Of a DNA stretch of 64,000 nt, positions 1-64,000 are shown piece after piece. The stretch is taken from contig JAYFMW010000020.1 of assembly GCA_042408215.1 (NCBI GenBank), positions 352,001 to 416,000 on the forward strand. The letters run 5' to 3'. This DNA is from Microcoleus sp. Its GTDB lineage: Bacteria; Cyanobacteriota; Cyanobacteriia; Cyanobacteriales; Microcoleaceae. The translations under genes and the position numbers were made by a program. The notes beneath the pieces were generated by a model. That model ran no database searches. It had not been told where the DNA came from and worked only from the letters and a program-made list of their open reading frames with translations. Within the stretch, counting starts at the first letter, position 1. Each line of letters starts with the position of its first letter.

Positions 1-1
1 T

Positions 2-451
2 CTTCACAAATATCAGATCAAAGGATTAGTCTTGGATGTGGATGAAACTCTCGTCCCCATCACAGCAGCAAATGCTTCTCCCGAACTCAGTTTGTGGGTG
101 GCAGAGATTAAACCAGTGGTATCGGTATGGTTGGCGAGCAATAATTTAAGTCAGAATCGGATTGGTAGGATTGCTGATTCTTTGAATCTACCATACATCA
201 CGGGTGCTGCTAAACCGTCGCGCCGCAAGTTGCGAAGGGCTGTGACTGCGATGAATTTGCCGGTGGAGCAGGTGGCGATGGTGGGCGATCGACTTTTTAC
301 TGATGTTTTAGCCGGCAATCGTTTGGGTATGTTCACTATTTTAGTGGAACCAATGGTTAATGCTGGGGAAGCGGTGCGGAAATATCCGTTGCGCTCTTTT
401 GAAGTTTGGGTATCTCAAGCTTTGGGAGCAACTCTGAAAACTAAAGATTAG
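2..451 (+). CDS. YqeG-family HAD IIIA phosphatase (5' end outside window)
   Basis: Frame open from base 2: KGLVLDVDETLV (HAD motif I), AAKP, MVGDRLFTDVLAGNRLG. Confidence 0.88.
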   Translation, partial: LHKYQIKGLVLDVDETLVPITAANASPELSLWVAEIKPVVSVWLASNNLSQNRIGRIADSLNLPYITGAAKPSRRKLRRAVTAMNLPVEQVAMVGDRLFTDVLAGNRLGMFTILVEPMVNAGEAVRKYPLRSFEVWVSQALGATLKTKD

Positions 452-570
452 CAAGAAGTCATTAGTCATTAGTCATTAGTCATTAGTGGGGAGGGCGGGT
501 TTACAAATATCCAGGACGTGAATCATAGATTTTGGTGAACCCGCCCCTACAGTATTGGTTATAATCAACT

Positions 571-639
571 AGACATCGCAAGAATTGCCAGCTTTGAACA
601 GGCAGGATGCCTGTTCCACAAGAATTATTGGAGATGTCT
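571..639. mobile_element. 69-bp AGAC...GTCT mini-MITE with ACT target duplication
   Basis: act-AGACATC...GATGTCT-act; internal GAACAGGC/GCCTGTTC hairpin; same-length copies at 39433-39501 and 53865-53933. Confidence 0.7.
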
Positions 640-703
640 ACTGGAAATGATATTATCACTAATAACTAATAACTACTGACTACTGACTACTGACTACTGA
701 CTA

Positions 704-1813
704 ATGACTAAAACTATTGTTGTTAAAATTGGAACTTCAACTCTGACGCGATCGACTACAGGAAACTTGGCTCTTTCAACCGTTGCTGCATTAGTCGAGG
801 TTTTGGCCGATTTGCGGCAGCAAGGTCATCAAGTAGTTTTGGTTTCTTCCGGTGCGGTTGGGGTGGGTTGTGCGCGCTTGGGTTTGACCGAACGCCCGCG
901 AAATATCGCTCTGAAACAGGCTGTAGCCGCCGTAGGACAAGGGCGGCTGATGCGGGTGTACGATGACTTGTTTACCACATTGCAACAGCCGATCGCGCAA
1001 GTTTTGCTAACTCGCCGTGATTTAGTGCAGCGTAATAGTTATGTGAATGCTTGCAATACTTTTCAGCAACTGTTGCGATTAGGCGTGATTCCGATCGTCA
1101 ATGAAAACGATACTGTAGCAGTAGACGAACTCAAATTTGGTGATAATGATACCCTGTCAGCATTAGTAGCCAGCTTAGTCGAAGCAGATTGGTTATTCGT
1201 GCTCACAGATGTCGATCGGCTGTATTCCGCCGATCCGCGCAGCAACCCCGACGCGCAACCAATTGCCTTAGTACAAAGTATGGCACAGCTAACAGAATTG
1301 CAAGTGCAAACAGGAGATTCCCGCAGCGGTTGGGGAACCGGCGGAATGGTGACAAAAATTGAAGCGGCGAGAATCGCAACAGCATCGGGAGTCCGCACAG
1401 TCATCACCGATGGCAGCTTTCCGGGTAATATAGAGAAAATCATCAACGGAGAGTCGATCGGCACTCAATTCGAGCCTCAACCGCGCCCTGTAAACGCTCG
1501 GAAACACTGGATAGCCAACGTGCTAATTCCGGCGGGCAAACTTTACTTAGATGCGGGTGCTGTCAAAGCAATTGCTCAAGGTGGAAAATCGCTTTTAGCC
1601 GCCGGAATTTCGCAAATAGAAGGAGATTTTCAGGTTGAAGATGCCGTGCGTTTGTGCGACGCTGAAGGCAAAGAAATTGCTAGAGGACTTGTGAATTATA
1701 ACAGTTTAGAATTGAGACAAATTCAGGGCTGCCAGTCAGATAAAATTGCGGAAATTTTAGGTTATGCAGGTGTAGAAACCGTGGTGCACAGAGATAATTT
1801 AGTAATTGTTTAA
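704..1813 (+). CDS. proB: Glutamate 5-kinase
   Basis: [31 protein letters not shown]-terminal PUA domain. Confidence 0.97.
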
Positions 1814-1945
1814 ATCACAAGAAATCGAGATCGTCGATCGCATTTTGTGAGTTTTTTCACCCCAAAGTAGTCTAAAATCACCAGAACTCATTGATTGGTT
1901 AAATCCCAGTTTCTCCAGGTATTCTAGAGCCGCATGGCCGTAATA

Positions 1946-2055
1946 TATAGCAGTTCTCAATCTTGGTGAGGTATGCCCTATGCCCTATGCCCTATGCCCT
2001 ATGCCCTATGCCCGCCGATCAAGCGTGCACCGCACTGTTACTGAGAAAGGCTATA
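1946..2055. mobile_element. TATAG...CTATA MITE (TA-flanked, IS630-like ends) containing CCCTATG heptamer array
   Basis: Imperfect terminal inverted repeats TATAGCAGTTCTCA / TGAGAAAGGCTATA; relatives at 17666, 37455 and 46938. Confidence 0.65.
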
Positions 2056-2099
2056 TAGCATAGATAACAGTGTTTGCGATCGTACATATTTGTATTTGA

Positions 2100-2223
2100 C
2101 ATCCTGGGAAATTGTGATTTGCATCATATTGTGCAGGACCAATAAATCGGGGTTGAGAGCGAGGATACTCTTAGCTAGACTTACTGGTGTTGAAAGGAGT
2201 ATAGATGACAATTTCCCAGGATG
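2100..2223. repeat. MITE-like element with 16-bp perfect terminal inverted repeat
   Basis: CATCCTGGGAAATTGT ... ACAATTTCCCAGGATG. Confidence 0.6.
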
Positions 2224-2292
2224 AATTGCCTTTGGGTGCGTTCTGAGTTAATCTGTGCTTTGGATCAGTTAAGAAAAATCTAGGAGCTCAGA

Positions 2293-2742
2293 TTGGAACG
2301 CACTTTTTTAGCAATTAAGCCCGATGGTGTACAGCGCGGACTCGTCGGCGAAATTATCGGTCGTTTTGAAGCCAAAGGCTTTACGCTAGTTGGTATGAAG
2401 CTGATGACGGCGAGTCGCGAACTAGCCGAACAGCACTATGATGTTCACAAAGAAAGACCATTTTTTCCTGGACTGGTAAACTTTATCACTTCAGGCCCGG
2501 TAGTGGCGATGGTGTGGGAAGGCGACGGCGTTGTGGCTTCGGCGAGAAAAATCATTGGTGCCACAAATCCTTTGAATGCAGAACCGGCGACAATTCGGGG
2601 CGATTTTGCAGTCAATGTCGGCCGCAATATTATTCATGGTTCTGATGCTATAGAGACGGCCCGTGCGGAAATTAGTCTCTGGTTTAAGGAAGAAGAATTG
2701 AGTGCTTGGACACCTTGTTTAACTCCTTGGATTGTGGAGTAG
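2293..2742 (+). CDS. ndk: Nucleoside diphosphate kinase
   Basis: [27 protein letters not shown] start with AGGAG RBS. Confidence 0.97.
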
Positions 2743-2804
2743 TTTTGATATTCTCCCGATGGATTAATCGGGAGATATTCTGAGTTTTAGTGCATAAATA
2801 CCAA

Positions 2805-3200
2805 AGAAACCGGGTTTTTAGCAATAGCTTCGGCTGTAACGAAGGATTCTCGAAAAAACCCGGTTTCTGGCCACGCATCACAACCAAAGAAACCGGGTTT
2901 TTAGCAATAGCTTCGGCTGTCACAAAGAATTCTGGAAAAAACCCGGTTTCTGGCCACCCCTCAAAACCAAAGAAACCGGGTTTTTGGCAATAGCTTCGGC
3001 TGTCACAAAGAATTTTCGCAAAAACCCGGTTTCTGGCCACGCCTCAAAACCAAAGAAACCGGGTTTTTAGCCAGAGCACCGACTGTAACAAAGGATTCTC
3101 GGAAAAAACCCGGTTTCTGGCCACACCCAAAATCTCAGAAACCGGGTTTTTGCCCAAATCACCGACTGTAACCAACTATTCTGGAAAAAACCCGGTTTCT
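2805..3200. repeat. Tandem array of five ~83-bp palindromic AGAAACCGGGTTTT...AAAAACCCGGTTTCT units
   Basis: Repeated inverted-repeat unit with related (not unique) loops; same family at 16054, ~21000 and ~22070. Confidence 0.85.
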
Positions 3201-3305
3201 CGCCACCCCGCGCATCCATGCGAAAAAAACTTGCCATCCCCCGCCCCAAACAGATGAGTTTCACCGATAATTAATCTAGCGAACCATCCCAAATCCCCAA
3301 TCGCC

Positions 3306-6300
3306 ATGAACTCTGAACGCCAACAAGCCTATCTCAACCTGATTAATCAACTGCTAAATAGTCCCAGCGGCGAAGAAGCGGAGATATTGAAAACTCACCC
3401 GGAATTGCTGGATGATGGCTTGGTGGCGGCAATGCTAGAAAAGGCAGATAATCTCAGAGAACAAGGCGAACTAAATAATGCTAATTGGTTGAAGAATTTT
3501 GCCGGGCTACTGGGTAAGGTGGATGGCGACTTCCTAGCGGGAATTGCACTGAAAGCAGAAGCAGACAGACTGTTATAACAAGGCAATCAGCAGTATGGAA
3601 TCAGTCAATTTCGAGAAGCTTTGCAGTCTTGCGAACGGCATTAACTATCTATCAGAAAATAGTAAATCGCCAAGGAGAAGCTGATTCCCTCGGCAATTTG
3701 GGCAATGCTTACCATTCCCTAGGGCAATTCCAGAGGGCGATCGAATTTCACCAACAGTCTTTAGAGATTTAACGGGAAATCGGATATCGCGTAGGAGAAG
3801 CTGCTTCCCTCGGCAATTTGGGCTTAGCTTACAAATCCCTAGGGCAATATCACAGGGCGATCGAATTTCACCAACAGTCTTTAGAGATTTCACGAGAAAT
3901 CGGATATCGCGATGGAGAAGCTAATTCCCTCGGCAATTTGGGCTTAGCTTACAAATCCCTAGGGCAATACCACAGGGCGATCGAATTTCACCAACAGTAT
4001 TTAGAGATTTCACGGAAAATCGGATATTGCCAAGGAGAAGCTGGTGCCCTCGGCTATTTGGGCTCAGCTTACGATTCCCTAGGGCAATACGACAAGGCGA
4101 TAGAATTTCACCAACAGTATTTAGAGATTTCACGGGAAATCGGAGATCGACGAGCAGAAGCTGCTTCCCTCGGCAGTTTGGGTTTAGCTTACAAATCCCT
4201 AGGGCAATACCACAGGGCGATAGAATTTCACCAACAGTATTTAGAGATTTCACGGGAAATCGGAGATCGACGAGGAGAAGCTGCTTCCCTCGGCAGTTTG
4301 GGCAATGATTACTATTTCCTAGGGCAATTCCAGAAAGCGATCGACTTTCACCAACAGTATTTAGAGATTTCACGGGAAATCGGAGATCGCCAAGGAGAAG
4401 CTAATTCCCTCGGCAGTTTGGGTTCAGCTTACGATTCCCTAGGGCAATACGACAAGGCGATAGAATTTTACCAACAGTATTTAGAGATTTCACGGGAAAT
4501 CGGAGATCGCCAAGGAGAGTCAATTGGTCTAAATAATTTGGGAGAGACTTTACTAAAAACTAACCAACTTGCTGAAGCTGAAACAGCGCTTCGTGCCTCA
4601 ATCAAAATTCGTGAAACTCTGCGTTCTGAATTAGTCAATAATGAGCATAAAGCCTCAATCTTTGAAACCCAAGTATATGCTTATCGCAACCTGCAAAAAG
4701 TCCTAGTTGCCCAAACTAGATTTGATGAAGCCCTAGAAATATCAGAAATGTCCCGCACCCGCGCCTTCGTCGAGTTATTGCAGCAAACCTTATTAACAAC
4801 CCCCCCTCAGTCCCCCCCTTATCAAGGGGGGGAAGTAGATAAGTCCCCCCTTACCAAGGGGGGGTTGGGGGGGTTATCAATTCCCAAAATCCAACAAATC
4901 GCCCGCGACAGAAACTCCACAATAGTTGAATATTCGATTGTCGAGTCAGACATCATTTACATCTGGGTAATCCAACCAAACGGCAACATCACCCATCGCG
5001 CCGCCAACCTCGAACCCCTCAACCAACAAAACCAAACCCTCAAACAAATCATCCTCAAAACCCGCGTCTCCATCGGCACCGATGAAACCGACGACGCAGG
5101 CAACAAAATTCAGCTAGAATCCGAGTACAAACGAGACGAAACAGGCCGCTTTCCCCTCTTGCAACTCCTCCATCAAATCCTGATCGAACCCATCATCGAC
5201 TTACTCCCCACCGATGCCAATAACCCCATCATCTTCATCCCCCACTACGACTTATTTTTAGTTCCTTTCGTCGCCTTGCAAGATAGCAACAACCGCTACC
5301 TAATCGAAGATCATACCATCCTCACCGCCCCATCCATCCAAGTATTAGAAATCACCCGCGAACATCAAAACCGAGTGCGAGGATTGAGACAAGCCGCCCT
5401 AATTGTTGGCGATCCAACCATTCACCCAAAATTAAAAGAAAAGCTACAAACTCCGCCAAATCTCCAGGGCAAAAGAAGCCGCCGAAGCCATCGCCGCCAC
5501 TTTACAAACCCAAGCAATTACCGGAGACAATGCTACCAAAGTCGCCATTTTAGACAGAATGCTAAACACGCGCATCGTCCATTTATCCGCCCACGGACTC
5601 ATCGACGATTTCCAAAGTTCCGGCATTCCCGGCGCGATTATTTTAGCACCATCGGGAGACGACGACGGCGCAATTCATGCTATAGATATCCTGCAATTAA
5701 AACTCGATTCCGAACTCGTAGTATTGAGTGCGTGTAGCACCGGCCGTGGTAGAATCACGGGAGATGGAGTCATCGGATTGTCGCGCTGTTTCATCCTCGC
5801 CGGAGTCCCCAGCATCGTGGTTTCCCTGTGGGATATGGGAGTGATTTCAGCCAAGTTGCTAATGACTGAATTCTACCAAAATTTAGCACGGGGCGACAAT
5901 CGAGCAGCGGCCTTGCGGTGTGCTATGCTAACCACAAAAGCTCGATTTCCGAGTCCGAAAGCTTGGGCTGCATTTACGCTAATTGGCGAAACCGAAACTT
6001 TCCCGCTGTCAACTGCAAAAACAGATTTAAGGAGATTAGTCATGTCACTTCCCGATGATGCGAAACCCGAACAAATTGTGGCGGCTTTTAATCAGTTATT
6101 GAAAATATCGGAACCGCAATTTGTGGCAGAATTATCAGCGATTGATATTGGTGCGATGGATAATGTGAATGTGATTGCTCAAAGAATCAAGGATTGGTGC
6201 GAAAGTCGGCCTCAAATTGAAGAGAATTTGGAGAATGAGATTGAACTTGCGGGTGCGGGCGGGACTGATAGTGATGCGCATGAGGAAGTGGTGAGGGAGT

Positions 6301-6410
6301 TGTATGAGGCGTTGAAGGAAAATCAGATTCGGTTGGGTTTGTCTAGGGATTCTGTGGTGGTTGAGGGCCCGGCCCCGGCGGTGGGTGAAGAAGGCCCCGG
6401 CGGTGGGTGA
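3306..6410 (+). pseudogene. TPR-repeat + CHAT (caspase-like) protease, disrupted
   Basis: 40-aa/120-bp TPR units; CHAT motifs IFIPH, HLSAHG, LVVLSACSTG, SLW, WAAF. Lesions: TAA 3576-3578, frameshift ~3635, TAA 3770-3772, frameshift ~5444. Confidence 0.88.
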
Positions 6411-6597
6411 AGAAGGCCCCGGCGGTGGGTGAAGAAGGCCCCGGCGGTGGGTGAAGAAGGCCCCGGCGGTGGGTGAAGAAGGCCCCGGCGGTGGTTGAGG
6501 GCCCCGGCGGTGGGTGAAGAAGGCCCCGGCGGTGGGTGAAGAAGGCCCCGGCGGTGGGTGAAGAAGGCCCCGGCGGTGGGTGAAGAAGGCCCCGGCG
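6371..6597 (+). repeat. 22-bp tandem repeat GGCCCCGGCGGTGGGTGAAGAA (~9 full copies plus one short)
   Basis: Directly visible; runs into the first REP. Confidence 0.92.
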
Positions 6598-7135
6598 GTT
6601 GAAACCGCGGCTACACAAACGATGTCCGCCTCCGCGGACGAAGAGGGTATTCGGAGATGAGAAATCACCGATTGGAATCTTCAACCCGCGGAGGCGGGTT
6701 TTGTTTGTGTAGACGCGGTTTCAACCGCCGGGTAATGAGAAATCACCGATTGGAATCTTCAACCCGCGGAGGCGGGTTTTGTTTGTGTAGACGCGGTTTC
6801 AACCGCCGGGTAATGAGAAATCACCGATTGGAATCTTCAACCCGCGGAGGCGGGTTTTGTTTGTGTAGACGCGGTTTCAACCGCCGGGTAATGAGAAATC
6901 ACCGATTGGAATCTTCAACCCGCGGAGGCGGGTTTTGTTTGTGTAGACGCGGTTTCAACCGCCGGGTGATTGAAAATCGCCGGGTATTCAACCCGCGAAG
7001 GCGGGTTTTGTTTGTGTAGACGCGGTTTCAACCGCCGGGTGATTGAAAATCGCCGGGTATTCAACCCGCGAAGGCGGGTTTTGTTTGTGTAGACGCGGTT
7101 TCAACCGCCGGGTGATTTGAAACCGCCGGGTGATT
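6590..7135. repeat. GTAG-family REP array (one inverted copy, then 4x78-bp and 2x71-bp units)
   Basis: GTAG-AC-GCGGTTTCAACCGC hairpin plus AACCCGCGGAGGCGGGTT hairpin in each unit. Confidence 0.88.
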
Positions 7136-7586
7136 GAAAACCGCCACGTAAATTTTTGGAACCTGCGAAAGCAGGATCAGAAACCCATTCCCATTCAGGA
7201 ATCATTGATTTTTGACGGTGGTGAACAGCCTGATTTCTGATATAGTTGGCTACATTGTCGATCGCATCACGGCTAACCGTAAACGCCCCATAACTACCTT
7301 GCCATTTAAAAAACACACCAGGTTTAAGTTCGTGAGTTACTAAATGAGAAGAACTACCCTTAACTTCCTTAATAATTTCAGCTATTGTCAAAGTTGACGG
7401 AAAACCGACTAGCAAGTGTACATGATCCTCTATCCCACCAACAGCAATTACAGTGCATTTTAAATTATTACATTTTCCAATAATAACCGCATAAATTGCT
7501 TCTTGAATATCGGGAGTAATCAAAGGCAATCTATCCCAGGTTGCCCAAACATAGTGTACATACAACTGCGTGAAATTCTCTCTCAT
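7101..7586 (-). CDS. tnpA: IS200/IS605-family Y1 HUH transposase, REP-associated (RAYT-like)
   Basis: LYVHYVWAT, DHVHLL (HUH), KGSSS, WQGSYGAFTVS, catalytic YIRNQ; REPs on both sides; no tnpB. Confidence 0.88.
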   Translation of the reverse strand: MRENFTQLYVHYVWATWDRLPLITPDIQEAIYAVIIGKCNNLKCTVIAVGGIEDHVHLLVGFPSTLTIAEIIKEVKGSSSHLVTHELKPGVFFKWQGSYGAFTVSRDAIDNVANYIRNQAVHHRQKSMIPEWEWVSDPAFAGSKNLRGGFQSPGGFKSPGG

Positions 7587-7611
7587 TTTTCGTACAATAT
7601 ATCAAATTTCT

Positions 7612-7976
7612 CTTCAACCTGCGGAGGCGGGTTTTGTCTGTGTAGCCGCGGTTTCAACCGCCGGGTAATTCAAAACCGCCGGGTGATTGAAAATCACCGG
7701 GTCAAATCTTCAACCCGCGGAGGCGGGTTTTGTCTGTGTAGCCGCGGTTTCAACCGCCGGGATTGATTTACGGCACAATGAAATCATAATGATTATATCC
7801 CAATTGAGGCCCCGGCGATTGGAAATCGCGGCTACACAAACGATGTCCGCCTCCGCGGACGAAGAGGGTATTCGGAGATTAGACCCCGGCGATTAGGCCC
7901 CGGCGATTAGGCCCCGGCGATTAGGCCCCGGCGGTTGAAACCGCGTCTACACAAACAATGTCCGCCTTCGCGGACT
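7612..7976. repeat. REP cluster on the other side of tnpA (both orientations) with short GGCCCCGGCGATTA repeats
   Basis: Same GTAG(C/A)CGCGGTTTCAACCGCCGGG motif and its reverse complement. Confidence 0.85.
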
Positions 7977-8015
7977 AAGATTGAATTAACATTATGTTTC
8001 ATCCCGGATTCGATT

Positions 8016-9584
8016 ATGCAGGAACCACAGCAAATTAAAAATCCCAGCATTACCCTCTATCCTTTCCACCTGCGGAATGATAGCGACGAAGGCTATGACG
8101 CAGTAGCCAAAAATGCTCAATCTCTGTGGGAAAATCTAGCAGATAATGTCGGCACAGAATTTAACAGCAACGAACTCAAATCCCTCAGAGAAAAGCTAAC
8201 TTGCTACAAAGACAAACAGTATTATCCCAAGGGTGAACAGGAAAATCCCAATAATGGCAAATTGCTGATTCCCGATGGCAAAACTCTGGATTTACAGCCC
8301 ATAACTCAGCCAGATAAGCCAACACTTTACGGTTCTATCTATCCCCTGCGAATTCACGATACTTACACCGCAGACTTGACATTTTACTATAAAAATGTCA
8401 CAATGAAAGTGGCGGACTTAAATCAATTAAATCCCCAAGGTTGTTTGTTACCAAATGCAATTAAACCGTCCTTGGGACAAACATTATTGTTATACGCTAC
8501 ACCAGCATTTTATGATACTTACCCCAAGCTAGCCGACGAATGCGTTACAGCTTTTGTCCACAATCAACAGCAAGCATCACCAAAGTTTCGCGCCGAGGGA
8601 AAGTTATTCGGGAGTCCGATTTTTGAGTATGACAGCCGAGAAGATGATGCGGCTAAACGGTGTCATATTCTAGTATGGTTACAAGACAATCCCCAAACTT
8701 TGGAATCCGCAAACTTTGCGACGTTTAATTATCATTTGATGAATCTACTGTGTTCTCGTGCTAAAATTGTATTTGTCTATTGCGAAGCTCGGAAAAAGTA
8801 TCGCAAAGCACAGCAAATTGTCGGCGAGTTAGAAAAGAAGCTTCCCGAATTCGGTGAAGTAGAAAGAGAACAAAATCGACAAGTTAAGTTGCAGAAGTTG
8901 AAGGATTTGCTGGCTGAAGTCCGAACCAAAATGTTTGCTTGTGCTCAGCAGGTGCGGTATTTGCAGGAAGATAGAAATACGATTGATATTAATGCTGAAA
9001 ATTATGCTGATGCTTTGACCAGAATTAAAAGTTTGTCTATGGAAGGTGATAATCTAGATTTTTGGCAGAGGTTTCTAGATTTGGCTGAGGATAAATATCA
9101 GCGGCAAATTGAAATTTATTTGAAGTATCTGATTGCTAGTCAAGATTTGTTCCAGCAGTCGATATCTACTGTGCGGGGGATGGTGGAAATCGAACAGGTG
9201 GAATTCGATCGCGAAAAGGAAGAAAGAGAACGTCAGCGCGATCGCGAACAAATACAATTATACAGGGAAAAGGAAGAAGAAGAGAAAATTCGCGATCGCG
9301 AACAAATACAATTATACCAGCAAAACGAAGACAAAGAGAAAAAGCGCGATCGCCAACTTGAGAATATCATCTTTTTTGTCGGAACTGCGATCGGTGGCGG
9401 CCAAATCTTTTCCGCCGCCTATCCCCTAATCAAAGATACACCAATTCACTGGAAACCCGATTTTTCTCTACCCCTGCATCCCTTTGCTGCGACAATTTTC
9501 TGGAGTCTCCTGTTCGGTTTAGGATTTGGGTTGCTAACCCTGGGTGCGGCCATATTCATCAGGAAACTATTTACCAAGCCTTAA
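8016..9584 (+). CDS. Hypothetical protein: soluble N-domain, long coiled coil, two C-terminal TM helices (CorA/CATRA-like architecture)
   Basis: Long ORF; likely ATG at 8016 because the upstream part is REP; hydrophobic IIFFVGTAIGGG and ATIFWSLLFGLGFGLLTLGAAIFI. Confidence 0.75.
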   Translation: MQEPQQIKNPSITLYPFHLRNDSDEGYDAVAKNAQSLWENLADNVGTEFNSNELKSLREKLTCYKDKQYYPKGEQENPNNGKLLIPDGKTLDLQPITQPDKPTLYGSIYPLRIHDTYTADLTFYYKNVTMKVADLNQLNPQGCLLPNAIKPSLGQTLLLYATPAFYDTYPKLADECVTAFVHNQQQASPKFRAEGKLFGSPIFEYDSREDDAAKRCHILVWLQDNPQTLESANFATFNYHLMNLLCSRAKIVFVYCEARKKYRKAQQIVGELEKKLPEFGEVEREQNRQVKLQKLKDLLAEVRTKMFACAQQVRYLQEDRNTIDINAENYADALTRIKSLSMEGDNLDFWQRFLDLAEDKYQRQIEIYLKYLIASQDLFQQSISTVRGMVEIEQVEFDREKEERERQRDREQIQLYREKEEEEKIRDREQIQLYQQNEDKEKKRDRQLENIIFFVGTAIGGGQIFSAAYPLIKDTPIHWKPDFSLPLHPFAATIFWSLLFGLGFGLLTLGAAIFIRKLFTKP

Positions 9585-9618
9585 TTACACATTGTATTCC
9601 TAGGGACACGGCAATGCC

Positions 9619-9834
9619 CATTAGTGTCAACTTAACGTCAAAAGTAGTCACAGACTACTGTTTGACTATTAAATCTAGATCCCCCCTAGCCCCCCTTAAG
9701 AAGGGGGGGACAAGAGCACTCTTTCGTCACCCCCTACTCACACCCTACTCCCTTTTTAAGGGGGATTTAGGGGGATCTAGACTTTGCCTAAAAGCGACAT
9801 TTATATGGGTTTTAGGCTTAAGTTGACACCAATG
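9619..9834. mobile_element. MITE with CATT(A/G)GTGTCAACTTAA TIRs inserted in a GGGACAC REP hairpin
   Basis: 17-bp TIR CATTAGTGTCAACTTAA / TTAAGTTGACACCAATG; inverted sister copy at 17724-17943. Confidence 0.75.
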
Positions 9835-9862
9835 GGCTCTTGGAGTGTCCTTTACTCAAACC

Positions 9863-10936
9863 TCAATTATGCAACAGTTTCATCCCCATTTTTACCTTGT
9901 CCAAAATCGTCTTTTGCGACACACAAGTAATCAGACAAAGCTTGCCGCAATCCAAAGTATCGCGGCGAATTTTATGAGCTTTTTCGCCGTACCAAATCTC
10001 GCGGGCGCTTTGCTCTTTCACATTCCCAATCACCGGATATTCATCGCACAATTTCACATCGCCACGGGTATCAATCCAGTAATTGCGAAGTCCTATCCGA
10101 CAAGGCCTCACTGCATCGGGAGCCTTTTCGTCGCGGAAGTGAGGCACCATCAAACGCAATACTTCATCGCTGTTCATAATTGGCGCACCGTTTTTCTTCA
10201 TTTCAATTAGGCGCTCAATTACCTGTGCAAATTCCTCTCTGTCTGCTTCTTCTATCCACAATTCCTCATAGGTTTCTGGTGTCCAGCGATTGACTGGTTG
10301 GAAATTCACCGTCGTCGCCCCAATTTCTTTTGCCCAGGTTACTATCTCCTCAAGGTGGCGGAAATTGAGTCGGTTGATAGTAGGTTTGACGTTGATGGGA
10401 AACAGAACTCCCTGTTTTTCTTGTTCCTCGCGCAGATATCCGATTCCTTTAGAAAGTCTGTCAAACAATCCCGGTTTGCCGCGCAAATAATCGTGCAGTT
10501 CTGCATTGTGCCCGTCAACGGACATATTCACATTAAAAGGACGAGCCGCGACAGTTTTGGCTGCGTTTTCCCTGGTCATGCAATAGCCGTTTGTGGTGAC
10601 GCCGGCGTGGATGCCATTCTTGTTGGCAAAAGTCAGCAAGTCTAGAAAACCTTTTTTAATATAAGGTTCGCCGCCGCTAAAGTTGATGGAAAATTCGCCC
10701 ACAAATTCTTTGATGCTTAAGAGAGCATTTTGCCATTCTTCGATCGTCATTTCATCTTTATGTTCTTTGAGTCGCTAATACTCGCACTGACGGCATTTAG
10801 CGTTGCAGCGCTCGTTGATGATTCCGTAAAAAGTGACTGGGCTGGTAATGTCGTATCCTGTATTGATGCGGAGCGATTCGGCTACTGCATTCTTAGTGTG
10901 TTTGACTCCCAGTCTGGACAATGTTAAAGCATCCAT
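9863..10936 (-). pseudogene. Radical SAM/SPASM protein with in-frame TAG right after the CxxxCxxC motif
   Basis: ATG 10936 reads ...ERCNAKCRQCEY*RLKEHKDEMTIEEW; TAG at 10777-10775; FSGGEP; SPASM cysteines CRIG, GDVKLC, CGKLCLITC. Confidence 0.85.
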
Positions 10937-11357
10937 GTTTTTTCTCTTAGGTATTGTTGACTAAGTAAATTTATTTAACCCAATTGCGTATTGATTACGC
11001 ATTGCTTGTAAGTAGGTATGCACCCATACTAAGCGTTACTTTTGGGCGTGGCTAGATGTTTTTCAAAGTTTTATAATGTTAAAGTATGTAACATATGAGT
11101 ATTGTAAATACTTCAAATGTATTTTTGGATTAAACTGTGAAATTCGCTTAACAATTAATTTTATTCAGTATTATTACCGAATAAGCTGTAATATTAAGTA
11201 ATATACTTTTACAATACTTAATGCATAAACTCAGTATAACTACTTAAGTAAAATTCCTCAATAAGTTAAAATTATAGTTAGAACGGAAGCCAATCAAGCA
11301 GTTAACTTCACACAAGCTTTACAATATGATGAAATCTAAGTATTTCAACGGTGAAAA

Positions 11358-12152
11358 ATGGCGATCGACATGGGACGATATTTGCACGTAGTGAAACTGT
11401 TCTGGGGTGCGGCGATTTCGGCAGAGATCGAATACCGAATAAACTTTCTATTGGCGGCCCTCAGCAGCCTCGGAAACCTTGCTGGCAGCCTGTTTGGACT
11501 GTTTCTGTTCTATCGCACTGGTTACACGTTTTCTGGGTGGACATGGGAAGAAGCCTTAGTTGTACTGGGTATTTTCACGATTTTGCAGGGCTTTTCGTCA
11601 ACGTTTCTAGCACCTAATCTCAGCCGTATTGTCGATCGCGTGCAACAAGGAACTCTCGATTTTGTCCTCCTAAAACCCATTAATTCTCAATTCTGGCTGT
11701 CTGCAAATACAGTTTCTCCTTGGGGAATGCCAGATTTAATCTTCGGTATGGTATTGTTGCTGTATGCTGCTAACAAATTAGGAGTACAAATCAGCAACTA
11801 TTTCCTAACTGCAATACCGCTGTTATTTGGCATGGTGAGTCTTTATAGTATCTGGTTTATGTTAGGTGCAACCAGCATTTGGTTTGTCAAGATTTATAAT
11901 GTTACTGAAGTGCTCAGAGGATTGTTAGAAGCGGGTAGATTTCCAATGGCTGCTTATCCCGCAGCTTACCGATTTTTCTTTACCTTCATAGTCCCGGTTG
12001 CTTTCTTGACCACAGTACCGGCAGAAGCAATGCTAGGTAGAGGTGATATACTTTGGATAGCAGGGGCGGGAATTTTGGCGATCGCACTTTTGTTCGCTTC
12101 CCGCTACTTCTGGCAATTTGCTCTCCGATTTTACACCAGCGCTTCCAGTTAG
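11358..12152 (+). CDS. ABC-2 family transporter permease (DUF990-like)
   Basis: EYRINF, GTLDFVLLKP, multiple TM helices, YTSASS terminus. Confidence 0.85.
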   Translation: MAIDMGRYLHVVKLFWGAAISAEIEYRINFLLAALSSLGNLAGSLFGLFLFYRTGYTFSGWTWEEALVVLGIFTILQGFSSTFLAPNLSRIVDRVQQGTLDFVLLKPINSQFWLSANTVSPWGMPDLIFGMVLLLYAANKLGVQISNYFLTAIPLLFGMVSLYSIWFMLGATSIWFVKIYNVTEVLRGLLEAGRFPMAAYPAAYRFFFTFIVPVAFLTTVPAEAMLGRGDILWIAGAGILAIALLFASRYFWQFALRFYTSASS

Positions 12153-12434
12153 TTATAGCAGAAGGAAGTTCGGCAACGGATTATGTAACGGATGTAACGG
12201 ATGGATGGAATACAGAAGTTGGAAGGAAGAAGGAAGAATATCGATGTGAAAATGCAATTCTGGTATTCGTTTTGGTGATGGATAACGTCCTCGCCGTCGA
12301 GCAGGTTGCTATATATAATTGATAGCAGTTGATGGTTGACATTTGACGGTTGATTGTTATATAATAAAATCACATTCTTTTAAATTAGTATAGCAATCTC
12401 GACTTGAAATCAAAAATCAAAATAAGGCAAACCA

Positions 12435-13298
12435 ATGAAAAACAAAAAACTCGGAAACACTAATTTTAATATCAGCGCAATTGGTCTGGGAGGAATGCCA
12501 CTGTCCTTGAGCGGTCGGCCGACAGAATCTCAATCAATTGCAGTAATTCACCGCGCCCTCGATTTGGGCGTGACACTAATTGACACGGCAGATTCCTACT
12601 GTCAAGATGAATCCGACAAACACCATAATGAGGAACTGATTGCTAAAGCTTTACAACAGTATACTGGAGATATTAGAGCTGTCACCGTTGCTACAAAAGG
12701 CGGCTTAATGCGGCCTCAAGGTGCGTGGACGCGCAACGGTAATCCCCACCATTTGCGCAAGACAATTCGCGAAAGTTTTGAAGCCTTGGGCGGCCAAAAA
12801 CCGATCGACCTTTGGCAATATCACTCCCCCGATCCCAGTTATACCATCGAAGCAGCCCTGGCACCGGCAAAAGAAGCTGTAGAAGCAGGAATGATTCGAT
12901 TTATTGGAGTTTCCAACTTTTCTGTAGAACAAATCAAACGTGCCCGTGATACAGTAGAAATTGTCTCTGTTCAGAATCAATATAATCCTTGGCACAGAGA
13001 GCCAGAATCAGACGGCGTGCTGGAATATTGCGAAGCCGAAAAACTGACATTTTTTCCTTGGAGCCCTTTGGGAGGAAGTCGCCGGGCCACAAGTTTGCAA
13101 GATGTGCCGGCGATCGCGAAATTAGCCGCCGAAAAAAATGTCTCAGTTTACTGTATAGTATTAGCTTGGTTGATGGCAAAATCCCCCTGTGTCGTTCCGA
13201 TTCCCGGTGCGACAAAAGTATCGAGTATTGAAGACTCTTTGCGGGCGATCGAAGTTAAATTGACTGACGAGGATTTGCAACAAATCTCATTAAGTTAA
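12435..13298 (+). CDS. Aldo/keto reductase
   Basis: IGLGGM, IDTADSY, IGVSNF, VQNQYN, PIPGAT. Confidence 0.93.
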   Translation: MKNKKLGNTNFNISAIGLGGMPLSLSGRPTESQSIAVIHRALDLGVTLIDTADSYCQDESDKHHNEELIAKALQQYTGDIRAVTVATKGGLMRPQGAWTRNGNPHHLRKTIRESFEALGGQKPIDLWQYHSPDPSYTIEAALAPAKEAVEAGMIRFIGVSNFSVEQIKRARDTVEIVSVQNQYNPWHREPESDGVLEYCEAEKLTFFPWSPLGGSRRATSLQDVPAIAKLAAEKNVSVYCIVLAWLMAKSPCVVPIPGATKVSSIEDSLRAIEVKLTDEDLQQISLS

Positions 13299-13447
13299 GT
13301 AGATAAGGGTCACAAAAACAGTAGAACAGGCAAGATGCATGTTCCACAAAGAGAACTTTATTTTGGGGAGTAGGGGTTGGGCATCTTGGCCACCCTTGAA
13401 AGTGGGATTAATGAGTAAAGTTGACATTTTTTGAGGAATTGAATTTA

Positions 13448-14125
13448 ATGGAAGCCAATCAAGTGAATGCCGATCGAGACGTAGCAATTGAACATCAAAA
13501 CGTACCAGTCGCCCATGAAGGACTGCACAACTTTTTATACAGTTCCGACTCAGAACACAGCGCAGCAGCGACTATTTCTGAATTAGAAAATGACGGCACG
13601 CAAGTAATGTCGATCGATACATGGCGCGATTTGGCAACTAACGCGAAAGTCGCCGGCGTTTATGCTGTAATCGACAATTTCCATCAAACTCAGTATATAG
13701 GTTATTCGCGAAATATCCTGCTTTCTATCAACGGTCATATCGCCCAAAATGGCGTCGAAAATTGTGCATTCCTGCGGGTGCAAACTTTTAAATTTCCGAA
13801 GCGGGAAGAAATGGAAAATTTGCGCGATACGTGGATTGCAGCACTCGGCAGCATTCCCCCTGGAAACGGCGCTGAGAGCGAAATGTGGGCGATTACGGTA
13901 GGTCAAGCCGCGCGCGCTGCTATGTCTGCTGAGGAACAAAAAGCTTATGAAGAAAAGAAGCTGAAACTGCGCAAAGCAATGGCCGATTCCACTCTTACCA
14001 AAGAGTTAGAAACAGCCGCCAAAAGTGATGGCGAACGCGCTAAGGATTTGGAAGCTGCTGTTAACAATGATGACTGGAGTGCGGTGATTCACTCGCAAAC
14101 TCAGGAAACAAAGTCCGGTTCCTAA
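13448..14125 (+). CDS. GIY-YIG domain-containing protein
   Basis: GVYAV...QYIGYSRN motif, PPGN. Confidence 0.7.
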   Translation: MEANQVNADRDVAIEHQNVPVAHEGLHNFLYSSDSEHSAAATISELENDGTQVMSIDTWRDLATNAKVAGVYAVIDNFHQTQYIGYSRNILLSINGHIAQNGVENCAFLRVQTFKFPKREEMENLRDTWIAALGSIPPGNGAESEMWAITVGQAARAAMSAEEQKAYEEKKLKLRKAMADSTLTKELETAAKSDGERAKDLEAAVNNDDWSAVIHSQTQETKSGS

Positions 14126-14272
14126 ATCTGAAAAATGTTTGTAGTGCTGATATCTTGTACTATTTTTAGAACGGGCCGGAGAGCCAGTTCCACAATACAT
14201 CAATTTTATTGTGGGGCGTTGCTCCTAGCCCGCCCAAAAGACTCAATCTTAATCCTCAACAACTGATCGGGA

Positions 14273-15127
14273 TTAATGACTAATTTTCCGCTCTTGAATT
14301 AAAGTCAAACTCACCCATTCACCCCGATCGTTATAACTGCGAATCATCCGAAACCGCAAGTCAGGTTCAACCAGCCAGCCAGCCTCGAAAAATACAGGTT
14401 TTCTGAGTTCAACTTTGACTGGTATTGTGCAAGAACCTCCATCAGGAAGCAGCAAAACTTGCACCGGCACTGAACCTTCATTAAAATTAATAATCGAACC
14501 GTCAATGCGGGCCCTAGAACTGATAATCTTAGCATCAGCATTAGTGCCAAAAGTAATTTTATGCAGTAGGCGATCGGCTCCATCCAAATGTAACTGTAAA
14601 TTGGTAGAATAGGAATCAGGATGACGCCAATCTGGATAAATTGTCACCGCTTCGCCCTGCCATTCTCCCAGTAAAGCCTCAACAGTTAAAGGTGGACGTT
14701 CGGGGACATTTTGAGCCGGCTGTTTTTCCCGAATCAGGGTAATTGTTGATAAATTCCCATCGGTATTGTACAACTGAAGGAACCGCAAGCGGCGATAATT
14801 GTAGATAAAACCAAACTCGGCGCCGCACTCAGAATAAGGCGCTATTTGAATAGTACCTTGACAAAAAGCTCCATTCTCAAAAAATAGGATATCCCGTCCC
14901 AAACTTTGATATTCTCGAACAAGTTCGCTAACTTCCGGTTCGCCGACACCGCTAGGATTTGGGGAAAAGCGGCGGAGTTTCAAGCGCACAGTTTTGTGAT
15001 TATTGAGACTTTCGAGAGCAATAATACTAGGAGTATCTTGAAGTACCTCTCCCCTGGGCGATAACTGAGTAAAGGAACCGTGCCATTCTCCAAGATTTTG
15101 TAGAAAGTTTTCCCATTGCGATCCCAT
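14273..15127 (-). CDS. DUF3598 family protein
   Basis: QWENFLQNLGEWHGSF N-terminus, duplicated GEW.G motif. Confidence 0.8.
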   Translation of the reverse strand: MGSQWENFLQNLGEWHGSFTQLSPRGEVLQDTPSIIALESLNNHKTVRLKLRRFSPNPSGVGEPEVSELVREYQSLGRDILFFENGAFCQGTIQIAPYSECGAEFGFIYNYRRLRFLQLYNTDGNLSTITLIREKQPAQNVPERPPLTVEALLGEWQGEAVTIYPDWRHPDSYSTNLQLHLDGADRLLHKITFGTNADAKIISSRARIDGSIINFNEGSVPVQVLLLPDGGSCTIPVKVELRKPVFFEAGWLVEPDLRFRMIRSYNDRGEWVSLTLIQERKISH

Positions 15128-15219
15128 ATTTTTACCTCTGAATATATAGTACATTCAATATCCCCGTAGGGACACGGCATTGCCGTGTCCCTACCTCTTA
15201 CATACCCGAAAAATGCTAT

Positions 15220-16029
15220 ATGTCTAAAAATAGAATTATAACTCTGCTTACGGATTTTGGATTAAGCGATGTTTATGTTGGAGTGATGAAAGGTGCGATC
15301 GCCCAAATCAACCCTGAACTCAAAGTTATTGACATTACGCACCAAATACCCCCTCAAAATATTGCAGCGGGGAGGTTTTGTTTGATGAATGCTGTTGCTT
15401 ATTTTCCGCCGGAAACGGTACACATTGCGGTAGTCGATCCGGGTGTGGGGAGTAGCAGAAGGGCGATCGCGATTCAATGTGCTCATTGCTTCCTTGTCGG
15501 GCCCGATAACGGGTTGTTTAGCGGGGTGTTGAGTCGGGAAAGGGCGATCGCATCTGTCGAACTCACCAACCCCAAATACTGGCGCACACCTCAACCCAGC
15601 AGCACTTTCCACGGTCGAGATATTTTCGCTGCTGCGGGTGCTCATTTGGCGAATGGGGTGGCTTTGGAAGACTTGGGAGAGGCGATCGACCTTGCAAGTT
15701 TAGTGCGATTACAGATACCAAATTGTGCCGTTACAGCCACAGGTATAGAAGGCTGCATCCAATATTGCGATCGGTTTGGCAATCTAATTACTAATATCCC
15801 AGAACATTGCATTAAAAGCAACAATTGGTCAGTAAAAATTAATCATATTTCTGATGCAATTACCATAGCCAGCGGCCAAACCTACAGCGACAGCAAACCG
15901 GGGGATTTAATTGCGATCGTAGGTTCCGAAGGCTGGGTAGAGATTTCTGTAAACGGCGGTAGCGCTCAATTTGTGTTAAAAGTGGAGTCTGGGGCGATCG
16001 TGCAATTGCTTTTTGAATTCAACAATTAA
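15220..16029 (+). CDS. SAM hydroxide adenosyltransferase / SAM-dependent halogenase family (DUF62)
   Basis: TLLTDFG, VVDPGVGS, GPDNG, TFHGRDIF, DRFGN. Confidence 0.92.
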   Translation: MSKNRIITLLTDFGLSDVYVGVMKGAIAQINPELKVIDITHQIPPQNIAAGRFCLMNAVAYFPPETVHIAVVDPGVGSSRRAIAIQCAHCFLVGPDNGLFSGVLSRERAIASVELTNPKYWRTPQPSSTFHGRDIFAAAGAHLANGVALEDLGEAIDLASLVRLQIPNCAVTATGIEGCIQYCDRFGNLITNIPEHCIKSNNWSVKINHISDAITIASGQTYSDSKPGDLIAIVGSEGWVEISVNGGSAQFVLKVESGAIVQLLFEFNN

Positions 16030-16031
16030 AT

Positions 16032-16418
16032 AGAACTTACACATGGGCGATCGGAAACCGGGTTTTTTACGAAAATATTTGGTTGTAGCCAGCAGATTAG
16101 ATGAAAAACCCGGTTTCTTTGGGGAAGTGGACGCATGGGTGCTCAGAAACCGGGTTTTTTACGAAAATATTGTGTTGTAGCCAGCAGATTAGATGAAAAA
16201 CCCGGTTTCTTTGGGGAAGTGGACGCATGGGTGCTCAGAAACCGGGTTTTTTACGAAAATATTGTGTTGTAGCCAGCAGATTAGATGAAAAACCCGGTTT
16301 CTTTGGGGAAGTGGACGGATGGGTGCTCAGAAACCGGGTTTTTTACGAAAATATTTTGTTGTAGCCAGCAGATTAGATGAAAAACCCGGTTTCTTTTTTG
16401 GCGGAGTGCGTAAATCAT
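16032..16418. repeat. 92-bp tandem array (3 full + 1 partial palindromic units) inside degenerate GACTTACGCA-type ends
   Basis: Units start at 16054, 16146, 16238 and 16330; ends AGAACTTACACA / TGCGTAAATCAT. Confidence 0.82.
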
Positions 16419-16513
16419 AACTTTTCCCATGAATTACTCTCCCTACAAAATCCACAACTGTTTGGCGATATTCATCATTATTAAAAAAATAAAAACTCGA
16501 CGACTTAGCCAAA

Positions 16514-17518
16514 TTAAAAACAATAATTATTCACTTCAAAAAGTAGCCTATTTTGAGGTAAAATCAATCCCGATGCTTCCTCAGTTAACAATTTGTTGTA
16601 TATTGTATCCGCTTGCCAAAAAGATTCTTGAGGCAAAAATCTAAATATTGATGCAGCAACATATTGTTTTTCCTTTTCAAAACTTATCCAGTTTCTTGAT
16701 AATTCTTCTGCTGCATGACCCGTAGTATTAGAACCAGAAAAAATATCTACTACCAAGTCTCCCGGTTCAGTAAGAAAATTTATAAAAAATGACGGTAATC
16801 TTTGGGGAAAACGTGCTGGATGCACCTTAACATTAAACTCTTTACACCAACGCAAGTATTGAGAATTACTTTCCGAATTAGCAATCTCTAGCAAATTAGA
16901 TGGAATAGCACCTCCATTATCTTTGGCAAATCGATCGCTAATATTGTGACCGGAAGGACGTTCTTTGGGCGTGTAAAATTCATCAGCATTTTTCAAAAGT
17001 TTTTTCATTCTCTCAGAATACTCTACTTTGACTTTAGTAATATTCGCTTGAGGGTGATTCGTTTTGGAAAGCCACCAAACAGTATTCACAGAATCTTTAG
17101 CCCGGATTTTCTGTTTATTCACCCACTCTATAGGAGATGGAAGTTTTGAAGGATTAAACCAGAAAAACTCTTGAGCAAGTTTAAATTCATATTCGTCACA
17201 TAACCTAATAAGTACGCGGTAATTGTACAGCGATCGTACAGGTATTCCTTTTTGATAAGCACCTCCAAGGTCTATAACAAAACTTCCAGTATCCTTGAGA
17301 ACTCTTTTAATTTCAGGAGCAAAGCCCAGCAGCCAATCAACATATAAATCTTGATCTTCATTTCCATAACTCTTTTTGCGTTGCAATGCAAAAGGAGGGG
17401 ATGTAATCACCAAATCTACAGAATTGCTAGCAAGATTTTTCAGGAGATTAAGAGAATCTCCCAAATAAGATTGACCGTATTTGGTGGTGTAAATTGGGGC
17501 GGATAAAATGTTACTCAT
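16514..17518 (-). CDS. N4-cytosine DNA methyltransferase, beta class, M.PvuII-like; orphan
   Basis: TSPPF (motif IV), FNPSKLPSPIEWVNK, HPARFP, DIFSGSNTTG (motif I); AT-rich; no adjacent endonuclease. Confidence 0.9.
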   Translation of the reverse strand: MSNILSAPIYTTKYGQSYLGDSLNLLKNLASNSVDLVITSPPFALQRKKSYGNEDQDLYVDWLLGFAPEIKRVLKDTGSFVIDLGGAYQKGIPVRSLYNYRVLIRLCDEYEFKLAQEFFWFNPSKLPSPIEWVNKQKIRAKDSVNTVWWLSKTNHPQANITKVKVEYSERMKKLLKNADEFYTPKERPSGHNISDRFAKDNGGAIPSNLLEIANSESNSQYLRWCKEFNVKVHPARFPQRLPSFFINFLTEPGDLVVDIFSGSNTTGHAAEELSRNWISFEKEKQYVAASIFRFLPQESFWQADTIYNKLLTEEASGLILPQNRLLFEVNNYCF

Positions 17519-17665
17519 GTGTAATAATGACGCACTTAATAATCCTAAAATCCCCTTGAAGTTAGTTAGACGGGGGAAACTTGTCTACTCAGATAGTCAA
17601 CAATAGCCCTCCGCCAACAACTTTGATTTTGAGAATTAGCTTATGTATAGAGTCTATAAGTGTGC

Positions 17666-18002
17666 TATAGAATTTCTCAGTTGAGTGAAGTACAGATGTC
17701 CGGTAGGGACACTCAAGCGTGCCCATTGGTGTCAACTTAAGCCTGAAACCCTTGGTATCTCTCGCTTTTACCTAAGTCTAGATCCCCCTAAATCCCCCTT
17801 AAGAAGGGGAGTAGGGGTTGACTTTGATCGAACTCTTATCCCCCCCTTCTTAAGGGGGAGTAGGGGGCAAGCTAAGGGGGGATCTAGGCTTAATGGTCAA
17901 ACAGCAATCTGTGACTGGGTTTAACGTTAAGTTGACACCTATGGGCTCCTGGAGTGTCCCTACAGCCGTCTGCTATATTTCATCTATTTGAGAAACGCTA
18001 TA
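17666..18002. mobile_element. Nested repeat element (TA-MITE > REP > TIR-MITE > palindromic C/G-run repeat)
   Basis: TATAG..CTATA ends; GTAGGGACAC 17703 / GTGTCCCTAC 17963; CATTGGTGTCAACTTAA 17724 / TTAAGTTGACACCTATG 17943. Confidence 0.75.
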
Positions 18003-18021
18003 TACCTATCAGCAGTTACAC

Positions 18022-20619
18022 TCAAGCTACCACGAAATTAACCAACTTTCCAGGCACCACAATCACCTTTTTAATCTCCTTACCCTCAAGGTGACGCTTA
18101 GCAAGTTCCGACTCACGAGCGTACTTTTCCAAAGCAACTTTATCGGCAGCAGAAGGCACTTGAATTGTGCCGCGAGTTTTCCCCATAACTTGAATTACCA
18201 GCGTAATTTCATCGGTAATTAATGCTGATGGATCTACAATTGGCCAACTTTGCGTGTGCACGGATTCACTGTTACCAATTAACTGCCACAACTCATCAGC
18301 AATGTGTGGTGAAAAAGGCGCTAATAGCAAAATCAAAGTATTGATTCCTTCTGCATAAATCGGCGAATTTTTACATTTAGCATCAGTCAAAGCATTGCTG
18401 AGTTTCATCATTTCAGAAACAGCAGTATTGAACTGATAATCGCCCGCCAAATCTTCGCTCACTTCCTTAATTGCAATGTGAATCGCCCGCCGCAAATCCT
18501 GCTCAGGTTTACTTAATACCTCTTTCTCCCCCCCTTGGGAAGGCGTGGCAGACGGGAAATTATCTTTCTCCCCCCCTTGGCAAGGGGGGGTTGGGGGGGG
18601 TGAAGCAAATTCTGTCACCAGCCGCCAAACGCGATTTAAAAAGCGAAATTGCCCTTCTACATCAGCGTCATCCCACTCCAAATCTTTCTCAGGCGGCGCT
18701 TTAAATAAAATAAACATCCGCGCCGTATCTACCCCATATTTTTCCATAACTTGTAAGGGGTCAACACCATTGTATTTTGATTTAGACATCTTCTCATAGA
18801 AGACTTCTAAAGCTTCCCCAGTTTCAGGATCTTTTGGATTAGCCACATCTACTTCTGCCGAAGGAACGTATTTGCCAGTAACGGGATTTTTGTAGGCCAT
18901 TGCTTGCACCATGCCTTGAGTTAATAGGCGCTTAAATGGTTCGTCGCAATTGATCAAACCCCGATCGCGCAAAACCTTAGTAAAGAACCGCGAATACAAT
19001 AAGTGCAAGATTGCGTGTTCGATTCCGCCGACATATTGATCCACGGGCATCCAATCATTGATTTTCGCCGTGTCAAATACTTGCTCCTCATTCCTAGCAT
19101 CGGGATAGCGCAAGAAATACCACGAAGAATCGATAAAAGTATCCATCGTATCTGTTTCTCGCTTCGCCGGAGTGCCACAACTCGGACAAGGAACATTTAC
19201 CCAATCTTCCATCTTGGCTAAAGGCGAACCTTTGCCCGTAAATTCCACATTTTCCGGCAACAATACGGGCAAATCTGATGCGGGTACGGGTACTGTTCCG
19301 CAGTTGGGACAGTGAATAACGGGAATGGGAGCGCCCCAATAACGCTGTCTAGAAATTAACCAATCTCTCAAGCGATATTGGACTCGCGCTTTGCCGCAAC
19401 CTGCATTTTCGGCATATCTAATAATCGCTGCTTTGCCTTTAATTGAATCCATGCCGTTGAAGCTTTCAGAATTAATCATAATTCCTGGTTCTGTGTAAGC
19501 TTCGGTCAACGGCCACTCATCATCATCTACAATTACTACTTTAATTGGCAACTGATTTTGATTGGCAAATTGGAAATCTCGCGTGTCGTGGGCGGGTACT
19601 CCCATCACTGCGCCGGTGCCATATTCGTACAGTACATAATCGGCAATCCAAATGGGAATTTCTTCGCCGTTGAAAGGATTGATTGCTTTGCCGCCTGTGG
19701 GAATGCCGCGCTTGGGTTTGTCTTCTGCTGTGCGATCGATTTCGCTTTGGGCGGAGACTTCTTTAGCAAAGGTTTCGACGGCCGCTTTTCTGTCAGGTGT
19801 AGTAACGCGATTAGTTAATGGATGTTCCGGTGCTAAAACAAGATAACTAACGCCATAAACTGTGTCGGGGCGAGTGGTGAAAACAGCGATTTTTTCATCC
19901 ATCCCGACAATGGGAAATTCCAAGTAAGCACCGACTGATTTGCCGATCCAATTTGCTTGCATTAATTTGACTCTTTCAGGCCAATCTGGCAATTTGTCTA
20001 AGTCAGTTAATAACTGTTCGGCATAATCGGTAATTTTGAGGAACCATTGCCGCAATAATTTGCGTTCGACTTGGGCACCGGAACGCCAGGAACGACCTTC
20101 GTTATCGACTTGTTCGTTTGCTAAGACTGTTTGGTCGATGGGGTCCCAATTAACTGCGGCTTCTTTTTGATATGCTAATCCTGCTTCTAAAAATTCCAAG
20201 AAAATCCATTGAGTCCACCGATAATAATCGGGAGAACAAGTTGTAACTTCTTTTGTCCAATCAAAGGAAATACCCAAACGCTGAAATAAGCCTTTCATTT
20301 GGGCAATATTTTGATCGGTCCATTGTGCCGGCGGAATTCCTCGCTCGATGGCGGCATTTTCTGCCGGCAAACCAAAAGCGTCCCATCCCATCGGATTCAA
20401 TACCTGATAGCCTTGCATTCGCTTGAGTCTGGCAATTACATCAATAATTGTGTAGTTGCGGACATGGCCCATGTGCAGGCTTCCCGACGGATAGGGGAAC
20501 ATGGATAAGGCATAAAATTTAGGTCGATCGCTCTTTTCTGGCATTTGGTCTAAGTTTTGCTCAGCCCATGTCTGTTGCCATTTTTCTTCTATGGATTGGG
20601 GGTTGTATTTGGAGTCCAC
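18022..20619 (-). CDS. leuS: Leucine--tRNA ligase
   Basis: [31 protein letters not shown] start with AGGAG RBS. Confidence 0.98.
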
Positions 20620-20804
20620 AACAATTTCTCCTTGTAAGATTTACTAATGTTTGCTTGAACATTTTTGCACATTCAAGGGGCCTCGATTCGGATTTTTCTG
20701 AGCTCCAAGGATTTTGGCTCAAATATCTGTATTATTTATTGTAGTATATGTAATTTGAGTTGGGGGGCGATCGGCAAAATCTCCCATTCGCCCTGAAAAG
20801 AATC

Positions 20805-21026
20805 AGACTTACGCACGGGTGGTCAGGGTTTCGACACTTCGAATTCGCGGTGGTAGGCGCGTGCGAAGCGTCGCACGCTCGCGTAGCCGAAGTGTCGAAC
20901 CATTCCCGATCCCAACGACTGCGTTGATCCGCTCGCGTAGTCGAAGGGTTCAGGGGAACCGTGGAGGTTGAGCGTAGTCGAAACCAAGTCGAAACCCGGT
21001 TTCTTTGGTCTTGATGCGTAAGTCCT
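20805..21026. repeat. GACTTACGCA...TGCGTAAGTCC-bounded element with internal TTCGACACTTCG hairpin
   Basis: Inverted ends and internal inverted repeat visible. Confidence 0.6.
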
Positions 21027-21101
21027 AAAAAGAATAAATAACCGCAATCCCCAGAAACCCGATTTTTTTGAAAAACCAGGTTTCTTAGCATTTATTATGG
21101 C

Positions 21102-21803
21102 TTAAATGCTATCTGGATCGATGTTCAATTCGCGCAGTTTAGCGGCTAAACGTTCAGCCCTTTGATCTGCTTGTTCTGCTCTTTGATCTGCTTGTTCAGC
21201 TCTTTGATATTCTTGTTGTAGGCGCTGGCGATCTAATAACCGCTGTTCTTCCAATTCCCCATAGGAAAGAAACTTTTCTCCATCAGGTCGATAAATTTCT
21301 AACCCATCTTCTCCCAACTCAAATCGCACACCCAATCTCGGACTGATCCATCCCTCCATCGGCTCAATTACTTCTAAAATTCCCTCAATTCTTTGCCAAC
21401 CTTCCAACTCATTTTTTTCGGGATCGTAAAGGTAATATTCCTCAACTCCATGACGGTGGTAAAATGAAAGTTTCTTATTCATTTTAGTTTGGCGGTCGTT
21501 ATGGGACCGAATCTCAAAGACGACTTGAGGAGCAATATTATCCTCTCGATATTGTATGTAGGAAAGGCGATCGCCCTTTGGCCTCCCAAACACCACCATC
21601 GTATCAGGTGCTTGAGAAATATCTATTCTCCCCTCAACGGGATACCAGAGTAAATCGGCGGCTACAAAAACGTTTGGGTCATTCTTAAACAGCGATTCGC
21701 AGCCTTCTTTAATTTTGACAATTAATTTGTATTGAATGGTGCTTTCTGCCATTGGTTGACCGTCGCTGGAAGGATAAATGATTTCTGCGGTTGTGACTTG
21801 CAT
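21102..21803 (-). CDS. Uma2 family endonuclease (DUF820) with QRAE-repeat tail
   Basis: YPSSDGQPMAE, APD, PQVVFEI, GVEEYYLYDP. Confidence 0.9.
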   Translation of the reverse strand: MQVTTAEIIYPSSDGQPMAESTIQYKLIVKIKEGCESLFKNDPNVFVAADLLWYPVEGRIDISQAPDTMVVFGRPKGDRLSYIQYREDNIAPQVVFEIRSHNDRQTKMNKKLSFYHRHGVEEYYLYDPEKNELEGWQRIEGILEVIEPMEGWISPRLGVRFELGEDGLEIYRPDGEKFLSYGELEEQRLLDRQRLQQEYQRAEQADQRAEQADQRAERLAAKLRELNIDPDSI

Positions 21804-22160
21804 AGTGGTTGTCTCCGAGAAGTATCTGGGTTTAATTATAGTATTTTATGCTCGTCATCGGGTGGGGGCGGGTTTACGAGATTGTTGGTTTCAGGCAATT
21901 ATTGTTGGTGAAACCCGCCCCTACATAGATATTGTTCAATCAGCTATTTATCATTGGTAATTCATAAATTTGTAGGGGCGGGTTTTACAAACCATCTATG
22001 TTTAAAATTAAGTATCTCGTAAACCCGCCCCCACCCAAGGAAAAATATATCACTCCCCTACCGACCAAAGAAACCGGGTTTTTCACTCCTTAAAGGCTGA
22101 GATACAATATTTTCGTAAAAAACCCGGTTTCTGGGCACCCATGCGTAAGTCCTATGTTAG

Positions 22161-22739
22161 TTAAAACAGCGAACACTTGCGCTTTAATGCTGCCCGCAAA
22201 AGAGTGTTATATTGTTTTTCCTTGACAGTATAAGCCCCGAATCTTTCGAGGTGGGGATTGTTCATTTGAGCATCGAAAAGCAGATAAGATCGATCGCGCA
22301 ATCTCTCTACCAACTTCACCATCGCCACCTTAGAACCCTCTGGAATTCGATAAAACATCGACTCGCCAATAAACGCGCCGTTGATCGACAATCCGAGAAT
22401 TCCCCCCGCCAGTTCATCCCCGCACCAAGTCTCAAAGCTGTAAGCCCAACCGGCCTCATACAAACCCCAGTAAATCTCCTTGAGCTCCTTAGAAATCCAA
22501 GTCGTTTCGCGATCGGCACAACCCTCAACCACCGCCCCAAAATCGCGGTTTACAGCCACCGAAAACCGATTTTGATTGATTTGACGGCGCAGCGATGTGG
22601 GATAGGTAAATCTCTCATCCAGGGGGATCAGCGCCCGTTGGCGGCTGGAATACCACCCCAAACTATCCTCGCCATCATTTGCCATCAAGAAGTAGCCTTG
22701 CGCGTATCCTTGTATAATTGTCGGTATATCATATTGCAT
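22161..22739 (-). CDS. aat: Leucyl/phenylalanyl-tRNA--protein transferase
   Basis: TWI, ELAGG, FIGESMF, SKVA, DAQ..NPHL..FG. Confidence 0.92.
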   Translation of the reverse strand: MQYDIPTIIQGYAQGYFLMANDGEDSLGWYSSRQRALIPLDERFTYPTSLRRQINQNRFSVAVNRDFGAVVEGCADRETTWISKELKEIYWGLYEAGWAYSFETWCGDELAGGILGLSINGAFIGESMFYRIPEGSKVAMVKLVERLRDRSYLLFDAQMNNPHLERFGAYTVKEKQYNTLLRAALKRKCSLF

Positions 22740-22808
22740 AAATTTATCAGTTGTTTGTCAGTTGACCGTTAACAGCCAACAATTACCAATGAGCAAATAG
22801 GAATAATC

Positions 22809-23138
22809 ATGTCAGAATCGATCGCACCTATTACTTTGCCGCCAGCCAAAAACCCAGAGCAAGAAGGCCAATGGCTCCAACAAACACTGCTCGCATGGCT
22901 TGACTCTGAGTTTATCCCAGAAGCAGCCAACGAGCAAATAGCCAAAAGAGCTACCCAAATCTACGTTCGCCAGCGCATGGAAGGCGAAAACGACGTGGGT
23001 AGCCTTGTAATTGCGATCGTCACCGAAATGCAAGCCTATGATTTTTCTAAAAGCTTCTACGGCGAATTTGCGATCGCCAACGCCGTCAGCGACTTATTAT
23101 TAGAAAGTCTCGGCATCGATAAATGCTGCGGCGAATGA
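22809..23138 (+). CDS. Conserved cyanobacterial hypothetical protein
   Basis: WLD.EF.PE, RQRMEGE, F..ANAV motifs; clean ORF. Confidence 0.75.
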   Translation: MSESIAPITLPPAKNPEQEGQWLQQTLLAWLDSEFIPEAANEQIAKRATQIYVRQRMEGENDVGSLVIAIVTEMQAYDFSKSFYGEFAIANAVSDLLLESLGIDKCCGE

Positions 23139-23357
23139 AGCAAGAAAGAGGAAAATTCAACTCAGAATTAGGAAACAAGAATAAACCCAAAACATAATCC
23201 TGCTGATTAATTGATTCTGAGTTTTTTCTTCTTTCTTCGTACCCTGAACGAAGTCGAAGGGCTTTCTTCCTTCTTCCTTCTTCTTTCTTCCCTCTTCCTT
23301 CTTTCTGATATCCGTTACATCGGTTACAAAATCCGTTGCCGAACTTCGTTCTTTCTA

Positions 23358-23660
23358 CTACCAGCTAGACTTAACTACACCGGGCAAAAGACCTTCGTGA
23401 GCCATTTCTCGAATCATGTTGCGAGACAAACCAAAATCCCGGTAGAAACCTCTCGGCCGACCAGTCGCCCAGCAGCGATTACGCAAACGAGTCCGGGAAC
23501 TGCTGCGGGGTAGCTGTTGCAGTTCGCGGTGAATCGCCATTTTTTCCATCTGATTCGCAGCTTGGTCGAACTGGTCTTTCAGGTCTGCGCGCTTGTCAGC
23601 GTACTTGTCTACGAGTGCTTGGCGCTTTTTTTCGCGCTCGACCATGCTCTTTTTAGCCAT
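23358..23660 (-). CDS. rpsN: 30S ribosomal protein S14
   Basis: [27 protein letters not shown]. Confidence 0.98.
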
Positions 23661-23748
23661 AATCTGTTGATATCCTTAGATAAATCACAATCTAGTATTT
23701 TACTATATTTTGGTCATTTTGGATGACTTTAGTTGGAAATATTTTTAT

Positions 23749-24043
23749 AAGAAATACCCTGAAAACCCTGCGACTTTAGTCCAGGGATGAAAGGGCGTTG
23801 CAGGATTTATCCTGCCTGCCCCATCTTGACAAACTGATTTTGGTTTGATAAAGTTGTTGAAACTTAGTTGGTGAAAAACCCGACAGTTGCAAGCCGTTAG
23901 GCACCAAAGTAGCCATAGACTCAGCCACTCGCTGTGTGGGTAGTGGGTATCTGACTTACCCTTTAAGAACCGAAGTTTGGGCGGATTCATCCCCCAAAGT
24001 TTGTCCTTAAGAATCCCCGCGTCTTCAGACCGGGGAGTGTCAA
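23749..24043 (+). mobile_element. Non-autonomous IS200/IS605 (IS1341-like) mini-element
   Basis: Preceded by TTTAT; left hairpin CCCTG-CGACTTTAGTC-CAGGG; right end GAATCCCCGCGTCTTCAGACCGGGGAGTGTCAA; no transposase. Confidence 0.72.
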
Positions 24044-24210
24044 TTGTACAGAACAACCTATCTCATTTTTAGGGTGCGTCAGCTAAGATTGTGCGATCGA
24101 CAGTTGCTAGCCTTGGAACTGATATCGTTTACGGTTGTTTATGAATGATTTTACCGCAGAGAACGCAGAGAACGCAGAGGAAGAGAAGAGAGATATGCAT
24201 AATTCCGACC

Positions 24211-24858
24211 CTAGGAAGCATTAGCAGAAGGGCATAAATCTGCAAGCTCACAAAGCTCACAAGCCGGATTTCTCGCATTACAAACCGCTCTCCCGTGATA
24301 CACCAGCCGAATTGACCAATTTTCCCAATCATGCTGCGGCAATAATAGCATCAAGTCTCGCTCAATCCGAATTGGATCTGGATGTTTAGTCAATCCCAAC
24401 CGCTGACTCAATCGTTTGACGTGAGTATCAACTGTCACGCCCATATGAATTCCAAAAGCGTGAGCGAGAACCACATTAGCGGTTTTGCGGGCAACTCCGG
24501 GCAATTCTAGCAGCAATTCCATTGTCTGTGGCACTTGATTATTGAATTTATTTGCGATCGCCCAACAAGTACCTTTAATATTTTTAGCTTTATTGCGATA
24601 GAAACCAGTCGATCGCACTAGACTTTCTAGTTCTTCTAAATCTGCATTTCCCAAAGCAACCGCATCGGGAAAACGCTTAAATAAAGCGGGTGTTACCAGA
24701 TTAACTCGCGCGTCTGTGCATTGAGCTGAGAGAATTGTCGCCACGAGCAACTGCACAGGAGTTTCGTAATCGAGAGTGCAGGGAGCATCGGGATAGAGGC
24801 GTTTGAGGCGAATCAAGATTTCGTGCGATCGCTGTTTCACACTTAACTTTTTAGTCAT
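24211..24858 (-). CDS. nth: Endonuclease III
   Basis: LSAQCTD, HhH LPGVARKTANV, VDTHV, C-x6-C-x2-C-x5-C. Confidence 0.97.
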   Translation of the reverse strand: MTKKLSVKQRSHEILIRLKRLYPDAPCTLDYETPVQLLVATILSAQCTDARVNLVTPALFKRFPDAVALGNADLEELESLVRSTGFYRNKAKNIKGTCWAIANKFNNQVPQTMELLLELPGVARKTANVVLAHAFGIHMGVTVDTHVKRLSQRLGLTKHPDPIRIERDLMLLLPQHDWENWSIRLVYHGRAVCNARNPACELCELADLCPSANAS

Positions 24859-24928
24859 TAGTCATTAGTCATTAGTCATTAGTCATTAGTTATTAGTTAT
24901 TAGTCATTAGTTATTAGTCATCAGTCAT

Positions 24929-25666
24929 TTACAACTGATTGGGGTCAATTCCCATTTCGCGGAGTCGAGCTTCTAAAGCTTGCGATCGCGATCGTTCTCT
25001 TTCCAGCAAAGTTTCTGCCTGTTCAGCCCTTTGCCGTTCTTGTTCAGCCCTTTGCTGTTCTTGTTCGACTCTTGATTCTGCTTGCTCTCGCAGTTGAGCG
25101 AGTTCCACAAAACTTACAAACGGTGCTCCGTCAGGCCCGAATATTTGTAGTTCGGTTTCTGATAGTTGAAACCGCACTCCTAGTCTGGGACTTACCCAAC
25201 CGTCCGCCGATTCTACAGCTTCTAATTCTTGCTCTCGACGCTGCCATATAGTTAAATCCATTTTTTCTGGGTTGTACAAGTAATATTCTTCCACGCCGTA
25301 GTGTTCGTAAAATTTGAATTTTTGAATCATCGGAGTTAGACGGTTTCCCGGCGACAAAATTTCAAACACGACTTGCGGCGGAATGTTATCTTCGTTCCAC
25401 TGTTGGTAGGAACCTCGATATTTTTTTGGTCTTCCGAAGGCTACCATCACATCTGGCGCTTGAGAAAGTTTGTTATTTCCTTCTCTTGGATACCACAGTA
25501 AGTTTCCGGCTACAAAAACATCAGCAACGCTCGCAAATAATAGTTCTAAGTTTTCCTTAATCCACACGATTAATCGAAACTGTTCGGTATTGTCTGACAT
25601 TGGTTCTCCGTTGTCATCTGGGTAGATAATCTTTGACTTGTCGGGAGATTGCAGTTGTGTAACCAT
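24929..25666 (-). CDS. Uma2 family endonuclease (DUF820)
   Basis: YPDDNGEPMSD, APDV, VFEILSP, YGVEEYY; start uncertain (25666 or 25708). Confidence 0.88.
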   Translation of the reverse strand: MVTQLQSPDKSKIIYPDDNGEPMSDNTEQFRLIVWIKENLELLFASVADVFVAGNLLWYPREGNNKLSQAPDVMVAFGRPKKYRGSYQQWNEDNIPPQVVFEILSPGNRLTPMIQKFKFYEHYGVEEYYLYNPEKMDLTIWQRREQELEAVESADGWVSPRLGVRFQLSETELQIFGPDGAPFVSFVELAQLREQAESRVEQEQQRAEQERQRAEQAETLLERERSRSQALEARLREMGIDPNQL

Positions 25667-25771
25667 TGCTGTTTTTCCCAAATTGGCTGGTGGATCTATA
25701 TTAGTCATAAGTCATAAGTGATGTAATGACTAATGACTAATGACTAATGACTAATGACTAATGACTGCTGA

Positions 25772-26887
25772 CTATTGCTGCTGCAAAAGATTTTTCATCA
25801 AATCTATCCCAGCCAAATTAGCTGTATCCCTAATAATCAAGAAAATTCCCAAACCCAGCAACAGCACCAAACCAGTCTGCATGACATTTTCCTGAAAGCG
25901 GTTCGGCAAAGGTTTACCCCGCACTCCTTCGATTAACAGAAAAGCTAGCTGGCCGCCATCCAAAGCAGGTAAAGGCAAGATATTAATCACAGCCAAATTG
26001 ATGCTAATTAGCGCCGCAAACTGAAACAAATTCCCTGCATCCGATCGCGCAATCCCTGCACCAATCGCTACAATAGCCACCGGGCCAGACAACTGTGAGG
26101 CGGTTTTGCTGAAATTGCTAACTAACTGACCGAAACCTTGAAATGTCAACTTGACAATTCGCTCAAATTCTGTAGCGGCGTTGCTAAACGCCTCGACAAT
26201 ATTTCCCGCCCGTTGTCGGACGACGGTACCGTTAGAACTAAGTTGTACGCCGATGCGGCCTTTGCCATCCGGGGCCAATTCTGGAGTTACTGTGAGAGCA
26301 ATTTTTTGCTCTTGGCGCTGAATTTCCATCAACAGCGGTTGATTGGGATGGTTTTGAATTTGGGCGACTAGGGATTTGACTGCTTCGCGGGAAGCCCCCA
26401 ATTCTTGACCGTTAACGGACAGAACGATGTCTCCCGATTTAATTCCGGCTTTTGCCGCCGCTGAACTAACTTCCATCGCTACTTCTGGGACTCGAACTCC
26501 TGGTAGGTAGTTCATGGACGGGGCACCGATAGTTGCCAATTGCACCACTAGCAGGAAGTAAGCAAAAATTAAATTGGCAATCACCCCTGCACTAATCACG
26601 ATCGCCCGATCGATCACGGGGCGATTTCTGAGCAAATTCGGGTCATTGGGCGGGATAGTCGTGTCCGGGTCATCATCGGGGAAACCCACGAAACCTCCCA
26701 GGGGAAAGGCCCGGAGGGCATATTCGGTTTCCGGGCCCTGATATTTCCAGAGGATGGGCCCGAAGCCGATGGAAAAGCGGTTGACGTGGATGTTTTGAAG
26801 TCTCGCCGCCAGGAAGTGGCCGAGTTCGTGAACGACAATCAGAAGACCTAAAACTGCGATCGCTGCCAAAGCTGCCAAAACTGACAT
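25772..26887 (-). CDS. rseP: RIP metalloprotease RseP (M50, PDZ)
   Basis: HELGH, FSIGFG, PDZ, NILPLPALDGG. Confidence 0.95.
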   Translation of the reverse strand: MSVLAALAAIAVLGLLIVVHELGHFLAARLQNIHVNRFSIGFGPILWKYQGPETEYALRAFPLGGFVGFPDDDPDTTIPPNDPNLLRNRPVIDRAIVISAGVIANLIFAYFLLVVQLATIGAPSMNYLPGVRVPEVAMEVSSAAAKAGIKSGDIVLSVNGQELGASREAVKSLVAQIQNHPNQPLLMEIQRQEQKIALTVTPELAPDGKGRIGVQLSSNGTVVRQRAGNIVEAFSNAATEFERIVKLTFQGFGQLVSNFSKTASQLSGPVAIVAIGAGIARSDAGNLFQFAALISINLAVINILPLPALDGGQLAFLLIEGVRGKPLPNRFQENVMQTGLVLLLGLGIFLIIRDTANLAGIDLMKNLLQQQ

Positions 26888-27198
26888 GAAGGATTCCAGT
26901 GAAATTGTGATGTGACTTTGATTTATTTTAATATCTTTTTAAGATAGGTGGCTTCGGAGCGACAATTTTCGGTCAAACTGGAAGGAAGATGACATTTTAG
27001 GCTCAAGTCCAGCCCGGTGCGCGATGGCTGGTGTCGATTTTGGTCAAAGGCGCGATCGACACTACCAAACTAAACATTAGTTAGTTGTTATCTGTTATTT
27101 GTTATTTGTTAGTTATAATAACTAATCACCCATTCCCCATTCCCCATTCCCCATTCCCCATTCCCCATTCCCCATTCCCCATTCCCCATTCCCAATTT

Positions 27199-27876
27199 AT
27201 GAAAGAAACTTCTTTAAATACGATCGCTATTTCTATCTTCGCCATCACGGTTTCAATATTGTTAGGGCCTGTAATTAACTTGCCCCAGACCGTACCTGCG
27301 ATCGCCACTTTTTGCCTGTTAGGGCTAGCCACCTTAGACAGTTTCCAGTGGCAAGGTCAAGGCGGCAGTATTTTGTTGGATTGGCTGGCAGGAACTTCTA
27401 GGGAAAAGCGCGATCGAATCCTCCATCACGAAGCCGGACACTTCCTAGTCGCGCACCTATTAGGAATTCCCGTAACCAGCTATGCCCTCAACGCTTGGGA
27501 AGCATTTAAACAAGGCCAATCAGCCCAAGGGGGCGTTCGATTTGCAGACAAAAAATTAGCATATCAACTCCAAAGTGGCACTCTTTCCGCCCAACTTTTA
27601 GACCAATACTGCACCGTTTGGATGGCCGGAATAGTCGCCGAAAAAATTGTTTATGGCAATGCCGAAGGAGGAGCAGAAGACCTCACTAAAATCAAGGCAA
27701 TTTTAACACAACTGCGGCGGCCAAGTTCCGAAATTCAACTTAAACAAAACTGGGGTTCCCTCCAAGCAAAAAACTTAATTGAAAGCCATAAATTAGCTTA
27801 CGAATCCCTAGTCGCAGCAATGGCAGAAAGGGCAACCGTAGATGAATGTTGTGAGATTATACAGCAAAATTTGTAG
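27199..27876 (+). CDS. Peptidase M41-like Zn-protease domain membrane protein
   Basis: HEAGH, MAG..AE, GG.ED; upstream ORF extension is CCCCATT STRR. Confidence 0.78.
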   Translation: MKETSLNTIAISIFAITVSILLGPVINLPQTVPAIATFCLLGLATLDSFQWQGQGGSILLDWLAGTSREKRDRILHHEAGHFLVAHLLGIPVTSYALNAWEAFKQGQSAQGGVRFADKKLAYQLQSGTLSAQLLDQYCTVWMAGIVAEKIVYGNAEGGAEDLTKIKAILTQLRRPSSEIQLKQNWGSLQAKNLIESHKLAYESLVAAMAERATVDECCEIIQQNL

Positions 27877-27901
27877 TATTAAAAAGTAAGGGAATTATGC
27901 C

Positions 27902-28459
27902 ATGACTGTAACAGATGTACGCTTGTGGACTGTAACTGAATACCATCGCATGAGCGAAACTGGGATTCTCAATCCCGATGAACGAGTGGAATTAATTGAC
28001 GGGCAAATTATTTCAATGAGTGCCAAAAATCCTCCCCACGCAGCAACTAATCTCTGTGCGGCAGACTATCTCAGAAATCTGTTAACAGGACTTGCTTTAA
28101 TTCGCATCCAAGATCCGATCGCCCTAAGTTATAATTCACAACCAGAACCAGATATTGCTGTAGTGCAAATTGACTCCCGATTCTACCAAGATTTTCACCC
28201 CGCACCCGCTAACATTTTCTTATTAATAGAAATAGCTGACACGACTTTAGAAACAGACCGCAAGCGAAAAGCGCCAGCTTATGCTAAGGCGGGAATTATT
28301 GATTATTGGATACTTGATGTTAACAGGTGGCAAGTTTATGTCTTTCGCGAACCGCACGAGGGAAACTACCGACAAGAAACAGTATTTAATCAAGATGATG
28401 TTTTGTCAATGCTGGCATTTCCCGAAATAGAAGTTCAGATTTCGCAACTGTTTCCTTAA
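27902..28459 (+). CDS. Uma2 family endonuclease (DUF820)
   Basis: ELIDG, PEPD, LIEIAD, YAKAGI.DYW. Confidence 0.9.
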   Translation: MTVTDVRLWTVTEYHRMSETGILNPDERVELIDGQIISMSAKNPPHAATNLCAADYLRNLLTGLALIRIQDPIALSYNSQPEPDIAVVQIDSRFYQDFHPAPANIFLLIEIADTTLETDRKRKAPAYAKAGIIDYWILDVNRWQVYVFREPHEGNYRQETVFNQDDVLSMLAFPEIEVQISQLFP

Positions 28460-28835
28460 GTCTGTTTCCTTAAGTCTGTAGGGGCGGGTTTTACCAACAA
28501 TCTCGGCCTAAGACCCATAATATAGTAAACCCGCCCCTCCCGATGGTAAATTGAAATGTACGTGCTGTGCGATCGATCGAGAAAGGTTGGCAGTAGCGAT
28601 TGACTGTGGGGGGCGGGTTTATCGATATCTTGAATTACCGATCGATATTTCGGGTAAAACCCGCCCCTACAAACCAATCAATTACTCATTACCCATTACC
28701 AATTCCCAATTACCAATTCCCAAATTTTCAGGATCATCTCGATCGCGGAGCGTAAATTTAGGATTAAAGCAAACAGCAAGTTATACTTCTACTACAAAGC
28801 CCCCCATTTGCAAAATAACCCCGAAATCAAAGTTT

Positions 28836-30260
28836 ATGAGCAACTCTTCCCCTCCTCCCCCAGACTCGAACAACCCCGCACCACAAAAACTCAGCTTCTC
28901 GACAAAATTAGCTTACGGTGCCGGCGATCTCGGCCCAGCCATCACTGCGAATGTTCTGGTATTTTACCTACTATTATTTTTTACCAGTGTCGCCGGTTTG
29001 TCTCCTGGTACTGCTAGCAATATTTTGCTGATTGGTAAGGTTTGGGATGCTATAAATGACCCGATTGTGGGGGTATTGAGCGATCGCACTTCTCACCCCT
29101 GGGGCCGCCGATATCCTTGGATGGTATACGGCGCAATTCCTTTCGGTATCTTCTTCTTTTTGCAGTGGATTGTTCCCAGCACAAATCCAACGGTACTGTT
29201 TTGGTACTATGTAATTATCGCCATTCTATTCAACACCGCTTACACGGCTGTCAATCTTCCCTACACAGCCCTGACTCCAGAACTTACTCAAGACTACAAC
29301 GAACGCACTAGCCTGAATAGTTTTCGGTTCGCTTTCTCGATCGGTGGCAGCATTTTGTCATTGATTTTAGCACGAATTATCTTTGAATTAGTTAAAGATA
29401 ATACCCAAAAATATTTAGTATTAGGTGCAATCTGTACAGTAATTTCAGTATTGCCTTTATATTGGTGCTTTTTGGGAACCCGCAAACACGTCTTATCTCA
29501 ATTACAAGAAAATCCAGTAGAAGATAATTCAACTTCCTTACCGCTGAAAGAACAGTTGCGGATTGCTTTTAACAATCGCCCTTTTTTGTATGTAATTGGC
29601 ATTTATCTCTGTTCTTGGCTGGGAGTCCAATTAACAGCTTCTATTTTGCCTTATTTTGTGATCGACTGGATGAAACTACCGGAAAAAACTTTTCCTCAAA
29701 CTGCGATCGCAGTTCAAGGTACTGCACTAGCCATGCTATTTGTTTGGAGTAGAGTTAGCGAGAGATACGGCAAAAAAGCCGTATATTTTATGGGCATGAG
29801 TTTGTGGATTATCGCCCAAGCTGGACTGTTTTTCCTGCAACCAGGACAAGTAACATTGATGTATATCCTCGCAGTCATGGCTGGTGTGGGAGTTTCCACT
29901 GCTTATTTAGTACCTTGGTCGATGATACCGGATGTGATTGAACTCGACGAACTGCAAACTGGACAAAGACGCGAAGGTGTGTTCTATTCGTTTATGGTGT
30001 TGCTGCAAAAAATCGGGTTGGCGCTGGGTTTGTGGTTTGTAGGACAAGCTTTAGAAGTAGCTGGATTTCTCCCTACAATTCAGGGACAAGCGCCACCTGT
30101 ACAGCCCGATTCTGCACTGTTTGCGATTCGAGTTGCGATCGGGCCACTGCCCACAATTGCTTTAAGTTGCGGCATGATTTTAACATATTTTTATCCGATT
30201 ACTCGCGAAGTTCATGCAGAAATATTGCTGAAACTCAGAGAAAAGAAAGCAGGCAATTAA
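28836..30260 (+). CDS. MFS transporter, GPH/MelB (MFS_2) family
   Basis: KLAYGAGD, WDAINDP, WGRR, PYTAL, RREG. Confidence 0.9.
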   Translation: MSNSSPPPPDSNNPAPQKLSFSTKLAYGAGDLGPAITANVLVFYLLLFFTSVAGLSPGTASNILLIGKVWDAINDPIVGVLSDRTSHPWGRRYPWMVYGAIPFGIFFFLQWIVPSTNPTVLFWYYVIIAILFNTAYTAVNLPYTALTPELTQDYNERTSLNSFRFAFSIGGSILSLILARIIFELVKDNTQKYLVLGAICTVISVLPLYWCFLGTRKHVLSQLQENPVEDNSTSLPLKEQLRIAFNNRPFLYVIGIYLCSWLGVQLTASILPYFVIDWMKLPEKTFPQTAIAVQGTALAMLFVWSRVSERYGKKAVYFMGMSLWIIAQAGLFFLQPGQVTLMYILAVMAGVGVSTAYLVPWSMIPDVIELDELQTGQRREGVFYSFMVLLQKIGLALGLWFVGQALEVAGFLPTIQGQAPPVQPDSALFAIRVAIGPLPTIALSCGMILTYFYPITREVHAEILLKLREKKAGN

Positions 30261-30383
30261 ATTGGCGATACCAAATAAAAATAGACCTAATTCCTGTAGG
30301 GGCGGGTTCACCAAAATCTCTAAAACAAGTGATAGATTTAGTAAACCCGCCCCGGCGAGATTATAATCAACCGAGGTGCTTAA

Positions 30384-31673
30384 ATGTCTAAAATAGAAGG
30401 CTTTAGGGTAAAAAATTACAGAGTTCTTCGCGATATCACCTTGGGGAAACTGTGGAACACGCAGAATGCGAGATCGCTAACGCCTATGACAGCCGTCATC
30501 GGTAAAAATGGTGTTGGGAAAAGTACGATTTTCGACACTTTTGGCTTTCTTGCAGACTGCTTAAAATTGGGACTGGAGGAAGCCTGCGATTCTCGTAGTC
30601 GTGGAGGCTTTGAGAGAATTCGTTCCCAAGGACAAGAGGGAAGCATTGAGTTTGAAATCTACTATAAAGAGGATGGTAATGCTCGACCAATTACCTATGA
30701 GTTGGCAATAGATATTGACTCCTATGGAAGACCATATGTCAAGAGGGAAAGACTCAGACAAAGGAGAAAAGGACAAAACAGAGGACAACCCTTTTCTTTT
30801 CTGATTCTCAATGAAGGAAGGGGAATAGCATGGAAAGGTGAAGAAGTTGGCAATAAAAAAATTGAGGAAGAACGAGAACAACTGGATTTATTAATAAGCA
30901 AAATACAGATAGGTGAGGCGGAAGAGGAAAGTAAAGAAACTGAATTAGTCGAACTTGACGACAAACGCAAACTTGGTATCGCCACTTTGGGGTCACTCAA
31001 ACAACATCCCAGAATTTCAGCGTTTCGGAGATTTATTGAAGGATGGTATCTCAGCTATTTCACGCCAGATGCTGCACGGAGTTTGCCTCTGGCTGGCCCA
31101 CAAAAACATCTGAATATTCATGGGGATAATCTAGGAAATGTAGTTCAGTTTATGGAGAGAGAGCATCCCAAAAAGTTTAAATCCATCCTTGAAAAAATTT
31201 CTGGCAAAATTCCAGGTTTGAACAGGATTAGCACCGAGAAAAGCCCAGACGGAAGACTTCTCCTGCGTTTCAACGATCGGGGATTTCAAGATCCATTTTA
31301 TGCTCAACAAATGTCAGACGGAACACTAAAGGTATTCGCCTATCTCCTCCTTTTGGAAGATCCATCACCACCACCATTTTTTTGCATTGAGGAGCCAGAA
31401 AATGGACTTTATCATAAACTTTTAGAGACTCTGGCGCAAGAATTTAGATCGCACGCGACAGGTCACAAGGGCGGTTCTCAAGTCTTTATTACAACACATC
31501 AACCCTATTTTGTAGATGCCCTTGAACCTGAAGAGGTTTGGGTTCTTGAGAAGGGAGAGGATGGGTTTTCTACTATTAAACGAGCTAGTGAAGATCCTCT
31601 GATCGAGAACCTGGTTTCTGAAGGCTTGCCCCTGGGTGGACTTTGGTACAGTGACTACCTGGATGCAAGGTGA
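30384..31673 (+). CDS. ABC-type AAA ATPase (AAA_21/AAA_15-like)
   Basis: Walker A GKNGVGKS, signature MSDG, Walker B IEEPENGL, TTH. Confidence 0.9.
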   Translation: MSKIEGFRVKNYRVLRDITLGKLWNTQNARSLTPMTAVIGKNGVGKSTIFDTFGFLADCLKLGLEEACDSRSRGGFERIRSQGQEGSIEFEIYYKEDGNARPITYELAIDIDSYGRPYVKRERLRQRRKGQNRGQPFSFLILNEGRGIAWKGEEVGNKKIEEEREQLDLLISKIQIGEAEEESKETELVELDDKRKLGIATLGSLKQHPRISAFRRFIEGWYLSYFTPDAARSLPLAGPQKHLNIHGDNLGNVVQFMEREHPKKFKSILEKISGKIPGLNRISTEKSPDGRLLLRFNDRGFQDPFYAQQMSDGTLKVFAYLLLLEDPSPPPFFCIEEPENGLYHKLLETLAQEFRSHATGHKGGSQVFITTHQPYFVDALEPEEVWVLEKGEDGFSTIKRASEDPLIENLVSEGLPLGGLWYSDYLDAR

Positions 31674-31677
31674 GTAT

Positions 31678-32340
31678 ATGCACTTTGAGATACTGATTGA
31701 GGATATTTCCGGTAAAACTGCTCTTGAAATTCTGATCCCGAAGATTATTGGCACTGAACATACATTTAATGTCCACTCGTACAAAGGAATAGGGCATATT
31801 CCCAAAGGGCTAAAATCTGCTTCTGATGCCAAAAAGCGCATTTTACTTGACCAACTCCCGCGACTTGTTAAAGGCTATGGCAATAAATTTGCCAGCTATC
31901 CCTCCGATTATCCTGCTGTTCTGATTGTCATTTGCGATTTGGACGATCGATGTTTGAATGCTTTTCGCAAAGAATTACTGGATTGTGTGGATAAGTGTCA
32001 TCCTAAACCAGATACGCACTTCTGTATTGCGATCGAGGAAGGAGAATCATGGTACTTAGGTGACTTAGCAGCAGTGAAGGCAGCTTATCCAAGTGCAAAA
32101 GATGCAGTTCTAAATTCGTACAGCAATGACAGTATCTGTAACAGATGGGAGAAATTAGCCGACGCGGTGTTTGCCGGTGGTGCTATAAAATTGTCTAAAC
32201 TTGGTTGGTAAGCGATTGGTAAAGAAAAGGCGAGTTGGGCGCAAAAAAGATCTCCCCTCATGGAAGTGGACAGGAATTTATCACCAAGTTTTTGCTATTT
32301 TCGAGATCGGCTTCGACGTTTTAGCGGAAAGAAAAGCTAA
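31678..32340 (+). pseudogene. DUF4276-like (TOPRIM-like) protein with premature TAA
   Basis: LIED, DLD, EGESWYLGD; TAA at 32209-32211, after which the frame continues AIGKEKASWA...NLSPSFCYF to TAA 32340. Confidence 0.78.
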
Positions 32341-32556
32341 AGATCTTCTACATCTTGAGTCACGTTCTTCTGAAGGATATTCAATTTACCAATTCCTCAT
32401 CCTGCTGATACCAGTTTTTTATGAGGCCCCGTAGAATCTGATCCCCCCTAACCCCCCTTAATAAGGGGGGAACAAGATTCTGCTCAAAGTCAACCCCTAC
32501 TCACACCCTACTCCCCTTATTAAGGGGGATTTAGGGGGATCGAGATATATGCAACT

Positions 32557-34987
32557 TCACATTAAATTGGTATGAATAGGAAATGTGACAGTAAAAGTAG
32601 TTTTGCCATTACCGCTTTCAACCTCTATTTTCCCCTCCAATTGTTCGACAAGTTTCTGGGCTAAAGCTAAACCCAAACCAGTGCCTCCTTGTTTCCAAGG
32701 ATCGGCATTGGGAACGCGATAAAACTTCTCGAAAATCCGAGGCAATTGCTCTTGAGGAATTTCCGATTCATTGCTGAATGTAAATTTAATTTCAGTAGGA
32801 GAAGCACTGCCTTTTCTCCCGTTTCCACCTGGACACTGAACATCCAGAAAAATTTCGCCGTCCAGGGGAGTATATTTGCAGGCATTGTTGAGCAATTCAG
32901 CTAAAATTCTCCCCAAACTCGCGCGGTTGGAACTGATAGTGGGGAGGTGGCGATCGCACTCAACTCGCAGGTGCTGCTGGCGGTTTTGGGCGCGGGCGTA
33001 GAATGGTTCGATCATAGTAGGGCAACCAGACTTCTAAGTTGACAGGTTCCAGATCGATCGGACAAGCTGCTGCTTCGAGCCGCTGCAAATCGAGGAGAGC
33101 ATTAATCAGATCGGTTTCTCTAGTACATTCTGTTTGCAAAATTTCTAAATAAACCTGGTGTCGCTCTTTAGTAGGAGAAATTTGTAGCATATGAATAGCC
33201 ATTTTCATATTAGCTAAAGGCGTCCGCAGTTCGTGAGAAACTGTGCTGAGAAATTCATCTTTGAGGATATTTAGCTGCTGAAGTTCCTGGACTTTTTGCT
33301 GCAATTGGGCTGTACGTTCTTGGACTTGGCGTTCCAGATCTGTGTTGAGGTTTTGCACCTGCTGGTAAAGCTGTGCTTGCTGAATGGCGATCGCGATCTG
33401 AGTTGCCAGTTGCAGCAGCAAATCGACTTCTGAAGGCTGCCACTGCCGCGATTGCGAACATTGGTGGACGCACATCATCCCCCACAAATTATCGTCTTGC
33501 AAAATTGGCACGATCAAATAAGCTTTGATTTGCGCTTGCTGGAAGCGCGCATATTTTTCGTCGCTCAAACTGGCTTCGTCAATGTCGGGAACGGCATAAA
33601 TTTGGTGTTCAACCCCTGAGTCCGATTCTTGCCAAATAGTGTCGGCGAAGATTTCTCCCAAGATAGAAGACCAATTTTCGGCGACAGATTCTGCTACTAC
33701 CATGCCGGAATTGCTAGACTCCAAATGCAGGATTGCTACCCGGTCAGCTTCTAAAACTTGCCGGACTTCATCGACGCTGGCGTTGAGAATTTCTTCGAGG
33801 TTTAAAGATTGGTGAATCCGCAAGGCAATTTGAGTCAACAGCCGATCGCGCTGGGCCTGTTCGTTCAGTTTTGCCGTCCGTTCCCGCACCTGCTGTTCCA
33901 GTTTGGTATTGCGGCTTTGTAGCAGTTCCACTTTTTCGGCTTGGAGTTGATAAACCGACTGCTGCAACTGTTTGACAACTCGGTACATTTCGCTCGGATC
34001 GAGGACTCTGAGCAAGCTGGTTTGAGTAATAATTCCCAACATTTCTCCGCGCCCCCCGCACACAACCAACTGCTGCACTTGTTGCTGCTGCATTTGTTGG
34101 TGTGCCGTCCACAGCAAATCAGCAGGTTTGAGAAATTGTAAGGGAGTTCTCATTACTTTGAAAGCTGGCATTTCCTCGAAATCTAGTTCCAGAAACTGCG
34201 CCTGCACGATGTCGTATTCGGTAATAATCCCCTGGGGTTGGTGAAAGGAATAGTGAAAAATGGAGGTATAGTCATTTTTGAGCTTCTCCATTTTTAATTC
34301 TTTATTTTTGGTAATGACTACGCAACTGACTTGATGCTCTGACATCAGTTGCGCTATGCTTTTGAGCGAGGCGGTGTGGGCCGCTGTAATCGGTGTAGTC
34401 ATCAATTCTGCGACCCGCCGCAATTTGAGAATGTTTGAAGGCTGCAATACTTGGCGAATTCTTTCCCGCGTCAGCACTCCTACCAAGTGCCGAAATTCGT
34501 TGACGATCGGCAAATAGCGAATTCCGTGCTGGCGAAATAAGGATAAAGCGGTGAACAGGTCTTGGTCGTCGGATTTGGTTAGGGATACCGACACCGGCGA
34601 CATCACTTCGGAAATCGGTATTTTGTCTAGGGCTAGTTTTTGGTGAGTGTCTATTTTGCCAGCAGCGATCAGCCGAACTAAGTCGGCGGGAGTTAATATT
34701 CCGATCGGCAGCCCTCGGCTGGGGCTGTCCGATACATTACCTGTGGCGCTCCGAGGCTGGTTCTGCACCACCAGCACGCAGTGAGCCCGCATTTTGTCCG
34801 GTGGGAGCGCTTCGTTCATCCCCCCGCCTTCAGAGGGTAAAGGCCTCTTGGGTAAGGGACAACTGTTGTGCAATTGGCTGATGAGCCCGATCGCCACTGC
34901 TAGAGAGGTTTCGGGCCCGGCCGTTAAGGGGTAGCGGTCGATCGCTTGTTCTAAGGCTGAGGAGTAAAAGGGCGGGTAAAAGGGCAT
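32557..34987 (-). pseudogene. CBS-GAF-HisKA-HATPase sensor kinase split by a +1 frameshift
   Basis: SHELRTPL H-box; frameshift ~33020 (WLPYYD vs WLPTMIEP); ELLNNACKY and GGTGLGL in the second frame. Confidence 0.85.
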
Positions 34988-35245
34988 AGTAGATCGCAGG
35001 TTTGTCGGAACACGGCTGACTCTGAGTAAAGCTTGGGGAACAGAAACACCTCGCCTGTGGGCGAATTTTCAATGATAGACTGTCTAATTTATTTTTCCAC
35101 TCAACACCAAAGTGTCGATCGGAGCACTCATCTACAATTGCCGAATCTCAAATCTCTTGGGGGTTTTCACTGCTTTTTTTCTCCTGAGACTCTCCTATAA
35201 TTAAAATCAGCGAAATGTAAAGTTTTACTAAAAGATTGACCGCTA

Positions 35246-35920
35246 ATGACAACTTTAAGCTTAAAGGAAATTGCAGCCAAGTTAGAAAGCCAAAATTCAG
35301 CCGATCGAATGGTAGCTTTGGCCAACTTGCGGAATGTGCCGGCTGCTCTTGCGGTGCCTTTGATTAAAAAGGTTTTGAACGACGAAAGTTTGCAGGTGCG
35401 ATCGATGGCGGTGTTTGCTCTTGGAGTTAAACCGACGGAAGAGTGCTATCCCATTCTAATCAAATTGCTAGAAAGTGACCCGGATTACGGGATTCGCGCT
35501 GACGCTGCCGGTGCTTTGGGCTATCTCGAAGATATCAGAGCTTTTGAGGCTTTGGTGCGGGCTTTTTATGAGGATACGGAATGGCTGGTGCGCTTCAGTG
35601 CTGCGGTTTCTCTGGGGAATCTCAAAGATCCGCGAGCTCGCGATGTGTTGCTGAAAGCTCTCGAAAGCGAGCAAGTAGTGATTCAGCAGGCGGCAATTTC
35701 AGCTTTGGGGGAAATTAAGGATATTGGGGCGATCGATCGCATTCTGAATTTTGCTCAGTCAGAAGATTGGCTAATCCGTCAGCGGCTAGCGGAAGCTTTG
35801 GGAAATTTGCCTAGTCCCAAAAGCATCTCGGCGTTGAAATACTTAGCAAAAGATGCTAATTCTCAAGTATCGGAGGCGGCAACAATTTCTCTCGATCGCC
35901 TGTCAAAAGCAGAAGGATAA
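35246..35920 (+). CDS. nblB: HEAT-repeat phycobilisome degradation protein NblB-like
   Basis: PBS-lyase HEAT repeats: RSMAVFALG, DPDYGIRADAAGALG, WLVRFSAAVSLG. Confidence 0.8.
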   Translation: MTTLSLKEIAAKLESQNSADRMVALANLRNVPAALAVPLIKKVLNDESLQVRSMAVFALGVKPTEECYPILIKLLESDPDYGIRADAAGALGYLEDIRAFEALVRAFYEDTEWLVRFSAAVSLGNLKDPRARDVLLKALESEQVVIQQAAISALGEIKDIGAIDRILNFAQSEDWLIRQRLAEALGNLPSPKSISALKYLAKDANSQVSEAATISLDRLSKAEG

Positions 35921-35999
35921 TAGATAGCGATACTTTTTTTGTAAGTGTTTCATTTTCGCGCTTTTAAGCCGGGGATGAAACACCGATCGCCTAATTGAT

Positions 36000-36426
36000 T
36001 CAGCCCTCTGCTAGATCGCACCGACTTCTCAGTTGTTGAGGTGAGAAAATGGGAATAGGCGACCCTGGGAATCCATTCACATCACGGGTAACGATCGCCT
36101 CTAAGTCTAACTCGATCGCACAGGCTATCTGCACCGCATCTTCAAAATCCGGCAATCAAGGGCGCGATCGCTTCCTCCAGAACATCTCGATCCACCGCAC
36201 AAATTTCCATCAATGTCAAAAGTCGAGTTACGGCGGAAATCCCAGCTTCAGAACTCTTGGTTTGTCGTCCCACCAAATAATGCACATCCGTAACCGTTGT
36301 CGCCGACATACACCCTTCAACTCGCCCCGATTCAACTGCATTCAGTAAAAAAGCAGCATCCGCTAAAAAAGGTTCCCGGCCAAGCATTGCATCCAGTAAA
36401 ACATTGGTATCAAATAAAACTTTCAT
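36000..36426 (-). pseudogene. PIN-domain (VapC-like) toxin, frameshifted
   Basis: VLFDTNV; DFEDAVQ and IVTRD lie in another frame after ~36160. Confidence 0.82.
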
Positions 36427-36653
36427 CACAGATACTTTTGTACTAACCGCTCATCTAACATTGCCTTTACTTCTGCATCTGTAGGAGGTGGCGCGTCCGT
36501 TTTCGCAATGCCAATTAAACTCGCAGCTAAACCCTTCGGTTTCACCTTCGATCGGGGTTTCGGTTGGAGCGATCGCATCAAAGCATTGATTAACTGCCAT
36601 CGCTCCTCGGCAGACAATCTCAGCGATCGGTCTTGAAGTTCGCGTAATGTCAT
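36426..36653 (-). CDS. Putative antitoxin of the PIN toxin
   Basis: Small ORF overlapping the PIN start; LS.EERWQL motif. Confidence 0.7.
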   Translation of the reverse strand: MTLRELQDRSLRLSAEERWQLINALMRSLQPKPRSKVKPKGLAASLIGIAKTDAPPPTDAEVKAMLDERLVQKYL

Positions 36654-36705
36654 AATAGTTTTATCTTTGACAGAAAACATTGGACAAGCAGGCAAGTATA
36701 TAAAT

Positions 36706-36842
36706 CAATACGGTTTACTTAACACTATTTACGCCCGGAGATCCCCCTCGCATCCCCCGATCGAAGACCCACTTTAAGAGCTTCTTGTCCCCCCCTTGGG
36801 AAAGGGGGGTTAGGGGGGATCTGTCTTAAGTGAACCGTATTG
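36706..36842. mobile_element. 137-bp MITE with 17-bp TIR and perfect 10-bp TSD
   Basis: GTATATAAAT-CAATACGGTTTACTTAA...TTAAGTGAACCGTATTG-GTATATAAAT. Confidence 0.88.
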
Positions 36843-36934
36843 GTATATAAATACCCCCGCTTCAAAGTTTAGCGCCTCAAGTGATATAATGTTATCTTCT
36901 TAAAAAGACTTAATTTTTCGGAACAGTGAGTTAA

Positions 36935-37195
36935 ATGCCCTACAGTCAATTTAGCATCGAACAAATTAAGACAAATTTTGGCATAACTTTTACTAGGAGG
37001 GTTGGGTTGTTTGCCGATATTCCCGAAATCGAACCCAGCATTTTTTTGCAAGAAACTTTGCAATTCAATCTACCTTTAGCACTAGAAATAAATTCCGAGA
37101 AAGCTCGCTCCGAGCTAATTGTCGCGCCGATATTAGTTGAAATCAAAAAACGGCTGCCGGAACGGATGAGTTTATTTTCCGGTCGAGAATTCAAT
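36935..37195 (+). pseudogene. 5' half of conserved cyanobacterial PD-(D/E)xK-like protein interrupted by insertion
   Basis: SEKARSE.IVAPIL...SLFSGREFN joins in frame to [13 protein letters not shown] at 39828. Confidence 0.85.
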
Positions 37196-37350
37196 AGACC
37201 TCTTGCAAAATAATTTTATGCTATAATCAAGGGTTTGGCTTAAGTGGAGCAGATTGCAGGTTAGATCAGCACTTTACAATTATGAGTTAGCTCTCAGGTC
37301 TAAAACTCAAAGCCTTTAATTCTAACATAGATTTTTTTTGCAAGAGGTCT
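37196..37350. mobile_element. Left MITE (155 bp)
   Basis: AGACCTCTTGCAAAA...TTTTGCAAGAGGTCT flanked by AAT on both sides. Confidence 0.85.
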
Positions 37351-37454
37351 AATTATTAACTCACTACCCATTCAACCATTACCTCTACGTTGCCTTTTTC
37401 CATAAAAGCCTAAACTTCAATCAGCCTTGAATCATAAAAACTGAGCCGCAATGA

Positions 37455-37560
37455 TATAGCGTTTCTCAGAAAGATGAGGTATGCCGAGGTATGCTGCAAC
37501 CCTTACAGTATCAAGCTTTTCTTGGCAAAATGGCACCTCACTTTTTAGAGAAAGGCTATA
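37455..37560. mobile_element. TATAG...CTATA MITE
   Basis: TATAGCGTTTCTC...GAGAAAGGCTATA, internal TGAGGT/ACCTCA. Confidence 0.65.
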
Positions 37561-37578
37561 CCTCACGAAGGATTTGCG

Positions 37579-37665
37579 GCATAACGGTCTAGTTGAGCCG
37601 CTACAGATGACCTTTGGATTTTAAAGATCACTTTTGATGAAGTCGGCTCCAACGCAGTGTTAGGC
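37579..37665 (-). other. Integron attC recombination site
   Basis: Minus strand GCCTAAC-N5-GTTGGAGCCG...CGGCTCAAC-N6-GTTATGC, one extra base in L''; 2 nt after the antitoxin stop. Confidence 0.75.
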
Positions 37666-37667
37666 GG

Positions 37668-37955
37668 CTATACGGGAGTAGCTCGTAAACGGATACCAAG
37701 TGATTGTATAACTCTTAAAACAGTAGCAAATTCTGGATTACCTTCGAGGGACAAAGATTTATAGAGGCTTTCACGTCCTAATCCTGTTTCACGCGCAATA
37801 TTTGTCATTCCCTTAGATCTAGCAATGTCACCCAATGCTGCTACCACTAGATTAGGATCGCCATCTTCAAGAGCGGCTTCAAGATAAGCTGCCATATCTT
37901 CTTTAGTTTCTAGATGCTTTGCTGCATCCCAAAGATAGGTTGGAACTTTGTTCAT
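37668..37955 (-). CDS. Addiction module antidote, HTH (HI1420/HigA-like)
   Basis: YLEAALE, ALGDIARSKGM..IA..TGLGRESLYKSLS..GNP. Confidence 0.9.
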   Translation of the reverse strand: MNKVPTYLWDAAKHLETKEDMAAYLEAALEDGDPNLVVAALGDIARSKGMTNIARETGLGRESLYKSLSLEGNPEFATVLRVIQSLGIRLRATPV

Positions 37956-37972
37956 GAGATCTCCTATAGGTT

Positions 37973-38250
37973 TTATGATAAGTCTAAGGCTGTTTTGATA
38001 TCCCGATCTTGGGTACGTTTATCTCCACCTGCAAGCAAGACAATTAACGTATTTCCTCGCTGTATGAAATACACGCGATATCCTGCACCATAGTCAATAC
38101 GGAGTTCTGACACACCTTTTCCTATCGGTTTTACGTCACCAGGATTGCCCATAGACAATCGCCGAATACGTCGATACGCGCCCTAGCTTCCCGATCGCGC
38201 AGTGATTTAAACCACCGAGAATAGATTTCAGTCTCCCGAATTTCAATCAT
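37973..38250 (-). pseudogene. RelE/HigB-like addiction module killer (HI1419-like), frameshifted
   Basis: MIEIRETEIYSRWFKSLRDREARARID, then frameshift ~38168; GNPGDVK.IG.GVSELRIDYGAGYRVY..LLAGGDK. Confidence 0.85.
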
Positions 38251-38256
38251 GCTTTG

Positions 38257-38275
38257 ATTGTATCCTATGAGATAC
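38257..38275 (-). promoter_or_regulatory. Putative TA promoter -10 (TACAAT) overlapped by GTATC-N6-GATAC operator; leaderless start
   Basis: Palindrome at 38260-38275; -10 ends 6 nt before ATG 38250. Confidence 0.5.
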
Positions 38276-38420
38276 GGAGAAACAAGCAATAGGAAAACTT
38301 GCTTAACTACTTTTGTTCAAGCAAAGATAAGGTGCGTTACATTTCATTAACGCACCCTACAAGATCGGAGATCGCACTGTCATTATGAATATGTGCAACG
38401 TCAATTTTATTCCCAATAAA

Positions 38421-38999
38421 TTAAATTTTCGGAAAACAAGCGTCAAATACTTCAGTTAAGTCAATGATTTTCGCCTGCCAAGCCGCTTCTCCTTCTAATG
38501 CTTTTAGCGCAGAACCTCGGATCATAAATACATTGTCACCTGGATAATCGTTATTAGACAACATCTCACGCACTTCCATTTCAACTAATACTAGTGCTTC
38601 ATCATCATCGGATATATCGCACTTGTTCAGAAATGTCGCAATATAGGGAATACCAGCCTGTTTTGCCATTTCGACCTGTTCACTGGTTTGCGATGTCAGC
38701 CCTTCGGTCACAGAAACAACTAGAATTGCGCCATTGAATTTAACATCCCCTGCAAGCACATTGTTCAAATCATCGGCATTACTTGGATAGTCAACATGGG
38801 TATAGTGACGCACTGGAGTATCGTATTCTACAGTATGAGAAGTCGTAATTTGCTCGAAGGAATTTTCTTGACCACCAAATCGTTTCGCCGTTACCTTGGA
38901 TAGTGCCGCAGTAAGTGTAGTTTTACCGTGACCTGTATGACCAATGGTAATAATATTGTTGTGCTGTTTAGTACGTTGAAATGCTTCTTGTGATGACAT
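38421..38999 (-). CDS. Stand-alone EF-Tu G-domain homolog (no domains II/III)
   Basis: GHTGHGKTTLTAA, VEYDTPVRHYTHVD, GAILVV, FLNKCD, VEMEVRE, RGSALKALEG; ends at the domain I boundary. Confidence 0.85.
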   Translation of the reverse strand: MSSQEAFQRTKQHNNIITIGHTGHGKTTLTAALSKVTAKRFGGQENSFEQITTSHTVEYDTPVRHYTHVDYPSNADDLNNVLAGDVKFNGAILVVSVTEGLTSQTSEQVEMAKQAGIPYIATFLNKCDISDDDEALVLVEMEVREMLSNNDYPGDNVFMIRGSALKALEGEAAWQAKIIDLTEVFDACFPKI

Positions 39000-39167
39000 G
39001 GTGTTAACCAGAAGTGTTGTTTTTTTGATTTATAGAGAACAATTAATTTTACTTTACAAGATCGCCTCAAACCATGAAAGCTAAAATGTTCATTCAGTAG
39101 AATGCGTTGGTTTGACATCAACACATTCTACAAGATAGGCGATCGCACTGCGTTAGTTAAGATTAAA

Positions 39168-39395
39168 TTACAGCTCAATTACATTGCCAGCCTGACGACC
39201 AAGTTTTTGGCTTGGGCTTGGTATAAAGGTAAATTCTACCCTCTGCCCTTTCTCCAAAGTTTTGAAGCCTCTCTTCGTCATCTGGATTGCAGAAAAGTGT
39301 ACGTATATATCCTCAGTGCCGTCATCTGAACAGATAAAGCCAAAACCTTTTTCAGCATTGAAGAATGTTACTGTACCCGTCATTTTTTCAGACAT
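39168..39395 (-). CDS. Cold-shock domain protein (CspA family)
   Basis: RNP1 KGFGFI, RNP2 YVHF, GFKTL..GQRV.F. Confidence 0.92.
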
Positions 39396-39432
39396 AAAAA
39401 CTTCCTAAAAGTTATTTACTTGGCTGTCTAAT

Positions 39433-39501
39433 AGACATCTCCTAAAAAGACTTTCAAGAACAGGCAAGATGCCTGTTCCACAATAATTATGGGAGAGGTC
39501 T
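39433..39501. mobile_element. 69-bp AGAC...GTCT mini-MITE in the csp leader
   Basis: Same size and hairpin as 571-639. Confidence 0.65.
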
Positions 39502-39646
39502 AGTTTATAATTGTATCGCAGTTGCGGTACAATACTATATACAGCGGAATAATACCGCAGATCGAGGATGTATGTCAACCCCTTCTTACTGCCCATCGGA
39601 ATCTCCTTTCCTCGATTAATTGCTCGATCGCCAAACTCAACCCAAT

Positions 39647-39824
39647 AGACCTATTGCAAAAAAAATATGTGTTATACTTAAAAGTTTGCTCAAGTTTAGG
39701 TCAAATTTTGGTCAAACTTTGAATTATTGGGTTGATTGGCATCTCCTTAAACTTGCCCAGCCTACTAAATCATAAAATTAGCTAGACTTTCTATAATAGC
39801 ACAAAATTATTTTGCAATAGGTCT
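39647..39824. mobile_element. Right MITE (178 bp), inverted relative to the left MITE
   Basis: AGACCTATTGCAAAA...TTTTGCAATAGGTCT flanked by AAT on both sides. Confidence 0.85.
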
Positions 39825-39827
39825 AAT

Positions 39828-40166
39828 GTGGATGCTGCTAGGGGCTTGAGCGGTTATTGCGATTTTCTAATTAGCCGATCGCCCGAACAGCTAGTCATTG
39901 AATCCCCAGTTGTCGCCTTGGTTGAAGCCAAAAATGATAACATTCAATCCGGCTTAGGACAGTGCATGGCAGAAACGATCGCAGCCCAAATATTTAACCA
40001 GCGTCAAGAAAATGACATTCAGACAATTTATGGAGTTGTCACAACTGGGAGTATCTGGAAATTTTTTAAGTTAGAAGGAATTGCGATCGAGATGGATACC
40101 AATGAATATTTTATCAATAATGTTGGTAAAATACTCGGTATCTTAATAAATTTTATAGAGTCTTGA
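39828..40166 (+). pseudogene. 3' half of the interrupted gene starting at 36935
   Basis: GYCDF, LVEAK, GLGQC.AE..AAQ.FN, YGVVTTG..WKF. Confidence 0.85.
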
Positions 40167-40307
40167 GTTAAACCTCAATCCCGGTAGGGACACGGCATTG
40201 CCGTGTCCCTACTTCATAAACCTGTAATACGCTGTATTATTTAAGCTGCGAGGGCAAATCGCAAGCTAAAATAGTTATTGATATCCTTTGTTCAACCAAA
40301 CCCAGCC

Positions 40308-40571
40308 ATGAATCAACTACCGAATCCGTTTAACTCAAATCCATCCAATCCCCTAGACCCCTTAAATCAAGATCCCGATCGACTTGATGACGAAGGTGGA
40401 GAATTGCCGAAACGCTACCATCCAGCAACTAAAAAAACTCTGCAAAAATTATTCATCATCCTGATAGTTGGCGGTGCAATTATTGGGGGAATTCTATCTA
40501 TAGCTGTGCTCTCGCTGATGCAAAAAGCCGGACTGACAGATGTGCCAGCCAGGGTAGAGAATTCTAAGTAA
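40308..40571 (+). CDS. Hypothetical single-TM protein
   Basis: ORF with one hydrophobic segment, GLT..P motif. Confidence 0.6.
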   Translation: MNQLPNPFNSNPSNPLDPLNQDPDRLDDEGGELPKRYHPATKKTLQKLFIILIVGGAIIGGILSIAVLSLMQKAGLTDVPARVENSK

Positions 40572-40670
40572 TATCAAATCCGCAGGATATTTTGATATTA
40601 AATGCACCAACTTTCTGGGATCAAGCTGGAAAAAATATCAAGTTGTGTATGGATGTTTTCAGAATAATTG

Positions 40671-41030
40671 ATGCTTAAAAAATCGACAATTACACCGGAT
40701 TTGGTAGGGAAGCCCCAAATTTCAGGTAAACTGATTGCTGCGGGCTTTCACGCTCTTTCTGACCCCCTGCGGATTCAGATTTTGGAGTTGCTGCGGGAAC
40801 AGGAATTGTGCGTTTGCGAATTGTGCGATCGACTTTGTGTCCCTCAGTCTAAACTCTCTTTCCACCTCAAAACCCTAAAAGAAGCAGCTTTAGTCCGCAG
40901 CCGCCAAGAAGGGCGCTGGATCTACTACAGCCTCAATCTAGCTCAGTTTATCGCCCTGGAACAGTACCTGTCGGACTATCGGCGATGCGGCCAGCTCCTG
41001 CCGGCCCGCCCTTGCTCCGAGGCAGATTAA
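40671..41030 (+). CDS. arsR: ArsR/SmtB family repressor
   Basis: ALSDPLR, ELCVCELC, SKLSFHLK.L, GRWIYY. Confidence 0.92.
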   Translation: MLKKSTITPDLVGKPQISGKLIAAGFHALSDPLRIQILELLREQELCVCELCDRLCVPQSKLSFHLKTLKEAALVRSRQEGRWIYYSLNLAQFIALEQYLSDYRRCGQLLPARPCSEAD

Positions 41031-41080
41031 CCCATCAACATTTCTTAATGTGTTTATTGCCTATTTGTCTTCCATCATAC

Positions 41081-41108
41081 TTGACATATCAAATTTTATT
41101 GATATGAT
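41081..41108 (+). promoter_or_regulatory. Sigma70 promoter overlapped by ArsR box ATCAA-N6-TTGAT
   Basis: TTGACA-N16-TATGAT with ATATCAAATTTTATTGATAT between. Confidence 0.75.
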
Positions 41109-41145
41109 GCAACAGTACCCTTAGTTATGGCATTGGGTAAAATCA

Positions 41146-42174
41146 ATGAACCCAGCAGAAAAGCCCAAGGTTTTCGCACTTGGTATAATTGCTTTGACAA
41201 TCGGTGCGATCGCGCTCCTGAACTCCTGCGGACAAGTCCAGTCGCAAGAATCCCAGAGCATTAAAATAGACGGTTCCAGCACTGTCTATCCAATTACGGA
41301 TGCGATGGCAAAAGAATATCAAAATACGAATCCCAAAAAAGCATCAATTACTGTTGAATTCTCCGGGACCGGCGGCGGATTTAAAAAATTTTGTGCGGGC
41401 GAAACAGACATTAGCAACGCCTCGCGACCCATCCGCCCAGAAGAAATGGAAGCCTGCAACAAAGCTGGCATCCGCTACTACGAATTGCCTGTGGCATTTG
41501 ATGCTCTCACAGTAGTAGTTAACCCCAAAAATGACTGGGCAAAAGATATTAATCTAGAGGAATTGAAAAAACTTTGGGAACCAGCCGCTCAAGGAAAAAT
41601 TACCCGCTGGAATCAGATTAGACCTAATTGGCCAAACCGACCGATAACCCTCTACGGTGCAGGCAAAGATTCCGGTACATTTGACTACTTCACAGAAGCA
41701 ACAGTAGGTACTGCGAAAGCAAGTCGAACCGACTATACAGCTAGTGAAGACGATACCGTTTTAGTGCGCGGAGTTATCAACGATCCAAATGCCTTGGGTT
41801 ACTTTGGCCTAAGCTATTACGAAGCCAATCAAACTCAATTAAAAGCATTAGGAATTGACAATGGCAAAGGGCCAGTTATGCCCTCCCACGAAGCTGTAGA
41901 AAAAGCTCAATATCAACCTCTCGCCCGACCTCTTTTTATCTACGTCAGTTACACCGCCGCTCAAAGTAAAATAGAACTACGCAACTTTGTAGAATTCTAC
42001 ATGAAGAAAGCTCCGAGCTTAGTTAGTTCTGTGGGTTATATTCCTTTACCAAAAGAAGGCTATCAACTAATTTATCAGCACTTCTACAATGGCAAAGTTG
42101 GAACTGTGTTTGGCGGCGAGGCTCGTTTTGACTCAACAATTGGGGAGTTATTACGACAGCAGGCAACTTTTTAA
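41146..42174 (+). CDS. pstS: PstS-family phosphate-binding lipoprotein
   Basis: Lipobox [27 protein letters not shown]. Confidence 0.88.
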
Positions 42175-42210
42175 GTTTTTGTCAGCAATTTTAACTTACC
42201 ATTTAACTAA

Positions 42211-43362
42211 ATGAACCATCCTCAAGCAAGTAACTCACCCGTCCAAGCAGGAAGCAAGCTCAGTTTTTTTGAAAGATACCTCACCCTTTGGGTATTCCTT
42301 TGCATTTTAGGCGGTATTATTCTCGGTAGATTATTCCCCAGCGTCGCCGTCACCCTTGATGCTCTCAGCTTTTATCAGGTGTCAATTCCTATTGCCATTT
42401 GTCTATTTTTTATGATGTATCCCATCATGGTAAAAATTGACTTTACCCAGGCGGCAAATGCAGCGCGATCGCCCAAACCAGTGATCTTAACATTAGTGGT
42501 CAACTGGCTCATAAAACCATTGACAATGGTAGCATTTTCTCAGTTTTTCTTAGGTTGGCTATTTCGCCCCCTCATTACCGGCACAGAAATAATTCGTGGC
42601 AGTGAAGTCTCCATCGCTAGTTCCTACATTGCTGGTACAATATTATTAGGAATTGCCCCCTGTACTGCGATGGTTTTAATGTGGGGATATCTCTCCTACG
42701 GCAATCAAGGACATACCCTCGTTATGGTTGCTGTTAATTCCCTAGCCATGCTGTTTTTATATGCACCACTAGGGAGATGGCTGTTAGCAGCAAATGATTT
42801 AGTTGTGCCTTGGCAGACAATAGTATTGTCTGTATTCATTTATGTCGGTTTGCCCTTAGCCGCCGGAATGTATAGCCGTTTCTGGATTTTCAAACATAAA
42901 GGGCGAGAATGGTTTGAGCGAGAATTTATGCAATATCTGAGTCCAGTTGCTACCGCGGCCCTTTTGATTACGCTAATTCTTTTGTTTGCCTTCAAAGGAG
43001 AGTTGATTGTTAACAATCCTCTGCACATTCTCTTAATTGCTGTGCCTCTGTTTATCCAGACTAATTTCATTTTTATGATTTCTTATGTAGCAGCTTTAAA
43101 ACTCAACCTGTGCTACGAAGATTCAGCACCAGCCGCCCTGATTGGGGCCAGTAATCATTTTGAGGTGGCGATTGCTACGGCTGTGATGCTTTTTGGCTTA
43201 AACTCAGGTGCAGCATTGGCTACAGTTGTCGGTGTTTTAATTGAGGTTCCAGTGATGTTAATGTTAGTAGAATTCTGCAAGAAAACCGCATTTTGGTTTC
43301 CCCGCCAACCAGAAACAGCCTCACTGCGAGATCCCCGTTGTCGTCCTAATTTAAATAGCTAG
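42211..43362 (+). CDS. acr3: ACR3-family arsenite efflux transporter
   Basis: FFERYLT.W, MMYP, APCTAMV, SNHFE, GVLIEVP. Confidence 0.95.
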
Positions 43363-43368
43363 AATCTC

Positions 43369-44028
43369 ATGAATAAATTCACTCACAAACCGAGAATTCT
43401 GTTTTTATACGGCTCTTTAAGAGAGCGTTCTTATAGCCGCTTGTTGGCAGAAGAATCTGCTACAATTATTCAGAATTTCGGTGCAGAAGTTAGGTTTTTT
43501 AATCCTCTGGAATTGCCAATTTATGGTAGTGTTCCTGATACTCATCCCAAGGTTCAAGAGTTGCGGGAATTGAGCCTGTGGTCGGAGGGTCAAGTCTGGT
43601 CTAGTCCAGAAATGCACGGCAATATTACGGGCATTATGAAAAACCAAATTGACTGGATTCCTTTAAGTATTGGGGCTGTCAGACCGACTCAAGGCAGAAC
43701 TTTGGCGGTGATGCAAGTTAGCGGCGGTTCCCAGTCTTTTAATGCTGTCAATACTTTGAGAATTTTGGGCCGCTGGATGCGGATGTTTACGATTCCAAAT
43801 CAGTCTTCTGTTGCTAAGGCTTATCAGGAGTTTAATGAGGATGGAACAATGAAGGATTCGCCTTATCGCGATCGGGTTATTGATGTGATGGAGGAATTGT
43901 ACAAGTTTACTCTGTTGTTGCGGGAGGAAGTTGACTATTTGACCGATCGCCACAGCGAACGCAAGGAAAAAACGGCCAAAGAGACGATCGCCGTAGCAAA
44001 TAGCGCCCTTGAAACACGGGGCGATTGA
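43369..44028 (+). CDS. arsH: Arsenical resistance protein ArsH
   Basis: [30 protein letters not shown]. Confidence 0.96.
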
Positions 44029-44215
44029 AATCACCGGGCGATTGAAATCACCGGGCGATTGAAAATCGGGCGATTGAAATCACCGGGCGATTGAAATCGC
44101 GGCTACACAGACAAAACCCGCCTTCGCGGGTTGAAGAATCAAGAATTTTTCTTCAGTCTGCGGAGGCAGACTTCGTTTGTGTGCCCGTAAAACTTCGCGG
44201 TTTCTAACCGCCGAG
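44020..44215. repeat. REP doublet of the tnpA-associated family with short tandem expansions
   Basis: GGCGATTGAAATCGCGGCTACAC...CGCGGTTTCTAACCGCCG. Confidence 0.75.
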
Positions 44216-44249
44216 GCTAAAAATTAACAACTTACAACTAACCAAAACC

Positions 44250-44645
44250 ATGAAAAAAGTAATGTTTGTTTGCAAAAGAAACTCCTGCCGATCGCAAATG
44301 GCAGAAGGATTCGCTAAAACCATCGGAGCCGGCAAGATTGGAGTCACCAGTTCCGGGTTAGAATCAAGCAGAGTTCATCCGACAGCCATTGAAGTCATGT
44401 CTGAAATCGGCATTGATATCACAGATCAAACATCCAATCCGTTAGGCGAATTCAATGCAGAAGACTACGATGCCGTAATTTCTCTGTGCGGCTGCGGCGT
44501 GAATTTACCCGAAGCGTGGGTATTGCGAGAAGTGTTTCAAGATTGGCAACTCGACGATCCAGACGGACAACCCATTGAAACCTTTCACCGCGTGCGAGAT
44601 GAAATTAAAGCACGAGTTGAGAAATTAGTTGATTCTCTCAAATAA
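44250..44645 (+). CDS. arsC: Arsenate reductase, cyanobacterial LMW-PTP type
   Basis: CKRNSCRSQMAEG, SLCGC, DDP. Confidence 0.95.
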   Translation: MKKVMFVCKRNSCRSQMAEGFAKTIGAGKIGVTSSGLESSRVHPTAIEVMSEIGIDITDQTSNPLGEFNAEDYDAVISLCGCGVNLPEAWVLREVFQDWQLDDPDGQPIETFHRVRDEIKARVEKLVDSLK

Positions 44646-44651
44646 GAATTA

Positions 44652-44774
44652 CCCGGCGATTGAAATCGCGACTACAGAAACAAAACCCGCCTGCGCGGGT
44701 TGAAGAATCAAGGATTTCTCTTCAGTCCACGGAGGTGGACTTCGGTTGTGTAGACGCGGTTTCTAACCGCCGGG
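44652..44774. repeat. REP doublet (REPIN-like)
   Basis: CCCGGCGATTGAAATCGCGACTAC...GTAGACGCGGTTTCTAACCGCCGGG. Confidence 0.78.
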
Positions 44775-44871
44775 GCTTTGTAGGTTCCTCTGAATTCATG
44801 CTAAATTATGAGAGGCGTTCCACCAGAACGCCTCTAAATCTGTTGTGAACATAAACCAACCAGACTAGCAC

Positions 44872-45858
44872 ATGATTCAGACCGCAGTAACGCCTTTCAG
44901 AAACAAACTCAACTCAGCTTTAACTAAAAAGCAAATTACAGTTTTACAAATTAATCTAGGGAAACGCTGCAACCTTGCTTGCACTCACTGTCACGTAGAA
45001 GCTAGCCCGAAACGAACTGAGGAACTTTCACCAGAAATTTGCGACCAATTAATTGAAATAATTCGCAAATTTCCCCAAATTCAAACTGTTGACCTCACCG
45101 GCGGTGCTCCCGAAATGCTTTACGGTTTTAAACCGCTGGCGGAAGCTGCAAGGGCGACAGGAAAAGAGGTAATTGTTCGTTCTAATTTAACAATTTATTT
45201 TGAAAAAGGGTTTGAAGATATTCCCGAATATTGCGCGAAACACCAACTCAGAATTATTGCGTCTCTTCCCTGTTACCAAGCTGATAATGTTGACAAAATG
45301 CGCGGTAGTGGCGTTTTTGACAGTTCGATTCTGGCGCTGCAAAAGCTAAATCAATTAGGATATGGCAAAGATGCAGATTTAGTTCTGGATTTGGTTTATA
45401 ATCCGCAAGTGCCAACTACAGAAGATTTTTATCTGACAGCGGAACAGGGTAAGTTAGAGCGAGATTATCAGGTTTATTTAGAAGCACATTTTGGGATTGT
45501 TTTCAATCAATTGTTCACGATTACTAATTTGCCGGTGGGACGGACAAAGTTTCATTTGGAACACAAAAAGCTGCACCAACCTTATCTTGGGTTTTTGGAG
45601 GATAATTTTAATCCTAATACTGTGGAACATTTAATGTGTCGCAATGAATTGTCGATCGACTATTTGGGCAATGTCTACGACTGCGATTTTAACCAGATGG
45701 AAAATCGGCCGGCTAAAACTCGCACAGGTGAAACCATCACAGTCGCTAAATTGCTCGAAACTGGCAGTTTAGATTTGATTCAAGAGGTGCAAACTGCTGC
45801 TTATTGTTACGGCTGTACGGCGGGTTGCGGTTCTAGCTGCGGCGGCACTTTGATTTGA
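44872..45858 (+). CDS. arsS: Arsenosugar biosynthesis radical SAM protein ArsS-like
   Basis: CNLACTHCH, TGGAPE, YDCDFNQM, CYGCTAGCGSSCGG; ars context. Confidence 0.85.
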   Translation: MIQTAVTPFRNKLNSALTKKQITVLQINLGKRCNLACTHCHVEASPKRTEELSPEICDQLIEIIRKFPQIQTVDLTGGAPEMLYGFKPLAEAARATGKEVIVRSNLTIYFEKGFEDIPEYCAKHQLRIIASLPCYQADNVDKMRGSGVFDSSILALQKLNQLGYGKDADLVLDLVYNPQVPTTEDFYLTAEQGKLERDYQVYLEAHFGIVFNQLFTITNLPVGRTKFHLEHKKLHQPYLGFLEDNFNPNTVEHLMCRNELSIDYLGNVYDCDFNQMENRPAKTRTGETITVAKLLETGSLDLIQEVQTAAYCYGCTAGCGSSCGGTLI

Positions 45859-46072
45859 GAAGAAGGAAGTTCGGCAACGGATTTTGTAACGGATGTAACG
45901 GATTCGGCAACGGATTTTGTAACGGATGTAATGGATGTAACGCATGGATGGAAGAAGGAACAAGTCAGTTTTGTTACTAATAACCTTCCAGGCTATGCTT
46001 TTAATGCCCTAGGCCCTAGGCCCTAGGCCCTAGGCCCTAGGCCCATGTCATTTAGAGTAGAGAGTTGAAACA

Positions 46073-46801
46073 ATGAATGATTCTCGATCGCAAATCGCTG
46101 AAAATCCGCCGCCATCAAATCGGTGGAAGCTGATTTTAGGGATTGGTTTAGCTGTCGCCTTAATTGTGGCGGCCAAGTTTTTTAACTTTCAAGGAATTCT
46201 GAAAAATGCCCTGGAGTCGATCGGCAATCTCGGCCCTTGGGGCCCGGCAGCTTTTATTCTAATTTACATTGTGGCAACAGTTCTGTTTATTCCAGGTTCT
46301 TTGTTGACTCTGGGTGCGGGGGTTTTATTTGGAGTAGTTGGCGGTTCAATTTGCGTTTCTGTTGGTTCCACATTAGGAGCAGCCTGTGCTTTTTTAACAG
46401 GGCGATATTTAACTCGCGGCTGGGTTTCCAAGCAGATAGAAAACAATCAGAAATTCAAAGCCATTGACGAAGCAGTGAAGAGAGAAGGAGCGAAAATTGT
46501 TTTACTGACGCGGCTTTCTCCAATTTTCCCGTTTAATTTACTTAACTATGCTTTTGGAGTGACGCAGGTATCTTTTAAAGATTATTTTTTCGCATCTTGG
46601 ATCGGCATGATGCCCGCAACTGTCATGTATGTTTACATCGGTTCCCTGGCTGGGAGTTTGGCTGCACTGGGGGAAAAAGGGCGATCGCGCACGGCTGCTG
46701 AATGGGCTCTGTACGGCATTGGTTTGGTAGCAACGATCGCAGTCACCGTCTACGCCACCCGCATTGCCAAAAAAGCTTTAGACGAGAAAATTTCCCCTTA
46801 A
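46073..46801 (+). CDS. TVP38/TMEM64 (DedA/VTT) family membrane protein
   Basis: PGS..TLGAG, RLSP.FPFN.LNY..G. Confidence 0.9.
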   Translation: MNDSRSQIAENPPPSNRWKLILGIGLAVALIVAAKFFNFQGILKNALESIGNLGPWGPAAFILIYIVATVLFIPGSLLTLGAGVLFGVVGGSICVSVGSTLGAACAFLTGRYLTRGWVSKQIENNQKFKAIDEAVKREGAKIVLLTRLSPIFPFNLLNYAFGVTQVSFKDYFFASWIGMMPATVMYVYIGSLAGSLAALGEKGRSRTAAEWALYGIGLVATIAVTVYATRIAKKALDEKISP

Positions 46802-46937
46802 CGCTGTCCCATCAACTAGCAACTTTGTCAATACGGATTTTTGCTGAAATTAGAATACATTCCTAATTCAGAAAAATCCGTATTTTCCCTGTGTTTGTTA
46901 TAATTTGTGAGAGTGCAAACTAGATAGATATTAAAGA

Positions 46938-47055
46938 TATAGCCATTCTCTGTTCAATGAGGTAGGCTTGGGGATTGGGCATAGGGGATTGGGCATAGGG
47001 CATAGGGCATAGGGCATCGATCGGCTTGTACCTCATGCGGTTGAAAACCGCTATA
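46938..47055. mobile_element. TATAG...CTATA MITE with GGGCATA heptamers
   Basis: Same end family as 1946 and 37455. Confidence 0.62.
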
Positions 47056-47319
47056 TCGTAAAGCAACTATTAATTCTCAAATCTCAAATCTCAAATCGGC
47101 AAGCAACTATTAATTCTCAAATCTAAAATCTCAAATCGGCTGACCTCGATTGAAAGCATCCAGGGTACAAGCCCTCGGTACAGCCAGTGAATCAGCGAAA
47201 AAACCTGGTATCCGATCGACCAGAGAACGGATTTATGCCTTCGCCGGTTCAGGATGACATCAATTCTTTAATTCTTTAATCTAAAATCTAAAATGGATTG
47301 ACTCAAGAGAGAAAATTTG

Positions 47320-49812
47320 ATGATGCAAAACCCTGCAAATCAAGCCTGCGCTGTCTCTGCACAGCCACCCAAGCCAACGAAAAAGCTGCGCCATTTTTGG
47401 CAAAACCTCAGCGGTGCGGCTCAATCTCGCTGGCAGCAACTGCACAGTCTTTGGCTGCACAGACGGCAGCGTCGCCACCTGCTGACTCTGCTAATTCTGG
47501 GCAGCACGGCTTTAACAATTAGCGCTACTGCTTGCGTCAGCTATTTTTTTGTGCGCGGATTAATACTGGACAATTTAAAGGAAATAGCACTATTAAAACT
47601 AGAAAAAGGCAGCGACGAAATCGACCGCTGGCTGAGCAACCGCAAAGCAGAAATAGAAACCATCGCTTACTCTCCTACTATTCGTACTCTCAATTGGCAA
47701 TTAGCTGAACCAATTTTGCAAGGAGAAACATACAGGTTAAAAGAATATTTTGTCCTGTCATTAGTTCAAGCCGATGGCTCAGTGCAGAACACTTTAGGCA
47801 CTACCACCAACAGCAAAGACCGCAAACACTTTCAAAAGGCAATGGACGGAAAAGTAAACGTTTCTGACCCCCTCGTCGGCCGCAGCACAAAGCTTTCTAC
47901 AATCATAATTGCAGCTCCAATTTGGGCAATGCCTCCTACTCCCAACAAAGCAATTGGAGTCATTGCAGGCAGCATTAAAGTAGACCGAGTAGCAAATGTA
48001 GCGAACAGCTTGAGCTACGGTTCAGAAAGTTATGCTTTTGCGCTCAACTCAAAAGGAGTGCCAATTGTGCACCCGAATAATAACTTAACCGGAAATAGCG
48101 ACCCGCTGACCAATAGCTTTTTAAACTCAAAAGACCCCGCCTTAGCAGCAATTGCACGCAAAATGACCGATCGCCATACCAACATCGAACTGGTAAAAAT
48201 AGATCGCAAATGGGTTTATGTCGCCTATGCTCCCCTCGATGAAGTTAACTGGTCGATGGCTTTAGTAATTCCCCGCGAAAATATTGAATCTCAACTACAA
48301 GCATTAAATTTGTTGACATCCGTCGTCGCCGGACTGATCGGGCCGGCAATGCTAGCAGCAATTTGGCTAATTTACTCCTCCGAAAGCAATCGCGCTCAAG
48401 CCGAGCGAGAAGCCATGCTCAACCGCATTTCAGGACGGATTCGCGCTTCCCTAGAATTAGACCAAATCGTGCAAAGTACAGTAGAAGAAATAGTAAATTT
48501 GCTGCATCTAGAACGGGCTGGCTTTGGTTGGTACGAACCGCCACATCAAATGTTACAAATCCTGTGGGAATGTGGTCAATCTGACAATCCGAAACCAGTC
48601 AAAAAGTTTGCTCCTTACTGCATAAATAATTTGTCACTGCGGCTAGAAGAAAGCGAGCCAATTCTGCTTGGTAGCGACACTTTTGCAGAGGAAAACAATC
48701 AATCTTTACAGTTAAAAGCTAACAGTTATTTAGCTGTACCAGTCCTGACTCAAAGCCAGTCGCACGGTTATTTAATTTGCAGTCACGCTACTCATTGGTT
48801 TTGGAGTGGGGAGGAAATTCAACTGTTAAAAGCTGTGGCCGACCAATTGGCGATCGCCATTACTCAATCTCACCTTTACAGTCAAACTCAAGACCAAGTA
48901 AAACTTCTCAACAGCGCTTTAACTGAACTCAAAAAAACTCAAACTCATTTAGTTCAGAGCGAAAAAATGTCATCTCTAGGTCAAATGGTCGCTGGGATAG
49001 CCCACGAAATCAATAACCCAGTTAACTTCATTTTTGCTAATTTGCCCTACACCAGCAAATATCTTGAAGACTTATTGCAATTGGTGAGTTTATACCAACA
49101 AGCTTTTCCAGAGATTCCCCCGGAAATAGAAGATTTTGCAGCGTCGATCGATTTGGATTTTATCGAAGAAGATTTGCCCCAAATGTTGAGTTCTATGAAA
49201 ATAGGAACTGAACGGATTCGTCAGATAGTTCTTTCCTTGCGTAACTTTTCGAGACTTGATGAATCTGACAAAAAAATGGCGGATATTCACGAAGGTATTG
49301 ACAATACCTTGCTGCTGCTATCCAACCGCCTCAAAAAGGAAGTTTGTGTAGTCAAATACTACGGAAATATGCCCTTAGTAGAGTGCTATCCCTCTCAGCT
49401 CAATCAGGTGTTTATGAACTTGCTGAACAACGCGATTGATGCCTTGATCGAGAGCGATCGCCCGGATAAAATTATTACTATTTCCACGGCAGTATTTGTC
49501 AAAAATGGTACGAAGTTTCTCAAAGTGGCGATCGCCGATAACGGGTCTGGGATTCAAGACAGCGTTAAAGACCAAATTTTTAACCCATTTTTTACTACCA
49601 AGCCTGTTGGTAAAGGGACTGGTTTGGGGTTAGCTATTAGCTACAAAATTGTAGTTGACGGACATGGTGGCAGCATCGACGTTTCTAAACATCCGGGCGG
49701 CGGCACGGAGTTTTCTGTGGAGATTCCTATTCATAAGGGGAAGGAAGAAGTCAGAGGGAAGAAGCAAGAAGGAAGAGGGAATAAGTCAGCAGCAAAAAAC
49801 AGCTTTGTTTAA
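47320..49812 (+). CDS. Membrane sensor histidine kinase (dCache, GAF, HisKA, HATPase)
   Basis: Two TM segments, YVAYAP, AHEINNP, FFTTKPVGKGTGLGL. Confidence 0.9.
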   Translation: MMQNPANQACAVSAQPPKPTKKLRHFWQNLSGAAQSRWQQLHSLWLHRRQRRHLLTLLILGSTALTISATACVSYFFVRGLILDNLKEIALLKLEKGSDEIDRWLSNRKAEIETIAYSPTIRTLNWQLAEPILQGETYRLKEYFVLSLVQADGSVQNTLGTTTNSKDRKHFQKAMDGKVNVSDPLVGRSTKLSTIIIAAPIWAMPPTPNKAIGVIAGSIKVDRVANVANSLSYGSESYAFALNSKGVPIVHPNNNLTGNSDPLTNSFLNSKDPALAAIARKMTDRHTNIELVKIDRKWVYVAYAPLDEVNWSMALVIPRENIESQLQALNLLTSVVAGLIGPAMLAAIWLIYSSESNRAQAEREAMLNRISGRIRASLELDQIVQSTVEEIVNLLHLERAGFGWYEPPHQMLQILWECGQSDNPKPVKKFAPYCINNLSLRLEESEPILLGSDTFAEENNQSLQLKANSYLAVPVLTQSQSHGYLICSHATHWFWSGEEIQLLKAVADQLAIAITQSHLYSQTQDQVKLLNSALTELKKTQTHLVQSEKMSSLGQMVAGIAHEINNPVNFIFANLPYTSKYLEDLLQLVSLYQQAFPEIPPEIEDFAASIDLDFIEEDLPQMLSSMKIGTERIRQIVLSLRNFSRLDESDKKMADIHEGIDNTLLLLSNRLKKEVCVVKYYGNMPLVECYPSQLNQVFMNLLNNAIDALIESDRPDKIITISTAVFVKNGTKFLKVAIADNGSGIQDSVKDQIFNPFFTTKPVGKGTGLGLAISYKIVVDGHGGSIDVSKHPGGGTEFSVEIPIHKGKEEVRGKKQEGRGNKSAAKNSFV

Positions 49813-49994
49813 ACAGGACTTACGCATTGTAACGGTGTTGCAAAGGTTTGAGATTCTTGGCTTCCCTCAGAATGACATAATTAGGTTGTTAGTTCGTCCA
49901 GGACTATAAAGCTAACAGTCCTGGACACACTTCTTACCAAAGAAACCAGGTTGGTTATTATAATTATAACTATTAACACAGTGCAAGGAGTTTT

Positions 49995-50894
49995 ATGGCT
50001 GTTGGCAAGGATACAATTTTTGAGCGCTTTTTATCGCCCTTGATTCGACTGGCGATCGACGAAGCAGCAATCTCCCGATTTTACCAAAGTATCGACTGGG
50101 AACAAGCAGGCGATCGCCACCGACAACCAGACCTAGTGTATCCCGAATATTACAGTAGCCAAAACTTTCACGGCATTAAAGGCGGCTACCTCAACCCCAG
50201 TGCCGCCGTTTCCTACGATCCGATTACTCAATATGTTTTGCCTCCTCACGAAACAGTCGTCAGGCAAGGCTTAATTGACGCAATACGGGTTAAGCCGCGC
50301 CGAATCATCGATTTGGGATGTGGCACCGGTTCGACCACGCTCATGCTCAAGCAAGCCTTTCCTGAAGCGGAAGTTGTCGGCCTTGACTTGTCGCCTTATA
50401 TGCTGGTAGTTGCCGAAATTAAAGCCCAAAAAGCCGGATTGAATATCGAGTGGCGGCATGGTAATGCCGAAAGCGTGGGTTTTCCCGACGCTAGCTTCGA
50501 TTTAGTAGCAGCTTCCTTGCTGTTTCACGAGACGCCGCCTGCTGTATCGCGGGCAATTTTGCGAGAAAGTTTTCGGCTGCTGGGGGTTGGGGGACAAGTG
50601 GTAATTTTGGATGGGAACCAGAAAACTTTGCAGCAGACGGAGTGGCTGACAGAGGTATTCGAGGAGCCTTATATTAAGTCTTATGCTGCTGGGAGTGTCG
50701 ATGCTTGGATGGGGGCTGCTGGATTTGCTACAGTGCAAACTCAGGAACACTGGTGGGTGCATCAGGTGACGCAAGGCGTTAAACCTCTTCCGGGTGAAGA
50801 TTTGGAGCTGGTGCGGGCGGCGAGGGGATGGAGTCAGGGCGATCGCACTCCTGATTTTGGTGACGATTTACAAGGCTTTCCGGCTCCTGCTTGA
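49995..50894 (+). CDS. Class I SAM-dependent methyltransferase
   Basis: IDLGCGTG, GLDLSPYM, FDLV...FHE. Confidence 0.9.
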   Translation: MAVGKDTIFERFLSPLIRLAIDEAAISRFYQSIDWEQAGDRHRQPDLVYPEYYSSQNFHGIKGGYLNPSAAVSYDPITQYVLPPHETVVRQGLIDAIRVKPRRIIDLGCGTGSTTLMLKQAFPEAEVVGLDLSPYMLVVAEIKAQKAGLNIEWRHGNAESVGFPDASFDLVAASLLFHETPPAVSRAILRESFRLLGVGGQVVILDGNQKTLQQTEWLTEVFEEPYIKSYAAGSVDAWMGAAGFATVQTQEHWWVHQVTQGVKPLPGEDLELVRAARGWSQGDRTPDFGDDLQGFPAPA

Positions 50895-51167
50895 CAGTTG
50901 ATAGTTGACAGTTGACAGTTGACAGTTGACTAATGTTATTGGTTGTTGGTTATTAGCATCCTGAAGCGAGTAACAAATAACTAATGACTAATGACTAATG
51001 ACGTCGGACTCTTGGTTTGGTGCGTCGCTCATCGATTGTCGATTTTTTTAGGGATTTAAGAGTGGCGACGCACCCTACGACGTCGGACTAATGACTAATG
51101 ACTAATGACTGCTGACTAATGACTAATGACTAATAACTAATAACTAATCACAAAGAACTAATAACTA

Positions 51168-51890
51168 ATGACTCTTAAAGCAGTTTTATTTGATTTTAAT
51201 GGCGTTATTATTAATGACGAGCCGATTCACGAGCAAATAGTCGATCGACTGATGCTTGAGGAAAATCTCCAGCTCAAACGCGGGGAGTTTCGAGAAGTTT
51301 GTTTGGGGAGGAGCGATCGCGCTTGTCTTGTGGAACTGTTCAACCGTAGAGGACGTTTTCTGACAGAAGTTTACCTCCAACGGTTGCTACTCCGCAAAGC
51401 TCAAGCTTATCAGGCAAAAATAGATAGTCTGGAAACTTTGCCGATTTATCCGGGTTTAGCAGACTTTATTGCTCAAATTAGGGCTGAGGGACTCAAAATG
51501 GCGGTAGTTAGCGGTGCCATGCGATCGGATATAGAATTGGTGTTAAATCGGGCTGGTTTGGCAGAAAATTTTGAGTTAATTGTCGCAGGTGATGACAAGA
51601 CGGCGAGCAAGCCAGCACCAGACGGCTATTTGTTAGCTGTGGAACTTATGAATCAGAAATATCCAGACTTGAATCTGCGATCGGGGGAGTGTTTGGCGGT
51701 GGAAGATACTTTTGCTGGGATTCAAGCGGCCAAAAAAGCGGGGATTCAGGTAGTGGGCGTGACTCACACTTACCCGTTTCACATGATCCAGCGCCAAGCT
51801 AACTGGACGGTGGACTATTTTGCTGATTTAGAATTGGACAGGGTGGAAGAAATTTGTGCGATCGCCCCAACTGCACCGAAAGCAGAATAG
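51168..51890 (+). CDS. HAD family phosphatase
   Basis: FDFNGV, KP.PD, VEDT..G. Confidence 0.88.
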   Translation: MTLKAVLFDFNGVIINDEPIHEQIVDRLMLEENLQLKRGEFREVCLGRSDRACLVELFNRRGRFLTEVYLQRLLLRKAQAYQAKIDSLETLPIYPGLADFIAQIRAEGLKMAVVSGAMRSDIELVLNRAGLAENFELIVAGDDKTASKPAPDGYLLAVELMNQKYPDLNLRSGECLAVEDTFAGIQAAKKAGIQVVGVTHTYPFHMIQRQANWTVDYFADLELDRVEEICAIAPTAPKAE

Positions 51891-52016
51891 ACTTTACATT
51901 ATTGGCCGTTATGTGCTAATGTATATAACGGTCTGCGAAAGTGAGAGCGATCGCAAGCTGTAAGGCTTTTAGATTCGGTAATCCGACATCTAGAATCCTA
52001 AACTCAGCATCAATCA

Positions 52017-52089
52017 GGGGAATTAGCTCAGTTGGTAGAGCGCTGCGATCGCACCGCAGAGGCCAGCGGTTCGAGTCCGCTATTCTCCA
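52017..52089 (+). tRNA. tRNA-Ala (CGC)
   Basis: GGGGAAT/ATTCTCC acceptor stem with G3:U70, CTGCG-ATCGCAC-CGCAG anticodon arm, GTTCGAG T-loop. Confidence 0.95.
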
Positions 52090-52202
52090 TAAATCAGTGT
52101 CGCTTCGATTTGAGATTTGAGATTGAAGACTTCAGCGCCCGGAGCAATCCGGGGGCTTGTTTCGCAGTGCGATCGCCACCTGTTTTGTTAATCATAAGTT
52201 TT

Positions 52203-52244
52203 GTATCCAAACATACAACTATCTGCTTAATAGAGTCTTAATAT
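52203..52244 (+). promoter_or_regulatory. NtcA-activated promoter of the urt operon
   Basis: GTA-TCCAAACA-TAC, 22 nt, TAATAT. Confidence 0.85.
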
Positions 52245-52308
52245 CAAGTCGCTATATGTTATTATTCTAATAAATCTGACTCATCTATTCAGGAGTAACA
52301 AAAAAAGA

Positions 52309-53628
52309 ATGGCAAAGCGATTCGATCGGCGGAAATTTCTTTTATACAGTTCTGCTACCCTAACATCAAGTCTATTTCTAAAAGCTTGTAGAACTCCCAC
52401 CCCAATAGCAACTCCCTCAGCTTCTCCTTCTCCAACTGCAACAGCAGCAGCACCAGCAGCCAGCGGAAACACCATCAAAGTAGGCATTTTGCACTCATTG
52501 AGCGGCACAATGTCAATTAGCGAAAAAAGCGTTGTCGAGGCCGAACAATTAGCGATCGAAGAAATCAATAAAGCAGGCGGTGTCTTAGGAAAACAGATAG
52601 AAGCAATCGTAGAAGACGGCAACTCTGACTGGCCAACTTTTGCCGAAAAAGCCAAAAAATTGATCGATCAAGACAAAGTTGTCACCGTTTTTGGCTGCTG
52701 GACTTCAGCAAGTCGCAAAGCAGTATTACCAGTATTTGAAGAGAAAAATCATATGCTCTGGTATCCCGTACAATACGAGGGTCAAGAGTGTTCAAAAAAC
52801 ATCTTTTATACCGGGGCCGCACCGAACCAACAAATCGAACCAGCAGTTGACTGGCTGCTAGAAAATAAAGGTAAAAAATTCTTCTTAATCGGGTCAGACT
52901 ACGTGTTTCCCCGCACAGCGAATACCATTATTAAGGCACAGCTAGCCGCCAAAGGTGGCGAAGTAGTTGGGGAAGACTATATTCCTTTAGGCGGTACAGA
53001 AGTTACGCCAATTATTACTAAAATCAAAGCAGCTTTGCCAGACGGCGGAGTCATCTTCAATTCCCTGAATGGTGACAGTAACGTAGCATTTTTTAAACAG
53101 TTGCAGGGCGCTGGTTTAGGGCCGGATAAATATCCGTCAATGTCGGTCAGTATTGCCGAGGAAGAAGTAAAGGCGATCGGTGTAGAATACCTCAAAGGTC
53201 ACTACGCGGCCTGGAATTACTTCATGACTGTGGAATCTCCCGCCAATACAAAATTTGTCGAAGCTTTCAAGGCCAAATACGGCAAAGATCGAGTGACAAA
53301 CGACCCGATGGAAGCAGCTTATATCATGGTTTACCTGTGGAAGCAAGCCGTAGAAAAAGCCGGGGTAGCCGACGATTTAGAGAAAGTGCGGGCAGCAGCT
53401 TTGGGTCAAACTTTTGACGCGCCCGGTGGCCAAGTTACGCTGGAAGTTAACCATCACCTCTCTAAATTTGTGCGGTTGGGCGAAGTTAGAGAAGACGGTT
53501 TGTTTAACATAGCTTTTGCTACACCAGAAGCAGTGAAACCGCAACCTTGGAATCAGTTTGTAGAAGAAACTAAGGGCTTTTCTTGCGATTGGTCAGACCC
53601 CGCAAAAGGCGGCAAATTCAAAGCTTGA
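52309..53628 (+). CDS. urtA: Urea ABC transporter substrate-binding protein
   Basis: Tat signal [29 protein letters not shown]. Confidence 0.96.
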
Positions 53629-53864
53629 CAAGTTGAACGATAGTGAAACCCAACACTGATTAAGATCAAATTCATGAGGATCGGAATTATTCATCTCTCT
53701 TCTCTGACTCTGCGCGCTCTGCGTCCTCTGTGGTTTAATCATTCCGATTCAGCCCGAATTGATCTAATTAGATGTTTGATTTCGTTTCCCAACCCAACCT
53801 ACATTATTAACTAAGTTTTTATGATGTAAGTTGGGTTGAACGATCGGGAAACCCAACATTCATT

Positions 53865-53933
53865 AGACTTCTCCAGAAAATCCAACTTGGAACAGGCTGG
53901 ATACCTGTTCCACAAGAATTATTGGATAAGTCT
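53865..53933. mobile_element. 69-bp AGAC...GTCT mini-MITE with ATT duplication
   Basis: att-AGACTTCTCC...GATAAGTCT-att. Confidence 0.7.
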
Positions 53934-53996
53934 ATTAATCAGATGTTGGGTTTGCTTCCTAAAGCCAACCTACGCTATCAATTCAGAGGAAAAAAA

Positions 53997-55151
53997 GTGG
54001 CGATACTCGACGGTTTATTTAATGGGATTAGCATCGGCGCTGTATTGCTAATTGCCGCCCTGGGATTAGCCATTATTTTCGGGCTGATGGGCGTGATTAA
54101 TATGGCTCACGGCGAGTTAATGATGCTGGGTGCTTATACAACTTTTGTCGTACAAAATGTCTTTAAAGGTATCGGAGGATTCGCTTTTGAAACCTATATT
54201 CTTTTTGCCATACCTTTAGCTTTTTTAGTTGCTGCACTGGTAGGATTAATTCTCGAACGCGGAGTAATTCGCTATCTTTACGGGCGGCCCCTAGAAACTT
54301 TGCTAGCAACTTGGGGTGTAAGTTTAATTTTACAGCAGTTTGTCCGCAGCGTGAGTTGGGCGCTGGTAGTTGGGATTGCGGTGTTTTGTTTACTGTTTTT
54401 TGGCGGTTTGCGGGTGCTGAAACGTCGCCCAGATTTCGAGCAAGTTCGCAAGGGAATTATCGCGATTATTTTGCCTCTCTCTGTTGCTATTTCTTGGGCG
54501 GCGATCGCATTTTTAGGGGCCACTTACCAGCTAGCAGTAACTAAACCTTGGTTTGGCGCTCAAAATGTCGATGTGACTGCGCCTGCATGGCTGCGGGGCG
54601 GCATACCGATCGGCAATTTTCAGTTACCTTATGCTCGACTTTTTATTATTGTATTAACGGCGCTTTGTTTGGCAGGAATTTACTTATTTTTGCAGAAGTC
54701 TGTGTGGGGACTTCGGATTCGTTCTGTGACGCAAAATCGCAGCATGAGCGCTTGTTTGGGCATTCCTACCGAACAAGTAGACGCGCTGACTTTTGCTTTG
54801 GGTTCTGGGTTGGCTGGTGTTGCTGGATGCGCGATTAGTTTGCTTGGTTCTGTCGGGCCAAATACCGGGCAGAATTATGTGGTGGATACTTTTATGGTTG
54901 TGGTTGTGGGCGGTGTTGGTAAGATTATGGGGAGTGTAGTTGCTGCGATCGCGATCGGCACTGCAAATTACCTGATCGGTTCAGGAACCTTAGCATTAAT
55001 GCTAACTCCTGTCAAGCCTTTAGCTGATTTCTTCACTTTTTTCGCCACAACCAGCATGGCAAAAGTAATGGTATTTGCCTTAATTATGGCTTTTTTACAA
55101 GTGCGGCCGGGAGGGATTTTCCCACAAAAAGGACGCACGGTAGAGAATTAA
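53997..55151 (+). CDS. urtB: Urea ABC transporter permease
   Basis: GVINMAHGE, RPLETLLATWG; GTG start after GAGG. Confidence 0.94.
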   Translation: MAILDGLFNGISIGAVLLIAALGLAIIFGLMGVINMAHGELMMLGAYTTFVVQNVFKGIGGFAFETYILFAIPLAFLVAALVGLILERGVIRYLYGRPLETLLATWGVSLILQQFVRSVSWALVVGIAVFCLLFFGGLRVLKRRPDFEQVRKGIIAIILPLSVAISWAAIAFLGATYQLAVTKPWFGAQNVDVTAPAWLRGGIPIGNFQLPYARLFIIVLTALCLAGIYLFLQKSVWGLRIRSVTQNRSMSACLGIPTEQVDALTFALGSGLAGVAGCAISLLGSVGPNTGQNYVVDTFMVVVVGGVGKIMGSVVAAIAIGTANYLIGSGTLALMLTPVKPLADFFTFFATTSMAKVMVFALIMAFLQVRPGGIFPQKGRTVEN

Positions 55152-55177
55152 ATTTTACTAATAAAAACACATAAACC

Positions 55178-56320
55178 ATGAAGAATTCAACTCGAAAGGC
55201 ATGGCTAAAAGAAGGGGCGATTGTGGGGGCGATCGCACTCATCTTCATATTACTCATCCCCGGAATACTTCCCGACGTTCGCCTCAACCAACTAGGGCGA
55301 TTTCTAGCCCTAGCAATTGCAGCACTCGGCATTGATTTAATCTGGGGATACACAGGTTTACTCAGTCTCGGACACGGCGTATTTTTTGCCCTTGGCGGCT
55401 ACGCATTTGCCATGCACCTAAAACTGCAAATCCCCCCAACCGCCAGCAGTCAATTGCCCGAATTTATGAACCTATATGGCGTTACCGAACTACCCTGGTT
55501 TTGGCAACCATTTTATTCATTTCCCTTCTCAGCGGCAGCAGTAATTCTCATCCCCGGCTTACTGGGCGCAATCTTGGGTTACTTAGTATTCCGCAATCGA
55601 ATTCGAGGCGTTTACTTTTCAATTCTCACCCAAGCAGCAACCATAGTATTTTTCAACTTTTTTAACGGTCAACAAAAACTGATTAACGGCACCAACGGTT
55701 TAACAGACTTTAAAACCCTGTTCGGAGCCACAGTAAATAACCGAGATACCCAATATATTTTCTACATTCTCACCATACTATTTCTAGCAGCAACTTACGC
55801 CCTTTGCCGATGGCTGACAAGCGGGCGTTTTGGTCGCTTGCTAATCGCAATTCGCGACGACGAAATCCGTCTCCGTTTCTCTGGTTACAATCCCACAGGA
55901 TTTAAAGTTTTAGTATTTGCAATTTCTGCGGGAATGGCGGGAATTGCAGGCGCTTTATATACTGTACAAACGGGAATAATTTCGCCAAAAGCAATGGATA
56001 TTGCCTTTTCAATCGAAATGGTAATTTGGGTAGCAGTAGGAGGCCGTGCTACATTATCGGGAGCAGTATTAGGAACACTTCTAGTCAACTTTGGCAAAAG
56101 TTTCTTGAGCGAACAATTCCCCGAAGTCTGGCTATTTTTCCAAGGCGCGCTATTCTTAATAGTAGTGACAGTGCTGCCCGACGGCTTAGTCGGATGGCTC
56201 CAACAACAAGGCTTTGACCAAATCCGCCGCTTATTCAGAAAACCCAGGTATGTATCTACCTACCCCAGCCTCGAACAAGACCCCGAACTGATCCACGAAA
56301 AAGAAGAACTTGAAAAATGA
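55178..56320 (+). CDS. urtC: Urea ABC transporter permease
   Basis: WGYTG.LSLGHG, GVYFSILTQA, VAVGGR. Confidence 0.94.
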   Translation: MKNSTRKAWLKEGAIVGAIALIFILLIPGILPDVRLNQLGRFLALAIAALGIDLIWGYTGLLSLGHGVFFALGGYAFAMHLKLQIPPTASSQLPEFMNLYGVTELPWFWQPFYSFPFSAAAVILIPGLLGAILGYLVFRNRIRGVYFSILTQAATIVFFNFFNGQQKLINGTNGLTDFKTLFGATVNNRDTQYIFYILTILFLAATYALCRWLTSGRFGRLLIAIRDDEIRLRFSGYNPTGFKVLVFAISAGMAGIAGALYTVQTGIISPKAMDIAFSIEMVIWVAVGGRATLSGAVLGTLLVNFGKSFLSEQFPEVWLFFQGALFLIVVTVLPDGLVGWLQQQGFDQIRRLFRKPRYVSTYPSLEQDPELIHEKEELEK

Positions 56321-56376
56321 TCGTCAAACAATCATGTTAAAATGTATGCAAATTTATGCAAATTTAGAGGCAAAAT

Positions 56377-57099
56377 ATGGCAGATATTATTGACTACAAA
56401 ATCTACGGCGACGACTTACAACTGATTGAAATTGAACTTGACCCCCAAGAAGGTGTCAGGGCGGAAGCCGGCACCATGACATATATGGAAGGTGGCATCG
56501 AAATGCAAACTTCCACAGGCGGCGGCTTATTTAAAGGCTTCAAACGGATGTTTACCGGGGCTGGTTTCTTCATCACGACATTTGTAAATGGCGGAAGAAG
56601 CAAAGCGCGAGTAGCTTTTGCAGCTCCCTATCCAGGTAAAGTAATTCCCCTCGATTTAGGCAAACTTGGCGGTGAATTTTTATGTCAGAAAGACTCATTT
56701 CTCTGTGCAGCTAATGGCATTGAAATTGAGGTTGCATTTACCAAACGACTCGGAGCCGGTTTCTTTGGTGGAGAAGGCTTTATTCTGCAAAAATTGCAGG
56801 GTGACGGGCTAGCTTTTGTCCACGCCGGCGGAACAATAGTTGAGAAAAATTTAGGAGTTGGTGAAGTGTTGCGAGTAGACACGGGCTGTTTGGTAGCTTT
56901 TGCTCCTACAGTGGACTACGACATTCAGTTTGTCGGCGGGTTTAAAAATGCTTTATTTGGAGGTGAAGGCTTGTTTTTGGCTAAGATGACTGGGCCTGGT
57001 AAAGTATACATTCAAAGTTTGCCACTCTCGAAGTTAGCTGAGCGGATTCTGGCTGTCGCTCCACCTCCAATTTCGAGCAGTTCTAGCAGTTTTAGTTGA
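56377..57099 (+). CDS. AIM24 / TIGR00266 family protein
   Basis: FAAPYPG, CQKDSFL, FGGEG repeats, VDTGC. Confidence 0.88.
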
Positions 57100-57282
57100 G
57101 AGTAAAAGAACCATTTATGTGCTTGTGTAGGGTGCGTCAGCCAGCAGATTTTCCGGCTTACCCAGAGACGGTTAACTGACCCACCCTAGGAGGAAAATCA
57201 GCGATGTCAGGTGCGTCAGCCAAAAGATTTTCCTGCTTACCCGGAGACTGTTAACTGACGCACCATACGAGGAAAATCAGCG

Positions 57283-58029
57283 ATGAATGGAAAAGTATTA
57301 GAAATCGAAAATTTGACTGTGAGTTTTGATGGTTTTAAAGCCATCAATGGGCTGAATTTTAGCATGGATGCGGGCGAATTGCGGGTGATAATTGGCCCGA
57401 ATGGTGCGGGTAAAACGACGTTTCTCGATGCGATTACTGGGAAGGTGCAGCCGACTGAAGGTAGGGTGTTATTTAAGGGACGAGATTTGCGTACATTGTC
57501 GGAAGATAGGATTTCGCGTTTGGGAATTGGCCGCAAGTTTCAGACACCGCGAGTTTACCTAAATTTAACGCCGCGCGAAAATTTGGAGTTGTCTTGTAAC
57601 CGTGATAAAAATGTGTTTGCAACTCTGTTTAAGCCTTCTCCTGTCGCTGAAAAACGCACGGTTTCTGGTTTGTTAGAAACCATTGGTTTAGTTGCTAAGG
57701 CTGATGTGTCGGCTGGTTTGCTTTCTCACGGGGAAAAGCAGTGGTTGGAAATTGGAATGTTGGTGGCGCAATCTCCTGATTTGTTGTTGGTAGATGAGCC
57801 TGTGGCGGGTTTGACTGATGAGGAAACGGCGTTAACGGGAGATTTGTTAATTTCGCTTGCCGAAAGTCATTCGGTGTTGGTAATTGAACATGATATGGAG
57901 TTTGTGCGGCAAATTGCGCGGCAGGTGACGGTACTGCATCAGGGTGCGGTTTTGTGTGAAGGAACTATGGATGAGGTGCAAAATGACGATCGGGTAATTG
58001 AGGTATATTTGGGAAAACCAGAAAACTAA
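57283..58029 (+). CDS. urtD: Urea ABC transporter ATP-binding protein
   Basis: GPNGAGKT, LSHGEKQWLEIG, DEP. Confidence 0.95.
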   Translation: MNGKVLEIENLTVSFDGFKAINGLNFSMDAGELRVIIGPNGAGKTTFLDAITGKVQPTEGRVLFKGRDLRTLSEDRISRLGIGRKFQTPRVYLNLTPRENLELSCNRDKNVFATLFKPSPVAEKRTVSGLLETIGLVAKADVSAGLLSHGEKQWLEIGMLVAQSPDLLLVDEPVAGLTDEETALTGDLLISLAESHSVLVIEHDMEFVRQIARQVTVLHQGAVLCEGTMDEVQNDDRVIEVYLGKPEN

Positions 58030-58222
58030 GAAGTCATTAGTCAGTAGTCATTAGTTATTAGTCATTAGTTATTAGTCAGTAGTCATTAGTTATTAGTCAT
58101 TGGTTATTTGTTGGTTCCCATTACCAATGCCCAATGCCCGATGCCCGATGCCCGATGCCCGATGCCCCATTACCAATTACCAATTACCCATTACCCATTA
58201 CCCATTACCCATTACTAATCAT

Positions 58223-58921
58223 ATGTTGCAAGTCTCTAATTTGAATGTTTACTACGGCGAAAGTCACATTCTCCGCGATGTGGATTTAAGCGTAAATGCG
58301 GGACAAATGGTTTGCTTAATCGGCCGCAATGGTGTGGGCAAAACTACTATGTTGAAAACTCTAATGGGTTTGCTGCAACCCCGCAGTGGCACGATTAATT
58401 TTGGCGGACAGTCTATTGTTTCTAAGTTGACTCACCAGCGGGCGAAAATGGGAATTGGTTATGTTCCTCAAGGACGCGAAATTATTCCTCGTTTGACTGT
58501 AAAAGAGAATTTATTGTTGGGTTTGGAAGCGAAAGCAATTCCTACAAAAAATCCCGAAATTCCCGATGAAATATTTGATTTATTTCCGGTTCTGAAAACT
58601 ATGCTGGAGCGCCTAGGTGGCGATTTGAGCGGGGGACAGCAGCAGCAGTTGGCTATTGCTAGGGCTTTGATGGGAGAGCCGCAGTTGCTGGTTTTGGATG
58701 AGCCGACAGAAGGAATTCAACCCTCTATTATTTTAGATATTGAAGCTGCTGTGCGTCGTGTGGTTGCTACTAGGGGAATTTCTGTTTTGTTGGTGGAGCA
58801 GCATTTGCATTTTGTGCGGCAAGCTGATTGGTATTATGCTATGCAAAAAGGTGGCATTGTGGCTTCTGGAAGCACTGGCGAGTTAAGTGATGAGGTGATT
58901 CAGAGGTTTTTGGCTGTTTGA
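58223..58921 (+). CDS. urtE: Urea ABC transporter ATP-binding protein
   Basis: GRNGVGKT, LSGGQQQQ, DEPTEGIQP. Confidence 0.95.
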   Translation: MLQVSNLNVYYGESHILRDVDLSVNAGQMVCLIGRNGVGKTTMLKTLMGLLQPRSGTINFGGQSIVSKLTHQRAKMGIGYVPQGREIIPRLTVKENLLLGLEAKAIPTKNPEIPDEIFDLFPVLKTMLERLGGDLSGGQQQQLAIARALMGEPQLLVLDEPTEGIQPSIILDIEAAVRRVVATRGISVLLVEQHLHFVRQADWYYAMQKGGIVASGSTGELSDEVIQRFLAV

Positions 58922-59064
58922 TATTGAAGTCAGGCACTCTAAGAGATTTTGACACGGATACACGGATTAATTAACAATCAGGAAACGAGGCTAGCCTCTA
59001 GATATTTATTCCCAGGCTAGCCTGGGAACAAGGAAAGGGCAAGCGTTTAGATTTGAAAAATGGC

Positions 59065-59421
59065 TTATTCGTCTGGGTTCGCTTGGTATTCTGCGATCGC
59101 AGTTTGGATTTCCTCGGCGGAGACATTTGCTTGTTCTGATTTCGAGTAAATCAGGTGTAAAACAACTTGAGTCTGTGATTCAACTTGATAAATCAAGCGA
59201 TAACCGCCGCTCTTACCAACTTGGGCATCACTGTTTTTAGCCCGGACTTTGTAAACGGTGTATTGAGTCCCTGTAATTTGGTTTCCCATAAAGTTTCCTT
59301 GGATAATCTCATCTAGGACTGGCTGAATATCGGTTTGAATTTGGCGATACTTTTTAGCGAGTCCTTTGAGGCGGCGTTTGAATAGTGCTGTGAATTTGAG
59401 TTGGACTGGCAGATCAGACAT
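59065..59421 (-). CDS. RelE/ParE-family (HigB2-like) toxin
   Basis: YKVR..NSD...GKSGGYRLIY, IYSKS. Confidence 0.88.
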   Translation of the reverse strand: MSDLPVQLKFTALFKRRLKGLAKKYRQIQTDIQPVLDEIIQGNFMGNQITGTQYTVYKVRAKNSDAQVGKSGGYRLIYQVESQTQVVLHLIYSKSEQANVSAEEIQTAIAEYQANPDE

Positions 59422-59668
59422 TGATACCGTCCCAGAGTTCCGATATGGGAAAGGTTTGTCCCGCTTTCGCTTGGTGGAGGGAGGCTTTCAGATCGGCGAG
59501 GATTTGGTCGTTGGAGTCGGTATCTGAGTCAAAATCTGAGTCGAAGTCTGGGGCGATCGCGGATTGTGTCCGACTGGTCAAAAATTCCAGGAATGCCAGG
59601 GTTTGCTCTAAAAGCGGTTCAGGAGTCCGTTCGATCGCTTCGAGAAGGCGTTGTTTAATCGGCGACAT
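59414..59668 (-). CDS. Cognate antitoxin
   Basis: Small ORF overlapping the toxin start; G.T.PISELW tail. Confidence 0.75.
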   Translation of the reverse strand: MSPIKQRLLEAIERTPEPLLEQTLAFLEFLTSRTQSAIAPDFDSDFDSDTDSNDQILADLKASLHQAKAGQTFPISELWDGINV

Positions 59669-59715
59669 AAGACTACCTCTAAATTTAGCTCCTCCCATCT
59701 TATCAGTTATTATTA

Positions 59716-60315
59716 TTAATTTTTTCTGCCATCTGGCATTGTTGTACCGGCCATGCTTGCTCTATCAAAACTTGCGCCATCTATGTTAGCATTGCGGAGG
59801 TTGGCACCTGAAAGGTTTGCGTCTCTTAAGTCGGAAAATCGTAAGTCTGCACCGTCTAAATTGGTGTTGTTTAAGTTGACTTTTCTGAGGTTTGTATTGC
59901 TGATTCTTGCTTCTCTTAATACTGCTGAGCTTAAGTCGGTGCGTGCTAAATTGGTGTTGACAAAATCTGCTAGCTCGAAGGTGCTGCGGCTGAGGTTGGC
60001 GTCTGATAAATCGGCTCCTGTCAGGATGGGATTTTTGAGGCGGATGTTCACTAATTTTATGCCTCGGAGGTCGCAGCGTGGGCAGCTTTGGGTTTGGAGG
60101 AGGGTTTCGACGTTGGCGTTGATTTGGTCTATTTGTTGCTGTGAAAGCTTTTCGGCAAATTCGGGGGAGATGTAGCCGAGGTTTTTGGGGTCGGTTTTTT
60201 GGGGTTGGGGAGTTTTTGGTTGGGCGATCGCACTTAGGGAAAGTCCCACATGAGACAATTCTGGAGTTGCTGCAAAAATTAGCAGGGCGATCGACAATAT
60301 TGTGATTTTTATCAT
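59716..60315 (-). CDS. Pentapeptide repeat protein with signal peptide
   Basis: A(D/N)Lxx repeats, CPRCDL. Confidence 0.9.
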   Translation of the reverse strand: MIKITILSIALLIFAATPELSHVGLSLSAIAQPKTPQPQKTDPKNLGYISPEFAEKLSQQQIDQINANVETLLQTQSCPRCDLRGIKLVNIRLKNPILTGADLSDANLSRSTFELADFVNTNLARTDLSSAVLREARISNTNLRKVNLNNTNLDGADLRFSDLRDANLSGANLRNANIDGASFDRASMAGTTMPDGRKN

Positions 60316-60466
60316 ATAATCGTTGACAAAATACCATTTATATTCTATCGTTGACCGTTGGATCGGAATGATTTAACCGCAGAGAACACAGAGGACACAG
60401 AGGGAGAGAATAGAGATCTGAATAATTCCGATGCTACCGGATTTGATATTATATATTATAGCGCAC

Positions 60467-60943
60467 CTAAATTGAGCTAAATAGATCTAAGTTTAAATAA
60501 AATACTTCTGAACCGTCTGGTGAGCGAATTAACTTTTCTACTGCGTCAGGGAGTTGATTTTGGCGGTACAATTCTGGTATGTCGCCAAAAGTTTCTTCGG
60601 GAGTTTCTAATATTTTTGGCATATCAGGAACCGGAATTCCCAGCCGATAGCTCTGATTAAAAGTGCAAATAATTAGGTAGTTGTACTCAGCAATCCTCCG
60701 ACTGCTGGGAAATATTTTAGATAAATCAATGAGCGTAATCAGTTCTTCTTGGTACCTAACTAAACTTTGACCGCTATCTAAGAAAGCGTAGGGATTAAAG
60801 TCTTTGACAATGCGCTGTACTCGTTCAATAGGAACAGCATAGTAGATGTTCCCCAGTTCAAAGGCAACGAGTTTGCGAGCTGGGGTTCTGAAAGTGCCTT
60901 GTTTTTTGCTGCGAAAACGGCGATTGTAATTTGCGTGAGTCAT
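60467..60943 (-). CDS. CheW-like protein
   Basis: LVAF..G...YAVPI..V.RI, IDL, GIPV; follows cheA. Confidence 0.8.
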   Translation of the reverse strand: MTHANYNRRFRSKKQGTFRTPARKLVAFELGNIYYAVPIERVQRIVKDFNPYAFLDSGQSLVRYQEELITLIDLSKIFPSSRRIAEYNYLIICTFNQSYRLGIPVPDMPKILETPEETFGDIPELYRQNQLPDAVEKLIRSPDGSEVFYLNLDLFSSI

Positions 60944-61140
60944 GTCGATTTTGGATTTTGGATTTGGGATTTGGGATTTTAGATTGTAATGGGGAATGGG
61001 GAATGGGGAATGGGGCAGAAAAGCATTGGGCATTGGTAATGGGAACCAACAAATAACCAATAACTAATGACTACTGACTAATAACTAATGACTAATGACT
61101 ACTGACTAATGACTACTGACTAATGACTACTGACTACTGT

Positions 61141-63987
61141 TTAATGTTTGATTAGTTTGGGGATGGCTTCTAAAAGTTGGGTTTCGCTGTAAGGTTTGGT
61201 GAAATATTGATTGGCTCCTAATTCCATCGCCATTTGCCGGTGTTTTGCGCCGCTGCGGGAGGTCAGCATGGCTACGGGAATCTTAGCAAACCGCTGGGTC
61301 GATCGGATCGATCGCAACAAGTCAAATCCATCCATCCGCGGCATTTCAATATCCACAATTGCCAAACTGCAATCGAGACCGTTTTGCAACTTTTCGAGGG
61401 CATCCATGCCGTCTTTCGCCTGCACCACTCGGTAGCGAGCCCTAGTCAGCGTCAGAGACAGCAATTGACGAATAGTATAGGAATCGTCCACCACTAAAAT
61501 CAGGGGTGTCTGACTTGAACTCGTTGGTAAATGGGACGCTTTACCGGACACAGGGGCGATCGAACTATTTCCTAAAGGTTGACCCACCAAATCATCCACA
61601 TCCAAAATTGTCACGACTCGGCCGTCCCCCAAAATCGTACTCCCCAAAACCCCGCGAGGCTTAGACAGAGGTGGCGGCAAGGGTTTTACCACAATTTCCT
61701 GCTGGCCGATCAATCGTTCCACGGCCACCGCCAGCATTCCTTCGCTAGAAGCCAACACCAGCACCGGAATGTGGTCTTGGGTCAAAGGGTCAGGAGAGGG
61801 GGCATCCGGCCCCAAAACGCTGTAGTCGAGCAAATCTTGGAGTCGCACCAAACGAATAAATTCGTCCCGCCACCACAGCATCGGCTGATTGCCGGCGGTG
61901 TGCACATCCGAGGCTTTGATGTGGAGAATTTCCTCGACTGCATCCAGTGGCACTGCTATTTTATTGCGATCGGTCTTCACCATCAAGGCGTCGGTAATCG
62001 AAAGTAACAGCGGCAGTTTGAGGATAAAACTCGTACCCTTTCCTAGGCGAGAGTCCACCTTCACAGTTCCGCGCACCGTTCGCAAATTTGCCCGTACCAC
62101 GTCGAGACCGACTCCCCGCCCTGAAAGGTTGCTCACTTCCTCGACTGTGCTGAAACCAGGCAAAAATAGAAAATCGTAGAGTTCGGCAATGGAAAAGTCT
62201 TGGGCGTGTTCCTCGGTTGCTAAACCTTTTTTGACAACTTGGCGGCGAATGATTTCCGGGTCAATGCCTTTACCGTCATCGGCGACAGTGATAATGGTTT
62301 GGCCGCCTTGGTGGCGGGCTTCTATTTCTATTTGACCGCTTGGTGGCTTGCCGCTGGCTTGCCGAACTTCGGGCATTTCGATGCCGTGGTCGAAAGCGTT
62401 TCTGACTAGGTGTACTAAGGGGTCGCGCAAGGCGTCGAGCAAACTTTCGTCAATTTTGGTATCGCGTCCCAACAGCAGCAGGTTGATATCTTTATCGTAT
62501 GTGAGACACATATCCCTGAGCGCCCGCGGCAAGTGATCGACGGCGTGGCTGAAACTGACTACTCGCAACTGCATGACGCGGCTGCGGAGTTGTTCGGTGA
62601 TGCGGCGCAGTTGGTCGATGCTGCGCTCGAATCTGATGGCTAGGGCGTCTAATTTGGTGGCAGAGTGAGCAATTGCTTCGGCGGTGTCGATGACTTCTGA
62701 GGCTGTAGAGTGGAACTCTGTATAACGATCCATCTCTAAGATATCAAAGTGAGCATGGGCCTGAGAGGATTTGATGTGAGAAATAATTGGGAATTCTGTT
62801 TCTGGTTCTGAAGGTTTCCCGATTCCTGGGTTGCCATTTCCTACCATCCAGTCTCCAAAACTCAGTCTGTCATATTCTGATCGCAACTGGCCGCCGAATT
62901 GGTTCAAATCGACGATACTGCGACGGATGCGCTTGACTTCGCTGCGGAGTTCGGATTCTTGAAGTTCTAAGTTGGTGCGGTTGATGACTAATTCGCCGAC
63001 TAGATTGACTAATTCTGTTAAGCGTTCTAAGTCTACTCGGATGGTTTGTCGCTGTGGGTTGGGGACTGGGGATTGAGGAGATATGGGGGAGGGGGAATAG
63101 TTTTGAGTTTCTGGTAATGAGTTTTGAGTAGGGGGAGTGGGGGAAGTTTCTAAGTCTTCTAAGTCTTTCTCTGGCTGGCTTTCTGACGGGGCTGCGGGGG
63201 GGATTTGGGGGAGGGAGATCGCCTCTCCTGCTAATATTTGCCCTCGGGCATTTTGCAAGTTTTGGGCGATCGCCCAACCCTCGGATTGCAACCGTTCTAG
63301 TGTCAAGTCCTTTGAGTCGATCAAATCTCGGAGGGGTTGGGCAATTTTCCCAAAATCTGGCAATTGCAACATTCCAGCTAAGCCGGAGAGTTGGTAATAA
63401 ACCTGGTTGATTGCGGTGACGCTTTTTGCCAAATCTGTCTCAGAAGCTTGGGAAAGTTCGGTTTCGAGGCGATCGAACACTGGCGGCAATTCGTGTTCAA
63501 AAATCAATTTTAGGGTTTCTGGGGCCGGCGAGGAGCTGATGACCGGAACAGGCGGTGATTCGGGCCGGCCGTACTTCGCCTGGAACTGAGCTTGAATTTG
63601 GGCGATCGCCTCCAAGTTTTCCTGTTGATCGGGAGTGCTGACATCCGAGTGATGAATTGATTCGGTAGTAATCTTTTTGAGAGCATCCACCCCTTGCAGT
63701 AAAACAGTCACAGTTGCCGGTTCCAGGGCCGACAAGTCGGTGCGATCGCGCAAAATGACAAAACAGTCCTCCAGAGTGTGAGCTGCGGCAGACACGTTTG
63801 GAAAGCCCAACATCGAACCGGCACCTTTGATGGAGTGAGCCGCCCGAAACATTTCTTTAACCAAGGTCGATCGCTCTTTTAAGTCAGCAGATTCCATCCC
63901 CAACAAGTTTCTTTCCATTGATAGGAGAAACTCTTGGGTTTCTGCGGTGAAAGCATCTATTAATTGGTTTAAATCATCGCTATTCAT
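61141..63987 (-). CDS. cheA: CheA-like hybrid histidine kinase (Hpt, HATPase, CheW, receiver)
   Basis: RAAHSIKG, RNAFDHG, SGRGVGLDVV, CheW domain, DIEMPRMDG receiver. Confidence 0.93.
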   Translation of the reverse strand: MNSDDLNQLIDAFTAETQEFLLSMERNLLGMESADLKERSTLVKEMFRAAHSIKGAGSMLGFPNVSAAAHTLEDCFVILRDRTDLSALEPATVTVLLQGVDALKKITTESIHHSDVSTPDQQENLEAIAQIQAQFQAKYGRPESPPVPVISSSPAPETLKLIFEHELPPVFDRLETELSQASETDLAKSVTAINQVYYQLSGLAGMLQLPDFGKIAQPLRDLIDSKDLTLERLQSEGWAIAQNLQNARGQILAGEAISLPQIPPAAPSESQPEKDLEDLETSPTPPTQNSLPETQNYSPSPISPQSPVPNPQRQTIRVDLERLTELVNLVGELVINRTNLELQESELRSEVKRIRRSIVDLNQFGGQLRSEYDRLSFGDWMVGNGNPGIGKPSEPETEFPIISHIKSSQAHAHFDILEMDRYTEFHSTASEVIDTAEAIAHSATKLDALAIRFERSIDQLRRITEQLRSRVMQLRVVSFSHAVDHLPRALRDMCLTYDKDINLLLLGRDTKIDESLLDALRDPLVHLVRNAFDHGIEMPEVRQASGKPPSGQIEIEARHQGGQTIITVADDGKGIDPEIIRRQVVKKGLATEEHAQDFSIAELYDFLFLPGFSTVEEVSNLSGRGVGLDVVRANLRTVRGTVKVDSRLGKGTSFILKLPLLLSITDALMVKTDRNKIAVPLDAVEEILHIKASDVHTAGNQPMLWWRDEFIRLVRLQDLLDYSVLGPDAPSPDPLTQDHIPVLVLASSEGMLAVAVERLIGQQEIVVKPLPPPLSKPRGVLGSTILGDGRVVTILDVDDLVGQPLGNSSIAPVSGKASHLPTSSSQTPLILVVDDSYTIRQLLSLTLTRARYRVVQAKDGMDALEKLQNGLDCSLAIVDIEMPRMDGFDLLRSIRSTQRFAKIPVAMLTSRSGAKHRQMAMELGANQYFTKPYSETQLLEAIPKLIKH

Positions 63988-64000
63988 ATTAGTATGTTGA

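Follow-up and report, generated by a model that had tools for sequence, protein, structure and literature searches.

A probable MITE-bounded composite transposon with IS5-family ends splits a nuclease-family gene in Microcoleus sp.

We analyzed a 64,000-nucleotide stretch of Microcoleus sp. DNA (the window, numbered from its first base) and identified a 2.6-kb element that is, at a probability of about 0.9, a non-autonomous composite transposon. Two inverted MITEs, MITE-L (37196 to 37350, plus strand) and MITE-R (39647 to 39824, minus strand), enclose 2,296 bp of cargo with three or four passenger genes. An earlier sequence-only reading had given their coordinates and lengths (155 and 178 bp) exactly and was also right that no transposase lies inside the element, as judged by the open reading frame list, Pfam, and NCBIfam. 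Two bounding MITEs, a transposase-free core, and an outer target duplication with a matching empty site fit a MITE-bounded composite transposon in the broad, TIME-COMP-like sense.

The element interrupts a gene of the PD-(D/E)XK nuclease family that encodes 199 aa when intact (orthologue at L003:1243-1842; the orthologue in genome G014 has the same length). The 5' open reading frame lies at 36935 to 37195 and the 3' open reading frame at 39828 to 40166, both on the plus strand, and the latter is 85 to 96% identical to the intact gene of relatives in its top matches. PADLOC PDLC01472 (PD_DExK) matched the intact orthologue with an E value of 1.7e-52. Excision of 37196 to 39827 restored a single open frame of 199 aa, as had been proposed. 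An empty allele, which the earlier reading suggested looking for in relatives, was found: at 17 of 19 loci the gene is uninterrupted and carries a single AAT, compared to the two copies that flank the element here (37193 to 37195 and 39825 to 39827, plus strand). The locus is syntenic in relatives, between a HEAT-repeat gene and arsR, and host DNA is contiguous and collinear on both sides with no base lost. This excludes an inversion between independent MITE insertions, which had been raised as one way in which the proposal could fail.

The matching AAT duplication alone is weak evidence because the inner flanks of both MITEs are AAT as well and AAT is the commonest target class. Since 78 of the 82 flanks of 41 MITE copies read A-N-T, a 3-bp duplication is indistinguishable by sequence from a 1-bp duplication. 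Within the terminal 30 nt, the two outer ends agree at 27 positions and the two inner ends at 26, while the four outer-inner pairs agree at 22 to 25, in keeping with the likeness of ends first described. Four sites in the window match a 16-nt end pattern, and none do in 50 Markov resamples of the window; a 17-nt form is present in 69 of the 79 genomes searched within the genus, with zero matches for the reversed control. Both outer junctions are of the left-end type, matching the left end of the parent element (see below) at 30/30 and 27/30 positions. Insertion of just one MITE cannot produce a structure with parent left ends on both outer sides.

The two MITEs had been taken for one element with diverged interiors, which proved incorrect. 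Their best local match is the first 32 nt only, so they are not two copies of the same MITE, and comparison with a 1,034-bp IS5-family element and with stand-alone copies indicates that they are two separate families derived from that element. MITE-L is an internal-deletion derivative with its left end outward, keeping about 53 nt of the parent left end and about 86 nt of the right end; stand-alone copies in relatives are 91 to 96% identical. MITE-R, also with its left end outward, corresponds to a 167-bp family plus an 11-bp insertion and has only about 45 nt per end in common with the parent; stand-alone copies of 165 to 174 bp exist in relatives. Each MITE is single copy in this genome. Loci retrieved from relatives held 41 distinct copies (26 with matching and 15 with mismatched flanks). 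The shared ends with a full-length element and the multiple insertions with duplications are those of IS5-family-derived MITEs.

The parent belongs to the IS5 family by NF033581, PF13613, and PF13359. Its transposase is 64% identical to that of ISMae4 over 193 aa and 57% identical to that of IS702 over about 190 aa, and its left end almost equals that of ISMae4, which is preceded by AGT. We take ISMae4 and IS702 to belong to the ISL2 group; we found no literature that settles the IS target size or this grouping. The parent has matches in 41 of 78 genomes of the genus. Matching 3-bp flanks were seen for 7 of 10 full-length copies, and all 9 copies whose start codon was located carry a frameshift or stop. 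An IS of the autonomous type with these ends exists in the genus but was not found in this assembly: tblastn found no parent transposase at an E value of 0.01, there was no PF13613 match, and no co-resident autonomous partner was identified. The assembly consists of 30 contigs, the smallest 20 kb, and with no contig below 20 kb, repeats may be missing from it. A lone PF13359 match in this genome was rejected as the parent, since it is a broken fragment at the end of a contig and shows no match to the parent protein.

Relatives contain related arrangements. Genome G087 contains a second composite for which we identified empty sites as well as donor loci; the donor loci lack MITEs and are cut at the inner MITE sites, so that the segment taken by the composite is present MITE-free elsewhere in the genus. 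Comparison of G083 and G084 revealed a local hop that creates a MITE pair, i.e., a precursor stage, and lone MITEs are also present. Of seven other close MITE pairs examined, one was a clean composite. The pairs in G093 and G083 were rejected as composites because the outer flanks do not match and every MITE is enclosed by a duplication of its own, pointing to independent insertions. Also rejected were the G069 pair (all flanks ATT, orthologous empty site absent in four other genomes) and the G017 pair (empty site matching just 8 bp on the right side). The G081 contig stops within the second copy, and G070 has three MITE copies and a stray end. From the junctions and the G087 case, we infer that the element studied here moved as a unit with transposase supplied in trans; one insertion site is known for its cargo.

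The cargo had been described as an attC-ended toxin-antitoxin cassette, an EF-Tu G-domain gene, and csp. All are present, but the toxin gene is frameshifted and an additional 69-bp MITE sits in the csp leader. An attC-like site at 37579 to 37665 (minus strand; regular expression and fold) lies directly 3' of the stop codon of an intact addiction-module antitoxin gene (37668 to 37955, minus strand; TIGR02684, PF21716). The bottom strand of the site folds end to end (z −1.6), and 8 related sites gave 17 consensus pairs with compensatory changes in just 2. R''/R' cores and a bottom-strand hairpin directly downstream of an open reading frame lend modest support to a cassette. The RelE/ParE-type toxin gene (37973 to 38250, minus strand) is frameshifted near codon 28-29 in a three-frame read, its two pieces matching TIGR02683 positions 2 to 26 and 33 to 91; an intact 96-aa relative is found in L021. 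A candidate core site, GTTAAGC (38301 to 38307, minus strand), would mark the 5' cassette boundary by its sequence, but it forms a short hairpin and may be an operator instead. A small inverted-repeat element of another family (37453 to 37562), with 21 partial matches and 1 full-length match in this genome, also lies within the cargo.

The available text of the defining paper has an integron or CALIN require a nearby intI or at least two attC sites (10.1101/030866). We found neither: TIGR02249 had no match over its cutoff in this genome, no intI is nearby, and DNA similarity identified one attC-like site in the genome. Folding gave no support for further attC sites downstream of csp or of the EF-Tu-like gene, and a regular expression found no attC at a tandem toxin-antitoxin locus in G044.

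The EF-Tu-like gene (38421 to 38999, minus strand; PF00009) encodes a G-domain-only protein of 192 aa. It is not a full elongation factor Tu, as it comprises domain 1 only and scores far under the TIGR00485 cutoff. By alignment, the switch I region is deleted (about 12 residues), the His84 position is Asn, and the P-loop is altered. The predicted model (pLDDT of 85) has a TM-score of about 0.9 to domain 1 of E. coli EF-Tu, and dN/dS compared to the Planktothrix homologue is about 0.21. The protein shares its fold and 52 to 59% identity with EF-Tu domain 1 and with divergent gamma-type tuf paralogues on Planktothrix agardhii plasmids; unlike EF-Tu, it lacks domains 2 and 3 and the catalytic His is replaced. 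In trees, it falls in a clade of its own with G-domain-only proteins of Planktothrix PCC 11201 and Thiolinea (100/99, long branches).

The CspA-like cold-shock gene (39168 to 39395, minus strand, 75 aa; PF00313 E value of 1.6e-22) is the only strong CSD match in this genome, and strong matches are rare across the phylum. A predicted sigma-70-like promoter (39549 to 39578, minus strand, 11/12) lies upstream as the best of 10 sites, a count close to the shuffled mean of 9.9. We rejected a cspA thermoregulator RNA (RF01766), which scored 74.6 bits compared to a gathering threshold of 78; the good alignment is to the coding region, and the leader match passes through the inserted 69-bp MITE (39433 to 39501). 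This MITE has related ends of the AGACATCTCC type, unmatched AAT/AGT flanks, and 32 near-full-length matches in this genome.

We did not find the same cargo elsewhere in this genome, where the earlier reading had suggested a search. When 78 genomes of the genus were searched for the donor at the DNA level, only short repeat matches came up, and a family-wide DNA search with the toxin-antitoxin part returned only attC-like sites and distant relatives. A protein search of 143 genomes of the family found one other G-domain-only gene, the Planktothrix locus, and no such gene emerged when 400 genomes of the order were screened by motif. A metagenome scan gave 80 loci at 39 to 51% identity, as for ordinary EF-Tu (5 were used in trees); matches in a profile-free search of cluster representatives were swamped by EF-Tu, and no plasmid record covers 80% of the element.

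We propose the following origin. At least two MITE families arose from the 1,034-bp IS5-family element near ISMae4/IS702; they keep its ends and insert at A-N-T, a step that the comparisons above document. One copy of each family would then have inserted independently, inverted and 2.3 kb apart, around cyanobacterial DNA, as seen in relatives; the inner AAT copies would be scars of those two insertions. The junctions suggest that a parent-type transposase acting in trans subsequently joined both outer left ends to host AAT in one reaction, duplicating AAT in the PD-(D/E)XK gene. This would have happened in a cell holding an active parent copy, and later loss, an unassembled copy, or a filled allele from another strain could account for the absence of the parent now. 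The earlier proposal that a MITE pair moved the cargo with a transposase in trans is thus supported by the empty allele, the bridged junctions, and the IS in the genus, but the transposase source had to be deduced because neither the parent IS nor the cargo was found elsewhere in this genome. The element is probably immobile today. Its inverted, unlike ends are not removable by homologous recombination, which would favor persistence.

A broader reading, which we regard as doubtful, is that ISMae4/IS702-type MITEs serve as a routine gene capture route in the genus, with local hops making pairs and any two family ends, even unlike ones, moving the DNA between them. Here they would have delivered a working translation-stress module, with csp, encoding an RNA chaperone that most of the cyanobacteria examined lack, being strongly promoted and cotranscribed with the EF-Tu-like gene. 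The EF-Tu-like protein may then represent a catalytically disabled, undescribed family that acts as a sink for nucleotides or EF-Ts or diverts factors targeting EF-Tu as a decoy.

Inside-out insertion from a small circular donor, i.e., a plasmid or excised circle with both MITEs and the cargo as the rest of the circle, would give a geometry identical to that of concerted insertion. Neither the MITEs nor the cargo occur a second time in this genome, and cyanobacterial plasmids carry toxin-antitoxin pairs related to the one here as well as additional gamma-type tuf genes. However, the cargo has no replication or mobilization gene and carries repeats found across this chromosome, and the G087 composite took a segment present MITE-free in other genomes, so we consider such a donor improbable. 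Slightly less probable still, and largely refuted, is stepwise build-up in place, with one MITE first and the cargo and second MITE added by recombination, adjacent transposition, or inversion. Each MITE does have its own AAT pair, and mismatched flanks in 15 of 41 copies imply that rearrangements at these ends are common. Against this, one junction should show a right end if only one MITE had inserted, yet both are left ends; recombination through a MITE would give direct repeats of one family rather than an inverted pair of two; and the host sequence is collinear with no base lost.

Bridging contigs speak against misassembled junctions, which the earlier reading saw as fatal to its proposal. 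The left junction is bridged in contigs of X14, X15, and X19 with 0 differences each and the right junction in contigs of X14, X15, and X17 with 0, 4, and 3 differences; these stem from two studies. Among the contigs searched, no single contig or long read covers the whole element, and one X19 contig fuses 37343 to 38063. An assembly artifact or chimera with DNA of a co-occurring proteobacterium is exceedingly improbable: csp and the EF-Tu-like gene do look proteobacterial and an empty-site joint co-occurs in the X14 run at a depth of 2.9, but cargo variants with SNPs and indels lie at the same site in X15 (P0121, P0124), the cargo contains cyanobacterial repeats and a HIP1 octamer, and single-copy MITEs offer an assembler no repeat to misjoin.

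Concerted movement of two unlike MITEs remains our preferred reading. All of its stages are preserved within the genus, from the parent and the lone MITE through the local pair to the moved composite with donor and empty site, so the mechanism is countable across genomes and testable. Lacking a transposase gene, such composites almost escape annotation. The element demonstrates no new chemistry; its cargo suggests that EF-Tu G-domain-only proteins form a small conserved family.

The gene capture route proposed from the sequence was supported but belongs to an already published kind of element (PMC4133298, PMC3934969, PMC13367494). In the available text of these reports, TIME-COMP1 and TIME-COMP2 (Szuplewska et al. 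2014, PMC4133298) and later TIME-COMPs (Gomi and Yano 2026, PMC13367494) likewise consist of a core devoid of transposition genes between two direct or inverted MITEs, with a transposase in trans and an outer target duplication. TIME-COMP1 (2,469 bp, inverted) also disrupts an open reading frame, and the same two-step origin, with the second MITE arriving by a separate hop, was demonstrated for TIME-COMP2 (PMC4133298). As described there, TIME-COMPs are derived from the Tn3 family, with 5- to 6-bp duplications and identical or near-identical copies, mostly on plasmids of Pseudomonas or Enterobacteriaceae. The element studied here, with IS5 ends, 3-bp A-N-T flanks, and two unlike MITEs, falls outside the strict TIME-COMP/IMU definition of Tn3-family inverted repeats, 5- to 6-bp duplications, and paired copies of one MITE. 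As with IMU (PMC13367494) and the 439-bp Acinetobacter MITE (PMC3934969, PMC10969869), a MITE pair carries integron-type cassette DNA into a gene with target duplication. Those systems, as far as these sources describe them, duplicate 5 bp of target, have identical MITE copies, and carry resistance cargo of class 1 integrons, unlike the lone attC-like site, the genome without intI, and the cargo without a resistance gene found here. ISMae4 and IS702 are autonomous single elements, whereas the window carries only miniature derivatives. The published MITE composites covered in these texts derive from Tn3 or use the 439-bp Acinetobacter element, and most of them enclose resistance genes (PMC4133298, PMC13367494, PMC3934969, PMC10969869). 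What is new here is a MITE-bounded composite with IS5-derived ends and two unlike MITE families on a cyanobacterial chromosome.

The genome under study (G000; 7.36 Mb, 30 contigs, 99.98% complete), of which the window is C20:352001-416000, comes from a cyanobacterium of the same family as Planktothrix. Two MITEs, MITE-L (37196-37350) and MITE-R (39647-39824), are mutually inverted with 2,296 bp between them, and their ends read AGACC(T)(C/A)TTGCAAAA. This end pattern occurs four times in the window and in none of 50 resamples, and AAT is found at all four MITE flanks, outer and inner. As the sequence-only reading had proposed, the outer ends resemble each other (27/30 nt), as do the inner ends (26/30), compared to 22-25/30 for outer-inner pairs. 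Its claim that removing the element rejoins the host gene in frame was also borne out, since in silico deletion of 37196-39827 gave a 199-aa open frame. The host gene is of the PD-(D/E)XK nuclease family (PADLOC PDLC01472, E = 1.7e-52), and a Pfam search returned no match.

A DNA search of 60 relatives yielded 19 host-gene loci (L002-L020), to which a junction regex was applied. We found the intact empty-site allele, uninterrupted with a single AAT, in 17 of the 19; one of these (L019) has a frameshift just downstream, and in the two missed by the regex (L010 and L018) the BLAST matches abut. In G014, a relative, the host gene has the neighbors seen in the window, with the same HEAT-repeat gene on one side and arsR on the other, which rules out inversion of host DNA at the element. 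In the window arsR, identified by domain search, starts a putative arsenic-resistance cluster (40668-45858); from their translations, we take the genes that follow to resemble pstS, acr3, arsH, arsC, and arsS. A PIN-domain toxin-antitoxin pair lies just upstream of the host gene (36142-36632); in G014, the interval from the HEAT gene to the host gene holds no such pair among ORFs of at least 100 aa. Two more inverted-repeat miniature elements of other families sit beside the composite (36700-36855) and inside it (37453-37562). In another relative, G017, the host gene carries a different MITE with the same ends, close to where the window's element is inserted (L013:1370-1490).

Part of the stretch was present in 19 sequencing runs from 8 studies, 11 of them with at least half of its words. 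Junctions were compared in four of the 19 runs, from two studies, using assembled contigs throughout; one run may be the source sample. Contigs of X14, X15, and X19 crossed the left junction with 0 differences, and the right junction was crossed in X14, X15, and X17 with 0, 4, and 3 differences, respectively. No contig among the four runs spanned the whole element. In X15 the cargo differed by SNPs and indels while the insertion site was unchanged, which fits the protein variants P0121 and P0124. This implies that the insertion is common to slightly diverged strains. X14 also contained the empty-site joint (depth 2.9). Its contigs end at 37179 and 39862, away from the junctions, a pattern more in keeping with a related strain than with precise excision. 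One X19 contig fuses 37343 to 38063 and is missing the antitoxin and attC.

Taken together, we put the probability that this element is a real composite transposon at about 0.9. The proposal that the MITE pair moved the cargo as a composite is upheld by the empty sites, the bridged junctions, and two outward left ends, as both outer ends correspond to the left end of an IS5-family parent. For two left ends to be joined to a single AAT, one on each side and without loss of any host base, one concerted reaction is needed, in which the two outer left ends would have been linked to the AAT of the host gene. The parent's left and right ends share 27/30 nt, making it plausible that the transposase pairs like ends. 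AAT had been read as the target duplication, with a 1-bp duplication as the alternative. The 1-bp reading is compatible with the sequence alone; DDE transposases are known to make a staggered cut of at least 2 bp, and we favor the 3-bp duplication for this reason. Recombination through a MITE predicts direct repeats of one family, and the window has two families in inverted orientation. A single MITE insertion predicts a right end at one junction, and both junctions are left ends.

MITE-L and MITE-R are present in one copy each in G000, and intact lone copies of both types exist in relatives. The fetched loci hold 41 distinct copies, the window's two counted in; 16 are of the MITE-L type and 25 of the MITE-R type. 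A-N-T stands at 78 of the 82 flanks, and the two flanks match in 26 of the 41. Through the MITE ends we reached the parent, an element of 1,032-1,039 bp with an IS5-family transposase (NF033581, PF13613, PF13359) that is 64% identical to that of ISMae4 and 57% to that of IS702 over ~190 aa. The ISMae4 left end is about the same as the parent's, and we presume that the parent belongs to the ISL2 group. From the parent, MITE-L has kept ~53 nt at the left and ~86 nt at the right, and MITE-R has kept ~45 nt at either end. The ends are alike as first noted, but the similarity between the MITEs is confined to the first 32 nt, and they represent two distinct families instead of one element whose interior has diverged. 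An autonomous IS with these ends does occur in the genus (41/78 genomes matched) but not in G000, where neither a match nor a tblastn hit was obtained. The 3-bp flanks match in 7 of 10 full-length parent copies. All nine of these in which a start codon was found carry a frameshift or stop, so no active transposase source was seen. In G068, two parent IS copies are fused back to back with their right ends outward (L104:1247-2956).

The left-end pattern was found in 46/79 genomes, and we examined seven close MITE pairs outside G000. G087 has a clean second composite (L145:2743-4052), in which two direct MITE-L copies enclose a metallo-beta-lactamase-fold gene, 1,310 bp in all. Its flanks are contiguous in relatives (clearly so in 4 of the 11 loci checked on both sides), and it has an ATT duplication in which one base differs. 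Its cargo occurs without MITEs in G030 and G078, with limits at the inner MITE positions. The G017 pair around a sulfotransferase gene (L032:3967-5935) is probably a third composite, judging from its outer flanks (ACT/ACT) and from the inner AAT and ATT, which match MITE-free donor sites; the right-flank match of its empty site is only 8 bp, and this genome has 460 family ends. The G069 pair is possibly a composite, the G070 and G081 pairs were counted neither as composites nor as independent insertions, and those of G093 and G083 are independent insertions. In G083, the left MITE is 100% identical to an inverted copy 9 kb away (L142:3101-3267 and 12295-12461). Its sister G084 (G084:C71) has the second copy only, with the first site empty and the gene there intact. 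This comparison shows a local hop producing a precursor pair.

All cargo genes are on the minus strand. The leader of the CspA-like gene contains a 69-bp multicopy MITE (39433-39501) with AGACATCTCC ends, A-N-T duplications, and 32 near-full-length matches in G000. A csp promoter match is near consensus (11/12), such sites being as numerous as expected by chance, and an Rfam cspA RNA was rejected, with a sub-threshold score carried by the coding region. Among 400 genomes sampled across the phylum, 8 gave a csp hit with E < 1e-7. The csp gene is followed by the EF-Tu-like gene and this by a RelE/ParE-type toxin gene, which is frameshifted; the antitoxin is intact, and an attC-like site follows. 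Eight related sites in this cyanobacterial family have the cores in common, and six of them lie at or just past the end of a same-strand ORF. Structural support for the attC-like identity is modest. A family of lone attC-like sites (L263-L267, L269, L275, and L098:5703-5796) sits downstream of mutually unrelated genes, helicase-like and toxin-antitoxin genes among them. The integrase search for this family covered G000 only and found no integron integrase. The EF-Tu-like gene lies between two copies of a 35-nt direct repeat (38345-38379 and 39116-39150; 83% identical, with a HIP1-like core), which could mark a separate, earlier insertion. The cyanobacterial repeats in the cargo suggest that it resided in a cyanobacterial genome before moving. 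A search for the same cargo at other loci did not find the donor locus.

The EF-Tu domain-1-only gene (38421-38999, minus strand) encodes 192 aa with a predicted fold like EF-Tu domain 1. Aligned to EF-Tu, the protein is missing ~12 residues of switch I and has Asn in place of the catalytic His. A Planktothrix PCC 11201 homologue (64-66% identity) has the switch I deletion in common. Over 186 codons, dN is 0.21 and dS is 1.02 (dN/dS about 0.21), which shows that the gene is under purifying selection. Members of this small G-domain-only family, with an altered switch I and no catalytic His, occur in cyanobacteria and Thiolinea (the window gene, L098:7511-8080, P0004, P0011, P0015, and P0120). 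Six proteins of this kind form one clade (100/99) outside cyanobacterial tuf, among gamma-type EF-Tu; because the tree has long branches, a midpoint root, and no clade test, we name no donor. Full-length, divergent gamma-type tuf paralogues also occur in cyanobacteria (L329:5388-6569, L278:1498-2679, and L279:910-2088), on four Planktothrix agardhii plasmids, where the one inspected adjoins a DEAD/DEAH helicase gene. Gene exchange between Beggiatoaceae and cyanobacteria has been reported (PMC4679880) and may be relevant to the Thiolinea homologue. The literature searched, with most subscription papers outside its scope, held nothing on the G-domain-only protein or on csp in cyanobacteria.

The same search, which also left out older cyanobacterial IS surveys, returned no composite that is IS5-derived, cyanobacterial, or bounded by two unlike MITEs. 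MITE-bounded composites as a kind are already established, and the gene-capture route put forward for the element belongs to this published kind. TIME-COMP1 and TIME-COMP2 were obtained by experimental trapping; in the origin of TIME-COMP2, a TIME hopped first and the unit then moved together (PMC4133298). A review of IMU and further TIME-COMPs knows of no non-TIME example in Enterobacteriaceae (PMC13367494). In Acinetobacter, a pair of 439-bp MITEs brought an integron into a gene (PMC3934969; also PMC10969869 and PMC6382973). The window composite has the same working as the TIME-COMPs, yet it is not a TIME-COMP.

Follow-up and report, generated by a model that had tools for sequence, protein, structure and literature searches.

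Elongation factor Tu (EF-Tu) is among the most conserved and most abundant of bacterial proteins, and its canonical form (NCBIfam TIGR00485; Escherichia coli TufA/TufB, PDB 1efc and 1dg1) is a three-domain protein encoded in the str operon. Two laboratory fragments of it resemble the protein described here: trypsin-modified EF-Tu, which lacks part of switch I (PDB 1efm), and an engineered isolated G domain of the E. coli protein, reportedly made by Parmeggiani and co-workers in 1987. Both are reported still to fold and to bind guanine nucleotides, so a protein of this kind can be stable; however, they are artificial and keep the catalytic residues, whereas the protein described here, EF-Tu-G, is natural and selected, and has lost them.

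Divergent full-length EF-Tu paralogs offer a second comparison. They occur on Planktothrix agardhii plasmids ('tuf', BBD57065.1, WP_254032763.1), in Dolichospermum MAGs (P0382, P0397), and in G447 (L043); they are accessory and partly plasmid-borne, and they share with EF-Tu-G a gamma-type tuf ancestry and the same part of the tree. They also have several derived states in common with the EF-Tu-G family (His118 to Gln, Q-x-G-I-P-Y-I, DYPGD or DDLPV, and an altered Gly83), the G3 motif reading DCPSH or DCPDH in relatives from Planktothrix plasmids and Dolichospermum MAGs. Since they retain switch I, His84, and their full three-domain architecture, the full-length paralogs could still be elongation factors, whereas EF-Tu-G could not. 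The survey by Atkinson (2015, PMC4342817) describes another divergent full-length paralog, actEF-Tu2 of Actinobacteria, and assigns both a G domain and domain II to all translational GTPases (trGTPases) surveyed. PseudoGTPases such as the degenerate septins (PMC10731463) have likewise kept the G fold, lost catalytic residues, and presumably serve as binding modules, although they belong to a different branch of the superfamily from EF-Tu-G. No G-domain-only EF-Tu, EF-Tu-like defence component, or EF-Tu-derived pseudoGTPase was described in the literature searched, which did not extend to older subscription papers.

EF-Tu-G is a stand-alone EF-Tu domain I

EF-Tu-G is encoded on the minus strand at 38421..38999 of the window (the whole 64,000-nucleotide stretch of Microcoleus sp. 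DNA analysed) by an intact ORF of 192 codons with an ATG start. Residues 11-190 match Pfam GTP_EFTU (PF00009) over positions 1-187 of 188 with 97 bits (cut-off 26.5); this is the only Pfam match, PF03144 and PF03143 giving none. TIGR00485 scores 205.2 bits, against a curated equivalog cut-off of 522.4, and the match covers only profile positions 2-201 of 394, which indicates that domains II and III are absent. Domain I shares ~53-54% identity with that of the E. coli type, and the ORF ends at the domain I/II boundary. The AF2 model (pLDDT 84.5) superimposes on E. coli EF-Tu domain I with a TM score of 0.90-0.92, so that the predicted fold is that of EF-Tu domain I; 1efm aligns to residues 3-190 over 186 chain residues with a gap similar to the one described next.

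Alignment to the EF-Tu chain 7bbn_A and a column table reveal a gap of 12-13 residues in the switch I segment. The G3 motif DCPGH has become DYPSN (Gly83 to Ser, His84 to Asn), the P-loop GHVDHGKT has become GHTGHGKT (Asp21 to Gly), and His118 is replaced by Gln. In contrast, the P-loop Lys/Thr, Asp80, NKCD (G4), GSALKA with its SAL motif (G5), and helix D are retained, and both motifs associated with guanine specificity, NKxD and SAL, are thus in place. By score, by the lack of the three-domain architecture, and by the loss of catalytic and switch motifs (Asp21, RGITI with Thr61, DCPGH), EF-Tu-G falls outside TIGR00485; on sequence alone, the loss of catalytic residues places it with the pseudoGTPases. 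The initial annotation, which had described an intact frame limited to domain I and ending at the domain boundary, a missing switch I, and the change to DYPSN, is borne out on each of these points; its statement that P-loop, NKCD, and SALK are kept holds for the Lys/Thr pair, NKCD, and GSALKA but not for Asp21, whose loss it missed along with that of His118. It named no strand for the frame.

The protein is identical on three contigs and occurs as a two-substitution variant on two more, and a fraction of 0.44-0.98 of the sampled words is present in DNA runs; it is therefore not an assembly artefact. Only 5-6% of sampled words were found in RNA-type runs, four of which were examined for metatranscriptome contigs.

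The gene is cargo of a MITE-bounded insertion

Unlike canonical tuf, the gene lies on a mobile insertion of 2629 bp (37196-39824) that interrupts a PD-(D/E)xK gene. The plus-strand 5' part of this gene (36935..37195) matches PADLOC PDLC01472 profile positions 2-35 and its plus-strand 3' part (39825..40166) positions 37-140 (E 1.5e-39), while orthologs in four congeners are uninterrupted frames of 199-206 aa. The insert is bounded by MITE 1 (37196..37350, 155 bp), whose terminal inverted repeats are of TAGACCTCTTGCAAAA type, and MITE 2 (39647..39824, 178 bp), which shares these terminal repeats but differs in its interior; complementarity between the outer arms is 80% across 49 nt. An AAT target-site duplication (left copy 37193..37195, right copy 39825-39827) appears as a 3-nt overlap of the flank alignments at the empty sites, which are found in L051-L055: the overlap is present in L051, L052, and L053, and in L054 and L055 the PD-(D/E)xK gene is uninterrupted, the ends of the alignments varying by a few bases. 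With matching terminal repeats at its outer ends, a duplicated target site, and unoccupied sites in relatives, the insertion qualifies as a composite, MITE-bounded transposon. No transposase is encoded within the 2629 bp. The terminal-repeat family was found in 30 of the group's 41 genomes; a reversed control gave 0 matches.

Upstream of EF-Tu-G on the same strand is a gene for a cspA-like cold-shock domain (CSD) protein of 75 aa (39168..39395, minus; Pfam CSD 1.6e-22), the best solved relative of which is E. coli CspA (PDB 2l15/1mjc, 1.8e-19). A leader plus coding region at 39200..39546 (minus) resembles the enterobacterial cspA thermoregulator (Rfam RF01766), matching model positions 1-428 of 428 at E 3.4e-18 with 74.6 bits, just under the gathering score of 78. 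Directly upstream of this leader, TTGACA-18-TATTAT (39549..39578, minus; 11/12) resembles a sigma-70 promoter by consensus alone; promoter-like sites in the region are as numerous as expected from shuffled sequence. A CSD match in a small ORF was found in only 1 of 30 relatives (G047), seven others carrying the domain in frames of 183-1622 aa. In L045, the domain match lies 10 kb from the accessory EF-Tu and was judged coincidental.

A terminator-like hairpin (38327..38360, minus) stands just 3' of the EF-Tu-G stop, within a dispersed repeat (38325-38378) that has many different flanks in metatranscriptome contigs. Its sister copy (39116-39150, 83% identical) lies 3' of the cspA-like gene, between that gene and EF-Tu-G, and has no terminator score. 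Farther downstream are a frameshifted Gp49/HigB-like toxin gene (37973..38289, minus; ORFs 37973-38158 and 38131-38289), with in-frame stops, a Pfam Gp49 match of 1e-5 on the 3' ORF, and four bases fewer after 38169 than the contigs of relatives, and a HigA-like antidote gene of 95 aa (37668..37955, minus; Pfam dnstrm_HI1420 1.5e-31). Metatranscriptome contigs cover the toxin-antitoxin genes (from relatives, 90-99%), the dispersed repeat, and, in one run, 39097-39274, where they are identical to the 3' end of the cspA-like gene; EF-Tu-G is uncovered in these low-coverage runs.

A family of G-domain-only relatives

EF-Tu-G is a member of a G-domain-only clade with four short forms (P0001, P0270, P0004, P0271/P0005), one of them from Planktothrix PCC 11201, and a minimum of 10 forms of ~205 aa (P0015, P0272, P0011, P0274, P0275, P0120, P0281, P0290-P0292), the named sources of which are Thiolinea and Desulfobacteraceae MAGs. 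These ~205-aa forms include the Thiolinea proteins MFI0397574.1 and MFZ1567996.1 and locus BWK80_60415 of Desulfobacteraceae bacterium IS3. Short and long subfamilies form one clade (SH-aLRT 97), all 14 family rows of the tree set end at the domain I/II boundary, and in the ESM Atlas the closest cluster counts 81 members and is represented by a 205-aa protein. All 14 rows have replacements at Asp21, Gly83, and His84, and the His84/His118 pair is absent from most members. At five positions that are invariant in tuf, the family is fixed for a different residue (D21G, Y87D, K89N, I92L, P111L); EF-Tu-G itself has all five, together with the boundary stop, the loss of His84, and its place within the monophyletic group.

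The losses are unevenly spread over the domain. Of 110 positions conserved at ≥95% in 31 tuf rows, 45 are kept and 22 lost in the 14 family rows, and switch I and switch II account for 16 of the 22. Helix D has lost none of its 11 invariant positions and kept seven, and the SAL/helix E-F region has kept four of four. At the NKxD lysine (Lys136), two of the four short members have Gln and every one of the 10 long members has His, giving the variants NQCD, NHCD, and, in one member, NQFE.

P0084/P0283 fall outside the gamma-type group in the tree; they too have lost Asp21 and His84, carry a switch I deletion, and have the same end point, and this pair is best read as a convergent case. P0204 and the tandem-G P0122 are further candidates for independent origins of dead G domains. 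P0062 is simply a frameshifted full-length gene of Dolichospermum type, and a 421-aa tuf-like frame in some congeners is a canonical cyanobacterial-type tuf unrelated to the family. A profile search of proteins of 371-2000 aa found no fused forms, returning only ordinary or artefactually duplicated EF-Tu and 395-aa accessory forms.

The Planktothrix short-form copy lies between XisH/XisI pairs and an IS630-like transposase, with no CSD gene nearby. Comparison of this locus with that in the window revealed no conserved gene neighbour.

Selection and origin

The dN/dS ratio between EF-Tu-G and the Planktothrix gene is 0.20 (187 codons, dS 1.04), a value from a single gene pair that is approximate because dS is near saturation; the corresponding value for domain I of tuf, compared between these genomes, is 0.06. 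The two proteins differ by ~35%, all of it accrued after the shared truncation and deletion. This is the pattern expected of a gene under purifying selection since its truncation, not of a decaying tuf fragment. In one environmental Planktothrix-like contig, a gene of this type is cut after codon 28 by an insertion, and the gene is therefore dispensable.

EF-Tu-G was acquired horizontally, as cargo of the MITE-bounded insertion; matches are absent from 60 relatives and from 400 other cyanobacteria searched. The maximum-likelihood tree groups the clade with gammaproteobacterial-type tuf (SH-aLRT 96), but an AU test does not reject a cyanobacterial origin (p 0.183). The host tuf has a segment, ALEA...KGEDPW, that is 10 residues longer, and the extra residues are absent from EF-Tu-G; picocyanobacterial tuf genes (~399-401 aa) are also shorter than the host gene, so the indel alone is no proof of a proteobacterial origin. 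A proteobacterial source is thus favoured but not proven. IMG/VR contained no phage or plasmid carrying a close relative. Matches in phage collections (14 records) and among plasmids (103 records) never reached 60% identity; except for the Planktothrix full-length paralogs, they are ordinary tuf genes.

These results agree with the initial annotation in its proposals of horizontal acquisition and of selection in place of random decay: the homolog search that it suggested returned similarly truncated relatives, and the ratio that it wanted estimated is far from the ~1 of a decaying fragment. The missing cyanobacterial insertion that it noted is real but does not by itself prove a proteobacterial source; such a source has the tree and the E. 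coli-like cspA gene in its favour, and the AU test leaves the alternative unrejected.

What EF-Tu-G may do

From the retained P-loop Lys/Thr, Asp80, NKxD Asn/Asp, and SAL, we infer that EF-Tu-G still binds guanine nucleotide, although the variability of the NKxD lysine in the family counts against secure binding. With Asp21, Gly83, and His84 replaced and switch I deleted, it should be incapable of ribosome-activated GTP hydrolysis or of a GTP/GDP switch, and the absence of domains II and III predicts that it cannot carry aminoacyl-tRNA. EF-Tu-G probably has a new job. Our preferred reading, to which we assign a probability of roughly one half, is that it is a working, non-catalytic descendant of EF-Tu that mimics or competes with it by occupying one of the natural ligands of the G domain. 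Helix D is the sole EF-Tu surface without loss of invariant residues, and in the full-length protein it is the face presented to the N-terminal domain of EF-Ts and to the C-terminal domain of L7/L12; because this face is kept, EF-Tu-G would act as a mimic or competitor there. Occupancy of the ligand would tune or block factor cycling, or absorb a factor that targets EF-Tu. This mechanism is the weakest step of the argument, and it fits the toxin-antitoxin, defence, and mobile-element company of the family. Two points speak against EF-Ts as the ligand: His84 and His118, which in EF-Tu clamp EF-Ts Phe81, are lost in most members, and the engineered isolated E. coli G domain is reportedly unresponsive to EF-Ts. 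Co-folding of EF-Tu-G (alignment A2) with the EF-Ts of the same genome gave scores of 0.27 and 0.22, below the mark of 0.32, and weighs neither for nor against such binding.

That the gene is instead a functionless remnant of a transferred tuf, still open by chance, is very improbable: its rarity, the disrupted environmental copy, the frameshifted HigB-like toxin beside it, and the plainly frameshifted P0062 would suit such a remnant, but the low dN/dS over a divergence that postdates the shared truncation, the common end point of 14 rows, the fixation of family-specific residues, and a confident, compact AF2 model all argue against it. Extra resistant copies of a target protect the producers of toxins directed at that target, and a dead G domain might in the same way act as a decoy or immunity protein that titrates a toxin, phage protein, or antibiotic hitting domain I of the host EF-Tu. 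We regard such a decoy as possible but doubtful. The gene is accessory, patchy, and carried on mobile DNA beside toxin-antitoxin genes, and full-length altered-G3 relatives follow a DISARM-like helicase/N6-methylase cluster on Planktothrix agardhii plasmids, others occurring in Dolichospermum MAGs; EF-Tu is a target or partner of the defence systems Lit, type IV Thoeris, and Avs7 (PMC12803255). On the other hand, among EF-Tu binders with mapped sites in the literature consulted, Avs7 (PMC12803255) and CdiA-CT NC101 use domains II/III, and Lit cuts switch I, parts that EF-Tu-G lacks; the two loci compared share no cognate toxin gene beside the family member; and PADLOC-DB defence models gave chance-level P-loop matches only (AriA, E 0.0037; PtuA, E 0.005), with none in three of the five members scanned.

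The loss of both residues needed for ribosome-activated hydrolysis, with helix D kept, would also suit a dominant-negative inhibitor of translation, a nucleotide-locked G domain that sits on the ribosomal stalk or the sarcin-ricin loop and keeps factors from binding, for example in abortive infection or growth arrest, and the surroundings are rich in toxin-antitoxin genes. We consider this unlikely, as domain II, which anchors EF-Tu on the 30S subunit, is absent, the gene stands alone at both loci with no conserved antitoxin-like partner, and it stays intact in cultured strains. A part in cold adaptation seems more unlikely still: EF-Tu-G would be transcribed from the cspA-type leader and would assist or modulate translation in the cold together with the CspA-like protein. 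In favour, EF-Tu-G has the thermoregulator-like leader and promoter-like site ~550 bp upstream in the same orientation, shares a cassette and a gammaproteobacterial character with the cspA-like gene, and is separated from it by a hairpin that lacks a terminator score; yet the Rfam match is below the gathering cut-off, and the Planktothrix copy has no such companion.

Implications

A selected, mobile G-domain-only family without catalytic and switch elements would be a new architecture in the superfamily, and EF-Tu-G would be a natural pseudoGTPase derived from a translation factor. The case also shows native cyanobacterial MITEs packaging translation and cold-shock genes of gammaproteobacterial type. 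As a speculative extension, to which we give little credence, dead EF-Tu G domains might be recurrent mobile mimics of a translation factor in cyanobacteria, Thiolinea-type Gammaproteobacteria, and Desulfobacteraceae, with at least two origins (the short plus long clade and the P0084 group), which would occupy the site where EF-Tu docks on the stalk protein L7/L12 or on EF-Ts, to throttle or protect translation in conflict or cold stress, and which here may be under a captured cold-inducible cspA leader. Should EF-Tu-G bind the stalk, EF-Ts, or an effector directed at EF-Tu, it would regulate or shield translation as a simple and transferable device and would also be a ready tool to probe the helix D interface.

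Domain Content and Fold of EF-Tu-G

EF-Tu-G is encoded by an intact, ATG-initiated ORF of 192 aa (38421-38999, minus strand), which the initial annotation had read as domain I of EF-Tu only. Profile searches bear this out: the Pfam EF-Tu G-domain model matches residues 11-190 over profile positions 1-187 of 188 (97 bits; cut-off 26.5), and the EF-Tu equivalog TIGR00485 matches over its first half only (positions 2-201 of 394, 205 bits; cut-off 522). Residues 3-191 align to solved EF-Tu chains with a single 12-13 residue gap, which is the switch I segment that had been reported missing; in the same alignment G3 (DCPGH) reads DYPSN, and NKCD and GSALKA are retained, as also annotated. The underlying observation, a stand-alone EF-Tu G domain with switch I and catalytic changes, is thus confirmed by profiles and alignment, and two changes extend the original list: the P-loop Asp is lost (GHVDHGKT to GHTGHGKT), and the column table gives Gln for His118 (E. 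coli numbering). With the family alignment as input, AlphaFold2 predicts a compact, confident fold (mean pLDDT 84.5, pTM 0.83), which superimposes on E. coli EF-Tu domain I with a TM score of 0.90-0.92.

The host genome carries two full tuf genes adjoining fusA, each of 409 aa and ~51% identical to EF-Tu-G. The two loci (G000:C23:14913-16139 and G000:C28:265206-266432) score identically at 748.2 bits each, so that either the end of the str operon is truly duplicated or the 30-contig assembly is redundant.

A Family of G-Domain-Only Relatives

A search for domain-I-only homologs, as the initial annotation had suggested, was limited to proteins of 105-336 aa, with 8000 candidates scored. Most matches were contig-cut tuf genes; the search also returned proteins that end naturally at the EF-Tu-G boundary. 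Four sequences form a short subfamily with the switch I deletion and DYPS in common: the EF-Tu-G protein itself (P0001), P0270 (2 residues different), P0004 (65% identity), and P0005/P0271 from Planktothrix sp. PCC 11201 (64-66% identity). Members of the long subfamily (~205 aa) have a switch I that is present but degenerate, with DCPAQ as G3 and NHCD as G4; their organism names, where a source gives one, are "Thiolinea sp." MAGs and "Desulfobacteraceae bacterium IS3". Long-subfamily clusters represent dozens of contigs of up to 424,913 bp; in the ESM Atlas, the nearest cluster counts 81 members and is represented by a 205-aa protein. A ten-member profile, compared after four artefactually duplicated sequences had been set aside, gave 335-419 bits for most family proteins (only 305 for P0005) vs. 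no more than 315 for ordinary partial tuf. The two subfamilies group as a single clade (SH-aLRT 97) in a maximum-likelihood tree built from 72 domain-I rows.

The P0084/P0283 group (7 cluster members) has Asp21 and His84 both replaced by Asn, has switch I deleted, and stops where the family stops. It nevertheless falls outside the gamma-type group in the tree and looks like an independent origin of a dead G-domain form. An all-against-all search of representatives revealed other degenerate forms: P0204, G-domain-only at 197 aa; P0122, a metagenomic tandem of two degenerate G domains (427 aa); and P0244, a metagenomic 383-aa protein with switch I deleted and domain II duplicated. P0244, P0249, P0178, P0264, and P0268 are full-length with an altered P-loop or His84.

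Selection on the Truncated Form

Because EF-Tu-G and its Planktothrix counterpart have both the truncation and the deletion in common, all divergence between them arose in the truncated state. The dN/dS comparison proposed at the outset gives, over 187 aligned codons, dN 0.21, dS 1.04, and dN/dS 0.20, a value that is approximate, since dS is near saturation and a single pair was compared, yet far from 1; for tuf domain I of the same two genomes, dN/dS is 0.06.

To locate the changes, we took the 110 positions among residues 1-200 (E. coli numbering) whose conservation across 31 tuf rows is 95% or higher. In the 14 family rows, 45 of these are kept, 22 are lost, and 43 are mixed. Switch I (7 of 13 positions) and switch II/helix B (9 of 20) account for 16 of the losses, with regions named and delimited as is usual for EF-Tu. 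Helix D loses none of its 11 positions and keeps 7; beta-4, the NKxD stretch, and SAL/helix E-F are likewise free of losses, the last keeping 4 of 4. At five positions a new residue has become fixed, each in 90% or more of the family (D21G, Y87D, K89N, I92L, and P111L). This is the pattern to be expected of a protein that has given up its catalytic, switch, and domain II/III-contact functions and yet remains under constraint in a nucleotide-binding core and one conserved face. The low dN/dS, the fixed family residues, and the truncated homologs together support the earlier view of a diverged gene rather than random decay.

Probable Gamma-Type Origin and Full-Length Accessory Genes

In the maximum-likelihood tree, a split with SH-aLRT 96 groups the family clade with all 13 gammaproteobacterial tuf rows, the full-length accessory EF-Tu genes of Planktothrix agardhii plasmids and of genome G447, and one gamma-like tuf whose record is labelled Streptomyces; opposite them across the split are the 14 cyanobacterial tuf rows. 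Forcing the family to join cyanobacterial tuf costs 16.2 log-likelihood units and is not rejected (AU p 0.183; 64 rows, with the 8 longest branches dropped). A gammaproteobacterial-type origin is therefore favored but not proven, and the E. coli-like cspA cassette beside the gene points to the same source.

These full-length accessory genes and the family have several derived states in common: Gly83 is replaced, His118 is mostly Gln, and the motifs Q-x-G-I-P-Y-I and DDLPV are present. They comprise a 393-aa gene on four P. agardhii plasmid records, 395-aa genes in Dolichospermum MAGs, and the 392-aa G447 gene, which is in a housekeeping context. P0062 proved to be a frameshifted Dolichospermum-type gene. 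In the two plasmid annotations examined, the P. agardhii gene directly follows a helicase/N6-methylase/DEAD-box helicase cluster. On plasmids L044 and L046 (~1-13200) this is a DISARM-like row of a helicase-related gene, N6 methylase, Rpn nuclease, Uma2 endonuclease, and a 1790-aa DEAD-box helicase (with a tail that is DUF1998-like and Vsr-like), ahead of the full-length EF-Tu paralog with GHINHGKT and DCPSH. A plausible path leads from a gamma-type tuf on mobile DNA through loss of catalytic residues to truncation and, on the short branch, deletion of switch I, although we infer the order of these steps.

The Insertion and Its Cargo

Two distinct ORFs, 36935-37213 (profile 2-35) and 39828-40166 (37-140), each match a part of the PADLOC PD-(D/E)xK model. 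Between them lie two MITE-like elements (37196-37350 and 39647-39824) that share the terminal inverted repeat TAGACCTNTTGCAAAA and whose outer arms are 80% complementary over 49 nt. In four species of the same genus the PD-(D/E)xK gene is an uninterrupted frame of 199-206 aa (93-97% protein identity); a fifth (L054) has a 128-aa frame. DNA alignments to three empty sites (L051, L052, and L053) abut with an overlap of 3 nt, and therefore place the insertion at 37196-39824 (2629 bp), between the two copies of an AAT duplication. AAT is also found at the inner ends of both MITEs, so that all four MITE borders carry it; this suggests a target preference of 3 bp and would fit two separate MITE insertions at a donor site before the whole unit moved. 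Of 41 genomes in the group, 30 have the terminal repeat family, one of them (G017) with as many as ~530 ends, and a reversed control gave 0 matches; the host genome has only four ends, all from this insert. The insert, the empty sites, and the dN/dS of 0.20 support a gene that was acquired and selected, not decaying, as had been proposed; the proteobacterial source that was part of this proposal is a favored reading.

All cargo, EF-Tu-G included, is on the minus strand. An enterobacterial-type cspA unit (39200-39578) consists of a promoter-like site matching the consensus, a leader that scores 74.6 bits with the Rfam cspA thermoregulator (cut-off 78; E 3e-18), and a gene for a 75-aa CspA-like protein, for which E. 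coli CspA is the best match among solved structures. Cyanobacteria are generally described as lacking CspA-type proteins. Among 30 relatives, only one (G047) has a CSD match in a small open frame, seven others have it inside frames of 183-1622 aa, and the Synechococcus elongatus control has no small CSD gene. A HigBA-like pair comprises an intact antidote gene (37668-37955) and a Gp49/HigB-like toxin gene (37973-38289) that is frameshifted; related environmental contigs have 4 extra bases after 38169. Hairpin-forming ~50-nt repeats with a GCGATCGC core follow EF-Tu-G (38325-38378) and the cspA-like gene (39116-39150) and have many different flanks in metatranscriptome contigs, and a second, ~75-nt repeat (39428-39502) has ~40 copies across the genome's contigs. 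Just outside the insertion (36142-36695, minus strand), a PIN-domain (VapC-like) gene appears shortened, at 95 aa vs. ~115-120 in the profile, and has an antitoxin-like ORF upstream.

Distribution among Cyanobacteria

With EF-Tu-G as the query, none of 60 relatives (36 congeners and 24 members of the same order) has a truncated homolog; their best matches are in open frames of 401-488 aa, except for one cut by a contig end. Nor was one found in 400 other cyanobacterial genomes sampled, where all 25 matches with E ≤1e-50 are in frames of 401-413 aa. A scan of one genome per species found the gene only in Planktothrix sp. PCC 11201, where two XisH/XisI pairs come before the gene, and a 124-aa ORF without a Pfam match and an IS630-like transposase come after it. 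The Microcoleus and Planktothrix loci have no neighbor in common. On a metagenome contig that shares the upstream sequence of the Planktothrix locus, the gene is cut after codon 28 by inserted DNA.

Standing and Possible Function

We found no described G-domain-only EF-Tu in the literature searched. The census by Atkinson (2015; PMC4342817) gives actEF-Tu2 as the bacterial EF-Tu paralog and assigns a G domain plus domain II region to all trGTPases identified. Judged by its sequence, EF-Tu-G is a natural, mobile, G-domain-only pseudoGTPase derived from EF-Tu.

Lacking domains II and III, EF-Tu-G would be unable to deliver tRNA and, having lost Asp21 and His84, would not be activated by the ribosome, as follows from established EF-Tu knowledge. 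Nucleotide binding is probable, given that EF-Tu-G keeps the P-loop, Asp80, Asn135, Asp138, and SAL, although this is not secure, since the NKxD lysine varies in the family. EF-Tu-G could possibly serve to lure away a toxin or phage factor directed at EF-Tu; on the other hand, in the literature considered here, which includes PMC12803255 with its accounts of Avs7, Lit, and type IV Thoeris, the EF-Tu binders engage domains II/III or switch I. As for EF-Ts as the partner, the evidence counts against it: His84 and His118 are lost in most family members. In addition, an engineered isolated E. coli G domain reportedly does not respond to EF-Ts. Helix D of EF-Tu is the face presented to the EF-Ts N-terminal domain and the L7/L12 C-terminal domain. 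Because this helix is untouched, we favor a role in which EF-Tu-G would act through it as a mimic of EF-Tu or as its competitor for a partner.
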